The notes under the pieces: generated by a model
Told to the model about the DNA's origin: nothing
Database searches by the model: none
Seen by the model: only the letters and a program-made list of their open reading frames with translations
Program-made: the position numbers and the translations under genes
Part shown: positions 1 through 64,000 of the stretch, piece after piece
Numbering within the stretch: the first letter of the stretch is position 1
Layout: each line of letters opens with the position of its first letter
DNA from: an uncultured Lentisphaerales bacterium
GTDB lineage: Bacteria; Verrucomicrobiota; Lentisphaeria; JABSQK01; UBA12247
DNA length: 64,000 nt
Assembly: GCA_943788985.1 (NCBI GenBank)
Contig: CALSSJ010000010.1
Location: forward strand, 289,323-353,322
Reading direction: 5' to 3'

Positions 1-1
1 G

Positions 2-3000
2 ATCAACTCCTCCGCATCGATCGAAGAATTTGGCAACGACGTGGATCCGGACCTGACTGCGGCTAATCTGAACTTGGATGCAGTTGCAGGCATCGGCAAC
101 GATGCAACTCTCGAAACCGCCGCCCAGAACATTGCCGTTGACAGCAGCGCTGGCGGCGAGAGCATCGACATTGAGAACCAATCAGCAACCGACGCGACCG
201 TCTCGAGCACTACCATCGCTGGCGGCGCCGGTAACATCAGTATTAGCCAGACAGACGGCGGCGCGCTGGCCGTGACCAACACCACCACAGCGAATGGCAG
301 TATCGCCTTAGCTAATGATGGAAACGGCTTGTTGGTTGGTACGTTGAACGCTGGCGGAACAAGCACTGCTTCGCTCACGACCACGGACGCTGGTGACATC
401 TTTGTTGACAGCGCTACTGCTGGCGAAGCAATTGTTGTCGATTCTGCTGGCCTCGTGAATGCCGACCTGGAAGACGCTGGTGCTGAGTTTACAGCCAATA
501 ACGTCTCCATCACGGCAGTGGATGGCATTGGTATTGGCACCAATGTTTTGGGTGTTGATACCAGCACCCCGAATCTTGTCGCTTACACCACTGGCCCGAA
601 CGCAGCAGCAATCGACATCGACAACCTAGAAGTGGCGACCGCACTGCTCAGCACCCAGGGACTTGGCGCTGACATCACCTTGGACAACACCGGTGGACTG
701 ACCGTTGCTGGCGCCGTTGCTACGGGCACCGGTCAGATTCAGATCATTGCCGCCAGCCCCCTGACTGTGAGCGGCGACGTAATGACTGGTGGCGACAATG
801 ACATCATCCTGACTGCTTCGGGCACAGCTGACACTGATGACTTCACTGCAACGGGTGGCTCCACCATTGCTAGCGAAGGTGGCACGATTACCATTACAGC
901 TGGCGACTCCATTCTTCTGAACGACGAGACCGTCGTGCGCACCAATGGCAACGGCTGGGTTGAGCTGGAAGCAGACTCCACAGATAATGGTGTTTCCGGA
1001 ACCATCACTCAGGATGGAAACTCGCAGATTGTGGTAGATGCAGGTTCGATCGAAGCGGTTGCTCCTGGTGTGGTTACCGTGACTCACATGGAAGCCACCC
1101 ACGGCTCCATTCTCCTAGGTTCCGTGGATACGCGAATCGCTGGGCTGGTTGATGATGACGGCGGTGTCGCAGACGACCTGATCGCGAACACCATCGACAT
1201 TCGCGCCGCCGGTTCGCTCGGTGGTACCGGCGCGAACGACAGCATTGAAGTCGATGCAGACTCCATTATCGTGGACAACACCGCCGGCGGCACATTCATC
1301 AATGCCGTTGGTGATGGTGGCTTAGCTGTGGATATCACGCAGCAGAATGGCGCAGCCGAGGTTCTCGGCTCCGAAGACATCACCCTTACCGATGTCGATA
1401 CCATCGTTGGTGGCGGCAACGTGTTGGTGCTCACTGACAGCGGCAATGTTGGAGTCGATAGTGTTACTGCTGGTACAGGAAACATCACCATTACTACACA
1501 GACTGGTTCCTTGATTGACCTGAACGGAAATGCAGTCGTCACCGGCGCTGATGTCGCTCTGTCCGGTCTGGGCGGGGACGTGGCCAACGCCAACACCTTG
1601 ACTGCTAGTGGTACTCTCGCGGTAACTGCCCTGAACGACGTTAACCTGACCGGCGCCAGTAACGTGACCTCCGGGACCAGCACCACGATTGGCGCTGGCG
1701 GGGACATTAACCTGACGCCATCAGTCGTCGCTGGGACAAGCATCACAGCAACCGCTGGCGAGAACGTGACCACCACGGGCTTGCTTGATGCTAAAAATGG
1801 CGACGTGGCTTTGACTGCTGGCGACGATCTCACTCTTGGTACCGGTGGCGCCGAGGCCACTGGAAACGTTGGCCTCCAGGCAAACACTGGTAGCGTCGTG
1901 ACAATTGGCCAAGTCGCCGACACCGGCAGCTTCGATGCAGACGCTGGTGAGAACATCACCATCGGCAATAATGTCACGACCACTGGCACGCTCGAGATCG
2001 GTCAACGCCAGAAGCCATCTGGGACCGTCTGGATCAACGCTGACCTTCAGGCTGGTGACGCTCTGACCGCCAGCAGCGGTGGCAACCTGATCTTGCTTGG
2101 CACTGAGACCATCGACAGTGATGCTGCCAGCAGCCTTGCAGCGGATGACACCCTGACACTCAATGGCACTCTTGGCGGTGCGAGCGTCTCGCTCTGGGCC
2201 GGCGTTCTGGCTGACCTAAACAACACCGTGATCTCTGACACGGGCGGCGTCGAAATCCGCGGTGGCACAATCCACGCCGATGGCATAGCCGACATCACCG
2301 GTAACACTTCCGTTACCATTGTCGGTACCGAAGATGTAACCGTCGATGATATCCTGGCCGACAACGGCAATGCTTCCGTTACAGCTGGCGGCCTACTGAC
2401 CACCAACGCTACAATCAATGCCGACGATTCCGACATCATTCTGTCCGGCGTCGACGGCATCAATCAGTCCGGCACGCTTGGTAACAGCGGCACGACCGAT
2501 AACGTCAGTCTTACCTCATCCGCTGGCACCATCGCCAGCACCAATGCAATCGATGCGGACGTCAACATCACCTTCACTGCACAGCAAGACGTCAGCACCA
2601 CAGCCATCCTGACCGCTGATACTGGCGCGATCGGCCTGACTGCCGATGGCGGCATTACGACCACTGCGCTGCTGACAGCAGGGACCACCGTTACCGTCGA
2701 CGCTGGCGTAGAAGCTTCGGTCGCAGAGATCCTCGCCCAGAACGGCGACGCAACGATCACCGGTGGCCAGAACATCAGCCTCACCGCTGACGTTGACGCA
2801 GTGAATGGCACCATTACGGCGACCGCTGGAAACGACCTCTCGCAAACTGGCGCACTTGGTGCTGACGGCAATACGGACAATGTCCTTCTTACTGCCAACA
2901 CTGGTTCTGTCACCTCGTCCAACACGATCGAAGCTGACGTGGCCCATCACCGTCGACGGCGCGGCAGACGTGACCATGAACGACAATCTCACCACAGACA

Positions 3001-6000
3001 CGGGCGCGATTAGTCTTACTGCTGGCGATGCACTGACGCTTGATGCTGTTGCGGACTCCGCAGCTGCAGCCACTCTGACTGCTGGCGGGCAACTGGTCCA
3101 ATCCGGCGACATCATCGCGGACGGTAACGTCTCCCTCGAGTCCACCGAAGGTTCCGTCGTGACCAGTGCTGCGGCCACTGCCAACGGCTCCAACTACACC
3201 ATTGATGCTGGCGACTCCATCACCATCGGTGGCGCGGTCATCGCTGACGGCACTGCCCGGATTGGTGGCACTCGTGAGCCAAGCGGCAGCGTTGCTATCA
3301 ACGCAACCATTAACGCGGCAGGCATTTGGGCCGACGCTGGTGGTGACATTACGCAGACAGAGGCGCTCACCAGCAGCAGTGTTGTCAATCTTGACGCTGG
3401 TAACCTGCTTGATGTCGACGCCGATATCTCTGCAACTGACATTACGCTCAATGGCGACGGCGACGTTGAAGTTGCCACGGTCCTGAATGCGACCGCCGGC
3501 AACGTCAACGTCACCGCTGGCAACGATGTCACCCTGGCGAACACGACCGATGCAACTGGCGACGTCACCGTCACCGCTGGCAACGATGTCACCCTGGCGA
3601 ACACGACCGATGCAACTGGCGACGTCACCGTCACCGCGGGCAATCAATTGACTGCTACTGGCGCAATTGGCGGCGGAGCTGGCACGGACAACATCACCCT
3701 GACGTCTAACACAGGCGACATCGACATCGCGGCAACCACCGCGCAGACAGCCCTTTCCATCGATGCGGGTGATAACCTAATCGCTCGCTCCACACTTACT
3801 TGGTAGCAGTGTCGCAGCCACCGCCGGTCAGGATCTGACCGTATTGGATACAGTGACTTCGACCGGAACGATCATCACGCTGACTGCTGGCCAGAGTCTG
3901 AACCAGACCAGGCAGCTTGGTTGCAACGACCGACATCACCTTGGAAGCATCGACCCGGAGCGATTGATACGGTCGGCAACCGCAACTGGTGTGAACTACA
4001 ACGCCGATGCTGGCGATTCCATCGCGATCGGCGGCCGCAGTAACCGTCACGGGTGACTTTGGGCTTTGGTCAGAGAATCGAACCTACCGGTACGGTGGCA
4101 CTCGATGCGGCTGTAAGCGCAGCAACCATCACTGGTGACGCGGCTGGCGACATTCGCTTGGCAACCGGGCAGGACGCTCACCAGCGCTGGCGCCACCAAC
4201 CTGGACGCTGGCAACTTGCTCGAACTGCTTGGCGATGTTCAAGCCACAGACATCACCCTGAATGCCGACGGTGACATGACAGTCGCGACTAGCGCTCGAC
4301 GCGACCGGCGGCAATGTGCTCGCGACAGCTGGCAACGACGCCTCCTTCGCGGATGCAGTCGACGCTACAGGAAACGTCACCTTGGGTGCTGGGGAAGACC
4401 TCAGTGTGACCGGAGCCATTGGCGGCGCTGGTAATACCGACGCTGTTACCTTGAGTGCTGACAGCGGCAGCATCACTGCTGACGGTGCCATCACTGGCTC
4501 TGCAGCGGCAAGCCTGAACGCTGGTCAGAACATCACCACTGCCGGCGCCATCCGCGCCAGCAGCATCACCGGCACTGCCGGTCTCGACTTGAACACCGGC
4601 GACACCCTTGACCTCGACGGGCCACCGACATACAATTGACGGCTGGCACCGACTTGAATCTTGGCGACGACGCAATATCCGCCGAAGACATCATTCTCAC
4701 TGCTGGCGAGAACCTGACCCAGACTGGCAATCTGAATGCCACACAGCAAACATTGACCTTGAAGCCACATCGGGTTCCATCCTCGCTCTCGGTACCTCCG
4801 ACGCCGTGCTCTATGACCTAGGCGCTGCCGACGATGTGACCATCCGCGGTGACGTCACCGCAACTGGCGCCATCACCATCGGCCAGGCCATTGAGCCTGA
4901 CGGCGTTGTTTCACTTGAAGCCGTGATCCAAGGCGCTGGTGTGACTGCCGACGCAGGCGGGCGACATCCTGCTGACCAATGCTGGCTCCATCAACAGCAG
5001 CGACATTGTGGACCTCGACGCGGGCAACCTGCTGGACATCGATGGCACCATCGCTGGCACGGACCTCACCCTCCGTGCTGATGGCGATGCGGACCATCGC
5101 AACCTCCCTCAACGCCCACAGCAGGCGACGTAGAGGTCACCGCCGGCAACGACGCGACCCTCACTGACACCGTCGACGCAACTGGCGACATCGATCTGAC
5201 CGCTGGCGATCTGCTCACCCGTATCTGGTGAGCTTGGCGGAAACAGCAATGCACAGAACATCAGCCTTACCTCTAATACAGGCAACATCGACGTCAGCGC
5301 TGCTGTTGACGCAGTCGCCGCTGCGACCTTCGATGCTGGCCAGGACCTGACCATCGTCGCAGTAGATGGTGCGTCCATCACCGGTACCCCGCCGGGCAGG
5401 ACATCAACGCGAACGGCGCTCTGAACACGACGGCCGGCAACATCGCGCTCGACGCGGGCGCTGACTTGACACTCCGCTGCGCAGACTGGCTCTGCTGCAG
5501 ACATTGCTCTTACCGCTGGTGACAACCTCACGCAGGATGGCAACCTGGTTGCAGGCGGTGACATCGACATCGAGTCGAGCACCGGTTCCGTCACCACGAC
5601 TGGCACCGCGATGGGCGTCAACTACGAATTGGATGCAGCAGTTGCTGCCACCATCGGCGGCGAAGTCAACGCCACTGGCAGCATTGACATTGGCCAAACC
5701 ATTGAGCCCGCTTCCTTGATTAACATCACTGCTGATCTTGATGGTGTTGGGAACGTCACCATCGACGGTGGCATGGACATCACTCAGGCTGGTGGCACGA
5801 CCATTGAAAGTGATGCGACCCTCGATATCGATGCTGGCGCAAACCTCACGACCAACGGTACGCTGACCGCCCAACACCGTGCTTCTGAGTGCTGAGCACA
5901 CCCTGACCACTAACGGCACACGGTTGGCACAACCGGCGGCAACGCGACTCTCACTGGTAACAACGTTGTCACCACGTCCGCAGTTACTTCGACTGGCGCC

Positions 6001-9000
6001 ATCACCGTGATTGGCGACGAGGATGTCACCCTTGCCGACATCGATGCGAATGGCGGAAATGCCGAACTGACTGCTGGTGGCGTCCTGACCTTGAACGGCA
6101 CCACCGATGCCGCTGCGACGTGATCGCGATCGCCAACGACCGGATCTGGCAGCGCGGCGCGATTGGCGGCGACGCTGACACCGTGAACGTCACCTTGACC
6201 GCTCGTGAAGGCATGATCAACAGCGACGCCGACATCTCGGGCCCACGACCAACGTCACCCTGAACGCAGGCGATGATGTAGACCGTGGCAACAACCACGA
6301 CCGCCGCGGCAAACCATCAGCATCGCAGCTGGTGGTGACGTCAACGCCAACGTGCTGACTGCCACCAACGCGGCGATAGACATCGATGCCGATGGCGACA
6401 TTGCGCTAGCTGGCACTGCTACAGCCGGAACAACCATTGACGCAGTCGCTGATCTGAGTGTGGACGACTGCAGCAGGTTACTGCGGGCGGCGCAATCACT
6501 CTCGATGGTGGCACCGATGCCACACTCGACGGGGCTGCCACTGGCGCAAGCATTGCGATCACCGCTGGCGACCTCCTGACCCAAGCCGGTGCTATCGACG
6601 TGACTGGTGACATCGACCTAGAGTCGACCTCCGGCGCTGTTGTAACAACCGGGACGGTTGAAGGTGCCAACTACGCAGTTGACGCTGCCGACTCCATCGC
6701 CATCAACGGCGATATCGACCTGACCGGTGCTTTCACACTCGGCCAGAGCCGCCAGCCCCACCGGGACCGCCACGATCAATGCTGACATCGTCAACACCAC
6801 CAGCGTGACCGCTGACACCGATGGCGACATTCTGATTACCGCGGGTTCCGACCTCAACAGCACTGGCGCGGTTGACATCGATGCTGGCAATCTGCTCGAC
6901 GTCGATGGGCAGATCAACGGCACTGATATCGTCCTGAATGCAGACGGCGATGCCCTTATTGCTACGGCTCTTATCGCGGATGGCCGGGTCGGAATCACTG
7001 CCGACAACGACGTCCTCACCGAGGGCGCTATCACAGCAACCACTGGTACGACATCGTCATCACCGCTGGCAACGACCTGCGCCACACCGCCACGCTTGGT
7101 GGCGGTGCTCGCAATGTCTTCCTAAATGCCACGACCGGTGATATTCGCAGCGAGGCGGCAGTGACTGCCGCTGGCACCGCTCGTCTCCGTGCGGGTTGAG
7201 ACATTACCGCGACTGATACTGTAGACGGTGCCGGTGTTACCATCGACGGTGGTAACGATGTCACTCTGGCGGCCATCGTCGCTCACAGCCGCTGGTGCCA
7301 ATATTGATGCTGGCAGCGATTTGACACTCAACGGCGCAGTTGACGCCCAATAACGGTGATGTGGCCCTCGACGCAGGCGGCCTGATCACTCAGGACGCCG
7401 CTATCGGCGGTGCCAACACCACGAACAACATTGCGATCACCTCTCGTGACGGCTCGCTGGATAGCAACAACATCATCGATGCAAACGACAGCGTAGCGAT
7501 CACCACCGGGCAGAACGTCGATCTGGCCAGTTCGGTCACCGCTGGTACCAGCATCGCATTAGACGCAGGCGGCACGGTTGACGCAGCAGCCATGCTGGAT
7601 GGCGGTACTTCGGTTGCTGTCTCCGGTGACGACAACGTCAACCTCGTGGACACCATCGCCCGCAGTGGCAACGCCACGATCGAAGGTCTGAATGTCACAC
7701 TTGCTGGCCCAGTCAACGCGATCAACAACGACATCATCGTGACTGCCGACAACAACATCGCCAGCAACGCGGCACTTGGTGGCTTGAACAACACCGACAA
7801 CATCACGTTGCGCGCCAACACCGGTTGGGTTAACGCCACGGACACGATTAGCGCCGATGGCACCGCCAACGTGTGGGCCGGGCAGGATATCACGACGACA
7901 GGAACCGTTGACGCGACTACAGTTCTCATGAACGGCGGCAACGACGTCGCTCTGGCTACGATCCTGGCAGCTGCCGGGGGCGCCGACATTGACGCTGGCG
8001 CAGCACTGACCCTGAACGGCGATGTCGATGCAAATGCTGGCCACCGTGACAATCGACGCTGGCGGCCTGATTACTCAGGATGCCGCGATCGGCAGCGATA
8101 ATAACACCGCCTCCGTAACCATCGCTTCTGCCGAAGGCTCACTGGATAGCAACAATACGATCGATTCGGTCGGGCTGATCAGCATCACCACTGGTGCGAA
8201 TGTTGACCTAGCCAACGCGGTCACCGCTGGTACCAGCATTGCAGTGGACGCTGGCGGCACAGTTGACGCGGCCGCAATCCTGGACGCTGGTACCTCGGTT
8301 GATGTTTCCGGCGACGACAACGTCAGCCTGGTTGACACCATCGCTCGCAGTGGGAATGCGACCATTACTGGTCTGGATATCACACTTGCTGGCCCAGTCA
8401 ATGCGATCAACAACGACATCATCGTTACTGCTGATAACAACATTGCGAGCAGCGCGGCACTCGGTGGTCTGAACAACACCGACAACATCACGTTGCGCGC
8501 CAACACCGGTTGGGTAAACGCCACAGACACGATCAGCGCTGATGGCACCGCCAACCTCTGGGCCGGTCAGGACATCACGACTACAGCAACCGTTGACGCG
8601 ACTACAGTTCTCGTGAACGGCGGCAACGACGTCGCTCTGGCTACGATCCTGGCAGCTGCCGGGGGCGCCGACATTGACGCTGGCGCAGCACTGACCCTGA
8701 ACGGCGATGTCGATGCAAATACTGGCACAGTCACCATTGATGCTGGTGGCCTGATCACTCACGATGCCGCGATTGGCAGCGATAATAACACGGCTTCCGT
8801 AACCATCGCTTCTGCCGAAGGCTCACTGGATAGCAACAACACGATCGACTCGGTCGGCCTGATCAGTATCACCACCGGTGCAAATGTTGACCTAGCCAAC
8901 GCGGTCACCGCTGGTACCAGTATCGCAGTGGACGCTGGTGGCACGGTTGATGCGGCTGCAATCTTGGACGCTGGTACGAGCGCTGCTGTAAGCGGTGACG

Positions 9001-12000
9001 ACACCGTCAGCCTGGTTGACACCATCGCTCGCAGTGGGAATGCATCCATCACTGGTCTGGATGTTACCCTTGCTGGCCCGGTCAATGCGATCAACAACGA
9101 CATCATCGTTACTGCTGACAATAACATTGCTAGCAGCGCGGCACTCGGTGGTCTGAACAACACCAACAACGTGACGTTGCGCGCCAACACTGGCTGGATC
9201 AACAGCAGCGCAGGAATTACGGCAGTGACGAACGCGAGCCTTTGGGCTGGCGATGCAATCACGACTACCGCAGCGGTCACCGCCAACGGCGTGACGGTCA
9301 ACGGTGGTGCTGATGTTGCCCTTGCTGAGATCAACGCCTTGGCCGGCAGGCGCCGACATCGACGCCGGCGACGACCTGACGCTCAACGGCGAAGTTGACG
9401 CAACTGGCGGCGCAGTCACGATCGACGCAGGCGGCCTGATCACTCAGAACGCAGCGATCGGCAGCGACGGCACTGCGACTGTGGCGATCACCTCACGTGA
9501 CGGTTCGCTGGACAGCAACGACACCATCGATGCGGCTGCTTCGGTTGCGATCACCACCGGTCAGAACGTTGACCTGCTCAGCGCTGGTCACTGCGGGCAC
9601 TACGATCGGCATCAACGCTGGTGGCACGGTTACCGCTCGCTGCTAGCCTTAATGGCACGGCGTCACGGTTGATCGGCGGGAACGACGTCAGCCTGGTTGA
9701 GGTTGCCGCTGGAACTGGCAACGCCGACATCGACGGCCTGAACATCACCTGGCTGGCGCAGTCACGCAGCGGCGCACGATCGACGTGGCCGCTGACAACA
9801 GCGTCACGCAGTCCGGCACCCTGACTGCTGCGGACATCGCAGTTCGCGCTGACACTGGCTGGATCAACAGCTCCGCTAGCGATCACCGCGCTGGCGGACT
9901 CCGCAAGTCTGTGGGCCGGTGATGCAATCACGACCAGCTGCAGCAGTCAACGCTGCTGGCGTCACCGTCTACGGCGGCGCAGACGTTGCCCTCGCTGAGA
10001 TCAACGCGACCAGCCGATGGCGCCGACATCGACGCCGGCGACGACCTGACGCTCGAATGGCGAAGTCGATGCCACTCGGTGGCGCCAGTCACGATCGACG
10101 CCGGCGGCCTGATCACTCAGGGCGCCGCGATCGGTGGCGACGGCGACTGCGTACGTGTTGCGATCACTTCGACGTGGTGGTTCGCTGGACAGCAACAACA
10201 CCATCGACGCTCAGACGAGCGTAGCAATCACGACCGGTCAGAACGTTGACCTGCTGAGCGTGGTCACTGCTGGTACTTCGATTGCGATTGACGCTGGTGG
10301 TACGGTGGATGCCGCTTCGCTGTTGAGCGCTGGTACGAGCGTCGATGTTTCCGGTGACGACAACGTCAACCTGGTTGAAGTCGATGCCGATGGCTGGCGA
10401 CGCCTACCATCGCGGGTTTGAACGTGAACCTGACTGGTCCAGTCGACGCCAACGGCGCTGACATTCTTATTACTGCTGACAACAATGTTGCGAACACCGC
10501 AGCACTTGGCGGCGACGGCACCACTAACAATGTGACGGTTCGTGCCAACACTGGCTGGATCAACAGCAGCGCAGCGATCACCGCGCTGGCGGACCCGCAA
10601 GTCTGTGGGCCGGTGATGCAACTCACGACCCGCTGCAGCAGTCAACGGTGTTGGCGTAACGGTCAACGGCGGTGCTGATGTTGCTCTGGCTGAGATCAAC
10701 GCGACCACAAGCGCCGACATCGACGCCGGCGACGAGCTGACGCTCAATGGCGAAGTTGATGCAACCGGCGGCGCAGTCACGATCGACGCTGGCGGCCTGA
10801 TCACTCAGAACGCTGCGATCGGTAGCGACGGCACTGCGACGGTTGCGATTTCCTCACGTGATGGTTCGCTCGACAGCAATGACACCATCGATGCAGCTAC
10901 TTCGGTTGCGATCAGCACCGGTCAGGACGTTGACCTGGCTAGCGCTATCAACGCTGGCACTACGATCGGCATCAACGCTGGTGGCACGGTTACTGCCGCT
11001 GCTATCCTTAATGGTAACGGCGTCACGGTTGATGGCGGGAACGACGTCAGCCTGGTTGAGGTTGCAGCTGGAACTGGCAACGCCGACATCGACGGCCTGA
11101 ACATCACCTTGGCTGGCGCAGTTAGCGCGGCTGGCACGATCGACGTGGCCGCTGACAACAGCGTCACGCAGTCCGGCACCCTGACTGCTGCGGACATCGC
11201 AGTTCGCGCTGACACTGGCTGGATCAACAGCTCCGCTACTGTCACCGCTGCGAACTCCGCAAGTCTGTGGGCTGGCGGCAACGTCATCACTTCCGCTGAC
11301 GTCAATGCTGCTGCCGTCACCATCTACGGTGGCGCAGACGTTGCCCTGGCTGAGATCAACGCGACCACAAGCGCCGACATCGACGCCGGCGACGAGCTGA
11401 CGCTCAATGGCGAAGTTGACGCAACCGGCGGCGCAGTCACGATCGACGCTGGCGGCCTGATCACTCAGAACGCTGCGATCGGTAGCGACGGCACTGCGAC
11501 GGTTGCGATTTCCTCACGTGACGGTTCGCTCGACAGCAATGACACCATCGATGCAGACTACTTCGGTTGCGATCACCACTGGCCAGGACGTTGATCTGCT
11601 CAGCGCTGTCACCGCTGGCACGACGATCGGTATCAATGCTGGTGGCACGGTTACTGCCGCTGCTACCCTTAATGGTAACGGCGTCACGGTTGATGGCGGG
11701 AACGACGTCAGCCTGGTTGAGGTTGCAGCTGGAACTGGCAACGCCGACATCGACGGCCTGAACATCACCTTGGTTGGCGCAGTTAGCGCGGCTGGCACGA
11801 TCGACGTGGCCGCTGACAACAGCGTCACGCAGTCCGGCACCCTGACTGCTGCGGACATCGCAGTTCGCGCTGACACTGGCTGGGTCAACAGCTCCGCTAC
11901 TGTCACCGCTGCGAACTCCGCAAGTCTGTGGGCTGGCGGCAACGTCATCACTTCCGCTGACGTCAATGCTGCTGCAGTCACCATCTACGGTGGCGCAGAC

Positions 12001-15000
12001 GTTGCCCTGGCTGAGATCAACGCGACCACAAGCGCCGACATCGACGCCGGCGACGAGCTGACGCTCAACGGTGAAGTTGACGCAACTGGTGGCGCAGTCA
12101 CGATCGACGCCGGCGGCCTGATCACTCAGAACGCAGCGATCGGCAGCGACGGCACTGCGACTGTGGCGATCACCTCACGTGACGGTTCGCTGGACAGCAA
12201 CGACACCATCGATGCGACTGCTTCGGTTGCGATCACCACTGGCGAGGACGTTGACTTGGCCAAGCGGTCAACGCTGGCACGACGATCGGCATCAACGCTG
12301 GTGGCACGGTTACCGCTGCTGCTATCCTTAATGGCGCCGCGGGCGTAACGGTTGACGGCGGAAGCGACGTCAGCCTGGTTGAGGTTGCAGCTGGAACTGG
12401 CAACGCCGACATCGACGGCCTGAACATCACGCTGGCTGGCGCAGTCACCGCAGCTGGCACGATCGACGTGGCCGCTGACAACAGCGTCACGCAGTCCGGC
12501 ACCCTGACTGCTGCGGACATCGCAGTTCGCGCTGACACTGGCTGGATCAACAGCTCCGCTACTGTCACCGCTGCGAACTCCGCAAGTCTGTGGGCTGGCG
12601 GCAACGTCATCCACTTCCGCTGGTCATTGCTGACTGCGTCACGATCAGCGGTGGCGCTAACGTTGCTCTGGCCGAGATCGACGCTGCTGCTGGCGGCGCT
12701 GACATCGACGCAGGCTTGATGCTGACCTTGAATGACGAGGTTGACGCTGACTGGTGGCGCGATCACGATTGACGCTGGCGACCTGATCACGCAGGATGGT
12801 GCGATCGGCAGCGACAACACGACTGCATCGGTTGCGATCACCTCAACCACTGGCTCGATTGACTCCAATAATACGATTGATGCCCTCGGCGACATCAGTG
12901 TGGATGCTGGCCAGGATGTGGATCTGCTGGATCTGGTAACCTCTGGTGCAGCACTGAGTCTGAATGCCGGCGGCAGCATTGCAGCCGTAAGCACCATCAC
13001 TGGTGACAGCGTCGAGGTTGACGGTGGCGCTGACGTTTCCCTGGCTGAAGTCAACGCCGAAGCAGGCGATGCGCTCCTCGCTGCAGGCTTGGACCTGACG
13101 CTGACCGGCGTCGTTGATGCTGCGACTGGCAACATTGTTGCTACCGCTGGCAATGACCTGACGCAGCTGGCTGCACTTGGCAGCGACCAGAGCACCAACA
13201 ACGTTACCCTGACGGCAACCACCGGCACGCTCACGAGCAGCGACACGGTTGACGCGATCGACAGCGTCGACGCCACGGCTGGTCTGGACTTGAACGTCGC
13301 GGCGCCAATCACTGCAGCAAACGGCTCAATCGCTCTGACCACCTTGGCAGGCGACCTGAACAGTGGTGAAATCCTTACCGCTGAAACCGGCGTGATCGTT
13401 GACGGTGCTGCCAATGTCAGCGTGGACCGCGTCCTGGCCTTCAACGGCGACACCACACTACGCGCTGGTAGCAACATCACACTCACCGATGCGGTCGATG
13501 CCCGTGGCGGCAACGACGTTGTGGTCTGGGCTGGTCAGAACGTGACGCAGACTGCTGCAGTTGGCGGCGATCAAGCTACCGACAACGTGACCCTTACTGC
13601 TGATACTGGCGCGATCCTCTCCACCAACACCATTGACGCAGCAATGAATGTAGCTCTGACCTCCGGCTCCAGCACTACGCTGGGTGCTGCGGTTGTCGCC
13701 GACACTGGCGACATCACGATCGGCTCCGGTGTGAATGTCACCGCTGCTGACGAACTGACTGCAACAGCTGGTGCGATTGACATCGACGCCGTCGAAGATG
13801 TAGCACTGGCCGCGCTGGTCACCGCCGGTACGACCATCGACGTAAACGCCGGTGGCACGAGTGCTTTTGCCGAACTGCACGCTGGTGACGATATCACGCT
13901 GGATGCCGATGTGGACCTGACTCTGACGGGCGCAGTTAACGCAGATGGTGCTGACATCGTAGCGACTGCCGGCCGCGACCTGACTGCTACCGCTGCCCTT
14001 GGTGGCGACCAGACCACGGACAACATCGACCTGACTGCGGTTCTGGGAACTGTTACAACGAGCAGCACGGTTGATGCAACTGAGACCATCGACTACGTCG
14101 CAGGCGCGAATATCGTAGCTGGCCAGACAGACGCTCTGGACGCGATTACCACGGACAACGGCAGCATCACTTTCGATGCAGGCGAAGGCATCGCGATCAA
14201 CACGATCGTGACCGCCAACGACAGCGTCTTGGCTGACGCTGAGACCGGCAGCATCACCACAGGTGATGACCTGATTCGCGCCGTCACTGGCGAAGTTGAC
14301 TTGGCCGCTGGTGGATCGCTCGCTCTGGGAGCTGGCGGCACACGCGCCTTCACCAACGCCACTCTGGCTGCTGACGACAATCTGACGCAGACCGGCGACA
14401 TCTTTGCTGGCGAGGCCATCAGCCTGACAGCTTCCACTGGCGCGCTGAGCACAATCGGTACGTCCGACGCCGGTAGCTTCAGCGCTGATGCTGGTGACAG
14501 CATCAACCTAGATGGCGACGTCGTCACTGAAACTGGTGGTGTTGCCATTGGCCAGACCATCGAGCCAAGCGGCAGCATTGTTCTCGATGCTACGATTGAT
14601 AGTGATACGACCGTCGCAATTGATGCGGGTGGTGACATCACCCTCAACGCAGCAGACGAGATCATCAGCAACGACGGCACTCGCATCGACGCGGGCAATG
14701 TTTTGGATCTGAACGGCAACGTGACAGCTTCGACTGTGACACTCAACGCCGATGACGACCTGTCCATCGCCGGTGTCACGACTGCAACCGATGGTGCGAT
14801 CCTCGCAACTGCTGGTGGCAACGCGGTCATCACTGACCTGCTGGAAGCCACCACCGATGTGACTGTGAGCGCCGCCGGCAACTTGGCCACTGACGAGATC
14901 ATGGCTGGTGTACCGGCTAATCCAACGACTGGCCATGTCACGTTGACTGCTGGCGAAAGCTTGGTGATGAACGACGCTATCGACGCAGTCGGCAACTTGA

Positions 15001-18000
15001 CGGCAACCGCCACTGTCAATATCACTCAGAATGCTGAGATTGGGCTTGAGCAAGATACCGAGATCGTGACGTTCTCGGCAGAGACCGGGAGCGTGACCAG
15101 CAGCAATGTGATCTGGGCCGCCAGCGACATCAACGTCACAGCGGGAACCGACGTATCCAGCGGAAGCAGCCAGTGGACTGCAGACACTGGCTCGGTAACG
15201 GTTGCAGCTGATGAAGACGTGACGCTGAACAACCGCATCGAAGCCAACGACAACATCAGCGTGACCGCAAAGCATGCACTGAACGCTGGCAATCAGCTGT
15301 TGCTGGCTGCTACCGGAGACATCTCCTTGAGCGGTGGCGACGTGAGTGTGGGTGTTGCAGGCGCTGAAGCGACCGCAGGGAACATCGACATTGATGCAAC
15401 CTTGACTGATGCAGCTATCCGTGGTGACCTGACCGCAGGCAACGGCATTGCAGTCGACGCCGCTGGTGCGATCAGCACCGCCGAGGCAGTGCTGGACGCC
15501 CACGGTGACGATGGTGACGTTGTCCTGACCGCTGGCAGCAACATCAATCTTGGTATCGGTTCCGCCGAAGCTGGCGATGATGTGATCCTGACTGCAGGTG
15601 AGAACATCAATCAGATCGGCGACATTCGTGCCAACACCCATGCCGGGAACACTGAGCTGGACAGCGAAGGTGATGTTATCCTGACTGCCACAACCGGTGC
15701 CATCACCACAACTGGCCAGGTACTGAGCGGCGTGAACTACACCGCCGATGCAGCGAACTCCATCACGCTCGGCGATCTGGCAGGCGCAGCAAACAACGGC
15801 AATATTGATGTGACTGGCAACGTTCACGTCGGTCAGAACATCGAGCCGACCGGCGACATTGACTTCAACGCAGACATCAACGCCGATGGCGAGGTTCTGG
15901 TTGACGGTGGACATGATATCACATTGGCTGCGACTGAGGACATCATCGCAGTTGGTGATGTGAACATCGACGCAGGCGCCACCGCGCTGGTAGACGGCGA
16001 CATCAACGGCCATGACATCACGCTCCGCGGCGAGCATGCTCTTCTAATTAATGGAGAGCTGAATGCCACAGGCGAGACCAACCTGAGTGGTGGAACTATC
16101 GACGCAACGTCTGCCATCACCTCTGCTACCGACGTCACCGTTCGCTCCGATGAGGAAGTGACCCTGGCTGAGGTTGAGGCCTTGGGTGGCTTCGTTGACA
16201 TCTATGGTGGCGGACACGTCACCTTGAACGGCGATATTGAGGCCACGACGGATGTAACGGTCTTCAGTTTGGATGCTGGCATCACGCAGATTGGTAACAT
16301 CGGCACCAAGGTTGCTGTGGACACCGCAGACAACGTGACCTTGACCGCAGCGGTTGGCACGATCGTCAGTAGCGGCAACATCAACGCCGTGAACGACATC
16401 ACCATTGATGCACACACCGATGCAACACTGAGCGCACTGCTGGTGGCTGACACTGGCAACGTGAACTTGCTGTCCAACAATGCAGATGTGGTTGGCTTGA
16501 GCGGTTCGGCGATCGAAGCGACCGTTGGTGACGTCAACGTGACTGCTGGTTCCGACGTGAGCTTGGCGGACACTGTTAACGCGGGCACGGACTTCAACCT
16601 GAATGCAGTTGAGACCATCACCTTGGGTGGTGCAGTCACAACTGGTGGTGCAGTCAACGTCGGACAGACCACTCGGACGACCGGTGAGTTGGCCATCAAC
16701 GCAGCAGTTGACGCAACTGGCCCGATTGACATCGACGCAGAGGGCGGCATCGAGGTAGCAGACGTCTTGGTTGACGGCGACGCAGCTGTTACGATTGACA
16801 CACTGGGCAGCATTGATCTGAACGGCACACTGACGGGTGACAGCATTGCAGTACGCAGCGCTGAAGGAAACCTGGAAGTAGACGGCGTGGTTGCTGCTGA
16901 TGGCAGCACCGTGTTGTTGAGCGCTGCTGGCAACGTCGGTATCGATGATACCGTGGACGCCGCCACTGACGTGACCGTCTGGGCTGGTGACAGCATTTCG
17001 CAGACCGCAGCCATCGGCAGCGGCGGCCTGACCGACGCAATCAGCCTGACTGCTGAGCTCGGGACCGTTAGCAGCACTGCGAACATTACGGGCATCAGCA
17101 CGATTGACGTGACTGCCGGAACGGATGCAACCTTTGCAAATGACGTGATCGGTAGCGCCGTGACAGTGGTTGCTGGTCAGGATGCGGTAACTCGCTCCGG
17201 GATCGTTGACGCCAACGATGGCGCGGTTGCGATCTCCGCAAACCGCAATGTGACGCTGGGATCCGGCGGAACTGAAGCGACCAACGGTGTGACTCTTGCT
17301 GCCGATCAGGCGCTGTGGGTAAACGGCAACGTGAACGCTGACAGCAACTCCGACGGAACGGGTGACATCGACCTGGATGCAACCAACGGTTCGCTTTGGG
17401 CCAACGGCACGCTGGACGGGGCGAACCTGACTGCTGACGCAGGGAACACCCTGACCATCGCTGGCAACACTACCACAACTGGTGCGATCATCATCGGCGG
17501 CACGACGGTTCCGGCTGGCGACATTAGCATCACGGCTACCAACGTGGATGCAACCGGCGATATCACTGTCAACGGCGGTGCAGACGTCTCGCAGAGCGGC
17601 ACGCTTGATACCGACGGTGCTCTGTCCATCACTAACGGTGGCGCGGTCGACTTGGACGGCACCGTTGGTGCAGCGAGCATTGCGCTCGATGCCGCTGGCG
17701 ATGTTGATGCAGCGGGTACACTGAGCATTGACGGCAGCGGCCTCACGATTGAGTCCGACAGCGATGTCAGCCTGAGCGAGGCAATCTCTGCGGTTACTAA
17801 CGTTACAATCAATGCTGATGGCTCCATCGAGCACGACAGCACACTGACGGCTGTAACCGCTTCGCTGAAGGCTACCAATGGTGACATCACCAGCGGTGGT
17901 GCCATCACGCTGAGTGGTGACCTGAGTGCGGACGCCGGCCAGAATGTTCGCTTCGACGATACCGTCACCGCTGCCACCATCGAGGTGGGGGCTGGCGCCG

Positions 18001-21000
18001 ATCTACGCACGACTGAGCTGGTCAGTGCCACTGCTGGCAACGCCAGCCTGCGCAGCAGCGAAGATGCGACAATCGGCAGTGGCGGCGTGACTGCTACTGG
18101 CGATGTGAGCGTCTGGGCTGCCAACAGCTTGGATCAGAACGGCGCACTGAGCGCTGGCGGCAATGTCTCTGCCATCGCCCAAACCGGTGGCTTGACGGTT
18201 GACGCAACCATTGACGGTACAGATGTCACGTTGGACGCTAATGATACGCTGGCGATCAACAGCGATGTGACTGCAACCAGCGACCTCCTGATTGGCATCA
18301 ATACGCCAGACGAAATCAACGTGGATGCAAACCTGACTGGCACTGACAGTTTAACCGTTCGCGGGCAGGGCGACCTGACGCAGACCGGCGGTCATGCCAT
18401 CAGCAGCGACGGACTCATCGACGTAAATGTTGGTGGTGCCCTTACACTGCACGGTAGCGCAACTGGTTCCGACCTGAACTTGGCAGCGGATGCGGCAACG
18501 GTCGCAGTCCTGGCTGCGATTGGCGGAGATGCTGCAATCATTGCTCGTGAAGGCGATGCAATCTTCACCGATACGGTCGACGCAACTGGCGCACTGACGA
18601 TCGGTGCCAATGGCGCAGTTGAAACGTCCAGCACTCTGACGGCCGGTGCACTAATCGACATTGATGCAACCACGGGCGACATTGACCTCGGTGGCGCTGT
18701 GATCGGTGGCGCTGTAAGCGGCTTGGCTGCGGGCGACATCCATACGGACGCCGCGATCTCCGCAATTGCGGGGAGCGTCGAGCTGACCAGCACGACTGGT
18801 GAAGTTGATGTCGCAGGTGTTACTGCGAGCGATGCAATTGCACTGGACGCTGCAGCCAACCTGGCGCATGGCGCTCTGAATGCAGGCGGCGACGTCAGTG
18901 CTAACGCTGGCGGAAGCTGGAATGGTGCTTCGATTGTTGGTAACAACGTCGCTGCGAATGCCGCTATCAATGGTCTGATTGGCGACATCACCGCTGACGG
19001 CACTGTCACGATCGGTGTAGCTGGCGAACAGGCCGGTGTCCTTGAGTTGGCTGGTGTCGTTGACGCCGCTGGTGCCGTCAACGTAGTGGGCGAAGACGAC
19101 GTAACGTTGAGTGGTGCATCGCTGGACAGTGACAGCACGGTGAACATCAGCGCTGCTGAGAACCTAAGCCTGATTGGCACGGTCGGTGGTACTGAGGTAA
19201 CGCTCACGGGTGCCAATGTGACCGCAAGCAGCGTGGCCGCTGACGCCGGTGACGTGACAGCCACCAGCGTGGGCGCTGTCTCAATCAGCGAGGCGACCGC
19301 AACGAATAGCATTGCGATCTCCGCAGATAGCATCACACTCAACGATGCGACCGCAGACAGCGACACTAACAATGACGGCGACTTGCTGCTGACCGCAGTG
19401 GGCGCAGTCAACCTGAGTGGCGACAACAGTGCCGAGAATGCCACGGTCACTGCCGGTGACTTCCTGATGGCCAGCGATGCCAGCCTGGCAGTCGTTGACA
19501 GTGTGGACGTAACTGCGACGGGTGTGGCTGCAATCTCCGACATCGGTGCAACCAATGCCACGATTAGCGCTGATTCAATCATCGAGTCCGGTGACGACAG
19601 CGACGCAGATCTGACCGCTCGTCGGATTTGGCTGAGTGCCGAGAATGGGATCGGCGAGAATGGCCTGACCGCTTCTCAGAATGCAATCGAGATTGATGGC
19701 GGTGTTGAAGTTGGTATCTCGACCGTCACTTGGAACGGCACAGATGACCGCCTTGAGTTTGGCACCAATGGCGACCATGGGCTGCAGGTTGGTGATCAGA
19801 TCGTGGTTTCCGGGACGGACAACTACAATGGCCCGGTCGAAGTGACGCAGGTCATTGATAGTACAACCTTTGTCACGAGCCAAACTCACGTCTACGACGA
19901 GGCTGCTAATCTGGGTGTCACTGACATTGCTGCGGATGGCACTTCGATCTTGACGATCGCCTACAACCGCCATGAGGACCGTATGGAATTCACCACCAGC
20001 GGTAACCATGGCCTCGAGCCTGGCGATGTGATTGCGATCAACAACACCGGCAACTTCAACGGTGCTGCTGTGGTTGTCACGCAGGTGCTGAACGGCACGA
20101 CCTTTGTCACTGGCCAGGACCCGGATCGTAGCGAGACGAACCTGACCACCGCTGAGATCAACCGCGGCGTGACCTACACCACGGCTGGCCAGCATGGTCT
20201 GCGCGTGGGCGACGAAGTCGAATTGGCCGATACCACTGGTTACAACGGTACCGCCGTCGTGACCTGTATCATTGATGACACTACCTTCGTGACCAACCAG
20301 TTGACCGATGCCGATGAGGTTACTGGAACGCTCGTTCGTGACTTCAACCTTGGGCACGCCGAATTAATCGCGACGACGACCGGCGACGACGCAGACATCC
20401 TGCTGCGTGGTCTCAATACAGTTGCACTGACAATCAACGAGCTGTCGACGCAGAACGGCGATATCTCACTGGTGGCTGACAACGATATCGTCGCTCACAT
20501 GGTCATGGCTCTGGATTATGGTAGTCCTGGAGTTGATGTGGATGGCGATGGAATCATCGAAGAAGGAATCAACGGTGACCTTGATGACGCCCACGACCTG
20601 ACGCTGATCTCAAATGGTGGCTCACTGACTATCGCTGGTACGGTTCTGGCTGATGCCAATGCGAACATTCAGTCAGCCGAAGGGATCATCACTGACCTCA
20701 ATGGTGACGGCGATGCCGACGGTGGCGTAGTCGCTGGCGTGATCAACATCACGGTGCCAAGTACTGTTACCGCTGATCAGACCTTCGGGGGGCTTCACTT
20801 CCAACACGACGATCACGATCAACAACCAAGGCGAAGGCGAAACCGTTATTCTCCGCAATGGCCTGGTCGCCAGTGGCGATGTCGGGATCACCAGTGTGAA
20901 TGACGTTCACCTGTACGAAAACGCGATCACCTCCGGCGGCGACATCGCGCTGGCCAGTACTGGTGGTACTCGCGTTGTCTCCGATACTCACGGTCAGCTG

Positions 21001-21762
21001 ATTTGGACTGATTACGGCGGCGATATCCTGGACGGCGCTTCTACAGATCCGCTGAATCTACGCGGTGAGCAGGAGCTGGACCCTGTCACAAAGCTGCCTA
21101 CCGGTCGCATCATTCCGGGCACACAGGTTCGTGACACAGACATCTACGCCACTAACCTGAATGCCGCTGGCAGCATCACTCTCTCTGCTTGGGGCTGGAT
21201 TGGCAAGGACGTCGAGCATGTCCCATCCACTGACGGCGATCCACCACTCTTTGGCGACGTGGATCCGATCGAGCTGGATGCCGGTACTAACCTGACGTTC
21301 GAGTACTTGGGCGACCGCGATCTGGGAGCAACGTTCTGGGCACTGGCTGTAGGCGAGATCGACGGCGAGCGGGTTCCGGACAACGTAGACTTTGTGCACG
21401 CTGCTGATGAGGATCGCGTGCCACCAGGGTACATCTACTACAATGGCGATTTTGTCGGTGGTCAGACACAGCCAGTACGTGAGTACATCCGGATGCAGCA
21501 GGCACATCACATGATGCGCAAGCTGCTGCAGGAGCAAGCTGTTCTGCAGCCGGGCTACTTCACGCACGTACTTTCCGAGATGAACAATATCTGGGAGATC
21601 CCAGCCATTGAGTACATGAACAATGGTGGTGGCTATATCTTTGGCCTACCGGTTCATACTGAGCTTCCTGCACACATCGATATTCTCGAAATGCAGGACG
21701 ATCAGTTCCGTTGGGCCGAGAGCCCAGAGGAGCGCTCGCAGCGCAGTCAGCTGTCTAAGTAA
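2..21762 (+). CDS. Giant filamentous haemagglutinin/TpsA-like beta-helical surface protein (5' end outside the window; split by many apparent indel errors)
   Basis: Frame open from base 2. ORF fragments 41-3013, 2805-3806, 7340-8101, 8022-9398, 11109-12348, 12732-20903 and 20896-21762 share one A/G/T/D/V/I/N-rich beta-helix style (e.g. 'AGxDITLxAxxxI') and join across frame changes. Nearly Cys-free. Final stop TAA at 21760-21762. The TPS secretion domain would lie upstream and is not visible. Confidence 0.8.
3509..3637 (+). repeat. Perfect 60-bp tandem duplication (VTAGNDVTLANTTDATGDVT x2)
   Basis: 3509-3568 is repeated identically at 3569-3628, and identity continues to 3637. Confidence 0.9.
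7340..12800 (+). repeat. Intragenic tandem array of about 8 units of 660-690 bp (about 220-228 aa) in the haemagglutinin-like gene
   Basis: Marker ctgat(c/t)ac(t/g)ca ('LITQ/H') recurs at about 7382, 8067, 8751, 9436, 10109, 10797, 11457, 12118 and 12783. 'RANTGWIN/RADTGWIN' occurs once per unit. Confidence 0.85.
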
Positions 21763-21851
21763 GACAGCTTCTCTGTCCTGAAGGTTGAATAATTCGGTTG
21801 TCTAGACCGGACAACCGCTCAAACGGTTCCGGGGTTCAATTGAACCTCCGG
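21749..21851 (+). promoter_or_regulatory. Cluster of three inverted repeats between the two giant genes
   Basis: AGCTGTCT-AAGTA-AGACAGCT (21749-21769, spans the stop codon); CGGTTGTC-N7-GACAACCG (21795-21817); CCGG-GGTTCAATTGAACC-TCCGG (21829-21851). No clear U-tract. AGGA RBS at 21874-21877. Confidence 0.5.
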
Positions 21852-21886
21852 TTCCTTGTGTCTACAAATAAGCAGGAACGTAAATA

Positions 21887-24800
21887 ATGAACACGATTCA
21901 CTCAATACGAACTCTGACGTGGATGATCCTCGTCGGAGTTTTAGCAACACTTAACGGCTTGGCAGATGTCAGCGTACAGATTTCCCAGCCAGCCGCCGGT
22001 ATTTGGAATGGCGCCCCACTCCAAGATACCAAAGACGGAGAAGGCGACATCGTATCAGAAAATACTGACCCTAGGAGTAGTGTCACGATTGACGCGTCCG
22101 TGCCGATCACTGGTGGCGAGACGATCAACGAAGTGCTCTACGAATTCAGTTTTGACTCGGCCGCTGGTCCGTGGACTGAGATTCAGACTTTGGTCAATGG
22201 CGTCGATGATTTGAGTTCCTTTACGATTGAGTGGTCCGCAGCAGCCTCACTGACTGCTTGGATTGCGGCGAACGTTGCCGGGGACCCAAGTCTGACTGCG
22301 AACGAATCCGCGGATGGGAATCACAAGCGCGATGTCTGGCTGCGAGTCACCATTGATCACAGCGGTGGTACCTCTCAGACCGCGGAGCACTTGTTCCATC
22401 TGGACAATGAGCAACCGCAGGTAGATCCGATGCCGCAGTTGACGTTTCCGTACTACACGGCGTCCCGGACGGTCGCTCCAAACTGGCTCGCTGGGCAGGA
22501 CGGTACCCCACCGGAAGTGGACAGTACGTTGTTTACCGCTGCAGATGTAGCTGGTATTGATTCGTACAGAATCATTACCAACCAGGAATCGACGATGGTG
22601 CTGCCGCGGATTGAGAATAAGACCAAGCTTCCAACAAACGTCTCGCTCTCGGGGCCCGAAGTGAATCCGTTCTATATTCACGTTCGGACGCGTGACGCAA
22701 ACCTCAATGCCAATGGTGCCAACTGGACTGAGACGCGCTCGTGGGGTCCGATAATCGTAGACGAGACGCCTCCGGAGGTGACGATCACCCCCAACAGCGG
22801 CAGCATTCCCTGTGATCCAATTACGTTCACCGTGACCTTTAACGAGCTGGTGGACGATCACCCGCAGGTTGCGAATCGGGATCTATTTGATCCGGCCACG
22901 GAGATCAGCATCAGCTAACGGTACGCTTACGTTTCCCATACCGAAGGCACCGGCTCCGAGGAGAACTTGGTCTGGTACGTTGTGGTTGATCCAACGGTGA
23001 CGGGGCCGGTCACTCTGACAGTGGCTGCCGGGATGACGCACGACCAGGCAGGGAACAATAATAACGGCAATTCTGGGACTGTGGCCTATGCGGCCGGGAC
23101 TGTCGCCTTTGCAGCAGCAAGCAGTAGCGTGACCGAAGGGGCTGGTTCTGCTGCATTTGTGGTCGAGTTCAGTGCGGCCGTCGGCGTTGTGCTTGAATGT
23201 GAGTTTACCGTGGATGTGGTCGTGTCTGGCGGCACTGCCGTTGCGGGCGGCGACTACACTTTTAGCCCCGTGACCCAGACCGTGACTTTCGGGGTTGGCG
23301 ACGCGGATGGCGCCACGCGTGTGATTGGTGTTCCCATCACGAATGACACCGAGATTGAGTGTAACGAGACTGCCACCTTTCAGTTGCAGAACGTGGGGTT
23401 AAATCAGGCCGTGACTCTTGGCGCACAGACCGACCACGAATTGACGATTGATGATGACGCGGCCGACAGCGCGACTCTTCATTTCGTCGCATCGAGTGTG
23501 ACCTATTCTGAGAACTCCGGCGCCATCACTGTCGCCGTTGAGCTGGAAGCTGCCGGAGGTGTTACGCTGCAGTGTCCTTTGAGTGTGAACGTACGGGACC
23601 TGCAGAGCGGTTCTGCAAATGGCAGCGACTACTCGGTTCCAAGCGTCACGCAAATTCTTACTTTCGCACCCGGTGCCGCTAACGGGACAACAGCAGTTGC
23701 CCTCCTCACAATCACCGACGACAGCTTGATCGAGTGCGTGGATGAGACAGTTAACTTCATTTTGGAATCGGTCGTGACTGACAGCGCTGTGTTATTGGCC
23801 GCCTCTACGCTCCACACCGCAGTGATTCAGGACAACGACATCACGAGTATATCGTTGGTTGCGACTGATGCCGCGGCGGACGAAACGGGTGCCAACGATG
23901 GTACTTTTGCAGTTCGCCTCGATAGCGGAAACAACACGCAGGACGACATTGTCGTTACCTATATCGTGAGCGGCACTGCTTCCGATGGCACTGACTATGC
24001 TACGATTAGTGGTAGTGCCACAATCTCCGGCGGCACCTCCAGCACCACGATTGCCGTAGACGTCTCCTCGGACAGCTTGGCTGAGTGTGATGAAACGGTG
24101 GTTCTGACTCTTACTGCGGTTGGCTGCGGCTCGATCAATGGGAGTAGCTCCACCGACACCGTTACGATTACCGATAACACGCAAGGCGTGTCGATCGTTG
24201 CCACTGACAACACTGGGACTGAGGGCGTTGACAATGCGTCCTTCACGGTCGCTTTGGACAATGGTGATGTTGCCTCCACCAACTATGTGGTGAGCTACAC
24301 GATCAGCGGCACAGCGGACAATGGCACGGACTACACGACGATCGCCGATACGGTGACGATCCCAGCTGGTGCGAACAGCGCGGCAATCGCGATTACGGTG
24401 CTGGATGACGGTGTGGCCGATTGTAGTGAGACCGTGACCTTGATCCTGACTGGTGCCGACGACTGCCTGGTGCTGGGTGCGACCACGACTGCCGATGCTG
24501 ACATCGATGATCAGGCGCAGGGCGTTTCGATCACGGCGAGCGACGATCATGGGGTGGAAGACAGCGACCATGCTGAATTTACGGTATCGCTGGATACTGG
24601 CGACGTGGCCGAGCAGGCGTACGTGGTGAGCTACTCGATCACTGGGTCCGCCAGCAATGGCACGGACTATGCGACCATCGCGGACACGGTGACGATTCCG
24701 CAGGGTGCTTCTAGTGCGTCGATTACGATCACGGTGCTGGATGACGGTGTTGCTGATTGTAGCGAGACTGTGACGTTGACCCTGACTGGAGCGGACGACT

Positions 24801-27800
24801 GCCTGGTGCTGGGCGCGACCACGACTGCCGACGCTGACATCGACGATCAGGCGCAGGGCGTTTCGATCACGGCGAGCGACGACCATGGGGTGGAAGATAG
24901 CGATCACGCCGAATTTACGGTTTCGCTGGATACTGGCGACGTGGCCGAGCAGGCGTACGTGGTGAGCTACTCGATTACTGGTTCAGCCAGCAATGGCACG
25001 GACTACACGACGATCGCCGACACGGTGACGATTCCGCAGGGTGCTTCGAGCGCGTCGATTACGATCACGGTGCTGGATGACGGTGTTGCTGATTGTAGCG
25101 AGACTGTGACGTTGACTCTGACTGGCGCAGACGACTGCCTGGTGCTGGGTGCGACCACGACTGCCGACGCTGACATCGATGATCAGGCGCAGGGCGTTTC
25201 GATCACGGCGAGCGACGACCATGGGGTGGAAGACAGCGACCATGCCGAATTTACGGTATCGCTGGATACTGGCGACGTTGCCGAACAGGCGTACGTGGTG
25301 AGCTACTCGATTACTGGTTCAGCCAGCAATGGTACGGACTATGCGACCATCGCGGACACGGTGACGATTCCGCAGGGTGCTTCTAGTGCTGCGATTACGA
25401 TCACGGTGCTGGATGACGGTGTCGCTGATTGTAGCGAGACTGTGACGTTGACTCTGACCGGCGCAGACGACTGCCTGGTGCTGGGTGCGACCACGACTGC
25501 CGATGCTGACATCGATGATCAGGCGCAGGGCGTTTCGATCACGGCGAGCGACGACCATGGGGTGGAAGATAGCGATCACGCCGAATTTACGGTTTCGCTG
25601 GATACTGGCGACGTGGCCGAACAGGCGTACGTGGTGAGCTACTCGATCACTGGTTCAGCCAGCAATGGCACGGACTACACGACGATTGCGGACACGGTGA
25701 CGATTCCACAGGGTGCTTCTAGTGCGTCGATTACGATCACGGTGCTGGATGACGGTGTCGCTGATTGTAGCGAGACTGTGACGCTTGACTCTGACCGGTG
25801 CAGACGACTGCCTGGTGCTGGGTGCGACCACGACTGCCGACGCCGACATCGATGATCAGGCGCAGGGTGTTTCGATCACCGCGAGCGACGACCATGGTGT
25901 TGAAGACAGCGACCATGCCGAGTTTACGGTTTCGCTGGATACTGGCGACGTAGCCGAGCAGGCGTACGTGGTGAGCTACTCGATTACTGGTTCTGCCAGC
26001 AATGGCACGGACTATGCGACGATCGCGGACACGGTGACGATTCCACAGGGTGCTTCTAGTGCGTCGATTACGATCACGGTGCTGGATGACGGTGTCGCTG
26101 ATTGTAGCGAGACTGTGACGTTGACTCTGACCGGCGCAGACGACTGCCTGGTGCTGGGTGCGACCACGACTGCCGACGCTGACATCGATGATCAGGCGCA
26201 GGGCGTTTCGATCACCGCGAGCGACGACCATGGGGTTGAAGACAGCGACCATGCTGAGTTTACGGTCTCGCTGGATACTGGCGACGTGGCCGAGCAGGCG
26301 TACGTGGTGAGCTACTCGATCACTGGTTCAGCCAGCAATGGCACGGACTATGCGACCGATCGCGGACACGGTGACGATTCCGCAGGGTGCTTCGAGCGCG
26401 TCGATTACGATCACGGTGCTGGATGACGGTGTGGCTGATTGTAGCGAGACTGTGACGCTGACTCTCACTGGCGCAGACGACTGCCTGGTGCTGGGTGCGA
26501 CCACGACTGCCGATGCTGACATCGATGATCAGGCGCAGGGCGTTTCGATCACGGCGAGCGACGACCATGGGGTGGAAGATAGCGATCACGCCGAATTTAC
26601 GGTTTCGCTGGATACTGGCGACGTGGCCGAGCAGGCGTACGTGGTGAGCTACTCGATTACTGGTTCTGCCAGCAATGGTACGGACTATGCGACCATCGCG
26701 GACACGGTGACGATTCCACAGGGTGCTTCTAGTGCGTCGATTACGATCACGGTGCTGGATGACGGTGTCGCTGATTGTAGCGAGACTGTGACGCTTGACT
26801 CTGACCGGCGCAGACGACTGCCTGGTGCTGGGTGCGACCACGACTGCCGATGCCGACATCGATGATCAGGCGCAGGGCGTTTCGATCACCGCGAGCGACG
26901 ACCATGGTGTTGAAGACAGCGACCATGCTGAGTTTACGGTTTCGCTGGATACTGGCGATGTAGCCGAGCAGGCGTACGTGGTGAGCTACTCGATCACTGG
27001 GTCCGCCAGCAATGGCACGGACTATGCGACCATCGCGGACACGGTGACGATTCCACAGGGTGCTTCTAGTGCGTCGATTACGATCACGGTGCTGGATGAC
27101 GGTGTCGCTGATTGTAGCGAGACCGTGACGCTGACTCTGACTGGCGCAGACGACTGCCTGGTGCTGGGTGCGACCACGACTGCCGACGCTGACATCGATG
27201 ATCAGGCGCAGGGCGTTTCGATCACGGCGAGCGACGACCATGGGGTGGAAGACAGCGACCATGCCGAATTTACGGTATCGCTGGATACTGGCGACGTGGC
27301 CGAGCAGGCGTACGTGGTGAGCTACTCGATTACTGGTTCAGCCAGCAATGGCACGGACTACACGACGATCGCGGACACGGTGACGATTCCGCAGGGTGCT
27401 TCGAGTGCTCGATTACGATCACGGTGCTGGATGACGGTGTGGCTGATTGTAGCGAGACTGTGACGTTGACTCTGACTGGCGCAGACGACTGCCTGGTGCT
27501 GGGTGCGACCACGACTGCCGATGCTGACATCGATGATCAGGCGCAGGGCGTTTCGATCACGGCGAGCGACGACCATGGGGTGGAAGACAGCGACCATGCC
27601 GAATTTACGGTTTCGCTGGATACTGGCGACGTAGCCGAGCAGGCGTACGTGGTGAGCTACTCGATTACTGGTTCTGCCAGCAATGGCACGGACTACACGA
27701 CGATTGCTGACACGGTGACGATTCCACAGGGTGCTTCGAGTGCCTCGATTACGATCACGGTGCTGGATGACGGTGTTGCTGATTGTAGCGAGACCGTGAC

Positions 27801-30800
27801 GCTGACTCTGACCGGTGCAGACGACTGCCTGGTGCTGGGTGCGACCACGACTGCCGACGCCGACATCGATGATCAGGCGCAGGGCGTTTCGATCACGGCG
27901 AGCGACGACCATGGGGTGGAAGACAGCGACCATGCTGAATTTACGGTATCGCTGGATACTGGCGACGTAGCCGAACAGGCGTACGTGGTGAGCTACTCGA
28001 TTACTGGTTCTGCCAGCAATGGTACGGACTATGCGACCATCGCGGACACGGTGACGATTCCACAGGGTGCTTCTAGTGCGGCGATTACGATCACGGTGCT
28101 GGATGACGGTGTTGCTGATTGTAGCGAGACTGTGACGTTGACTCTGACTGGCGCAGACGACTGCCTGGTGCTGGGTGCGACCACGACTGCCGATGCCGAC
28201 ATCGATGATCAGGCGCAGGGCGTTTCGATCACGGCGAGCGACGACCATGGGGTGGAAGATAGCGATCACGCCGAATTTACGGTATCGCTGGATACTGGCG
28301 ACGTGGCCGAGCAGGCGTACGTGGTGAGCTACTCGATTACTGGCTCTGCCAGCAATGGCACGGACTACACCACGATCGCGGACACGGTGACGATTCCGCA
28401 GGGTGCTTCGAGTGCGTCGATTACGATCACGGTGCTGGATGACGGTGTGGCTGATTGTAGCGAGACCGTGACGCTTGACGCTGACTGGCGCAGACGACTG
28501 CCTGGTGCTGGGTGCGACCACGACTGCCGATGCTGACATCGATGATCAGGCGCAGGGCGTTTCGATCACGGCGAGCGACGACCATGGGGTGGAAGACAGC
28601 GACCATGCCGAGTTTACGGTATCGCTGGATACTGGCGACGTAGCCGAGCAGGCGTACGTGGTGAGCTACTCGATTACTGGTTCTGCCAGCAATGGCACGG
28701 ACTACACGACGATCGCGGACACGGTGACGATTCCGCAGGGTGCTTCTAGCGCGTCGATTACGATCACGGTGCTGGATGACGGTGTCGCTGATTGTAGCGA
28801 GACTGTGACGTTGACTCTGACTGGTGCCGACGACTGCCTGGTGCTGGGTGCGACCACGACTGCCGATGCTGACATCGATGATCAGGCGCAGGGCGTTTCG
28901 ATCACGGCGAGCGACGACCATGGGGTGGAAGACAGCGACCATGCCGAATTTACGGTATCGCTGGATACTGGCGACGTGGCCGAGCAGGCGTACGTGGTGA
29001 GCTACTCGATTACTGGTTCCGCCAGCAATGGCACGGACTACACGACGATCGCGGACACGGTGACGATTCCACAGGGTGCTTCGAGTGCTGCGATTACGAT
29101 CACGGTGCTGGATGACGGTGTTGCTGATTGTAGCGAGACTGTGACGCTGACTCTGACCGGTGCAGATGACTGCCTGGTGCTGGGTGCGACTACGACTGCC
29201 GACGCTGACATCGATGATCAGGCGCAGGGTGTTTCGATCACCGCGAGCGACGACCATGGTGTCGAAGATAGCGACCATGCTGAGTTTACCGTCTCGTTGG
29301 ATACTGGCGACGTGGCCGAACAGGCGTACGTGGTGAGCTACTCGATTACTGGTTCCGCCAGCAATGGCACGGACTACACGACGATCGCGGACACGGTGAC
29401 GATTCCACAGGGTGCTTCGAGTGCCTCGATTACGATCACGGTGTTGGATGACGGGGTTGCTGATTGTAGCGAGACTGTGACGTTGACCCTGACTGGCGCA
29501 GACGACTGCCTGGTGCTGGGTGCCAACACGACGGCCGATGCCGACATCGATGATCAGGCGCAGGGCGTTTCGATCACCGCGAGCGACGACCATGGGGTGG
29601 AAGACAGCGATCACGCCGAATTTACGGTATCGCTGGATACTGGCGACGTAGCCGAGCAGGCGTACGTGGTGAGCTACTCGATTACTGGTTCAGCCAGCAA
29701 TGGCACGGACTACACGACGATTGCGGACACGGTGACGATTCCGCAGGGTGCTTCTAGTGCGGCGATTACGATCACGGTGCTGGATGACGGTGTTGCTGAT
29801 TGTAGCGAGACCGTGACGCTGACTCTGACTGGCGCAGACGACTGCCTGGTGCTGGGTGCGACCACGACTGCCGATGCCGACATCGATGATCAGGCGCAGG
29901 GCGTTTCGATCACAGCAAGCGACGACCATGGTGTTGAAGACAGCGACCATGCTGAGTTTACGGTATCGCTGGATACTGGCGACGTAGCCGAGCAGGCCTA
30001 TGTGGTGAGCTACTCGATTACTGGTTCTGCCAGCAATGGCACGGACTACACGACGATCGCCGACACGGTGACGATTCCGCAGGGTGCCTCGAGTGCCACC
30101 ATTACGATTACGGTGCTGGATGACGGTGTTGCTGATTGTAGCGAGACCGTGACGCTGACTCTGACTGGTGCGGACGACTGCCTGGTGCTGGGTGCCAACA
30201 CGACTGCCGATGCAGACATCGATGATCAGGCGCAGGGTGTTTCGATCACCGCGAGCGACGACCATGGTGTCGAAGATAGCGACCATGCCGAATTTACGGT
30301 TTCGTTGGATACTGGCGACGTAGCCGAACAGGCGTACGTGGTGAGCTACTCGATTACTGGTTCTGCCAGCAATGGCACGGACTACACGACGATCGCCGAC
30401 ACGGTGACGATTCCGCAGGGTGCTTCGAGTGCCTCGATTACGATCACGGTGCTGGATGACGGTGTTGCTGATTGTAGCGAGACTGTGACGCTGACTCTGA
30501 CTGGCGCAGACGACTGCCTGGTGCTGGGTGCGACCACGACTGCCGACGCTGACATCGATGATCAGGCGCAGGGTGTTTCGATCACCGCGAGCGACGACCA
30601 TGGGGTGGAAGATAGCGACCATGCTGAGTTTACCGTCTCGCTGGATACTGGCGACGTGGCGGAGCAGGCGTACGTGGTGAGCTACTCGATTACTGGCTCT
30701 GCCAGCAATGGCACGGACTATGCGACCATCGCGGACACGGTGACGATTCCACAGGGTGCTTCTAGTGCGGCGATTACGATCACGGTGCTGGATGACGGTG

Positions 30801-33800
30801 TGGCTGATTGTAGCGAGACTGTGACGTTGACCCTGACTGGTGCAGACGACTGCCTGGTGCTGGGTGCGACCACGACTGCCGACGCTGATATCGATGATCA
30901 GGCGCAGGGCGTTTCGATCACGGCGAGCGACGACCATGGGGTGGAAGATAGCGACCACGCCGAATTTACGGTTTCGCTGGATACTGGCGACGTGGCCGAG
31001 CAGGCGTACGTGGTGAGCTACTCGATTACTGGTTCTGCCAGCAATGGTACGGACTATGCGACGATCGCGGACACGGTGACGATTCCGCAGGGTGCTTCGA
31101 GTGCGGCGATTACGATCACGGTGCTGGATGACGGTGTCGCTGATTGTAGCGAGACCGTGACGCTGACTCTGACTGGTGCGACGACTGCCTGGTGCTGGGT
31201 GCGACCACGACTGCCGATGCCGACATCGACGATCAGGCGCAGGGTGTTTCGATCACGGCGAGCGACGACCATGGTGTTGAAGACAGCGACCATGCTGAGT
31301 TTACGGTATCGCTGGATACTGGCGACGTGGCCGAGCAGGCGTACGTGGTGAGCTACTCGATTACTGGTTCTGCCAGCAATGGCACGGACTATGCGACCAT
31401 CGCGGACACGGTGACGATTCCACAGGGTGCTTCTAGTGCTTCGATTACGATCACGGTGCTGGATGACGGTGTTGCTGATTGTAGCGAGACTGTGACGCTG
31501 ACTCTCACCGGTGCAGACGACTGCCTGGTGCTGGGTGCGACCACGACTGCCGACGCTGACATCGACGATCAGGCGCAGGGCGTTTCGATCACGGCGAGCG
31601 ACGACCATGGGGTGGAAGATAGCGACCACGCCGAATTTACGGTTTCGCTGGATACTGGCGACGTAGCCGAACAGGCGTACGTGGTGAGCTACTCGATTAC
31701 TGGTTCGGCCAGCAATGGCACGGACTATGCGACCGATCGCGGACACGGTGACGATTCCACAGGGTGCTTCTAGTGCGTCGATTACGATCACCGTGCTGGA
31801 TGACGGTGTTGCTGATTGTAGCGAGACCGTGACGTTGACTCTGACCGGCGCAGACGACTGCCTGGTGCTGGGTGCGACCACGACTGCCGATGCCGACATC
31901 GATGATCAGGCGCAGGGCGTTTCGATCACGGCGAGCGACGACCATGGGGTGGAAGACAGCGACCATGCTGAGTTTACGGTTTCGCTGGATACTGGCGACG
32001 TAGCCGAGCAGGCGTACGTGGTGAGCTACTCGATTACTGGTTCAGCCAGCAATGGCACGGACTATGCGACCGATCGCGGACACGGTGACGATTCCGCAGG
32101 GTGCTTCGAGCGCTGCGATTACGATCACGGTGCTGGATGACGGTGTTGCTGATTGTAGCGAGACTGTGACGTTGACCCTGACTGGAGCGGACGACTGCCT
32201 GGTGCTGGGTGCGACCACGACTGCCGATGCCGACATCGATGATCAGGCGCAGGGCGTTTCGATCACGGCGAGCGACGACCATGGGGTTGAAGACAGCGAC
32301 CATGCCGAGTTTACGGTATCGCTGGATACTGGCGACGTAGCCGAGCAGGCGTACGTGGTGAGCTACTCGATTACTGGTTCTGCCAGCAATGGCACGGACT
32401 ACACGACGATCGCCGACACGGTGACGATTCCGCAGGGTGCTTCGAGTGCTCGATTACGATCACGGTGCTGGATGACGGTGTTGCTGATTGTAGCGAGACC
32501 GTGACGCTGACTCTGACTGGCGCAGACGACTGCCTGGTGCTGGGTGCGACCACGACTGCCGACGCCGACATCGATGATCAGGCGCAGGGCGTTTCGATCA
32601 CGGCGAGCGACGACCATGGGGTGGAAGACAGCGACCATGCCGAATTTACGGTATCGCTGGATACTGGCGACGTGGCCGAACAGGCGTACGTGGTGAGCTA
32701 CTCGATTACTGGTTCAGCCAGCAATGGCACGGACTACACGACGATCGCGGACACGGTGACGATTCCGCAGGGTGCTTCGAGTGCGGCGATTACGATCACG
32801 GTGCTGGATGACGGTGTCGCTGATTGTAGCGAGACCGTGACGCTGACTCTGACTGGCGCGGACGACTGCCTGGTGCTGGGTGCGACCACGACTGCCGATG
32901 CCGACATCGATGATCAGGCGCAGGGCGTTTCGATCACGGCGAGCGACGACCATGGGGTGGAAGACAGCGACCATGCCGAGTTTACGGTATCGCTGGATAC
33001 TGGCGACGTAGCCGAGCAGGCGTACGTGGTGAGCTACTCGATTACTGGTTCAGCCAGCAATGGCACGGACTACACGACGATCGCGGACACGGTGACGATT
33101 CCGCAGGGTGCTTCGAGTGCCTCGATTACGATCACGGTGCTGGATGACGGTGTTGCTGATTGTAGCGAGACCGTGACGTTGACTCTGACTGGTGCAGACG
33201 ACTGCCTGGTGCTGGGTGCGACCACGACTGCCGACGCTGACATCGATGATCAGGCGCAGGGCGTTTCGATCACGGCGAGCGACGACCATGGGGTGGAAGA
33301 CAGCGACCATGCTGAATTTACGGTTTCGCTGGATACTGGCGACGTGGCCGAACAGGCGTACGTGGTGAGCTACTCGATTACTGGTTCAGCCAGCAATGGC
33401 ACGGACTATGCGACCATCGCGGACACGGTGACCATTCCGCAGGGTGCTTCGAGTGCCTCGATTACGATCACGGTGCTGGATGACGGTGTTGCTGATTGTA
33501 GCGAGACCGTGACGCTGACTCTGACTGGTGCAGACGACTGCCTGGTGCTGGGTGCGACCACGACTGCCGATGCCGACATCGATGATCAGGCGCAGGGCGT
33601 TTCGATCACGGCGAGCGACGACCATGGGGTGGAAGACAGCGACCATGCCGAATTTACGGTATCGCTGGATACTGGCGACGTAGCCGAGCAGGCGTACGTG
33701 GTGAGCTACTCGATTACTGGTTCTGCCAGCAATGGCACGGACTACACGACGATTGCGGACACGGTGACGATTCCGCAGGGTGCTTCGAGCGCGGCGATTA

Positions 33801-36800
33801 CGATCACGGTGCTGGATGACGGTGTTGCTGATTGTAGCGAGACCGTGACGCTTGACTCTGACTGGCGCAGACGACTGCCTGGTGCTGGGTGCGACCACGA
33901 CTGCCGATGCCGACATCGATGATCAGGCGCAGGGCGTTTCGATCACGGCGAGCGACGACCATGGGGTGGAAGACAGCGACCATGCCGAATTTACGGTTTC
34001 GCTGGATACTGGCGACGTGGCCGAGCAGGCGTACGTGGTGAGCTACTCGATTACTGGTTCTGCCAGCAATGGCACGGACTACACGACGATCGCGGACACG
34101 GTGACGATTCCGCAGGGTGCTTCGAGTGCCACCATTACGATTACGGTGCTGGATGACGGTGTTGCTGATTGTAGCGAGACTGTGACGCTTGACTCTGACT
34201 GGTGCAGACGACTGCCTGGTGCTGGGTGCGACCACGACTGCCGACGCCGACATCGATGATCAGGCGCAGGGCGTTTCGATCACGGCGAGCGACGACCATG
34301 GGGTGGAAGACAGCGACCATGCCGAATTTACGGTTTCGCTGGATACTGGCGACGTAGCCGAGCAGGCGTACGTGGTGAGCTACTCGATTACTGGTTCTGC
34401 CAGCAATGGCACGGACTACACGACGATCGCGGACACGGTGACGATTCCGCAGGGTGCTTCGAGTGCGTCGATTACGATCACGGTGCTGGATGACGGTGTG
34501 GCTGATTGTAGCGAGACTGTGACGTTGACCCTGACTGGCGCAGACGACTGCCTGGTGCTGGGTGCGACCACGACTGCCGACGCTGACATCGATGATCAGG
34601 CGCAGGGCGTTTCGATCACGGCGAGCGACGACCATGGGGTGGAAGACAGCGACCATGCTGAGTTTACGGTTTCGCTGGATACTGGCGACGTGGCCGAGCA
34701 GGCGTACGTGGTGAGCTACTCGATTACTGGTTCTGCCAGCAATGGCACGGACTATGCGACCATCGCGGACACGGTGACGATTCCGCAGGGTGCTTCTAGT
34801 GCGTCGATTACGATCACGGTGCTGGATGACGGTGTGGCTGATTGTAGCGAGACTGTGACGTTGACTCTGACTGGCGCAGACGACTGCCTGGTGCTGGGTG
34901 CGACCACGACTGCCGATGCTGACATCGATGATCAGGCGCAGGGCGTTTCGATCACGGCGAGCGACGACCATGGGGTGGAAGATAGCGATCACGCCGAATT
35001 TACGGTATCGCTGGATACTGGCGACGTGGCCGAGCAGGCGTACGTGGTGAGCTACTCGATTACTGGTTCAGCCAGCAATGGCACGGACTACACGACGATC
35101 GCGGACACGGTGACGATTCCGCAGGGTGCTTCGAGTGCCTCGATTACGATCACGGTGCTGGATGACGGTGTTGCTGATTGTAGCGAGACTGTGACGTTGA
35201 CTCTGACCGGCGCAGACGACTGCCTGGTGCTGGGTGCGACCACGACTGCCGATGCTGACATCGATGATCAGGCGCAGGGCGTTTCGATCACGGCGAGCGA
35301 CGACCATGGGGTGGAAGACAGCGACCACGCCGAATTTACGGTTTCGCTGGATACTGGCGACGTGGCCGAACAGGCGTACGTGGTGAGCTACTCGATTACT
35401 GGTTCAGCCAGCAATGGCACGGACTATGCGACCATCGCGGACACGGTGACGATTCCACAGGGTGCTTCTAGTGCGTCGATTACGATCACGGTGCTGGATG
35501 ACGGTGTTGCTGATTGTAGCGAGACCGTGACGCTGACTCTGACTGGCGCAGACGACTGCCTGGTGCTGGGTGCGACCACGACTGCCGATGCCGACATCGA
35601 TGATCAGGCGCAGGGCGTTTCGATCACGGCGAGCGACGACCATGGGGTGGAAGACAGCGACCATGCCGAATTTACGGTTTCGCTGGATACTGGCGACGTA
35701 GCCGAACAGGCGTACGTGGTGAGCTACTCGATTACTGGTTCAGCCAGCAATGGCACGGACTACACGACCATCGCGGACACGGTGACGATTCCGCAGGGTG
35801 CTTCTAGTGCGTCGATTACGATCACGGTGCTGGATGACGGTGTTGCTGATTGTAGCGAGACTGTGACGCTTGACCCTGACTGGTGCGGACGACTGCCTGG
35901 TGCTGGGTGCGACCACGACTGCCGACGCTGACATCGACGATCAGGCGCAGGGCGTTTCGATCACGGCGAGCGACGACCATGGGGTGGAAGACAGCGACCA
36001 CGCCGAATTTACGGTTTCGCTGGATACTGGCGACGTGGCCGAACAGGCGTACGTGGTGAGCTACTCGATTACTGGTTCAGCCAGCAATGGCACGGACTAC
36101 ACGACGATCGCGGACACGGTGACGATTCCGCAGGGCGCTTCGAGTGCGTCGATTACGATCACGGTGCTGGATGACGGTGTGGCTGATTGTAGCGAGACCG
36201 TGACGCTGACACTGACTGGTGCCGACGACTGCCTGGTGCTGGGTGCGACTACGACTGCCGATGCCGACATCGACGATCAGGCGCAGGGCGTTTCGATCAC
36301 GGCGAGCGACGACCATGGGGTTGAAGACAGCGACCATGCCGAATTTACGGTATCGCTGGATACTGGCGACGTGGCCGAACAGGCGTACGTGGTGAGCTAC
36401 TCGATTACTGGCTCTGCCAGCAATGGTACGGACTACACCACGATTGCCGACACGGTGACGATTCCGCAGGGTGCTTCTAGTGCGTCGATTACGATCACGG
36501 TGCTGGATGACGGTGTGGCTGATTGTAGCGAGACCGTGACGCTTGACTCTGACCGGCGCAGACGACTGCCTGGTGCTGGGTGCGACCACGACTGCCGACG
36601 CTGACATCGATGATCAGGCGCAGGGCGTTTCGATCACCGCAAGCGACGACCATGGGGTGGAAGACAGCGACCATGCCGAGTTTACGGTTTCGCTGGATAC
36701 TGGCGACGTGGCCGAGCAGGCATACGTGGTGAGCTACTCGATTACTGGTTCAGCCAGCAATGGCACGGACTACACGACGATTGCTGACACGGTGACGATT

Positions 36801-39320
36801 CCACAGGGTGCTTCTAGTGCGTCGATTACGATCACGGTGCTGGATGACGGTGTCGCTGATTGTAGCGAGACTGTGACGTTGACTCTGACTGGTGCGGACG
36901 ACTGCCTGGTGCTGGGCGCGACCACGACTGCCGATGCCGACATCGACGATCAGGCGCAGGGCGTTTCGATCACGGCGAGCGACGACCATGGGGTGGAAGA
37001 CAGCGACCATGCTGAATTTACGGTTTCGCTGGATACTGGCGACGTAGCCGAGCAGGCGTACGTGGTGAGCTACTCGATTACTGGTTCTGCCAGCAATGGT
37101 ACGGACTATGCGACCATCGCGGACACGGTGACGATTCCGCAGGGTGCTTCGAGTGCGTCGATTACGATCACGGTGCTGGATGACGGTGTTGCTGATTGTA
37201 GCGAGACCGTGACCTTGACCCTGACTGGAGCGGACGACTGCCTGGTGCTGGGTGCGACCACGACTGCCGATGCGGACATTTACGACAAGACGCAGGGCGT
37301 TTCGATTACTGCGAGCGACGACACCGGGACCGAGGATGTCGATGATGCTGCGTTCACAGTCTGGTTGGATACAGGCGACGTAGCCGAGCAGGCGTACGTG
37401 GTGAGCTACACGATTAGCGGCACAGCTGACAACGGCACAGACTACACGACCTTATCGGGGACGGTTACAATCCCTGCTGGTGCAACCAGTGCCGGCATCG
37501 CAATCGCGGTTCTGGATGACGGCATCGCTGATTGTAGCGAGACCGTAACGCTAACTTTGACTGGTGCCGAGGATTGCTTGGTGATCGGTGGGGCAACCAC
37601 AGACAGCGCCGACATCCACGATCGAGCACAGGGCGTGTCCTTGGTGGTGACTGATTCGTTTGGCAAGGAAGGAACGCCGGTAAACGATGCCTCATTTGCT
37701 GTCGTTCTTGACAATGGGCAGGTTGCTGGATTCGACATCACGGTCAGCTACTCGATTTCTGGTAGTGCCGCCAACAGCAGCGACTATGCAACGTTATCCG
37801 GTGCAGTGACCATCACGGAGGGCAGCAGCAGTGCACAGATCTTGGTCGATGTGACCGACGACGTGCTTGTAGAGGCAACGGAGTCCGTGATTGCCACTCT
37901 GACTGGCGCCGACGATTGTGTGGCAGTGGGGGCCGTTACGACCGGAACCGCCGAGATCGAAGACAACGATACCTTCATCGATGTACGTGTGAACGAGGCA
38001 TACCGTGAGAATCACTGGGTACCGGTTCGGATTGATGTAAGCAGCGTACCGCTGCAGACGTTGGTCTTCTCGCTTACCTATCCTCGCAACGATCTGCGCT
38101 ACAACAACCGCATCGACCGCCTGGATGAGGGCACCGGAACCGCGACGATCGCAGGCCCAACGCCCGTGCCCGCACCGCGTGTTATCGCTGGCTCGGACTA
38201 CTTCGCGATCGAGGATAATGAGTCCGTACCAGGAATGACCAAGCTGTGGATTGCGGTGGATGCCGATCCGCAGGCTGCCAGCTCAGCCAATCCAACCAGC
38301 CCGCCTGAACAGGGCGAGGTAGCGATCACTGATACTCGCCTGGGCAGCGTTCTGGAGCTTGGTTTCCGGATCCGTGTAGGTGCTGAGGTCAAGACCGATT
38401 CGATCACCTTCGTCTTGGACGATGTGACTGCCTTTACCTCTGATGGTGCGGGGCTGCCTATTCCTGAGCGCATCAACGACCCGATCGATGTGAACACGGA
38501 ACTGAACCGTGGTGATTATGACGAGAACGGCATCGTCGAGCCATTGTCTGACGCTGTGGCATTCTACCGAGCTCTGCTCTGGGGCGATGTCAATGGGCTC
38601 GTGCCGATCTTGCCTGAGAATCAGCGCAATCCGTTCGATCACGAAGACGAGTCGATCCCCGAAGAAGACCGTGAGGACAATGACCTGCCACACCGCGCTC
38701 GCGATGGCGAGATCATTGCCTTGGTGCGGTCGATGATCGCTGAGACCGTTTTGGGCATCTCGATCGTCGACTTTGACGAGGATGGCGAGGTGACTGCTGG
38801 TCGTGACGGGCCGTATTATGTGCGTCGTCTCCGGGCGCTAAGTTATGGTCTGCCTGCTGCGTACACTGCGCCAAGCGGTCACACCGGTGCGGATATCGCA
38901 GCCATCAATACTAAGATTGATGGGTTGGTATCACACGCAGGTGTTGATTACGGCGAAGTCAATGACGTCACAGAGGCTGCTTTCGGCTATGTTTATCCTC
39001 GCGACACCTCACTGATTGCGGACGACCGGGCGATCATAATTCGTTTCAACGAGAGCATGCGTGCCAGCAACATGAATCTCGATCTGCATGACGAGACCAC
39101 GATCGGTGCTCTACTGACTGTGACTAACGGCTCGCTATTGGTGGAAGGCGTAGACTACGACGTCTCGCTTGATCGCGACGCCCGTGCCATTCGGATCGTA
39201 CCCACGGGCACTTGGGCGTCCGGCCCGTTGTCGGTTGATGTCGACCACACATTGATGTGGGATGTGGAAGAAATGCAGTCCAGCGGCGTGACGACTGTGA
39301 CGTTCACAGTCTTGCCCTGA
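21887..39320 (+). CDS. Giant Sec-exported Calx-beta repeat adhesin-like protein (about 5,800 aa): signal peptide, N-terminal Ig-like domains, 44 Calx-beta-type domains, then cohesin-like, dockerin-like and Big_5-like C-terminal modules; broken by apparent consensus errors
   Basis: AGGA RBS and ATG at 21887, signal peptide MNTIHSIRTLTWMILVGVLATLNGLA. Repeats carry Calx-beta motifs 'GSASNGTDY', 'VTIPxG', 'ITVLDDxxxxxxETVTLTL' and 'IDD'. ORF pieces from 21887-22918 through 36543-39320 join, and the TAA at 22916 is in frame with 22967. Confidence 0.88.
24509..37283 (+). repeat. 38 tandem near-identical 336-bp (112-aa) Calx-beta coding repeats
   Basis: gatcaggcgcaggg (DQAQG) recurs every 335-337 bp from about 24509 to about 36948 (38 copies counted). 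Four diverged domains lie upstream (from about 23095) and two downstream (about 37284 and 37620). Confidence 0.95.
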
Positions 39321-39327
39321 CCACAGT

Positions 39328-39363
39328 CGGGAGCGTGCTGGGACCAAGTCCCGGCCGCTCCTG
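39328..39363 (+). terminator. GC-rich hairpin directly after the Calx-beta gene (terminator-like or 3' stabiliser)
   Basis: GGAGCG-T-GCTGGGAC-CAA-GTCCCGGC-CGCTCC at 39330-39361, just after the TGA ending at 39320. No poly-U tail. Confidence 0.5.
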
Positions 39364-39511
39364 CTTGGGACAACAAGGGCTGGTGGAGATGACCGTGAAT
39401 TTCATGTCGTTGAAGGCAGAACCTCCGGCGAAAAATCGGTCTGGCAATTGAAAAATCAGGGCAGTCGTGCGTTTTGAGATAGGAGACTGTCGAACCACTT
39501 GCGCTTCTGAT

Positions 39512-41704
39512 ATGCATGCTCGCACGTTCCTTCTGTTTTTGACCGGCCTCTTGATGCTCGCCCCCAGCGCTGTCGCCTGCCGCATTCCTTGGATTGAACC
39601 GGTGCCACCGCATCCGCATCCTCAGGTGTCAGTCAGGCCAGCGCTTCAGCCGCTTGTCACCCAGCGGCACGTAGCTGAGATTGAAATTGCGGAGGGGATT
39701 GCAAACATCGCAATCTCTGTGCGGTTTCATAATCCCAACCATCAACAGGTCGAAGGCACCTACTTCTTGCCAATCGAGGCAGATGCCGTGGTTCGCGATT
39801 TCGAGATGATCATGGACGGAAAGTCGTTAAAGGCAGAACTTCTGGGAGCCGATCAGGCCAGAAGAATCTACGAGGAAATCGTGCGTAAAATGAAGGATCC
39901 GGGGCTCCTCGAATACGTGGGAGGCAGGATGCTAAGGGCACGAATCTTTCCAATCGCCGCACAGGGGGAGGTCGATGTGATCGTGCGCTACCAGGTAGTC
40001 CCAAGAAAGGACGGCACGTTGTATCACCTGCGATATTCGTTGCGTTCTGCAAAACCGAATGTCGGTTCAATCGAATCGCTCTCATTCCGGGTGACGCTAA
40101 ACGACGATCGGCCTGTTAAGCTGTTCTACTCTCCGAGCCATCCGATCGACAGCATCCGGCGATCCAACCACCACGTATCGGGTGGGTTTGAACAGGCCGA
40201 CGTGGTGCCTGACCGGGACTTTGACCTGTACTGGTCTGTGGAGGAGGCAAATGTAGGTGTCGCTGTGCTCACACATCGCTCGGATACGCACGATGGGTTC
40301 TGTATGATTTCTCTCACACCGCAGGTGTAGGTTCGCCGTAGAGATGTCATGCAAAAGAACCTGATCTTCGTGTTTGACCGCTCAGGAAGCATGTCAGGCC
40401 GCAAGATTGAACAGGCCAGGAATTCGCTGACGTATTGCCTGGACAGGCTGAATCCAGACGATCGCTTTGCCGTGCTGCTGTTTGGAGCCGAGGTGGATGA
40501 TCTGAGCGATGGCATGCAGCCAGCTTCACCGGAGGCGCTTGCCAAGGCTAAGAAGCGGGTCGCGGATGTTACAGCGCGGGGCGGGACCGCAATTGGCAGT
40601 GCCTTGAGGCACGCGATTGAGGTCGCAAGTAGGGCTGAGGGCCTGGTAATGATTGTATTTCTCACCGATGGCAAGCCCACGATCGGCGAAGTCGATGTCC
40701 CACGAATCCTCAAAACTGTTCAAGCGAAGAACAAGAGCGCTCGCATTTTTGCGTTCGGTGTTGGTGACAGCATAAACACTGACCTGCTGGATCGACTGGC
40801 TCGCCAGAACCGTGGCACGCAAAGCTATGTGGGCGAGAGCGAGAGTATCGAGCTGAAGATCTCCGATTTTTACGACAAGATTGCCACCCCGGTCCTTTCG
40901 GAAGTGAGCGTGTCGGTTGGCGGTGTGCAACTGCGCGACATGTACCCACGCCAGATCGGAGACCTTTTCGGCGGAAGCCAGCAGTTGGTCTTTGGCCGTT
41001 TCCGAGGGGAGGGGAGGCAGACCGTGGTCGTGACAGGCAAGGTCGCGGACAGAACAGCGGCGTTTGAGTGCGAGGCAGACTTTAGCGCAACAAAGAAGCG
41101 TACCTTCATCCCCGCTCTGTGGGCGCATCGCAAGGTCGCCTTTTTGCTGGAAGAGATCCGAGTGAACGGCAAACGCCGGGAGCTTGTCGACGAGGTGGTC
41201 CGGCTTGGCCGGCGGTATGGTATTATGACGCCCTATACCTCGCTGCTGATTGTGGAGGATGAAGAGCATGCTGCCGCGCCAGTTATTCGTCGACAGCGTG
41301 CCGAGTTTGAGCACGCCAGATTCGGTGCCCGGGCAGTAGGGTGAAGTTGCAGATTGGCTGCTAGTAAGTCCGTAGCCGTTGAGTCCGCAGGCGATGAATT
41401 TTCTTTTGGCGCGGATTTTTCGGGGCCGTCTGCGAGCGACTCTGGTGGCTTTTTTGCCACCCAGGCCGTACTACCGGAGTTTCGCAAGATCGCAGGACGA
41501 ACATTCTATCGGGACGATGCAGGCGTCTTTATTGAGGCCGGTCTAGAGGGGGAGCTCAAGCCGAGCGTCATACTCGAAGTGCTGGCTGATGAAACCTTTG
41601 CCCTGCTCATGGAAATCCCGGCGCTGGTGCCCTTCGTCTCCGCCAATTTGGACCTGCTGGTTTGCGTAGATGGCGTGGTCTATCGTCTGCTTGCGGTCAA
41701 GTAG
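39512..41704 (+). pseudogene. Secreted VIT (vault inter-alpha-trypsin) + von Willebrand A domain protein interrupted by in-frame TAG (40328) and TGA (41342)
   Basis: ORFs 39467-40330, 40349-41344 and 41354-41704 are in one frame. Signal peptide MHARTFLLFLTGLLMLAPSAVA; VIT motifs 'EGTYFLP' and 'ARRIYEEIVRKMKDPGLLEY'; MIDAS 'DRSGSM' and 'FLTDG'; 'IMTPYTSLLI'. Confidence 0.8.
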
Positions 41705-42404
41705 CGCTACTTCGGTCCAGTAGGACGCCCGTGCAGGCAACAAGGGCGGTTTCGACCCGCAGGATCCATCCCCCGACGGACAGGTTCTTGAAGCCTCTCG
41801 TACGCAACAGTTCCAGCTCAGGGTCCGAGAAGCCGCCCTCCGGACCAATCCAAAGCGCGCATTCTGCAGGAACCTCGTCTTGGGCCGCAGGGCCAGGTTC
41901 TGGGACTGCGGCGACGAAGCCCGGCAGGGCGACTGACGCGAGTGCCTCGGCAAACGTCTGCGGAGGGTAGATGATCGGGATTCTGGGATTACCGCACTGC
42001 TTGGCGGCTTCGAGCACGTCCGTCTGCCAATTAGCGACGGCGTCGGTGCTGGGTTTTGCGGTGGAAAACTCGGTCATGATCGGGCAGAGCTCGGCGATTC
42101 CCAGCTCGGTCGCGTAGCGAAGAATGCGTGGCATCGCCTTCCCGCGTGGAGGCGCAAGATAAACAGTAAGGCGGGGGGACTGCAGGGGGCAATCGGTCCT
42201 TGCCAAGACTCGAACCGTGACCTTCCGGCCACGGCCGGAGATCTCCTCGATGACCGCGTTAGCTCGCGCGCCGGTACCGTCCAGCAGCTCTAGACTGTCG
42301 CCTACCCGTGCGCGCAGAACCTGTGCGACGTGGCGGCCTTCCGCCTCCTCGAGTGCGATGCGCGCACCACTGGCTGGAATGTCACGATGGATCGCTCGGA
42401 GCAT
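41697..42404 (-). CDS. rsmE: 16S rRNA m3U1498 methyltransferase RsmE
   Basis: 'HVAQVLRARVGD', 'ATELGI', 'EAAKQCG', 'IGPEGGFS', 'ILRVETA'. Confidence 0.95.
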   Translation of the reverse strand: MLRAIHRDIPASGARIALEEAEGRHVAQVLRARVGDSLELLDGTGARANAVIEEISGRGRKVTVRVLARTDCPLQSPRLTVYLAPPRGKAMPRILRYATELGIAELCPIMTEFSTAKPSTDAVANWQTDVLEAAKQCGNPRIPIIYPPQTFAEALASVALPGFVAAVPEPGPAAQDEVPAECALWIGPEGGFSDPELELLRTRGFKNLSVGGWILRVETALVACTGVLLDRSSAT

Positions 42405-42413
42405 GGCTCTGCC

Positions 42414-43553
42414 TCAGGGGTCCAGCGTGGTAGGCATTGTGCTAGTCTCGTAGGCACGAAGCAGGGTCTCGTGAAGGCCTGGCACGAATCGTACCCGACT
42501 GCCGTCTGCAAGGGACTCCTCATCCACGGATGAGGCTGCGAAATCTTGGATCGGGATCTTTGAAAGCTCATCAATCACGGCAGTTTGGGAGCAGGCTGTA
42601 TCGACCCCACAGCACGGCGCCTCACCGGTGCGGCACATCTCTGCCGCATGGTGGAATTTCGCCTCCTCCCCTTCCTCTGGAACGCCATAGTGCTTCAACT
42701 CCTTACCCGCCACGGTGCGCGCCACCACCTCGTCTTGCGCCATTGCGATCACGGCATGTTCGCAACGGATGCTAAATGTGGGAGCGACCCCCTCTTGTAC
42801 TGGGTGCGCTGTCGCGAAGTGCAGCGGAATCCCTGTAGCTGTCCGAAGCTGAATCAGCGCGGTGTCGAAGTTCTCAATGGAGGTCGCTCGATAGAGCTGA
42901 GCGCTGATGTCAACCGGCCTGGCGCTGGTGGCCTTGGAGCTGCCGAGGAGATAGAGAAGATTGTGGAGAAAATGAGCAGTTGCATTGTTCACTGGGCTGT
43001 CCATCACATCTTGGCCAGCAATCGTGCGGCGTCCGGCCCAGCCATTGCGCGAAAAGTAGGCTAGGGAAGGTGGCCAGCAAGCGATAGCCTTCGCCGATAT
43101 CACAGGACCGAACGCCTCAGGCATCAGGTCCTGCTTCAGACTCTGAATAGCAGCTGAGAACGACGATTGGTAGCCAATCGCAATCTGCACGTCCGTACTG
43201 GCCTGTGGTCTCTGAAATGCTTGGGCATCCTCCCAAGAACCGCAGAGCGGTTTTTCACAGAGTACGTGCGTCCCGTGCTCAACCGCGAGTTGGCTCAGTG
43301 GATAGTGTGTCTGAATTTGGGTCGACAGGATTGCGAGGTCCGCAGAATGCTCCGCGTAGAACGATTTGAGGTCGGAATAGAGTGGGATCTGTGCTGCATG
43401 GAGATCTGCGAGGTGTGGTGATCGCTCCGGCTGTGGATCCACGCCGCCTACCAGCCTGAGCCCGTACTTGTCGCTGCCACCAGGGAGCAAACGCGACAGG
43501 TAAAAGCTGCCGAAGCCTGACAACACCACGAGCACTGTCTTGATCGCCGCCAT
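42414..43553 (-). CDS. Gfo/Idh/MocA family oxidoreductase
   Basis: N-terminal Rossmann-like 'LSGFG', 'HVLCEKPL', 'IGYQ', 'NNATAHFLHN'. Confidence 0.88.
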   Translation of the reverse strand: MAAIKTVLVVLSGFGSFYLSRLLPGGSDKYGLRLVGGVDPQPERSPHLADLHAAQIPLYSDLKSFYAEHSADLAILSTQIQTHYPLSQLAVEHGTHVLCEKPLCGSWEDAQAFQRPQASTDVQIAIGYQSSFSAAIQSLKQDLMPEAFGPVISAKAIACWPPSLAYFSRNGWAGRRTIAGQDVMDSPVNNATAHFLHNLLYLLGSSKATSARPVDISAQLYRATSIENFDTALIQLRTATGIPLHFATAHPVQEGVAPTFSIRCEHAVIAMAQDEVVARTVAGKELKHYGVPEEGEEAKFHHAAEMCRTGEAPCCGVDTACSQTAVIDELSKIPIQDFAASSVDEESLADGSRVRFVPGLHETLLRAYETSTMPTTLDP

Positions 43554-43563
43554 GGTGAGCTCG

Positions 43564-44550
43564 TCAGATAATCGGGACTTCTAGGGGCATGCGGCGGTCC
43601 GCAGACTCCCGCGCAGCAAGCGCGAGGGCCGTGACTTGGACTGCATCCCTGAAAGTAGGGACCGCACCTTCCATCGCGCCACCGAGCAGCATCGCCGGGA
43701 AGATCGGCGGTGGATCAAGAAGTTCCAGCTCGCCATCCTTATCAGCATTCATGAGGTATGCGACATCGTCTCGAACTTCCACGATCCCGTCAGTGCCTAC
43801 CACCCGGAGCCTGTCATCCCCGTGTGACCGGGCTGTAGCTGGACGCAGAAAATCCAAGTTCACGGTCGCCTGGATTCCATTATCCAGTAGGACGTGGCAG
43901 GCCGCCGACGCCTCTAGGTCACCGTGGCCATAGTTTCCAACCTGTGAATGCGAAGCGTAGACGCGCCGGGCCTGAGAGCCGGTAAACCACCAGATCCAGT
44001 CGAAAGCATGACTCCCTACCCACGGAATCAGCCCGGTGCTGGTTTCGCGAGCGTGGAAGAAAGTGGGACGTTCGCCCATGCGGTATGATTTTTGTGCGTG
44101 AATCAGACGAATATCCCCAACAGCCCCGCCTTTAACTGCAGCCCATGCGGTATAGAAAGCCGGAGCGAAGCGTAGTGCCATCATTGGCGTAACCTGAGCT
44201 GGCGCACGAATTGCTGCGGCCAAAGCGCGGAGATCCTCGTAGTTATTGGCAACTGGCTTCTCTGTCAGGATGCGTGCGCCCGTAGCTGCAGCGGCCAGAA
44301 TGTATTCACTGGTACGCTCGAATGGGCCAGCAATGCACACCACATCCAACTCTTCTTCGGCCAGAAGCGTGGCGTACTCATCGTAGACCGTGGTGGCCTG
44401 CTCAAGCTCATCGAGTCGTGCGAGAAACCCACTCAAGTCATCGCCACAATCGCCGTCACAGGCTCCCGCAATGGTTGCATCAGGCAACTGGCCAAGCGCG
44501 TTAACTACGTAGTTTGTGTGTCCGCGGACACCAATAATTCCAATCTTCAT
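43564..44550 (-). CDS. Gfo/Idh/MocA family oxidoreductase
   Basis: MKIGIIG start at 44550, 1 nt after the ruvC stop; 'ILTEKPVA', 'WVGSHAFD', 'AARESA'. Confidence 0.88.
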   Translation of the reverse strand: MKIGIIGVRGHTNYVVNALGQLPDATIAGACDGDCGDDLSGFLARLDELEQATTVYDEYATLLAEEELDVVCIAGPFERTSEYILAAAATGARILTEKPVANNYEDLRALAAAIRAPAQVTPMMALRFAPAFYTAWAAVKGGAVGDIRLIHAQKSYRMGERPTFFHARETSTGLIPWVGSHAFDWIWWFTGSQARRVYASHSQVGNYGHGDLEASAACHVLLDNGIQATVNLDFLRPATARSHGDDRLRVVGTDGIVEVRDDVAYLMNADKDGELELLDPPPIFPAMLLGGAMEGAVPTFRDAVQVTALALAARESADRRMPLEVPII

Positions 44551-44551
44551 A

Positions 44552-45055
44552 TCACAATGGCTCCGGCAAGTGTATTCCCCCTGCTGCATGGCCGGTCATC
44601 GCGTGGCAAAGGGCTATGGCCAATGCGTCCGTGGCATCGTCAGGGATCAGTGAAAGGTTCAAATTCAGCATTTTTGCCACTACATCGGCGACGCGAGATT
44701 TCTCTGCGGCTCCGGTTCCAGTAACTGCTTGCTTGACACGCCTGGGGGCGTATTCATAGATGGGGAGCGAGAACTCTGCGAGCACGCTCACAACCGCTCC
44801 ACGCGCCATACCGAGCACCATGGCGGTCTTCGCGTTGCGGTAGAAAAAGCCGCCCTCAATGGCGGCGACTTCAGGCTTGAACTTATTGACGATCTCGCGT
44901 GTGCCACCAGCAACGCGCCGTAGACACTCGCTATGTGAGTCTTTTTTTGAGTTCGTAATCACACCGCAGTCTATCGCCTCGAAGCCCTTACCTTCTACGC
45001 GAATGACGCCGTATCCTGTGGATCGTAGTGCTGTATCAATTCCTATTAGGATCAC
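44552..45055 (-). CDS. ruvC: Holliday junction resolvase RuvC
   Basis: 'LIGIDT...TGYGVI', 'AAIE', 'ARG', 'EYAPRRVKQAVTGTGAAEK', 'DDATDALAIALCH'; follows yebC as usual. Confidence 0.96.
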   Translation of the reverse strand: MILIGIDTALRSTGYGVIRVEGKGFEAIDCGVITNSKKDSHSECLRRVAGGTREIVNKFKPEVAAIEGGFFYRNAKTAMVLGMARGAVVSVLAEFSLPIYEYAPRRVKQAVTGTGAAEKSRVADVVAKMLNLNLSLIPDDATDALAIALCHAMTGHAAGGIHLPEPL

Positions 45056-45813
45056 GACTCAGCGAGCTGCTGTAGGATGTCCTCTGAGATGTCCGCATTG
45101 CAGTACACACTCTGGACATCTTCGTTGTCCTCCAAGGCATCAACCAAGCGCAGAATTGAACGTGCTGTAGGCAGGTCGCCGACTGGTACTTCCAAGTCGG
45201 GGACGCGTGCGACTCCGGACTCATCGGGAGTGAGGCCGCATGCCTCCAGCATAGTGATAATCGAATCAAGTTCGACCGGCTGGGCAATAATTTCAGCGGT
45301 ATCCTCGTGTACGAGGATATCCTCGATATCTACCTCGTGCTCGAAGCAGAGCTCCATGAGTTTCTCCTCGTCTGCGGCTGGGCCACTGAGGAGAAATCGC
45401 GCCTTGCGCTGGAACATGCGGGATACGGCACCGCTGTCGGCCATATTGCCGTTGCCCTTGCTGAAGATGTTACGAATCTCTGCTGCAGTACGATTGCGAT
45501 TCTCTGAAAGGCAGTCGACGACAAGCCCGACGCCCGCGGTGGCGTAGCCCTCGTACACAAGTTCTTCAAGCTGCGCGTCACCCAGTTCCCCAGCGCCCTT
45601 GGCGATGGCACGGGCGATGTTGTCGTTCGGCATATTTACCGATTTTCCTGAACTGATGGCAGTGCGCAGCCGGGGATTGGCATCTGGGTCCTTGCCACCA
45701 ATCTTGGCCGCAAGGGTGATTTCCTTGGCCACGCGAGAGAATGCCTTGCCACGCTTTGCGTCTGCGGCAGCCTTCTTGTGCTTGATGGTGGACCACTTAC
45801 TATGGCCGGACAT
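45052..45813 (-). CDS. yebC: YebC/PmpR family protein
   Basis: 'MSGHSKWSTIKHKK', 'NPRLR', 'YEGY', 'NRNRT', 'LEDNEDVQSVY'. Confidence 0.96.
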   Translation of the reverse strand: MSGHSKWSTIKHKKAAADAKRGKAFSRVAKEITLAAKIGGKDPDANPRLRTAISSGKSVNMPNDNIARAIAKGAGELGDAQLEELVYEGYATAGVGLVVDCLSENRNRTAAEIRNIFSKGNGNMADSGAVSRMFQRKARFLLSGPAADEEKLMELCFEHEVDIEDILVHEDTAEIIAQPVELDSIITMLEACGLTPDESGVARVPDLEVPVGDLPTARSILRLVDALEDNEDVQSVYCNADISEDILQQLAES

Positions 45814-45870
45814 AAGGGCCTCCTATCAATGTATCGGTGCTGCAGCGATGGGGCGCAGGAGCGAAGTGGA

Positions 45871-48800
45871 TTACCACTTCACCCCAACATTAACATGGCC
45901 TTTACCGCCATTGGATTCGCTATCAGACAACGGCCAGCCGTAGTCGAACTTAAGATCCGAGTACTTGGTCAAGCCCAAGCGGAAACCGGCACCCACACTG
46001 TGGAACCCTTGGTCAGCAGACTCGCCAGGTTGAGGCGTGTTGTTCTGGACTTTGCCGAAATCGTAGAAGCCGACCAACTGCAGGCGATGTGACATCCAGT
46101 CCTCAGGATTGCGGCGCATGTACTCTTCGGAGCGGGTGAGCCCGGGGATGAAATTGTGCGAGAGTGGAGTACGAACTTCGACTGTGCCAGTGACACCAGA
46201 GTCGCCGGAGACTTCGCTCTCTTCGTAGCCACGAACGTCGTTCGCGCCGCCCATTCGCTTCTTGAGCGAGGGGTAGAGTTCGTTGCTAGACAACTGTGCG
46301 TCCAAACGGAGCATTGCTGTCCAGCGACCCGGTTGGTCCTCGCCCTCAAAGAGGCGCTGTAAGCGGGCGTAGCTAAAGCGGTTGATCGCGAAGTTACCCT
46401 CGGAGTGTGCAGAGCCCTCCGTGAACTTGCTGGCCTTGGAGGCGCCGAGTTTTCCTGCGAAGTTTGCACTGAGTGTATTCGAGAAGTAGTTACGCCCGCC
46501 GCTTTTGTCAAAGTCTTTGGCGGAGTATCCCAGCCGGAAGGAAGGCATACTGACTCGTGCTTCGGTCGGGGCCTGTACGGTTTGTTTGGCGAATCCAATC
46601 TCGGTCTGGCTGGCTTGAAGAATCCAGCCAAAGGTCGCATCCCAGCGTCGCTCGTCAGAGTCTGCAAGGACCTTGCTGTACTGCATGCCGAGGTACCAGC
46701 CTTCACCGATGATATCAAACTCGCTGGAGACGTCCTTGATGTCGGATGCGGAAAAGCCACCATAGAGGGTCAGCCCGCGCTGGTCTTCCAGTGGCAGGTA
46801 GTAACTGGCGGAAAAGGCGTTGACTGTATTTAGATCCTTCGGGTCGGTCAGCCACTCCGTGGTCAGAGCATCATTCCGCTTGGTCAAGTTGAGGTGCTGC
46901 ACGGTGGTACGCATGCGCCAGTCGCTTGTTTCGGCGGTGCCGGTGTTCGCCAATGAGAGGGCCAGATGCAAGGGCCAGTCGTCTTCGACGTCAACCTCGA
47001 CGTCGATGATGCGGTTGCCGAACTCGTCGACTCTAGGCTGTAGTTTGGTGTCCAGACGGATATCGGGCTTGGCATTGAACTCGAAGAGATTGGCGTAGAG
47101 ATTGCGATAGTTGAATCGCTTGTTGGTCTCCCACCGCACTGCGTTTAGGATCTGCTCAGCGGTGTACCACCGGTTGTTGGACACAGTGACTTCACCCTTC
47201 TGGCCGACATGGACGCGGAATTTCAGGAAGCCGAGGCTGAGGGAATGCTTGTAGACGGAGACCGTGGCAAACACGTAGCCGGCATCCTGCAGATCCTTCA
47301 GGAGACGCTGACGGAATGACTCGACGTCGCCTTCGGACATCGGTGCGTAGAGGGCATCGTTCTCGTAGTCTTCCCAATTCTCCAAGTTGATGACGGGCTC
47401 ACGGTCACCGGTGACAACGACTGCGTTGATGTCATATTTTGTGCCGCTTTCCTTGGCTGCACGAGCGCTGATGGATTCCTCCTCGCCACCTTCTGGAGGC
47501 CAAGCACCCTTGTAGGAAATCTCACCAGGACCAGCGGTCCCGGCCTCGACTTTGGCCCGGTCTATCTTGGAGCGAATCTCTTCGATTCCGCTGCCGATGG
47601 TCGCACTGATTCGTTGAGCCTTGTTGGCTTCTTCGTATAGGTCCCAAGTCTTCTGTGCTTCGTTCAAGCGAATACGCGCGAGCTCAAGTTGCTTGCGGGA
47701 CTGATCAGCGTCAATCTGTGCTTTGGCTTCGCGGTAGCGGTATTCCTTGAGTTCCTGCATGATGTCTTCGGCGTGAGTCTGTGCCGCATTGAGTTCAATG
47801 AGCTTGGCGCGCCATTCGGCCTGGCCGGATGCCTGTGAGGACTCCTGGCTCTTCTGAACCATCAGCATCTTTGCTTCCCGTTCGCGCTGCTCTAGTTCTC
47901 GAATTGCCCGCTGGACGTTGATCATTTCGGTTTCTTTGAGATTTGCTTCCAGCTGGGAGATATTGAAGTCCTTCTGAGCGGCATCGAGGTCGAGTCGAGA
48001 CTTGCGCTGCATTTCGGTTTCGGCTGCGTCACGCTCGTCGCGAACCTGCTTTAGCTCGGATTTGGCGATCTGGGTGCGGCGCTCGCCTTCAGCTTCAGCC
48101 CGTGCGGCGACTCGGTCGCGGTCAGCTTCAAGCTCGGCTTGGCGCGCTGCGAGGCGCAGTTCGTCGCGGTCTTTGCGCTTGTCTGCGAGTTGCTCTTCCT
48201 TGGTCTGCTTGGCCGCGAGACGTTCTTGGCGGGCGCGCTCGCGCTCTGCCTCGCGAGCTGCCTGCTCGGCGGCCTCGCGCTCGCGGTCGTCCTTTTCAGT
48301 GGTCTCCTGCGAGACGATGCGCTGCTGGTCAGCCTCGATTCGATCGACGTTGCCCGGCACTTCAGGAGTCTTGATTTCTGCTTTCTTCTGCGCTGCAATG
48401 TGACGCTCGCGGCGCTCTGCTGCTTCCTGCTCTGCCTCGTTGCGCTCTGTTTGTGCCTTTGCCTCTCGTGCTTTGGCGCGGGCTAGTTGCTCCGCATCAC
48501 GCTTGGAACGCTTGGCGCGTTCCTTAGCTGCTTTTGCCGCGGCGCGACGGTCGCGGTCAATTTCGCGACGGCTCTTGGTGGTTTGCGTAGGTACCTGAGC
48601 AATCACAGTCGGCGTCTTTTTGTCCGCGTTTGCGCGGCTCTTTGTGGCGGCTTGCTCTAGTCGCGCCTTCTCCGTGGCTGCCAGTTGTGCAGCGAGTTCT
48701 GCAGCGCGCACTCTTGCGGCTTCCGCCTCCCCTTGTGCTTTGGCTTCAGCAGCTGTCCGGGCTGTATTCTCTCGGGCGGCGACTAAGCGTTGCTGCTCTG

Positions 48801-50763
48801 CGGCGCGTGCTTGGTCTGCCGCATCAAGGGCGTCCCGTTGGGCACGAGCCTCAGCCAACTGCTTCTTGTTCTCCTTATCGATTATCTGCTCGGCCATTTT
48901 CTCGGCTTGAGCAAGGCGTCGAAGTTCGACGTCGCGGGCTTGTTGCGCGGCATCCGCTTCGGCAGTAGCACGCTTGCGATGTTGCTCTGCACGAGCCCAT
49001 GCCTGTTGGTGCTCAGCATGACGCTGCTCGGCTGCTCGGACCTGCGCTACAATTGGTGCGTTGTACTCCTTGGCGCTTGCAAGCGCCTGCTGGGCCTCGC
49101 CTGCTTGCATCTTCGCGTGTCCCAAAGCTTCGCGATATTGGGCGATCTGATACTCGATTTGGGTCGCTTCCTGGCGAATAGTCAGGGCCTTCTCCTGCGC
49201 CTTGCGCATGGCCTTGGTCGCCTTGTTGCGCTCGCGCTGCCCGTCGGCAGCAGCGGCCAACTGTGTTTTCGCGCGCACATCGGCATTGAGATAGACGAGA
49301 CGCTCGGTCAGGGTGTTGCGGCGGGTCGTTTCTCCTTCAATTTTGGCACTCAGTGCTGAAACGGTCTTCGTACTATCCTCATACATGCCGCGTGCCGAAT
49401 CCATGTCCTTCATCTTGACGTGCATCTCACGATTTAGGCGGTCCCGTTCCTGCTCGCGAAGCTTTGTCTGGCGTGCCGCCTCCGCGACGCGTCGCTCGGC
49501 GTCGGCAGCGGCTTCTGCTGCTGCGCGATCGGCGGACTCTCGCTTCGCTACGGCGCGTTGGGCTGCCGCGTAGGGCTCGTAGCGCTTGAGTGCTTGTTGG
49601 AGGCGCTCGTCTGCGTGAGTTGCGGAGCGTTGCGCGTGTTCGACCTTGAAGGCGAGGCGGGATACTTCTGCTTGGAGTTTGGTCAGTTCGGTGCTGGCTG
49701 CGGCTGCCTGCTTCTCTAGTGCGCGGGTTCGCTGCCGAGCTTCATCTCGAGCAGCGTCGTCGCGCGCCGTCTCGATGTCGCGGGACGAAGCCTTGGCTGC
49801 TGCGAGTGCTTCGCGGTAGCGGCGCTCTACCTGGCTTTCTCGTTGCTGTGCGTCGGCGAGTTGGTGGGTGAGGGAGGCTGCGTCGCGATGAGCGGTCTTA
49901 TATTCGGATTGCCGCTGCGAAAATGCCAGCTCTGCTTGGATTTCTTCGGATTTTCCGGAGAGGCGTGCTTTTTCTTCGGTAGCGAACTGGCCATCCATCT
50001 TGGCAGCTATCTCGGCTGTGGTCTTGGCGCGGTGCTGACTTTGGGAAAGTACTGCCCTTGCCTGCTCCAAGCGTACGTCGTGGGCGGCAATGTCGCCGCG
50101 GATCACCTTGAGACGGTGCTCTGCATCTGCCAAGCGATCTGCTGGGCCCTGGGCCCCGAAAAGGCGGTTGAAGAAACCGCCCTTCTTCACTGCGGTCTTC
50201 GCATCCTGCTTGATTCCGGCTGTAGATGCATTGGTGCCGTCAATCAGTGACTCCTCCTGCGCCTGGGCGCGGGCGAGTTCTTTCTCTAGCTTGCTGAGTT
50301 TTTCGGCGGCCGCTCGTATTCGTGCCTGGTCGGCTTGAGCTTTGGCTGCGTTGTGCTGTGCGCGGGCCACGTTCACTGCTGAACGAAGATTGGTGACTTG
50401 TTGGCTAGCAATCTCCCGCTGCTGGAGGCGATGGGCCCGGTTGGATGCGTGGGTGTTGCCGATCGGGCCGTCTGGTGAGCTGGCTTCGTTCAAGGCCTTC
50501 TGGGCTGCCTCGAGTTCGTTTAGCGCTGTTTCCTCGGCGGAGCGGTGCTCATCAAGCGCGGCTTCGAGGTCAACCACGCGCTGGGCCTGCCTCGTGAGGT
50601 TCCGTTCTGCGCCCTCAGCTTCGCGCTCGGCCGCGGCACGCTCAGAGTTACTAACAGCTAATACGCCAAGCGTTAGAAGTGCGCTAGTTGCCGCTAGTAC
50701 GGTAACGACATGGCGCGTTCGCCTGTCGAGATGCAACGCAAGCAGCTGCTTGTAATATGCCAT
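45871..50763 (-). CDS. Atypical TpsB (ShlB/FhaC/HecB family) outer-membrane transporter with a ~1,000-aa N-terminal coiled-coil extension (1,630 aa)
   Basis: The C-terminal ~520 aa show POTRA-like 'LQDAGYVFATV...LKFRVHVG...VTVSNN', 'NTGT', the loop-6 'GGANDVRGY...GDSG...EVRTP', 'FYDFG', 'SVGAGFR', 'DYGWPL' and a terminal aromatic (VKW). The N-terminus has a hydrophobic signal or anchor followed by A/E/R/K/Q-rich helical sequence. Confidence 0.88.
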   Translation of the reverse strand: MAYYKQLLALHLDRRTRHVVTVLAATSALLTLGVLAVSNSERAAAEREAEGAERNLTRQAQRVVDLEAALDEHRSAEETALNELEAAQKALNEASSPDGPIGNTHASNRAHRLQQREIASQQVTNLRSAVNVARAQHNAAKAQADQARIRAAAEKLSKLEKELARAQAQEESLIDGTNASTAGIKQDAKTAVKKGGFFNRLFGAQGPADRLADAEHRLKVIRGDIAAHDVRLEQARAVLSQSQHRAKTTAEIAAKMDGQFATEEKARLSGKSEEIQAELAFSQRQSEYKTAHRDAASLTHQLADAQQRESQVERRYREALAAAKASSRDIETARDDAARDEARQRTRALEKQAAAASTELTKLQAEVSRLAFKVEHAQRSATHADERLQQALKRYEPYAAAQRAVAKRESADRAAAEAAADAERRVAEAARQTKLREQERDRLNREMHVKMKDMDSARGMYEDSTKTVSALSAKIEGETTRRNTLTERLVYLNADVRAKTQLAAAADGQRERNKATKAMRKAQEKALTIRQEATQIEYQIAQYREALGHAKMQAGEAQQALASAKEYNAPIVAQVRAAEQRHAEHQQAWARAEQHRKRATAEADAAQQARDVELRRLAQAEKMAEQIIDKENKKQLAEARAQRDALDAADQARAAEQQRLVAARENTARTAAEAKAQGEAEAARVRAAELAAQLAATEKARLEQAATKSRANADKKTPTVIAQVPTQTTKSRREIDRDRRAAAKAAKERAKRSKRDAEQLARAKAREAKAQTERNEAEQEAAERRERHIAAQKKAEIKTPEVPGNVDRIEADQQRIVSQETTEKDDREREAAEQAAREAERERARQERLAAKQTKEEQLADKRKDRDELRLAARQAELEADRDRVAARAEAEGERRTQIAKSELKQVRDERDAAETEMQRKSRLDLDAAQKDFNISQLEANLKETEMINVQRAIRELEQREREAKMLMVQKSQESSQASGQAEWRAKLIELNAAQTHAEDIMQELKEYRYREAKAQIDADQSRKQLELARIRLNEAQKTWDLYEEANKAQRISATIGSGIEEIRSKIDRAKVEAGTAGPGEISYKGAWPPEGGEEESISARAAKESGTKYDINAVVVTGDREPVINLENWEDYENDALYAPMSEGDVESFRQRLLKDLQDAGYVFATVSVYKHSLSLGFLKFRVHVGQKGEVTVSNNRWYTAEQILNAVRWETNKRFNYRNLYANLFEFNAKPDIRLDTKLQPRVDEFGNRIIDVEVDVEDDWPLHLALSLANTGTAETSDWRMRTTVQHLNLTKRNDALTTEWLTDPKDLNTVNAFSASYYLPLEDQRGLTLYGGFSASDIKDVSSEFDIIGEGWYLGMQYSKVLADSDERRWDATFGWILQASQTEIGFAKQTVQAPTEARVSMPSFRLGYSAKDFDKSGGRNYFSNTLSANFAGKLGASKASKFTEGSAHSEGNFAINRFSYARLQRLFEGEDQPGRWTAMLRLDAQLSSNELYPSLKKRMGGANDVRGYEESEVSGDSGVTGTVEVRTPLSHNFIPGLTRSEEYMRRNPEDWMSHRLQLVGFYDFGKVQNNTPQPGESADQGFHSVGAGFRLGLTKYSDLKFDYGWPLSDSESNGGKGHVNVGVKW

Positions 50764-51119
50764 AATTGGACCTTTAAGGAATGCAATATTGTGTGGTAAG
50801 TCGTTGTTGTCTAGAGCTTAGTGAATATTCGAGAAGATGTCAAAAAGTCCCGAAAATGATGATGGTTCTAGTAGCGCTTAGGCCGGCTTCAGAAAAAACT
50901 CCCGTCGCGGCAGTGATTTGATTCGTCTGGTAATATAAAAAGTCAGTCCTTAAAAGCAAACGATTTTCCCGGTTTTCAGGCAGTAGCTCGTGGCTCGCGC
51001 GAGGCGCGCCACGGGGCCTGCCGTCGGGCTGGGTGCTTAGTGACCAACTTGGACCGTGTCGTAGATGGCGCACCTTGTGCTGTGGGTTATGGTGTCTGGG
51101 CACCCTGATCAGGAACGAC

Positions 51120-53066
51120 ATGCACGCCTCACTTCTCACCTTCCTCGAGTTGACGGTCATACTCGTGAGCTTCATGCTATTGCACAGCATGAAGCCCATG
51201 CTTGGCTCAGGGGTTTTCTATGTGGCGATGGGTACGTCGCTCGTGATGTCGCAGATGTTGACGGCCGCTGGTATGCATTCGGCTGTGGGAATGTCTGGGA
51301 TGCAATTAGAGGTTGGTACTGCTATTTTCTTTCCGCCGATGATGGCGGCTCTCCTGATCACCTACGTGCTTGATGGTACTTTGGCAGCGCAGCGGCTGGT
51401 GGCGGGCATTGCAGTGGCCGCAGGATTATTTTTCTTTCTCAGCTATCTGTCTGAGTTGCAGTGCACGATTCGGGGTTTTGAGTTGTCCCCATTCGTGCCC
51501 GGTTCATTTATTTCGTCGCTGTTGGGCGGCGCTAGGCGCTATATGGCTGCGGCGTTGTTGGCGATTCTGGTCCAGTTTCTAGTTCTGCCGGTGACGTATC
51601 AGGCGATCCGGCTGCGCGAGTGTGGTGTGGGCAGTTCCGTTTTCGGCGCGCTGATGGCTACACAGGTGCTTGATACGTTTTTCTACGAGTTGGTAACCGA
51701 GTACCCAGCCGATGATTGGTGGTATGGCTTGGGGGGGACGTTTGCAGCCAAGGCTGTGGCGATGGTTTGGGTAGCGGCGCTTACTTCCTGGTATATTCAC
51801 CACTATCATCACAGCGGAACGGGAATCGATGACGCCCGACGGCCTTTCGATCTGATCAGCGATTTGCTGAGTCGGACAGGTAGGAGGCGCCGGCTTCAAG
51901 CAAGCGTGCGCGAATGGGAGGGACGCTACAGGGTCGTGGTGGAAAATACGAATGATCTGATCGTACTGGCAGATGAAAGCGGCACCATTTTGGACGCGAA
52001 TTATCGTGCGTTGGAGAGTTTTGGGCGTTCGCTGGAGGAGCTGGGTGGGATTGGGGTGACAGACCTGTTCGATACGGAGGATTCACCAGGCTGGCTGGAT
52101 ATTTGGAACGTGCTGTACGAGGATGGCGGTGCAGCGGTGTACAACCGGCATGACCTGAAGTTGCGGACGGCCACGGAGTTGCCGATTGTGGTGGACCTTG
52201 CGGCGTCACCGCTGCCCTTGCGCCAGAGCCCGGCTGTGTTGGTTACGCTTCATGACGTGAGTCGGCGCTATGAGTTGGAGCAGGAGAAGGACGCGTTGCG
52301 GGATCGGTTTGTCTATCTGGAGCGCATGGAGGCGGTCGGTAAGCTGGCAGGCGGAATCGCGCATGATTTCAACAACCTTCTACACGCGATCCAGGGAAGT
52401 CTCGACTACATGGCGCGAAACGATGACCCGGCGGCGCGAAAGCAAGCGGTGAAGAACATTGATGTGGCGACCAAGCGCGCTGAGGACCTAACCGGGCAGT
52501 TGCTGGCATATGCGCGTGGTGGGAAGTATGAAGTTTCGCGAATTGATATTGGAAAGTTGGTGCGTGAAACTGAAGATCTGTTTCGACCGATGGTTGCCAA
52601 CCACCACGACCTTCGTGTGGTGGTGCATCCCGACCCGATGTTTGCCTCGGGTGATAGGACGCAGCTCCAGCAGGTCGTCCTGAATTTATTGCTAAATGCC
52701 CAAGAGGCACTGCCGGAATCGCAGGGGAGGATTACCGTGCGGGTGGAGCCTGTCCTGGATCACACGCCTGGCTGGAAAAATGCGCAAGAGCGGTCTGACT
52801 CTGTCTGTGATTTCGTGATTCGCGTAAGAGACAGCGGTTGCGGGATTTCGCCTGAGGTCGAAAAACGGATTTTTGAGCCGTTCTTCACCACGAAGACCGG
52901 AAAGGGGACTGGGATGGGCTTGGCCATGGCGTATGGCTGCATCGAGAATCACCATGGCGTGCTGCATGTCGAAAGCCAGGAAGGGGAGGGGACCGAATTT
53001 TTTGTATTCTTGCCCAGCGCCTCACGGACGGAGTTGCCTGAAATACTGGCAGCTACGGGTGACTGA
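51120..53066 (+). CDS. Membrane sensor histidine kinase (multi-TM VUT/YhhQ-like input, PAS, HisKA, HATPase)
   Basis: AGGA RBS before ATG 51120; about 7 hydrophobic segments; PAS 'RYRVVVENTNDLI...ANY'; H-box 'AGGIAHDFNNLL'; 'QVVLNLLLNA', 'DSGCG', 'FEPFFTTK..GTGMGL'. Confidence 0.92.
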   Translation: MHASLLTFLELTVILVSFMLLHSMKPMLGSGVFYVAMGTSLVMSQMLTAAGMHSAVGMSGMQLEVGTAIFFPPMMAALLITYVLDGTLAAQRLVAGIAVAAGLFFFLSYLSELQCTIRGFELSPFVPGSFISSLLGGARRYMAAALLAILVQFLVLPVTYQAIRLRECGVGSSVFGALMATQVLDTFFYELVTEYPADDWWYGLGGTFAAKAVAMVWVAALTSWYIHHYHHSGTGIDDARRPFDLISDLLSRTGRRRRLQASVREWEGRYRVVVENTNDLIVLADESGTILDANYRALESFGRSLEELGGIGVTDLFDTEDSPGWLDIWNVLYEDGGAAVYNRHDLKLRTATELPIVVDLAASPLPLRQSPAVLVTLHDVSRRYELEQEKDALRDRFVYLERMEAVGKLAGGIAHDFNNLLHAIQGSLDYMARNDDPAARKQAVKNIDVATKRAEDLTGQLLAYARGGKYEVSRIDIGKLVRETEDLFRPMVANHHDLRVVVHPDPMFASGDRTQLQQVVLNLLLNAQEALPESQGRITVRVEPVLDHTPGWKNAQERSDSVCDFVIRVRDSGCGISPEVEKRIFEPFFTTKTGKGTGMGLAMAYGCIENHHGVLHVESQEGEGTEFFVFLPSASRTELPEILAATGD

Positions 53067-54216
53067 ATACCAGTGTTTTCGCGGATGCTGAGCTGTTGTA
53101 GAACAGCAGCGCTTCGCCGACGGGAACTGGTTGGCTGGGGACGCTCCATGCACCTGCGACGAAGGTAATCTCCTCCCAATCCTGTGCAGAGAAGTTCCAG
53201 AGCCGAACTCGGTCTCCTTCGGTTGGGCCTGACGAAAATGCCGCAGCCAGCAGTCGTTGTTCCGGGTAGGGCGTGCCGAGCATCTGCCAGGATTCTGCCG
53301 GAACGGTCCTGCTTACTGTTGCATCTGCAAGGACAGCCCCGGCTAGTACTTTCGACTGGGGCGCTGTCTTGGCGGTCAGCATGTAGCCGGCGCCGGTGCC
53401 GCCGTTGAGGCGGGTTGTCGGCAATGAGGTGTCCGTGCCATCGATGAGCCAGCCGTTACCCGATTGGCTGTAGCGATTAAAATGCGTTCCGGTCCACACG
53501 TGCCACCAGTCACCATCTGCACCATCTCTGGCGAGCTGGGGGCTGATCCCCTGAGCGTGAGCTGTGTTTAGGCCATCGTCAAATGGCGAGCATATGGAAA
53601 TGGTCTGATCAACCAGCAGTTCGCGCAGTTGTGCGCCTACTGTGGCGGACGAAGATCCGCGCACAACTTGTACGGTCAGTGAGATAGTCGATATCGTCAA
53701 GGGGAGCCCGAGCCCGTTCTCATCCTGCGCCGCGACATTACGCAGTGAGATGCTATGGATTCCTTCACTCAGCGTAGGAGGCATTTGTAGGGTGACGGTT
53801 TCCGTCATGAAATCTCCCGTGTACGATAGCTGTGAGGCGAGCACTGAGGTGTCGAAGGAAAAATCATAGAGGTCGCTGTCTCCAGCGTGGAGATTCTGAC
53901 TGATCGAGATGTCATTAATCCCTTCAGGAGGAACGGACTGGTCGTCGTCCTCTGTGTCCCAGTCCAATGCCGCATAGCTCCGCGTCAGAAGCGTCCAATC
54001 GGCGCCGGGCATCACGACGTCATAGCGAAGAGCGCCGATGTCTGCAGTGGTAAATCCGTGAATCACCAGCGGGAGGGTTCCGCCCGGAGCGACCGCTGCC
54101 GGGCCGGTCGAGATCCCAGTGTCTTGCTGGCTGCGGATGGTTAGGTCCAGGGACTGTGCCATGCTGCCTATTGCGGCGAGCACGATTGCAACAACTATTG
54201 ACACCTGATGTTGCAT
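53053..54216 (-). CDS. Secreted hypothetical protein (cohesin-like N-domain plus two C-terminal 'GWN'-type repeats)
   Basis: Signal peptide MQHQVSIVVAIVLAAIGSMA; 'VAPGGTLPLVI...DIGALRYDV...SISLRNVAAQDENG'; C-terminal 'SWQMLGTPYP...VRLWN...VGEALLFYN'. Confidence 0.7.
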   Translation of the reverse strand: MQHQVSIVVAIVLAAIGSMAQSLDLTIRSQQDTGISTGPAAVAPGGTLPLVIHGFTTADIGALRYDVVMPGADWTLLTRSYAALDWDTEDDDQSVPPEGINDISISQNLHAGDSDLYDFSFDTSVLASQLSYTGDFMTETVTLQMPPTLSEGIHSISLRNVAAQDENGLGLPLTISTISLTVQVVRGSSSATVGAQLRELLVDQTISICSPFDDGLNTAHAQGISPQLARDGADGDWWHVWTGTHFNRYSQSGNGWLIDGTDTSLPTTRLNGGTGAGYMLTAKTAPQSKVLAGAVLADATVSRTVPAESWQMLGTPYPEQRLLAAAFSSGPTEGDRVRLWNFSAQDWEEITFVAGAWSVPSQPVPVGEALLFYNSSASAKTLVFSHP

Positions 54217-54309
54217 AAATCCCTTCTGGGTGAGATGGTTAGCCCCTAATGTGACCGTCTGTCGAGATCAGACTATACGTTCGATCGATCCTCACCGCAA
54301 GATTGTACC

Positions 54310-57300
54310 ATGCGCCTTCTTCCTTCTCATGTCGTTCTTCTGGGCGCTGCCCTGTGCTTCACCTTGTCAGTGAACTTGAGTGCCACGGTTTATCGCGTTG
54401 GCCCCGGCCGGGCACTGGAAAGCATCGGAGACGTGCCATGGGAAGTGATTTCCGCCGGAGATCTGGTGGAGATTTACTGGCGTTCGACACCATACCGCGA
54501 CAAATTCATTATCGCCGGCCAGGGCAGCGCGGCTGCGCCGATCGTAGTGCGGGGCATTCCAAACCCAGCGGGAGAGCTTCCGGTGCTGGATGGCTGGGGC
54601 GCGACCACGCGCACGGAACTAAGCTACGCCGGTGAATCCCGCGGGATCATAAAAATAGGCTACAGCATTATCCCTATCCGTCCACCGTCTTGTGAGTATC
54701 TAGAGAGTAAGGGCTTTGACTGTGATTGGGCATTTGTTAGGGATGCTATTGAGCGGAACCCGTACGCTGGCGACCCAATGTTTATAACTGTTGAGGGATT
54801 CCATATTAAACATGCGCGACCTGGGGAGCATGACGGGCATGACTTCCTAGACGACTCAGGCAACAATCTTTGGACCGACCATTCTAGGGATAGAATACGA
54901 ATTGACGAAGATGGAAACGAGTACATTGACCACGCTGATGATAACTTGGTTGCCGTAAAATATCAAGTAAATGCGGCTGGTATCTTTATCGAAAGTGGAA
55001 GAAATATCACAATTAGGAACTGCATTTTTGAAGATGGCGGGAATGGGATATTCTCGGATGAATTTACCCATGACCTGTTGATCGAAGGATGCCGTTTTAC
55101 TGGGAATGGTACAGTTGGCAGCGATCGTCAACATAATGCCTATACCGAAGCCCACGGAGTTACCTACCAATACAATTGGATGGGGTCGCTGCGCGATGGT
55201 GCTGCCGGGAATAACCTCAAGGATCGCTCGAGTGATACCGTCATTCGCTATAACTGGATAGAAGGGGGCGGGCGGCAGATTGACCTTGTCGATACCGGGA
55301 GTCAGGACGTCTTTAACGACGCCGGCTACCAGAATACTTATGTCTACGGAAATGTTCTAATTGAGACCCATGACGAGGGGAATCGGCAGATTGTTCACTT
55401 TGGCGGAGATCAGCCGGATGTCAGCCTCTACCGCAAGGGGAATCTCTACTTCCACCACAATACTGTTCTGTCCTATCGGACCAGCGTGACCTCACTTTTT
55501 CGTCTTCACAATCATGGGCAGGTCTATTGCCGAAATAATATTATATATTTAGCAGTAAATACGGCGACAAGTGCACTGAGTATTATGGATATTGACGAAG
55601 ACCCGGTGTTGAATATTGAATTTTCCAGGAATTGGGTCAATCAAGGTGTTGTGGTGCAACATCAATTCGGTACAGTGTCGGACCTTATTCAGACTAAAGA
55701 TCCGGGATTTGGAGATTTGGTGGGTGGGGATCTTACTCTACGAGGGGACTCAGTTTGTCGGGATGTTTCCTTCGCTTTGGTTGGCAATGGGGCCTCTCAC
55801 CCGGCGCTTTGTGAGTACCAGTTGCATCAGTATGGATCTGCCCGCCGGGCCTCTGGGACGTCAGACTTAGGAGCTTTTGAGTATCAGCTGCCCGCGGCCA
55901 TTGCGGGCTCCGCAAATGATACGATCAGAACTGACGAAGACGTTGCGTTTGTGGGATTCGCCGCGAACGGAGTGCTTGTGAACGACTTCCTGCCACGCAA
56001 GAAAGGGGTGGTCCCGATTGTGCTGACCGAGCCCCAAAAGGGCCACGTGAGGATGCAATCCGATGGCGGACTTACCTACACCCCAGATGCCGATGCGAAT
56101 GGAAGCGATAGCTTTACCTATGCACTTGTGGAGTTGCCGCCTCAGATCATCAGCGCCATTGCGACCTACGGCGATGCTTACGACTTGGCCTACTCTGCCG
56201 GAGATAGAGTGAAGATTGTCTTCGACACGCCGACGGATTGGGCCGGCGGTAGCGGACTCCATGGTAAGTCGACGGTCGACTCACTCTTTCAGATTCGGGG
56301 CGCTGCGGGGCTGGAAGTGATCGGGGCGGATTACCAAGGCTGTTGGAAGTCCAATACGTGCTACGAGATCACGGTGCAAGATATCACTGGAGCAGACGCG
56401 ATCGCGCCAGGGGCGTCCTATGTGCGGCCGGTTGGCGCCTTGCCGATCCGTTCTGCGAGCGGGCTCTCCGACCCGGCTTTCCAGGATTCACCCGTACTCA
56501 GTGGAATGTTTGAGTTGGCCCCCATCCAGTGGACCAGCCTTGTGAATGCAGCGGCGGAGCCAGACGGGACGCTCTCGGAGACGAGCGATTCAGCGTCCGG
56601 CTGGGTCGGGGGTGGTGTTTCCGTGCAATCAGTCAGTGAGGGGAATGGAATTGCTACCTACGTGGTGCACGAGCCAGCGCGCTGGGTGGCGATCGGCTGG
56701 GGGGATGGCAATCCGGGCATTTCCCATCTGGAGATGGACTTCTGCTTGAAGATTCACAGCCAGAATGCGCTCGCAGTCTACGAGTTTGGACAGATCGTGA
56801 AGGTGCCAGGAAATCCACTCGTGATTGTCAAGCCTGGGGACCAGCTTGCCGTGGAACTGCGGGACGGTGCGGTGCTGTATTGGTATAATGGCACCGTGCA
56901 CCACACATCCACCCGAACCACTGCTGACTCTGTGTTCCCGCTGTATGTGGATGTGTCTTTGGGGGCATTGGCGAAGGCGATCCGGGCATGGGTCGGTCTC
57001 CCAGCCACTGAGGTCGAGCCAGCGGCATCAGCCTATATTGCGCAGGCAGCGGAGCGGATTGCAGACTCCGCAACGGTCAGTGTGCAGATCGCCCCAGTGC
57101 CAGATTTGCCTGCCTTGGAGCGAGTTGCCACTACCGCTTCCGAGGTTTCCTCCGTCCCCAACGTGGCCACGGCTCTGGCGGCCCCACTGCATTGGCACGT
57201 ATACGATCCAGATGGACGGATTACAGGGTGGTACGCGAGCTTGGCCAACGGGCAGCCCCCGGTGGACTCCGGGCTCTGGCTGCCAAATCCACCTGACTCG

Positions 57301-58221
57301 CAGACTGTGCCTGCGGTTGGTGAGAGCCGAGTCTATGCCTGGATTCGTTACGAGGACGACAACGGAGAGGTGGTCACGGCGGCCACGAACGAGGTCTTTA
57401 CGGTGGATGCCGGCTTGGAAATTGGCCGACTTTTGGTAGATGATCAGGTGGTCGCCTTGTTCGGGTATCATCCTACGGCATCGGCCAGTTTGGAGGCCAA
57501 CGATTCCACGGCCAGTGGCCCTATTGGGGCCGTGTTTGTCGTAGGGACCACCATGCTGACGGGGGACTTCCAGGCGGCGTCGGCTGCCGTTGGTCGCTGG
57601 CGGGTGGAAACGCTCGACCCTGTCACCACGCGGATCGGTTGGGAGCTCAGCGAACTGCTCGATGGGCGCAAGTGGTACCTGCAGCCTCTGGCAGACGGTG
57701 TACCGAGCGGGCCGGCGATCGATATGCTGTCAACCACGGAGTATCTTGCCCCTGGCTGGAGCGAATTTGAGCTCTGTCACGCAGATAGCAGCACGCAGTC
57801 GGTAACTCTTCCCGCGGGCTGGCAAACCTTTGGCGCCGCCCTGTTGACCACTCAGCTAAGCGAAGAGATTCTGGCAGGGGCCGGAGCGGGTTTGGATACG
57901 GTGTTTTCTTACCGCCGTGGGCGTTACCGCAAGGTGTCGGAACTAGTGCCTGGACGCGGGTATTGGGCATTTCTGGATAGCCCGGCCACAATTGCAATCA
58001 CTGGCGTCCCGGCCAGCGGCTTGATCCCGCTGAGGTCTGGCTGGAATATGATCAGCCCTGGCAGCGCGACGCTTCAACCATCCGGACTGGAGGTCTGGCG
58101 CTACGACGCTGCGCTGGAAGGAATGATTCCAGTCGCTGCCCATGAACTGTTGCAGCCGTCTCAGGCGTATTGGGTATTCAGCAAAAGAGCCGAGACCTTG
58201 CGGTTCGGCTCTTTAGACTAG
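54310..58221 (+). CDS. Secreted multidomain protein: right-handed beta-helix (pectate-lyase-like, putative polysaccharide-active), interrupted Big_9/cadherin-like Ig domain, lectin/SPRY-like domain, C-terminal 'GWN' repeats
   Basis: Signal peptide; 'GIFIESGRNITIRNC', 'QHNAYTEA', 'GNNLKDRSSDTVIRYNWIEGG', 'LYFHHNT', 'DLGAFEY'; 'GVLVND...TYTPDADANGSDSFTY'; 'LPAGWQ' and 'LRSGWNMISP'. Confidence 0.82.
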   Translation: MRLLPSHVVLLGAALCFTLSVNLSATVYRVGPGRALESIGDVPWEVISAGDLVEIYWRSTPYRDKFIIAGQGSAAAPIVVRGIPNPAGELPVLDGWGATTRTELSYAGESRGIIKIGYSIIPIRPPSCEYLESKGFDCDWAFVRDAIERNPYAGDPMFITVEGFHIKHARPGEHDGHDFLDDSGNNLWTDHSRDRIRIDEDGNEYIDHADDNLVAVKYQVNAAGIFIESGRNITIRNCIFEDGGNGIFSDEFTHDLLIEGCRFTGNGTVGSDRQHNAYTEAHGVTYQYNWMGSLRDGAAGNNLKDRSSDTVIRYNWIEGGGRQIDLVDTGSQDVFNDAGYQNTYVYGNVLIETHDEGNRQIVHFGGDQPDVSLYRKGNLYFHHNTVLSYRTSVTSLFRLHNHGQVYCRNNIIYLAVNTATSALSIMDIDEDPVLNIEFSRNWVNQGVVVQHQFGTVSDLIQTKDPGFGDLVGGDLTLRGDSVCRDVSFALVGNGASHPALCEYQLHQYGSARRASGTSDLGAFEYQLPAAIAGSANDTIRTDEDVAFVGFAANGVLVNDFLPRKKGVVPIVLTEPQKGHVRMQSDGGLTYTPDADANGSDSFTYALVELPPQIISAIATYGDAYDLAYSAGDRVKIVFDTPTDWAGGSGLHGKSTVDSLFQIRGAAGLEVIGADYQGCWKSNTCYEITVQDITGADAIAPGASYVRPVGALPIRSASGLSDPAFQDSPVLSGMFELAPIQWTSLVNAAAEPDGTLSETSDSASGWVGGGVSVQSVSEGNGIATYVVHEPARWVAIGWGDGNPGISHLEMDFCLKIHSQNALAVYEFGQIVKVPGNPLVIVKPGDQLAVELRDGAVLYWYNGTVHHTSTRTTADSVFPLYVDVSLGALAKAIRAWVGLPATEVEPAASAYIAQAAERIADSATVSVQIAPVPDLPALERVATTASEVSSVPNVATALAAPLHWHVYDPDGRITGWYASLANGQPPVDSGLWLPNPPDSQTVPAVGESRVYAWIRYEDDNGEVVTAATNEVFTVDAGLEIGRLLVDDQVVALFGYHPTASASLEANDSTASGPIGAVFVVGTTMLTGDFQAASAAVGRWRVETLDPVTTRIGWELSELLDGRKWYLQPLADGVPSGPAIDMLSTTEYLAPGWSEFELCHADSSTQSVTLPAGWQTFGAALLTTQLSEEILAGAGAGLDTVFSYRRGRYRKVSELVPGRGYWAFLDSPATIAITGVPASGLIPLRSGWNMISPGSATLQPSGLEVWRYDAALEGMIPVAAHELLQPSQAYWVFSKRAETLRFGSLD

Positions 58222-58262
58222 CCCAAGCGCGAGTATCGCGTAAGGGCCGAATAACTACGGGG

Positions 58263-58283
58263 ACCGGATTTGGCGAATCCGGT
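58263..58283. terminator. Hairpin between convergent genes
   Basis: ACCGGATT-TGGCG-AATCCGGT between the stops of the 54310-58221 gene and rpmF. U-tracts are weak. Confidence 0.45.
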
Positions 58284-58291
58284 TGGGCCGT

Positions 58292-58474
58292 TTAGTCGAC
58301 TACGATGGTCTCGTACTGCTTGCTTTTGTAGTGTCCGCAGCCTGGGCAGATGCGATGTGGCATTTTGGGAGCCTCGCATTCCGGGCACTTTGCGCTCTGA
58401 TTACCCTGATAGCGGTGCGTAGCCTTCCGCTGGCGGCACTTCCGCTTCGATACTTTGTGCTGTTGAACAGCCAT
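58292..58474 (-). CDS. rpmF: 50S ribosomal protein L32 (Zn-ribbon type)
   Basis: MAVQQHKVSKRK...RKA, CPEC...PHRICPGCGHYK. Confidence 0.95.
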   Translation of the reverse strand: MAVQQHKVSKRKCRQRKATHRYQGNQSAKCPECEAPKMPHRICPGCGHYKSKQYETIVVD

Positions 58475-58624
58475 GATAACACCTATATAGACGAAGAAAT
58501 CAAAAGCGTATAAATTAGCTGCACCGTGTCAACGTGCAACCTGAACCCCGCACGAATCCCTGCTCTTGCGGCAGCTAGCTCCAAATTGCTGGCTCTCGCC
58601 GCCTCAATCCTCACCGAGCGACTC

Positions 58625-59545
58625 TTAGTTGCTCTTAGATCTGGACAATAGCTCTGCAGCAGCGGTGGCGATTTTACGGTGGCCCTCGGGATTGGGGTGC
58701 GAGTCGGGGAGCATATCTTCCGCTTCGTACATGCCGTTGGAAATCGCGATGCCCAGTTCCTCGCAGAGCGCTGACAGGTGAGCGTTTTTAAAGCAAATCA
58801 AGACGCAAATCAGGGGCACGCCGGCTGCATCGCACGCCGCCTTGATTGCGCTTAGGTCTGGCCGCATCCCGTCTGCCAAGACCGCATCCGGATCCGCGAT
58901 TACCGGCGCATCGCTAAACCGATTTACCAAGGCGCGATAGCGGAGTGCGGCGAACTGGTAAAAATGGCTGTGCGCGCGGAGAAGGCGCTTTCCGGGGATC
59001 GGCAGGGACTTTCGCGCCTTTGGGAAGACGATGTACTGGCCGTCAAACGCGTAGGCAGGCTCCAAGTCGTTGGGGTTGATACCGATGATCACCGCCGCGG
59101 GGCCTAGCGGCAAAAGCTTGTCCTCAATCACGGCTCGGCACTGCGTCAGATTGTAGCCGCAAATCCCTGCGTTGATCGTTGCGGTGTCCGCAATGCCGGC
59201 GAGTTGCGCTGGCCACGCGTCCGTGTCATCGACCCCCATGCCGAAGGTGCATGAGTCACCCACGCAGGCGATAGGGCGCTCGCCTTCGGCTCCGGTCCTG
59301 CGAAAGCCGTCCGCGCTCACCGTCACCTTGCTGCGATACGAATTGCCAGCGTAACCAGGCACAAGCTCGTAGGCCAGTGGCGCAGCCGCAGTGCGATAGA
59401 GCTCGGATTCATAGACGATGCCGCCGCCAAATCCCAGGAGGCGGCAGCTAAATTCCGCGAGCGCAAACGCGAGCAGGCAGCCTATTCCAAGGCTGATGGC
59501 AACGAGGAGCAGCTTCGAACGAGTTTTTTTGGGCAGGTTCTGCAT
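58625..59545 (-). CDS. Membrane-anchored SGNH/GDSL hydrolase
   Basis: N-terminal TM; 'GDSCTFG', 'NAGICGY', 'NDL', 'DSHPNPEGH'. The ATG at 59545 is preferred over 59578. Confidence 0.85.
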   Translation of the reverse strand: MQNLPKKTRSKLLLVAISLGIGCLLAFALAEFSCRLLGFGGGIVYESELYRTAAAPLAYELVPGYAGNSYRSKVTVSADGFRRTGAEGERPIACVGDSCTFGMGVDDTDAWPAQLAGIADTATINAGICGYNLTQCRAVIEDKLLPLGPAAVIIGINPNDLEPAYAFDGQYIVFPKARKSLPIPGKRLLRAHSHFYQFAALRYRALVNRFSDAPVIADPDAVLADGMRPDLSAIKAACDAAGVPLICVLICFKNAHLSALCEELGIAISNGMYEAEDMLPDSHPNPEGHRKIATAAAELLSRSKSN

Positions 59546-59603
59546 CCGGAACCATACGTCGGTGCGCTTGCCTTTCACGTGGGCAGCTGGCAGGGTAGGA
59601 GGT

Positions 59604-61458
59604 ATGTCTGTGATCCTTGGAATTTCTGCTTTCTACCATGACTCCGCCGCCGCGCTTCTGGTGGATGGCGAGATCGTGGCTGCCGCCCAGGAAGAGCGCT
59701 TTTCGCGCAAGAAGCACGACCACCGATTCCCCCAGCAGGGCCGTGGACTTCTGCCTCAAACAGGCAGCCATCAGCCCAGGTCAGGGTCGACTACGTAGCA
59801 TTCTACGATAAGCCGCTGACGAAATTCGAGCGGCTGATCGAAACCTACCTCGAATTCATCCCATTTGGCTACCGTTCGTTTCGGCAGGCGTTGCCGTTGT
59901 GGCTGAAGCAGAAGCTACACCTGCGACGCGAGATCGCACGCGGGCTGGGAGGCCAGTTCAAGGGGCGCATGGTCTTTCCGGAGCATCACGAGTCGCACGC
60001 GGCGAGCGCCTTTTTCCCGAGCCCGTTCGAAGAGGCTGCCATTCTGACCATCGACGGTGTCGGGGGAGTGGGCGACCAGCTCGCTGGGAGGTCGGTCGTG
60101 GAAACCAGATTGAGCTGTCGCACGAGATGCGCTTTCCACACTCCCTTGGTCTGCTCTACTCTGCTTTCACCTATTATACTGGCTTCAAGGTCAACAGCGG
60201 TGAGTACAAGATCATGGGCCTGGCGCCATACGGAAAGCCCAAGTACAAAGACCTGATTTCTCGACGAGCTCATGCAGCTGCAGGACGATGGATCCTTCCG
60301 CATGGACATGCGCTATTTCAACTACTGCGGTGGCCTAACCATGACTTCCGGCCGCTTTCACGAGCTATTCGGTTGCCCCCCCTCGGCGAGCCGGAGTCGT
60401 CGCTCACCCAGCGAGAGATGGACTTGGCCGCATCTGTGCAGGCCGTCACTGAAGAGGTCATGCTGCGCATGGCCGCGCCACATTCACGAGCTTTGCGGAC
60501 TCCGCAATCTGGTGATGGCCGGTGGCGTCGCCCCTGAACTGCGTGGGCAACGGGCGTGTGTTGCGCGAAGGGCCATTCGAAAACCTCTGGGTCCAGCCCG
60601 CGGCTGGCGATTGCTGGCGGGGCGCTGGGCGCAGCTCAATTTGTCTGGCATCAGCTACTCAAGAAGCCGCGCAAGGTTTCTGGCGGTGACCTGCAGCACG
60701 GCTCCTTTCTCGGCCCTTCTTTTTCCGAGCCTGAAGTGGCAAAGGTCATCGCCGACGCTGAGGCCAAGGCCACCTGTTATCAGGATGACGACAGCCTTTG
60801 TGGCGCAGTCGCAGAATTGCTCGCCAGCGAGAACGTGGTGGGTTGGTTTCAGGGGCGCATGGAATTTGGGGCCGCGTGCTCTCGGAGCGCGCAGCATACT
60901 AGGCGATGCGCGCGAGTACCAACATGCAGGCCGCGATGAACCTGAAAATTAAGTTCCGTGAATCCTTTCGACCGGTTTGGCTCCCATCGTACTGCGGGAG
61001 CATGTCTCCACCTATTTCGAATTGCGCGACGAGGAAGACAGCCCATACATGCTGTTGGTCGCTCAGGTGCGCGAAGAAATGCGAGAGAATCAGGCAGAGA
61101 ATGAGGCGGCGCAAGGCATTGATCGGCTGCATGTGGGCCCGCTCCTGCATCCCAGCCGTCACGCATGTGGACTACTCAACGCGGCTGCAGACCATCGATA
61201 CAGAGCGGAATCCAATCACTCACAAGCTACTCAGTCGATTCTACGAGCGAAACCGGCATGCCCGTGTTGATCAACACCAGCTTTAACGTGCGCAGCGAAC
61301 CCATCGTCTGTACCCCCGAGGATGCCTATCGCTGTTTCATGATGACCGACATGGACGTGCTCGTGCTCGGCAGGCATGTGCTGTTGAAACACGAGCAGCC
61401 AAACCAGCTTACGCCAGAGCAACGCGACGCATATCTTGCGCAGTTTGAGTTGGACTGA
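59604..61458 (+). CDS. O-carbamoyltransferase (NodU/CmcH/SxtI family), multiply frameshifted in this sequence
   Basis: 'MSVILGISAFYHDSAAAL', 'AAAQEERF', 'EHHESHAASAF', 'NSGEYKIMGLAPYG', 'GWFQGRMEFG', 'KIKFRESFRP', 'INTSFNVR' spread over frames. Confidence 0.9.
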
Positions 61459-61460
61459 TC

Positions 61461-61865
61461 ATGAGCTTGCTATCTATAGACTTGGAAACCGTCCGCGCGG
61501 CAACTGCGGCAGTTTTCTGCAGCAGCGCTGCCAGCGTTGCCCCTGATTGGTTGGATCTGGGGGGCGCTACCCGACGTTCTGTGGAAGCTGGCTGCCGTGG
61601 GACTGGCGATCGCGGTTGTTGGCCTTGTCGTTCCGTGTCTGATTAGACCGTTATACATCGTGGGCTTGTGTGGTCGCTATCCCTATTGGCTTCGTGGTCG
61701 GCGAGCTGGCTATGCTGCTGACCTATGTGCTGGTGTTTCTTCCGATCGGAATCGTCTTTCACCTGCTTCGGCGTGATGCGCTTGCCATTCGGCGAAAATC
61801 GGATAGCTATTGGGTTCAGCGAGAAGCACAGAAACCCCCGGCCCAGCTACTACCGGCAATATTGA
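61461..61865 (+). CDS. SxtJ-family membrane protein (frameshifted)
   Basis: Hydrophobic 'PIGFVVGELAMLLTYVLVFLPIG...RRDAL...SYW', ending 'YYRQY*' at 61865; typical position after the carbamoyltransferase. Confidence 0.75.
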
Positions 61866-61866
61866 T

Positions 61867-62069
61867 ATGGCGGACCAGGACAACCAACCAAACGAATTCG
61901 AGTCCGCCGGCGATGAACAGCCGTCGATTCTCGTGGAAGTTTTTCTACTTCATGCGTGACAACAAGAAGTGGTGGATGCTCCCCCATCGTGATTGTGCTC
62001 GCGTTTCTGGGCATTCTCATCGCCCTGGCAGCAACTGGGCTCGCTCCTTTCGTCTACACGCTATTCTAG
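61867..62069 (+). CDS. SxtK/DUF5989-like small membrane protein (frameshifted)
   Basis: 'FMRDNKKWWMLP' and, across frames, 'APFVYTLF*' (TAG 62067-62069). Confidence 0.8.
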
Positions 62070-62087
62070 TTCGGCGTTCCTTGGCCG

Positions 62088-62635
62088 CTATCGATGCGGC
62101 CGACTGTTTGGTCTAGGCGCGAGTACTTTAGGTGCACTCAAAGCCCTTGAGATAGGCGGGCCATGGGCCCTCGCTGGGCGCTCTGGTGAGTACGCAGGAG
62201 GAAACGGTGCCGCGATGAGGATCGCGTAGTTGGCATCCTTCTTGGCAGCCGATGGCGTTGGCACTGCCGGATACCAGAGTGCGAGATCGCTTGCTGGTCT
62301 ACGCAGCGGGTTCGGGGTACCGGGAGTATTTCCCAGCTTGGCGCCGCGCCTGGGCTGCCTCTGGATACGTCGTGGATTCCGTGCCACTCGTGATCTCCGC
62401 AGCGGCGCAGGTGGATGAGATTGGGTTCGAGGAGATGTTGCGCGAGTTGATCATGGCTGGCGAGGACAGGGATACGACTTGTGCCATCGCTGGCCAGCTT
62501 GCGGGCGCGGCGATTGGCTATGCACGACACCCGAGGAGACTGATCGACCAGTTGCCAGACTCGGAGATCGTGCACCAAGTTTCGTCGGTGTTTGCGGAGG
62601 TCGCTCCAACTATACACGCAGAACGGTCGGATTGA
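62088..62635 (+). pseudogene. ADP-ribosylglycohydrolase family remnant
   Basis: 'GNGAAMRIA*LA' (in-frame TAG at 62227 where Pro is usual) and 'DRDTTCAIAGQLAGAAIG' in another frame. The N-terminal part is missing. Confidence 0.75.
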
Positions 62636-62655
62636 GCGAAGCGGCGTCTTCGATC

Positions 62656-63150
62656 TTAGAGGTCGATGGCGAGGGCAATCTCGTTGCAAGACTTGCGGCG
62701 CGGGCAGAGTCTGCAGTCCGACCAGACCTTTTGGGGGAAGTCGCTGTGGGTCATGTGGCGGAAGCCGACTCGAGAGAAGAGACCCTCTTCAAGGGTGAGC
62801 GTGAAGACTCGCTGGGCATTGCGGCGCTTGGCCATGTCCAGCACGGAGCGGACGAGAAGGCTGCCGATCCCTCGGCCGCAAAAAGATTCATCGACTGCCA
62901 GGGAGCGGAGTTCCTGGAGGCCTTTTCCGAAATCTCTGAGGGCTACACAGCCGACGATTTGGCCTTCGATTCGGGCTACGAGAAAGTTCTCGCAGTGGTC
63001 CGCGATGTCTGCGCCAGAGCGCGGCAGCAGGAAACCCCGCCCGGAGGCGCGGCAGATTACGGCGGCGATGGCTTCGCACTCCGCAAGATGTGGCGGCTCG
63101 CAGACCACGTCTGACCGACCAAAGCGTGCCTTAATCGGTGTATTTTGCAT
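62656..63150 (-). CDS. GNAT N-acetyltransferase, short ArgA-like (amino-acid N-acetyltransferase)
   Basis: 'LLPRS', 'IVGCVAL', 'ELRSLAV....GRGIG', 'VFTLT', 'PQKVWSDCRLCP...CNEIA'. Start codon uncertain (63150-63168). Confidence 0.8.
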   Translation of the reverse strand: MQNTPIKARFGRSDVVCEPPHLAECEAIAAVICRASGRGFLLPRSGADIADHCENFLVARIEGQIVGCVALRDFGKGLQELRSLAVDESFCGRGIGSLLVRSVLDMAKRRNAQRVFTLTLEEGLFSRVGFRHMTHSDFPQKVWSDCRLCPRRKSCNEIALAIDL

Positions 63151-63175
63151 GTTCATTGATCTTGTCATTCAAGCG

Positions 63176-63637
63176 ATGTCAGTTACGGTCCAAACCATGA
63201 AAGTCGGGCGAGCACCACAGGTATTGGTATTGGATGGCAGCCCGCTGCTCAGGCAGTTTTATTGCCATGTTCTGGGCAATAATGGATTTCAGGCTGTAGC
63301 AGCCGGGACTGTGAAAGAGGCGAAAGCAATTTGTAGCGACAGTCGTTACGATATCTGCTGCGCGCTCATCGATTTCACTGCCCAGACCAAGGAGCACACG
63401 GAGTTTGTTGATTCCGTGCGCAAGATGCCGACGCGCAAAGCAAAGCTGCCGATCATCTCGCTGATTCATCCGGAAACCGATCATCTTCCGCTACTGCGCA
63501 TCGCCCAACGCAGCGATTGCCTGATCGTACGTGGTGATTTCGATCTGCCCCGGTTGTACTTCTTTGTGCGGCAGTTCATACCACCAAGAAAGGCGGTCGC
63601 CATGGACGAATCCACAGTCATTGTAAAAACTGCGTAG
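63176..63637 (+). CDS. Stand-alone atypical response-regulator receiver domain protein
   Basis: 'VLVLDGSPLLRQ...L...GF', 'ALID', 'LPIISL'; this is the C-terminal 153 aa of ORF 62666-63637. Confidence 0.65.
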   Translation: MSVTVQTMKVGRAPQVLVLDGSPLLRQFYCHVLGNNGFQAVAAGTVKEAKAICSDSRYDICCALIDFTAQTKEHTEFVDSVRKMPTRKAKLPIISLIHPETDHLPLLRIAQRSDCLIVRGDFDLPRLYFFVRQFIPPRKAVAMDESTVIVKTA

Positions 63638-64000
63638 CCTAGGCAGTATCTGCTCGATCGGGAAGCCGATCACAGTACTCAGCAGTCCGTTGGTCCGGGA
63701 GACGAGCAAGTCGCCGCCGGTTTGAATGCCGTAGCTCCCGGCCTTGTCCAAGGGATCACAAACAGCGAAGTAGTTTTCGATCGTCGTATCAGTGAGCGTG
63801 TTAAAAGTGACTTCGGTGAACGCGTACCAGGTGGTGGCCCGGTTGCGATTTGCGCAAGCAATGTGTACTCCCGTGTATACAGCATGCGTCTTTCCGGACA
63901 GCAGCTGAAGCATTTCCGTGGCGTGTTCTAGGGAGTCTGGTTTGCCGAGGATCTGGTCGCCAAGTGCGACCAACGTATCTGCCCCGATGACTACTGCCTC
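63491..64000 (-). CDS. maf: Maf family nucleoside-triphosphate pyrophosphatase (5' end outside the window)
   Basis: 'VIGADTLV...ILGKP', 'LSGKTHAVYTG', 'DKAGSYGIQ', 'VIGFP'. Confidence 0.92.
   Translation of the reverse strand, partial: EAVVIGADTLVALGDQILGKPDSLEHATEMLQLLSGKTHAVYTGVHIACANRNRATTWYAFTEVTFNTLTDTTIENYFAVCDPLDKAGSYGIQTGGDLLVSRTNGLLSTVIGFPIEQILPRLRSFYNDCGFVHGDRLSWWYELPHKEVQPGQIEITTYDQAIAALGDAQ

What the first reader, a model, noticed from the sequence alone, without database searches (positions are those of the whole stretch)
22811..37919. Calx-beta rod in which every domain appears disulfide-stapled to the next
Seen: the protein has one Cys in the Ig domain before the array (SIP-C-DP, 22811), two Cys in each of Calx domains 1-43, only one Cys in domain 44 (ADD-C-VA, 37917, where the usual 'DCSE' is replaced by 'EATE'), and none afterwards. 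In the repeat the two Cys flank one long strand (D-C-SETVTLTLTGADD-C). Established: in the Calx-beta sandwich the acidic 'DD..E..E' loop lies at the C-terminal Ca-binding pole, and the loop after the next strand lies at the opposite pole. Inference: an intradomain bond is unlikely, so the Cys pair across junctions: PCDP-LECEF, IECNE-LQCPL, IECVD-VGCGS, AECDE-ADDCL, then DCSE(n)-DDCL(n+1), up to DDCVA. This uses all 88 Cys in 44 inter-domain staples and explains both lone terminal Cys. The partner Cys even moves to a different loop between domains 1-2 and 3-44. The result would be a covalently braced, Ca-rigidified filament of roughly 0.2 um. The T1SS extender adhesins I know (LapA, SiiE, MpIBP) rely on calcium rather than disulfides.
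Basis: partly seen in the sequence, partly recalled or inferred. Interest (0 to 1): 0.86.

Follow-up and report, generated by a model that had tools for sequence, protein, structure and literature searches.

The report
Calx-beta rod with junction cysteine pairs
A giant exported surface protein of a marine Lentisphaeria bacterium is a chain of 44 calcium-binding Calx-beta domains whose cysteines are placed so that each domain can be disulfide-bonded to the next, a bracing principle not described for bacterial surface rods.

Summary
The cysteine pattern is real: 88 Cys, namely 1 in an Ig-like domain, 2 in each of Calx domains 1-43, 1 in domain 44 and none after. These breaks look like consensus artefacts. 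Contigs from 4 of 4 other metagenome studies lack the TAA, all 13 indels sit on sites that vary between repeat copies, and other assemblies hold intact ORFs.

The inter-domain reading is supported indirectly:
- In an AlphaFold2 model (pLDDT 93.9) the two Cys of one domain flank a 10-residue strand F.
- Across 360 proteins, all 125 adjacent domain pairs with an EF-loop Cys in domain n have a BC- or FG-loop Cys in domain n+1.
- Arrays start with EF-only domains and end with N-pole-only domains, also in a second, separate Calx family.

Open points: SG-SG distances could not be measured. No DsbA, DsbB or VKOR was found in this genome. Its exported proteins show no even-Cys bias.

The protein has a Sec-type leader and no RTX signal, so it is not a T1SS adhesin. 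Copy number depends on the assembly.

Verdict: a new variant of a known kind, with moderate-to-high interest.

The parts
21887..39320 (+). Whole gene as read through: leader, N-terminal beta-sandwich region, Ig-like domain, 44 Calx-beta domains, 450-aa Cys-free C-terminal module, stop codon
   Evidence: Intact ORFs of the same species in other assemblies: P0060/P0276, N-terminus 756/760 and C-terminus 460/460 or 459/460 identical.
21887..21964 (+). Sec-type signal peptide (MNTIHSIRTLTWMILVGVLATLNGLA), judged by eye
   Evidence: Translation. The orthologue P0151 also starts with a hydrophobic leader. No predictor was run.
22745..23095 (+). Ig-like domain with the lone Cys at 22811-22813 (SIPCDP)
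   Evidence: The intact version from P0060 gives a weak full-length Pfam Big_12 match (E 0.001, 19.7 bits, below the cut-off). The Cys is conserved as SVPCDP in P0151.
22916..22918 (+). In-frame TAA, most likely a consensus artefact
   Evidence: Contigs of 4 of 4 runs from 4 studies lack 3 bases here and read ...ISITNGAYVSH... or ...ISISNGTYVSH.... P0060, P0275 and P0276 read EISITNGAYVSHTEG.
23096..23836 (+). Calx1 and Calx2: N-pole Cys in the BC loop (LECEF 23198, LQCPL 23573) and EF-loop Cys (IECNE 23360, IECVD 23735)
23843..24520 (+). Calx3 (AECDE 24086, VGCGS 24125) and Calx4 (first DCSE/DDCL domain)
24319..37590 (+). 336-bp tandem array, 39.5 copies, holding 13 one-base indels near 25784, 26356, 26794, 27409, 28474, 31180, 31733, 32070, 32450, 33851, 34188, 35869 and 36542
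   Evidence: TRF, unit spacing of 335/336/337, indel sites and their context, synonymous variation
36954..37967 (+). Calx42-44, the stretch that was modelled; domain 44 has only the FG-loop Cys (37917-37919)
   Evidence: AF2 pLDDT 93.9, pTM 0.77; single domain against CALX CBD1 gives Z 13.6, rmsd 2.4 A over 111 residues
37968..39317 (+). C-terminal 450-aa module without Cys; the most conserved part of the protein
   Evidence: 69% identical to P0151. No Pfam or NCBIfam hit. Atlas points to Big_5 and cohesin/dockerin clusters as leads only.

Best explanation
The locus encodes one giant Sec-exported surface protein of an uncultured marine Lentisphaeria bacterium. It consists of a leader, N-terminal Ig-like domains, about 44 Calx-beta domains and a conserved Cys-free C-terminal module.

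The TAA and the 13 frameshifts are consensus errors of an assembly made over a repeat and a mixed population. The gene is intact in nature.

Each Calx domain keeps the acidic Ca-binding residues. In addition it carries one Cys at its C-terminal pole, in the EF loop two residues before the conserved Glu, and one Cys at its N-terminal pole. The N-pole Cys lies in the BC loop in Calx1-2 and in the FG loop from Calx3 on. The EF-loop Cys of domain n pairs with the N-pole Cys of domain n+1. The Ig-like domain supplies the first partner, and domain 44 lacks the EF-loop Cys.

Inference: in the oxidised protein, strand F of every domain (13 residues between the two Cys) is joined by S-S to strand F of the next. 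This would give a continuous covalent spine with almost no hidden length. The rod, about 0.2 um long, would then be stiffened by Ca, hard to stretch by unfolding, and not severed by a nick anywhere outside strand F.

Because no Dsb oxidase was found, oxidation is probably templated by the folded junction outside the cell in oxic seawater.
For: - Cys map and 44 domains.
- Calx-beta identity: Pfam and fold Z 13.6.
- Acidic ligand columns are conserved in 44 of 44 domains.
- The same-domain Cys flank strand F in a confident model.
- Offset rule: 125 of 125 pairs overall, 82 of 82 without the window. Per protein: WIN 43, P0151 22, P0260 28, P0013 13, P0174 11, P0223 7, P0338 1, with no exception.
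- At array ends the Cys are replaced: VEATE, VEGAE or VEEDE at last domains, and RTGST or RDGFT at first domains.
- Both Cys are kept in about 20 repeats of P0151 that are only 50-65% identical to one another.
- In the window array, 57 of 112 codons vary and only 3 change the residue.
- The solved tandem Calx interface uses the EF loop of one domain and the BC and FG loops of the next (PMC3386913, section 6; alignment).
- Gene intactness: orthologue ORFs of 3356-4680 aa; indels sit on polymorphic sites.
- The stretch is held by 20 marine or estuary metagenome runs from 10 studies.
Against: - No distance was measured, so the pairing rests on topology and co-occurrence.
- The model's two-domain geometry does not superpose on CBD12 (rmsd 9-11 A), so specific contacts cannot be transferred.
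- DsbA (PF01323), Thioredoxin_4 (PF13462), DsbB (PF02600) and VKOR (PF07884) gave no hit in the 83.6%-complete genome. In genomes of the same order or class (G000 included in both counts), DSBA was found in 4 of 21 and VKOR in 1 of 21.
- In a crude test, 389 leader-bearing ORFs have 0.82% Cys, with 156 even and 176 odd counts. This organism does not look like a habitual maker of envelope disulfides.
- The lineages behind the 125 pairs are few, six at most, and kin are not independent.
- P0275 ends in the same out-of-frame tail as the window's commonest frameshift. That indel type therefore recurs in another assembly and could be real.
- The frameshifts inside the array were not checked with reads.
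Confidence: 0.6

Rival explanations
1. The Cys of neighbouring domains are juxtaposed at each junction but are not a permanent disulfide. They stay reduced, cycle as a redox switch, or jointly bind a thiol-loving metal next to the Ca sites.
For: No DsbA, DsbB or VKOR was found. Exported proteins are Cys-poor with no even bias. A DsbD-type reductant transporter is present. An earlier scan note reports a thiol-metal export module in this genome (e1-1500581; not tested here).
Against: Residues around the N-pole Cys are not conserved between families (GADDC, G.SCG, R.GC[TS]), which does not suit a defined metal site. Two thiols held together in oxic seawater would be expected to oxidise (inference). 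The offset pattern is explained equally well by a disulfide.
Confidence: 0.15
2. The Cys form disulfides between different chains. The EF-loop Cys of one rod bonds the N-pole Cys of a neighbouring rod at the same junction level, knitting rods into bundles or a sheet.
For: The same end-of-array parity would be expected. The even Cys count fits as well.
Against: Partners within one chain are held together by a 2-4-residue linker (gaps), so their local concentration is far higher (inference). There is no evidence of oligomerisation, and the complex predictor was unavailable.
Confidence: 0.07
3. The two Cys of one domain bond to each other (intradomain).
For: 43 of 44 window domains have exactly two Cys.
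Against: They flank a 10-residue beta strand in a model with pLDDT 93.9. Seven EF-only and eleven N-pole-only domains would be left unpaired in the proteins. In the BC/EF type the two Cys also lie at opposite poles.
Confidence: 0.02
4. The gene is truly dead in this genome. The TAA and the 13 frameshifts are real mutations, and the Cys pattern is a relic.
For: The sequence as given is broken. P0275 from another assembly carries the same kind of frameshift tail. Neighbouring genes are broken too: VIT-vWA by a TAG, and the carbamoyltransferase by a frame change.
Against: Of 57 variable codons, 54 are purely synonymous. All four distinct indel sites lie on or next to sites that vary between copies, and the extra base equals the other allele. 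All 4 independent runs lack the TAA. Breaks in unrelated neighbouring genes point to assembly quality rather than decay of this gene.
Confidence: 0.08

Closest known systems
Tandem Calx-beta domains CBD1-CBD2 of Na+/Ca2+ exchangers (NCX1 3US9; CALX 3RB5/3RB7)
   Same: Same fold (Z 13.1-13.6) and same acidic Ca-ligand motif. The interface is built from the EF loop of domain 1 and the BC and FG loops of domain 2 (PMC3386913, section 6), which are the three loops that carry the Cys here.
   Different: CBD12 has two cytosolic domains, bent, held by Ca and salt bridges, with no disulfide. Here there are about 44 extracellular domains in a straight rod. Two-domain fits have rmsd 9-11 A, and there is a Cys pair at every junction.
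Ca-rigidified extender regions of T1SS RTX adhesins (MpIBP RII, SiiE, LapA-like; PMC7493085, PMC4083281)
   Same: Long arrays of near-identical beta-sandwich repeats with Ca at the junctions. The three-domain model fits such a rod (6xi3: Z 10.3, rmsd 5.8 A over 279 residues).
   Different: Those use BIg-type repeats, are secreted unfolded by T1SS, and rely on Ca alone; the words 'cysteine' and 'disulfide' do not occur in PMC7493085. Here the repeat is Calx-beta, the leader is Sec-type, no RTX match was found, and Cys is 1.5% of residues.
P0013/P0174/P0223 family of Calx-beta array proteins (unnamed metagenome and genome proteins)
   Same: EF-loop Cys in domain n and N-pole Cys in n+1, with EF-only first and N-pole-only last domains. 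Each protein holds two such runs.
   Different: The partner is always in the BC loop (R.GC[TS]). There are other flanking domains (cadherin-like, DUF11, P_proprotein). One junction in mid-array has no pair. In a weak tree these domains group apart from the window's.
Covalently braced Gram-positive pilins and stalk proteins with isopeptide bonds (recalled, not searched)
   Same: Covalent cross-links that make a surface fibre resistant to force and proteases.
   Different: Lys-Asn/Asp isopeptides within a domain or between subunits, not cystines between successive domains of one chain.
Thrombospondin type 3 repeat 'wire' (abstract of PMC2289535 seen in a search listing; repeat-to-repeat pairing recalled)
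   Same: A Ca-loaded repeat array that is also held by disulfides.
   Different: Short Ca-binding loops rather than beta-sandwich domains; eukaryotic; disulfides made in the ER.

Membership tests
Calx-beta domain (Pfam PF03160) | Profile match above the gathering score | tested here: met
   212.9 bits (8 stretches) and 111.7 bits against a cut-off of 27; 44 domains by an HMM built here
Calx-beta domain (Pfam PF03160) | Seven-strand beta-sandwich fold like CBD1 or integrin beta4 Calx | tested here: met
   AF2 pLDDT 93.9; 3e9t_A Z 13.6, rmsd 2.4 A over 111 residues; 3fq4 Z 12.4
Calx-beta domain (Pfam PF03160) | Acidic Ca-ligand positions (AB-loop E, DD...E..E of the EF loop, C-terminal D.D) | tested here: met
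   E16, D52, D78, D/E82, E85 and D112 in 44 of 44 domains; column 111 is D in 39 of 44. Ca binding itself cannot be tested here.
T1SS RTX 'extender' adhesins (LapA, SiiE, MpIBP type) | C-terminal RTX nonapeptide repeats and T1SS signal, with no Sec leader | tested here: not met
   No RTX family among Pfam hits for the C-terminal 926 or 472 residues. An N-terminal hydrophobic leader is present (by eye).
T1SS RTX 'extender' adhesins (LapA, SiiE, MpIBP type) | Tandem, near-identical Ca-binding beta-sandwich repeats forming a rod | tested here: met
Fibrillar adhesin (stalk plus adhesive end domain) | A recognisable adhesive or anchor domain at one end | tested here: inconclusive
   The N-terminal 343 aa and the C-terminal 450 aa have no Pfam or NCBIfam hit. 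Atlas gives only leads: Ig-like, Big_5, cohesin/dockerin.
Cohesin/dockerin modules | Pfam Cohesin (PF00963) or Dockerin_1 (PF00404) match in the C-terminal module | tested here: inconclusive
   No hit at E<=1. Atlas clusters with these families score 0.77-0.80. The D.D.DG-like motifs were seen by eye only.
Substrate of a Dsb-type oxidative folding pathway | DsbA/DsbB or DsbA/VKOR encoded in the genome | tested here: not met
   No hit for PF01323, PF13462, PF02600 or PF07884 in the 83.6%-complete genome. DsbD_TM is present, and generic thioredoxin-fold hits exist.

The most novel reading that the evidence does not exclude
Serial inter-domain cystines turn a Calx-beta array into a rod with a continuous covalent spine: strand F, then S-S, then strand F, for about 44 domains. 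Such a spine has almost no hidden length, so the fibre could not be lengthened by unfolding. The bracing arose more than once in Calx-beta arrays, using either a BC-loop or an FG-loop partner. It forms without any Dsb oxidase, by junction-templated oxidation in seawater. This would be a new design principle for bacterial surface fibres and a natural template for inextensible protein rods.
Probability: 0.3. Interest if true: 0.8.

Novelty: new variant of a known kind. Interest (0 to 1): 0.64.

Why it matters
Known long bacterial surface rods are stiffened by calcium (RTX adhesins) or by isopeptide bonds (Gram-positive pili). A rod in which every junction is also closed by a cystine would be a third solution.

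Its mechanics would be unusual and can be tested. Because the two Cys of a domain flank one strand, the cystines would chain the F strands into a spine. The prediction is no sawtooth unfolding when oxidised, and increments of about 112 residues after reduction.

The finding also raises the question of how 44 interleaved disulfides form in an organism where no Dsb system was found.

On the practical side, it shows that this assembly writes false stops and frameshifts at heterogeneous sites. Gene calls in this genome's repeats therefore need care.

Tried and rejected
- Complex prediction on Calx43 plus Calx44 with Ca never ran.
- A second AF2 job (N-terminus, Ig, Calx1-6 of P0275, alignment A5) was not accepted, so the Ig-Calx1 staple rests on Cys conservation alone.
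- Stop-codon reassignment was rejected, because the in-frame stops in the window are TAA, TAG and TGA.
- The search for related loci with the C-terminal module in genome contigs found no relative.
- The N-terminal 343 aa was found only in the window's own genome, plus one weak hit, among 151 genomes of the class. P0060 residues 30-530 has no relatives beyond its own family in the 853-2715 aa band.
- The Ig stretch has no PDB sequence hit.
- Literature: no paper holds 'Calx-beta' + 'disulfide' + 'interdomain'. The 11 papers with 'Calx-beta' + 'cysteine' + 'disulfide' concern other domains; 10 were listed and one, PMC11670116, was checked by passages. Searches on inter-domain disulfides in tandem or surface proteins gave nothing comparable.
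- Promoter and terminator scans around the gene ends were uninformative.
- The domain tree is weak, so one origin of the Cys pair is not ruled out.


Full report
WHAT IS IN THE SEQUENCE

The + strand between 21887 and 39317 is not one ORF as assembled. It falls into 15 in-frame pieces, separated by an in-frame TAA at 22916-22918 and 13 frame changes. Tandem Repeats Finder reports a 336-bp unit, 39.5 copies, 94% matches, at 24319-37590. Anchoring on a 12-base motif gives 39 copies spaced 335, 336 or 337 bases apart. Aligning 38 units shows the following indels:
- 7 insertions of C at unit column 22;
- 3 insertions of C at column 258;
- 2 deletions at column 302;
- 1 deletion at column 40.

An HMM built from the unit finds 44 Calx-beta domains, and Pfam Calx-beta is far above its cut-off.

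ARE THE BREAKS REAL?

They probably are not.

(a) Each indel sits on or beside a site that differs between copies. At column 22, the other copies read GACG-TTGAC or GACG-CTGAC, while the shifted copies read GACGCTTGAC, which holds both alleles. At column 258, CGATC and CCATC become CCGATC. At columns 302 and 40 the variable base is simply missing. Only 47 of 338 columns are polymorphic.

(b) Logan contigs of 4 runs from 4 studies were laid on 21500-24300. All lack three bases around the TAA. They read either ...EISITNGAYVSH... or ...EISISNGTYVSH..., so the window looks like a blend of two haplotypes.

(c) Proteins P0060, P0277 and P0276 from other assemblies share the N-terminus (756 of 760 identical) and the C-terminus (460/460 and 459/460). 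They run as single ORFs through that site, with 6 or 7 Calx domains.

(d) Among 37 units, 57 of 112 codons vary and only 3 change the residue. Summed over pairs, there are 10364 differences in synonymous codon pairs against 808 in non-synonymous ones. That pattern means purifying selection, not decay.

(e) Other genes in the window are broken too: VIT-vWA by a TAG, and the carbamoyltransferase by a frame change. This points to assembly quality.

Against this reading: P0275 (1094 aa) ends in the same out-of-frame tail as the column-22 shifts. That event therefore recurs elsewhere, either as a systematic artefact or as a real variant. I also could not lay reads on the array itself.

Copy number depends on the assembly. 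The window's species shows 6, 7 or 44 domains, and the orthologue shows 23 or 31.

WHOSE GENE IT IS

The genome has 4.58 Mb in 48 contigs and is 83.6% complete. Members of the orthologue's cluster are named 'Lentisphaeria bacterium', and an earlier scan note on this genome says the same. The stretch is held by 20 marine or estuary metagenome runs from 10 studies.

The family is narrow. The N-terminal 343 aa is found only in the window's own genome, plus one weak hit, among 151 genomes of the class, and has no wider relatives.

The protein starts with a hydrophobic leader (seen by eye). Then come Ig-like regions (Atlas leads) and an Ig-like domain with a weak full-length Big_12 match. After the array there is a 450-aa Cys-free module. 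This module is the best-conserved part, 69% identical to P0151, and has no family match. Cohesin/dockerin and Big_5 are leads only. There is no RTX match, so this is not a T1SS adhesin.

WHERE THE CYS SIT

HMMER alignments to CALX and NCX1 CBD1 put Cys1 on NCX1 E452. In 3US9 the aligned K is the E454K mutation, which fixes the numbering. Cys2 falls in the FG loop.

AF2 of Calx42-44 (alignment of 23 rows) gave pLDDT 93.9 and pTM 0.77. Strand F spans residues 84-93, with Cys at 82 and 96. The strand order implies that the EF loop lies at the C-terminal pole and the BC and FG loops at the N-terminal pole.

A single domain fits CALX CBD1 with Z 13.6 and rmsd 2.4 A. The three-domain model fits straight rods such as 6xi3 (rmsd 5.8 A over 279 residues) but not the bent CBD12 (rmsd 9-11 A).

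In the solved CBD12, the interface is made by the Ca-binding loops of domain 1, including the EF loop, together with the linker and the FG and BC loops of domain 2. F450 packs on the FG loop, and residue 454 lies 4.7 A from E625 (PMC3386913, section 6, read in full). The Cys-bearing loops are therefore the junction loops, although exact contacts cannot be transferred to this protein.

From the canonical Ig-like topology (recalled, not tested), strands C and F are neighbours. The two alternative partner sites, just before strand C and just after strand F, would then lie side by side.

THE EVOLUTIONARY TEST

I segmented 380 proteins from three searches (plus cluster members) into 6697 Calx domains and scored Cys by HMM column. 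Before counting, I dropped 21 same-cluster or same-species rows: P0272, P0262-P0267, P0274-P0277, P0060, P0257-P0259, P0261, P0271, P0084 and P0268-P0270. That left 360 proteins, window included, with 6504 domains.

All 125 adjacent pairs with an EF-loop Cys (columns 82-84) in domain n have a BC- or FG-loop Cys in n+1. Without the window the count is 82 of 82. The per-protein counts are WIN 43, P0151 22, P0260 28 (a same-cluster variant that I kept), P0013 13, P0174 11, P0223 7 and P0338 1. In contrast, 7 EF-Cys domains have no N-pole Cys of their own.

The array patterns are:
- window family: BE BE EF...EF F, for 6, 7, 23 and 31 domains;
- P0013: E BE BE B | E BE(x9) B, and likewise in P0174 and P0223.

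At the ends the Cys are replaced by Ser, Phe, Gly, Glu or Ala. In P0151 both Cys persist through about 20 repeats that are only 50-65% identical. Its only other upstream Cys lie in the leader, and the Ig Cys is conserved.

Caveats:
- At most six lineages stand behind these counts.
- 36 pairs have an N-pole Cys without a preceding EF Cys.
- Six proteins carry a lone Cys at column 81 with no partner.
- A quick tree places the three Cys-bearing domain groups apart, but it is weak.

MECHANISM

Steps that are shown:
- Calx fold and conserved Ca-ligand residues;
- Cys positions;
- the one-domain offset in Cys co-occurrence.

Steps that are inferred:
- Cys1(n) bonds Cys2(n+1).
- Because the two Cys of a domain flank strand F, the cystines chain the F strands into a covalent spine of about 14 residues per domain, which is roughly the domain's length.
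- The oxidised rod would therefore have almost no hidden length and would survive nicks outside strand F.
- With 44 domains of about 4.5-5 nm each (recalled size; CBD12 Dmax is 107-135 A for two domains, PMC3386913 Table 2), the rod would be about 0.2 um long.

EVIDENCE AGAINST DISULFIDE FORMATION

No DsbA, Thioredoxin_4, DsbB or VKOR was found in the genome. In 21 genomes of the same order or class (G000 included), DSBA occurs in 4 and VKOR in 1. DsbD is present.

A crude count on 389 leader-bearing ORFs gives 0.82% Cys, with 156 even and 176 odd counts. The 2518 ORFs without a leader have 1.56% Cys. This resembles the 'cysteine exclusion' described for some bacteria (PMC2823432, abstract read). 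The leader heuristic is rough and the assembly is error-prone.

If the cystines form, they probably do so outside the cell, templated by the folded junction.

NOVELTY

Most giant Calx proteins are almost Cys-free: among the 150 best hits the median is 0.12%, and 34 have none. My searches found no description of Calx-beta inter-domain disulfides or of serially stapled bacterial rods. The RTX-extender paper does not contain the words 'cysteine' or 'disulfide'.

I file this as a new variant of a known kind. It is a Calx-beta stalk protein, not a T1SS adhesin, with a predicted cystine at every junction.

Noticed in passing
window 1-21762 (+): Large open pieces (41-3013, 8022-9398, 12732-20903 = 2723 aa, 20896-21762) with 0-3 Cys, no Pfam or NCBIfam hit, and recurring N-terminal text (TIDAGGLITQDAAIGSDN...). 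This looks like one or more giant repetitive exoproteins, possibly also split by frame errors.
   Followed up: partly
window 45871-50763 (-): A 1630-aa Cys-free protein whose last ~380 residues match ShlB/FhaC and Omp85. A TpsB-like transporter with a very long N-terminal part, lying near the giant exoprotein genes.
   Followed up: no
window 39467-41344 (+): A VIT-plus-vWA protein is cut by an in-frame TAG at 40328. The frame runs on again after a TGA at 41342. Whether these stops are real was not checked.
   Followed up: no
window 59899-60952 (+): Carbamoyltransferase N- and C-terminal parts lie in two overlapping frames. This is another probable frameshift error of the assembly.
   Followed up: no
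window 21828: All 4 runs laid have an extra C behind 21828, in the spacer upstream of the gene's start.
   Followed up: no
window 24755-37530: Protein-identical repeats are synonymously diversified: 54 of 57 variable codons change no residue, and alleles are shuffled among units. This may reflect gene conversion with strong selection, or selection against perfect DNA repeats.
   Followed up: partly
P0260 residues 3071-3482: In a 4680-aa orthologue variant, an RCC1-like beta-propeller region is inserted inside one Calx-beta domain, which resumes at the same HMM column.
   Followed up: partly
P0013 domains 4/5; P0174 4/5; P0223 3/4: Each protein of the second family has one junction in mid-array with no Cys pair (B-only followed by E-only). 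This may be a built-in hinge.
   Followed up: no
window 3498-3643: A 60-bp tandem repeat, 2.4 copies, 96% matches.
   Followed up: no

Follow-up and report, generated by a model that had tools for sequence, protein, structure and literature searches.

TpsB transporters of type Vb (two-partner) secretion, such as FhaC of Bordetella and CdiB of E. coli and Acinetobacter, are regarded as minimal machines that consist of a plug helix, two POTRA domains, and a barrel. The solved FhaC and CdiB chains have 538-566 aa (554 aa in FhaC and 538-560 aa in CdiB), which is the normal size of a TpsB, and the N-terminus of FhaC is extracellular. The signature motifs of Omp85 proteins are (V/I)RG(Y/F) at the tip of L6 and a motif of the F/G-x-D-x-G type on the barrel wall. 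BamA and TamA belong to the same superfamily, with POTRA domains and a 16-strand-type barrel. Type V secretion poses the open question of how unfolded substrates of great length remain intact and are led through the periplasm when no ATP is available, and the transporter described here may give a handle on it.

PlpD of Pseudomonas aeruginosa (type Vd) is the only studied Omp85 protein with a non-POTRA N-terminal domain, and this domain lies in the periplasm (PMC11116518). PlpD resembles the protein described here in combining an Omp85 barrel with a large non-POTRA N-terminal domain, but this domain is of the patatin-like lipase type and PlpD is not known to export a partner, whereas our arm is helical, has no Pfam match, and goes with a conserved TpsA gene. 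Ten architectures are reported in PMC4104836, in the main text of which both "coiled" and "Lentisphaer" occur 0 times, and our full-text literature search met with no TpsB that is described as having a long helical extension. A conserved clade with 400-1,900 extra helical residues would be the first case of a large accessory domain among TpsB types.

The long-form tpsB gene

The window analyzed here is a stretch of 64,000 nucleotides from an uncultured marine Lentisphaerales bacterium (GCA_943788985.1, contig CALSSJ010000010.1, positions 289,323 to 353,322). The first-pass annotation, which was made from the letters alone, described in it a single clean ORF for a TpsB/FhaC transporter fused to a coiled coil of ~1,000 residues. 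The ORF is confirmed: it begins with an ATG, and no stop interrupts the codons for its 1,630 aa (Table 1).

Table 1. Features of the long-form TpsB, its gene, and the presumed partner gene (positions in the window)
Feature	Residues	Position	Strand	Remarks
Long-form tpsB gene		45871..50763	-	1,630 codons plus stop; independent contigs without indels
Signal-peptide-like N-terminus	1-38	50650..50763	-	RRTRH n-region; hydrophobic core V19-V37; candidate site A-V-S|N
Helical region with significant heptad blocks	39-604	48952..50649	-	motifs LFGAQGP (201-207) and YEPY (395-398)
Charged Ala/Glu/Arg/Lys-rich helix-type spacer	605-900	48064..48951	-	no heptad signal; 6-16% hydrophobic residues
Conserved helical module adjoining the POTRA region	901-1074	47542..48063	-	conservation with homologues
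Gly/Pro linker, GTAGPGEISYKGAWPP...ARA	1075-1108	47440..47541	-	consensus G.AG...SYQG.WPP
POTRA region, starts KYDINAVVVTGD	1109-1253	47005..47439	-	length fits two POTRA domains
ShlB/Omp85-type beta-barrel	1254-1630	45874..47004	-	Pfam; VRGY and FYDFG motifs
VRGY motif	1510-1513	46225-46236	-	
FYDFG motif	1566-1570	46054-46068	-	
Promoter-like site TAGACA-17-AATATT		50785..50813	-	22 nt upstream of the ATG; consensus match only
3' two-thirds of the presumed partner tpsA		1..21762	+	many overlapping frames; putatively one gene

The same assembly has many frame breaks in the neighboring giant genes, among them tpsA and a nearby Calx-beta gene, and in a carbamoyltransferase gene, which would favor a merging of two genes by an assembly or frameshift error. 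However, independent contigs cross the junction of tpsB without indels. A 4,121-nt contig of a marine metagenome from another study (X2) covers 47237-51000 with nine substitutions and no gaps, and thus bridges the fusion junction at ~47440-47600, for which read support had been in question; contigs from the marine metagenome of a third study (X4) cover 47237-47574 and 47564-50898. No insertion or deletion across tpsB is listed in any of the four runs from outside metagenomes, and an independent JGI contig (L034) carries the 3' 1,082 codons at 100% identity. Because of these bridging contigs, the 91 fused homologues described below, and the joint conservation of helical module, linker, and POTRA region as a single unit, we regard the merging of two genes as refuted, its probability being practically nil.

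In RNA libraries of two studies, contigs were found for each half of the gene; they were taken as evidence of presence only, and cover gaps and depth values were set aside as evidence. The long tpsB gene is maintained, with an intact frame in independent samples and contigs from RNA libraries. The promoter-like site ahead of it comes from a consensus search that found four sites where 1.8 were expected. The abundant 13-base palindrome of this genome was considered as a shaper of the Ala-rich arm and rejected, with 0 copies inside the gene.

Identity of the transporter

Pfam ShlB (PF03865) matched residues 1254-1594 with 54.9 bits (cut-off 22.7), and the C-terminal 550 aa alone gave 60.8 bits. 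The match to Pfam Omp85 (PF01103) was weak but above the cut-off (30.3 vs. 24 bits), and the NCBIfam Omp85 subfamily model gave 22.6 bits against a cut-off of 200. The HMMER check proposed earlier thus succeeded for ShlB, but POTRA_2 remained below its cut-off in this protein (14.5 vs. 24 bits, residues 1136-1186). Among the close relatives, both POTRA_2 (best 2.9e-6) and ShlB were found in 13 of 13 at E ≤ 0.1, and the 145-residue length of the region would fit two POTRA domains.

The best matches of the family profile among solved structures were CdiB (6wil, 1.4e-14) and FhaC (4qky, 7.3e-14), the latter aligned over residues 28-474, vs. 1.6e-4 to 4.9e-4 for BamA chains and 7.3e-4 for Toc75. 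R-G-Y of the VRGY motif and the F and D of the F.D motif were invariant in an alignment of 56 sequences. The family shares its superfamily with BamA and TamA, but it differs from them in that the match to BamA is about ten orders of magnitude weaker than that to CdiB/FhaC and in its synteny with TPS genes. Judging from these profile matches, the product of 45871..50763 is an outer-membrane transporter of type Vb (two-partner secretion), of the TpsB/FhaC/CdiB kind, as first proposed, and not of the BamA/TamA kind. Only two ShlB genes are present in the genome.

The long form is similar to FhaC and CdiB in the ShlB/Omp85 barrel with its VRGY and F.D motifs, in the preceding POTRA region, and, in relatives of this genome, in a TPS-domain substrate gene adjoining tpsB. 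It differs from them in that the signal peptide and the linker are separated by ~1,040 additional helical residues, in short clade members that have no H1-type plug helix, in the tpsB-then-tpsA order seen in the relatives, and in substrates that reach >10,000-15,000 aa.

The arm as a family trait

The fusion is shared as a family trait among bacteria of the Lentisphaeria/Kiritimatiellia type, and we found 91 ShlB proteins of 897-2,471 aa with the same build. The long N-terminal helical extension noticed at first is therefore real and recurs in homologues. Our protein belongs to a clade with good support that contains 13 long rows and, as its 14th, a truncated gene call, and the arms of the family range from ~190 to ~1,900 residues. 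Orthologues in the genome collection were retrieved with an alignment of closer relatives.

Short orthologues carry the same linker directly after the signal peptide, with no arm between. Because their signal peptide leads straight into the linker and POTRA1, the arm (~1,040 residues) is, by sequence comparison, an insertion between the signal peptide and the pre-POTRA1 linker, i.e., at the periplasmic N-terminus. In short members of the clade no helix lies between the signal peptide and the linker, and thus they are without an H1-type plug helix.

The first-pass annotation considered an uncleaved N-terminus by which the arm would serve as a tether. In such an arrangement the hydrophobic segment would stay in the inner membrane, and a single polypeptide would join both membranes and set the pore over the Sec site. 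The hydrophobic core that follows RRTRH has 19 residues, long enough for a membrane anchor, and an arm of this size could easily cross the periplasm. On the other hand, a crude rule (a hydrophobic core followed by a small-x-small site) recognized a signal-peptide-like N-terminus in 97 of 113 long homologues, most homologues have signal-peptidase sites of the textbook type (e.g., TSA|A, AQA|Q, VNA|Q, and AVA|Q), and our protein itself carries A-V-S in positions -3 to -1 ahead of N, with a G in position -6. Judging from the rule matches and from this site, cleavage of the signal peptide of the long TpsB appears more likely than its retention. In addition, the great excess and the variable length of the arm are unlike the need of a taut tether. 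The proposal is thus weakened, and we consider a link to the inner membrane very unlikely.

In every one of the 12 pairs compared the arm has diverged much more than the transporter core, at a rate several times higher (e.g., 92.5% identity in the arm vs. 100% in the core, and 79.9% vs. 95.2%). Repeats are gained and lost between strains, and the length of the arm differs by up to ~260 residues between strains with 98% identical cores. This fast divergence and length polymorphism fit a loose spacer or an exposed element as well as a holdase.

The presumed partner tpsA

A giant tpsA starts ~12 kb upstream of the window (at about G000:C10:277.5k) on the + strand and ends at about 21762 of the window. 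Its end is 24 kb from the tpsB stop, and its start, on the same contig as tpsB, is 58 kb away. The reading frame is broken in this assembly, and the frame pieces and repeat ORFs are without start signals; we infer that the pieces form one gene. While hmmscan of the 3,917-aa stop-to-stop TpsA frame gave no family, a genome search and tblastn find the TPS domain, with an E-value of 1.8e-30 for the domain of this TpsA. This domain is 44.6% identical to that of the gene after the long tpsB of another genome, G012. There, a 2,103-aa TpsB precedes a TpsA that measures at least 15,178 aa and runs off its contig. The giant tpsA is the only large TPS gene of our genome.

Our tpsB is followed by yebC-ruvC and not by tpsA. 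In 13 of 15 informative long-form loci overall (the exceptions are this genome and G002), tpsB is immediately followed by a TPS-domain (PF05860; TpsA) gene, and the same was seen in all 10 further genomes checked and in all 11 informative metagenome loci. Judging from this gene order, the tpsA and tpsB pair has probably become separated in our genome, and the substrate of the long TpsB is presumably the giant TPS-domain protein encoded from 12 kb upstream of the window. The giant substrate suggested at first therefore has its gene, but not beside tpsB. A second TpsB beside the giant tpsA was considered and rejected, because the upstream ORF of 550 aa reads by eye as an IlvC-type enzyme and the genome holds only the two ShlB genes. 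Among the partner genes of long-form TpsB proteins are some of the longest known from bacteria, and long forms occur in many marine metagenomes and are present in RNA libraries.

Short forms also precede giant genes. An orthologue of 601 aa with 50% core identity (G417) precedes a TpsA of 10,335 aa, and a form of 651 aa (G094) precedes one of 4,922 aa. Judging from the 601-aa orthologue, the arm is dispensable for giant substrates. We found no clear relation between the lengths of arm and TpsA in the measurable pairs, in which many TpsA frames end at contig edges, and with these two counter-examples the idea that arm length follows substrate length was rejected. Skp was found in all 41 related genomes, so that no chaperone gap is left to fill and replacement of a missing Skp by the arm was likewise rejected. 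A built-in chaperone required for the giant substrate, as proposed in the first-pass annotation, loses much of its appeal with the arm-less 601-aa orthologue and the ubiquitous Skp.

The order of helix, Gly/Pro linker of ~35 residues, and POTRA1 mirrors the H1-linker-POTRA1 order of FhaC, and exposed fibrils typically diverge fast and vary in length between strains, as the arm does. The last helix might then pass through the pore as H1 of FhaC does, leaving a fibril of ~1,000 residues outside, and the protein would be a type Vb/Vd hybrid that displays its own passenger. However, an H1-like helix is absent from short members of the same clade, the N-terminal domain of PlpD is periplasmic as cited above, and a pore filled by its own stalk would clash with export of the adjacent TpsA, which is conserved in the 13 of 15 loci. 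We therefore consider a surface-exposed arm quite unlikely.

Sequence of the arm

The arm (residues 41-1080) contains 21.4% A, 12.3% E, 12.0% R, 8.9% Q, and 7.0% K, with nine prolines ahead of the linker. Our heptad score, calculated against shuffles, exceeded z = 2 in 21 of 76 windows of 35 residues in the arm, and in a second run in 27 of 72 arm windows vs. 0 of 35 in the POTRA and barrel control. The signal is confined to blocks within residues 38-604 and 990-1080, and residues ~600-900 are Ala-rich, charged, helix-type sequence without heptad periodicity. By this score, the coiled coil of the first-pass annotation would apply only to these blocks, and not to the stretch between them.

Within the arm, conservation is highest in the module abutting the POTRA region. 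Its conservation begins at residues 898-912 in comparisons with the homologues P0003, P0006-P0008, P0010, and P0011 (48-67% identity), and the module is present twice in P0006, P0007, and P0010. Residues 194-575 are 33% identical to P0003. The LFG..P loop, the Y.PY motif, and the POTRA-side module recur across subclades, and the helical, Pro-poor composition and the heptad blocks are kept in eight of eight proteins tested. Pro/Ala/Lys-rich linkers between coil and POTRA, which resemble the TonB and TolA rods, were found in P0035, P0016, P0094, and P0096.

Outside the family, the arm found no known relative in Pfam and NCBIfam searches with the whole protein, in a phmmer search of PDB sequences, or in the ESM Atlas. 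Pfam matched no family to residues 1-1135 at E ≤ 1, a patatin-like passenger included, and no known domain in the arms of 13 relatives; no peptidoglycan-binding, SLH, or other wall-binding family was found by Pfam in the arm of our protein or of these relatives. An arm-inclusive profile matched only generic coiled-coil or charged proteins (SMC arms, myosin rod, TCERG1, and the RipA coiled coil), and we read these matches as probable similarity of composition, not homology. Among the 8,000 candidates sharing most words in each search, no stand-alone module (residues 900-1080) occurred in proteins of 99-317 aa, and in the size class of 573-1,826 aa the whole arm retrieved nothing beyond itself and two close relatives.

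Such a sequence might have grown neutrally, by tolerated expansion of low-complexity repeats at a permissive N-terminus and with no specific function. Repeat gain and loss between strains and fast divergence would agree with this, as would the arm-less orthologues paired with giant substrates and the lack of stand-alone or otherwise fused arm homologues among the word-sharing candidates. But many lineages have retained open frames that are 1,000-1,900 codons long, 13 of the 14 rows in our own clade are long, and neither the motifs and module recurring across subclades nor the composition and heptad blocks preserved in all eight proteins tested speak for a lack of function. We give neutral growth little credence.

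Long helical envelope proteins are well known from TolA domain II, the TonB rod, Lpp, the coiled-coil tethers OmpM/SlpA, and the periplasmic CrvA filament, and in tethers of the OmpM/SlpA type an N-terminal SLH (peptidoglycan-binding) domain lies ahead of the coiled coil. The arm would be similar to these proteins in its elongated, Ala- and charge-rich periplasmic helices on a membrane protein, but our searches found no sequence relation to them, SLH, OmpA-like, and TolA domains are absent here, and the helix is joined to a protein-export pore. A periplasmic arm could also act without handling the substrate, by tying the transporter to peptidoglycan or to further components of the envelope, by setting spacing, or by clustering transporters through coiled-coil pairing; the wall would in that case bear the load of a giant adhesin, which may be retained in the pore. 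The Ala/Glu/Lys/Arg helix composition is that of structural spacers, as reflected in the profile matches to SMC arms, myosin rod, and RipA, and the Pro/Ala/Lys-rich linkers of several homologues, the low sequence constraint, the variable repeat number, and the dispensability of the arm for secretion as such point in the same direction. However, the arm has no peptidoglycan-binding or other known domain in our Pfam searches, and a periplasm of fixed width would be expected to impose a constant ruler length, whereas the arms vary from ~190 to ~1,900 residues and are unequal even in near-identical strains. An anchor or spacer in the envelope thus seems doubtful.

Proposed role of the arm

We tentatively favor, with a probability of roughly 0.4, a periplasmic accessory arm that helps to capture or hold the giant substrate. 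The periplasmic location is suggested by the short orthologues, which run from signal peptide to linker to POTRA1, and by the periplasmic N-terminal domain reported for PlpD; a role near the substrate is suggested by the position of the best conserved module beside the POTRA region and by its duplication in several homologues. After cleavage of the signal peptide and insertion of the barrel into the outer membrane, the arm would stay in the periplasm as an elongated, segmented helical structure, in which heptad-type helices would form the N-terminal head, a charged spacer would come next, and the conserved module would lie beside the POTRA domains. Hanging from the substrate-docking site of the POTRA domains, it would enlarge the reach of the transporter into the periplasm and could catch, hold, or shield the unfolded giant substrate between Sec exit and pore. 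It would be an accessory, by which the basic TpsB reaction is improved, not enabled. A role near the substrate would also agree with a review (PMC5422565) in which DegP is described as binding non-native FHA fragments and as a possible holding chaperone for FHA.

A more far-reaching version, which we regard as rather unlikely, is that the arm, anchored in the outer membrane, reaches all the way through the periplasm and contacts the substrate where it leaves Sec or close by. Exoproteins of 10,000-15,000 residues would in this case pass the two membranes as a single thread under continuous guidance, with arm length tuned by repeat gain and loss, and the "simple" two-partner pathway would be a system across the whole envelope.

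As for annotation, public records name long-form proteins "BamA/TamA family" or plain "hemolysin activation protein," and NCBI labels some of the long-form homologues BamA/TamA.

Architecture and reality of the fusion

Re-reading recovered the architecture described by the first-pass annotation, a single 1,630-aa frame with an N-terminal hydrophobic segment, a helical stretch (hereafter the arm), a POTRA region, and a barrel with VRGY. Residues 41–1080 comprise 21% Ala, 12% Glu, 12% Arg, 9% Gln, and 7% Lys; nine prolines in total precede the linker, and Pro-/Gly-free runs extend over 66–189 residues. Key residues of VRGY (1510–1513) and FYDFG (1566–1570) are invariant among 56 aligned relatives.

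Features of the long tpsB and its surroundings (window positions unless residues are stated)
Feature	Position	Strand	Remarks
Long tpsB ORF	45871–50763	-	ATG start, 1,630 codons, no internal stops
Signal-peptide-like N-terminus	residues 1–38		basic RRTRH, 19-residue hydrophobic core, Gly at -6, A-V-S followed by N
Gly/Pro linker	residues 1075–1108		GTAGPGEISYKGAWPP...
POTRA region			145 residues, C-terminal to linker; then barrel
Two-allele stretch	47140–47266		POTRA region; two alleles in marine metagenomes
Presumed tpsA continuation	1 to about 21762	+	
Second giant gene	21887–39320	+	own signal peptide, dozens of Calx-beta repeats, about ten frames in assembly
VIT and VWA domains	39467–41344	+	two adjacent ORFs
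Histidine-kinase gene	51033–53066		upstream of long tpsB, divergent
Secreted protein	54310–58221	+	1,303 aa; right-handed beta-helix, Big_9/cadherin-like domains; adjoins histidine kinase
Carbamoyltransferase gene	59899–60952	+	two overlapping ORFs
13-base palindrome TGCGRANTYCGCA	3050, 11249, 11910, 12572, 60494		

The arm-transporter fusion is real. Eleven studies, of marine, estuary, or salt-marsh metagenomes throughout, contribute the 20 public runs in which the gene stretch was found; 16 of these runs contain half or more of its sampled words, and one run is a possible source sample. Contigs of two DNA runs of other studies (X2 and X4) cover long tpsB and differ from it by substitutions only, and the table of insertions and deletions in the gene was empty for all four runs compared. 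The junction flagged for checking (about 47440–47600) is bridged without an indel by one 4,121-nt X2 contig spanning 47237–51000, while X4 contigs (47237–47574 and 47564–50898) cover both sides and overlap at 47564–47574. The last 1,082 codons recur with 100% identity on a separate JGI contig (L034), with the same genes downstream. RNA-library contigs from two studies map to arm and barrel, which is presence in an RNA library and not proof of transcription. The two alleles at the POTRA region appear as paired 127-nt contigs in both X2 and X4 (0–1 vs 6 differences).

Assignment to TpsB

Judging from its relatives and from gene context, which we rank as the decisive evidence, the long-arm transporter is a TpsB rather than a BamA/TamA protein, as first proposed. 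Pfam ShlB scored 54.9 bits (cut-off 22.7) and Omp85 30.3 bits (cut-off 24). The POTRA_2 match, a check proposed in the first-pass annotation, was weak here, at 14.5 bits against a cut-off of 24, while all 13 close relatives scanned matched both ShlB and POTRA_2 (E <= 0.1). The NCBIfam Omp85 subfamily model gave 22.6 bits, far under its cut-off of 200. The best solved relatives of a 56-member family profile were CdiB (6wil, 1.4e-14) and FhaC (4qky, 7.3e-14; aligned over residues 28–474), whereas BamA chains reached 1.6e-4 or weaker; phmmer with the C-terminal 550 residues alone found no relative among solved structures.

A TPS-domain gene lies within a few hundred bases downstream of the barrel relative in 10/10 further genomes of the phylum, and the same order holds in all 11 informative metagenome loci from other organisms (15 loci in total; the four set aside are L034, the gene of this organism itself, the short-paralogue loci L043 and L044, and L038, where the contig stops at the match). 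Among long forms alone (frames of about 870 aa or more), the TPS gene is directly downstream in 13 of 15 informative loci, not all of them independent organisms (G012:C163, G010:C8, G011:C386, G245, G045, L035, L036, L040, L041, L042, L045, L046, and L047); the exceptions are the source genome (G000) and the related genome G002, and G013 was not counted, its contig being too short. Giant TpsA genes occur beside long forms; the largest pair, in G012, comprises a 2,103-aa TpsB and a TpsA of at least 15,178 aa.

Structure and divergence of the arm

Heptad periodicity was scored with our own measure against shuffles, counting windows above z = 2. The arm gave 21/76 or 27/72 such windows in two runs and the POTRA-barrel control 0/35; in seven other family members the proportions were 27–48% in the arm vs 0–6% in the core (the POTRA-barrel part). 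The signal forms blocks of constant register within residues 38–604 and again at 990–1080, and periodicity is absent from about 600–900, where 6–16% of residues are hydrophobic and up to 52% charged. The arm would therefore be a segmented helical region, with coiled-coil periodicity in these blocks only, and not the single coiled coil of about 1,000 residues first described.

In nearer relatives conservation starts at residues 898–912, with a helical module, about 170 residues long, that abuts the linker and occurs twice in the homologues P0006, P0007, and P0010. N-terminal of the module, only P0003 (33%, residues 194–575) and P0009 (27%, 156–403) are alignable, apart from a 59-residue match to P0016; an LFG..P loop and Y.PY recur as short motifs. 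In 12/12 pairs compared, conservation is far lower in the arm than in the core (e.g., 92.5% vs 100%, 79.9% vs 95.2%, and 84.7% vs 98.6% identity), and strains with 98–100% identical cores differ by whole repeats or modules, with total lengths of 1,466–1,727 aa. Family and sequence searches found no known family matching the arm, and word-based searches over the 8,000 top candidates, among proteins of 99–317 aa for the module and 573–1,826 aa for the whole arm, found no stand-alone or otherwise fused homologue.

Distribution of the long form

Homologues with the same fusion do exist. A search among proteins of 896–2,853 aa gave 91 relatives of the POTRA-barrel part (897–2,471 aa, median 1,076), all with PF03865; the few named sources are Kiritimatiellaeota, Lentisphaeria, Victivallales, or Oligosphaeraceae MAGs. 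When 1.84 billion representatives were searched exhaustively with HMMER, 3,981 matched at E <= 1e-3; the best 150 include 41 proteins of at least 740 aa and 81 of 500–699 aa. A relative at E <= 1e-40 was present in 22 of 401 sampled genomes of the phylum.

In a maximum-likelihood phylogeny of the POTRA-barrel part (56 hand-picked rows, long forms over-represented), the query belongs to a 14-row clade (support 98/97); 13 of its rows are long, and the 14th (P0093) is a gene call that starts within the helical module; a second clade (support 100/99) is long in 17 of 21 rows. The label "long" changes 8 times on this tree, vs a mean of 18 in shuffles (0/500 as low). P0116 (1,267 aa) carries another type of N-terminal extension, with three POTRA1-like units (FPFPRRG.PRH...GD) spaced by long Pro/Ala/Ser/Thr/Val-rich linkers.

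Possible role of the arm

Judging from arm-less relatives, the arm is a dispensable insertion. In three orthologues of about 50% core identity (L033, L037, and L039) the signal peptide directly joins the same linker and POTRA1 (...ATAQA followed by QFGGREAMITYSGPYPGG... in L033), as it does in the short paralogue on contig C11 of the source genome. A 601-aa TpsB precedes a 10,335-aa TpsA frame in L033, from a chromosome-level MAG, and a 651-aa TpsB a 4,922-aa frame in G094, so giant substrates do not need the arm, and the suggestion of a built-in chaperone for them is weakened. Arm and substrate length showed no clear relation in measurable pairs. At L033:12156-21644 and G417:C1:1083387-1085894, the 10,335-aa frame shows a pair of TPS-domain matches separated by about 600 residues, and its short tpsB has a DDE transposase gene immediately upstream.

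Our main reading, tentative at a probability of about 0.4, is that the arm is a periplasmic accessory aiding capture, holding, or shielding of the giant substrate. The signal peptide would be cleaved; 97 of 113 long forms have a signal-peptide-like N-terminus by a crude rule, and the 16 failing it are mostly gene calls starting inside the arm, among them P0011, P0014, and P0017, whose contigs are very long. These N-termini argue against the uncleaved inner-membrane anchor and true trans-envelope tether raised at first, to which we give little credence. The arm would stay in the periplasm, since the N-terminus at which it is inserted lies on that side in short forms and since the only studied Omp85 with a non-POTRA N-terminal domain, PlpD, keeps that domain there (PMC11116518); a surface-exposed stalk with FhaC-H1-like topology is improbable. 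As a periplasmic accessory, the arm would hang from the POTRA substrate-docking site, extend the transporter's reach, and catch, hold, or shield the unfolded substrate. According to a review, export begins with TPS-POTRA recognition, and non-native FHA fragments are bound by DegP, which may serve FHA as a holding chaperone (PMC5422565).

Fast divergence and strain-level length changes disfavor a fixed-length ruler and are compatible with every other reading, among them a structural anchor, spacer, or clustering element, which we consider rather unlikely, and neutral repeat growth, which has a slim chance. Full-text searches of a collection with few subscription-journal papers turned up no TpsB described as having a long helical extension at its N-terminus, and an earlier description may exist; neither "coiled" nor "Lentisphaer" occurs in the main text of a survey reporting ten Omp85/TpsB architectures (PMC4104836).

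Neighborhood in the source genome

The source genome (83.6% complete, 48 contigs) encodes ShlB twice, as the long form and as the paralogue with a 606-aa frame, and has two TPS matches. The large tpsA, which begins at about C10:277.5k, encodes an extended signal peptide and a TPS domain (E 1.8e-30) that is 44.6% identical to that behind the G012 long tpsB; its first frame has 3,832 codons from Met, and overlapping plus-strand frames then lead into the window. Because ORFs 8022–9398 and 12732–20903 begin as near-identical repeats, have no signal peptide, and finish in Arg-rich tails that look out of frame, we infer that the first part of the window continues this gene; if contiguous, it would have about 11,000 codons. 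In the assembly it lies in more than ten overlapping frames, with only ORFs of about 90–160 aa at 3800–7300 and 9400–10600 (+). Its presumed end is 24 kb from long tpsB, on the opposite strand, so the presumed substrate gene is not beside the transporter here; downstream of long tpsB are yebC, after 57 bases, and ruvC. A 550-aa ORF upstream of tpsA, a candidate for a second TpsB, reads by eye as an IlvC-type enzyme instead. The second, small TPS-domain gene (G000:C14:41966-43617; L026:5967-7618) appears split into four overlapping short ORFs, and no TPS gene adjoins the short paralogue.

In G002 a Calx-beta giant gene (L023:7695-11036) takes the place directly downstream of long tpsB, and its repeats are 30–43% identical to those in the window; such genes near long tpsB in both genomes may point to a wider conserved neighborhood. 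The split carbamoyltransferase and the VIT/VWA ORFs likewise point to frame breaks or split genes in the assembly. The palindrome is hyper-abundant in the genome (five copies in the window vs 0.03 expected); three copies lie 661–662 nt apart inside the tpsA repeats, one is where the two carbamoyltransferase ORFs overlap (60272–60537), and long tpsB has none.
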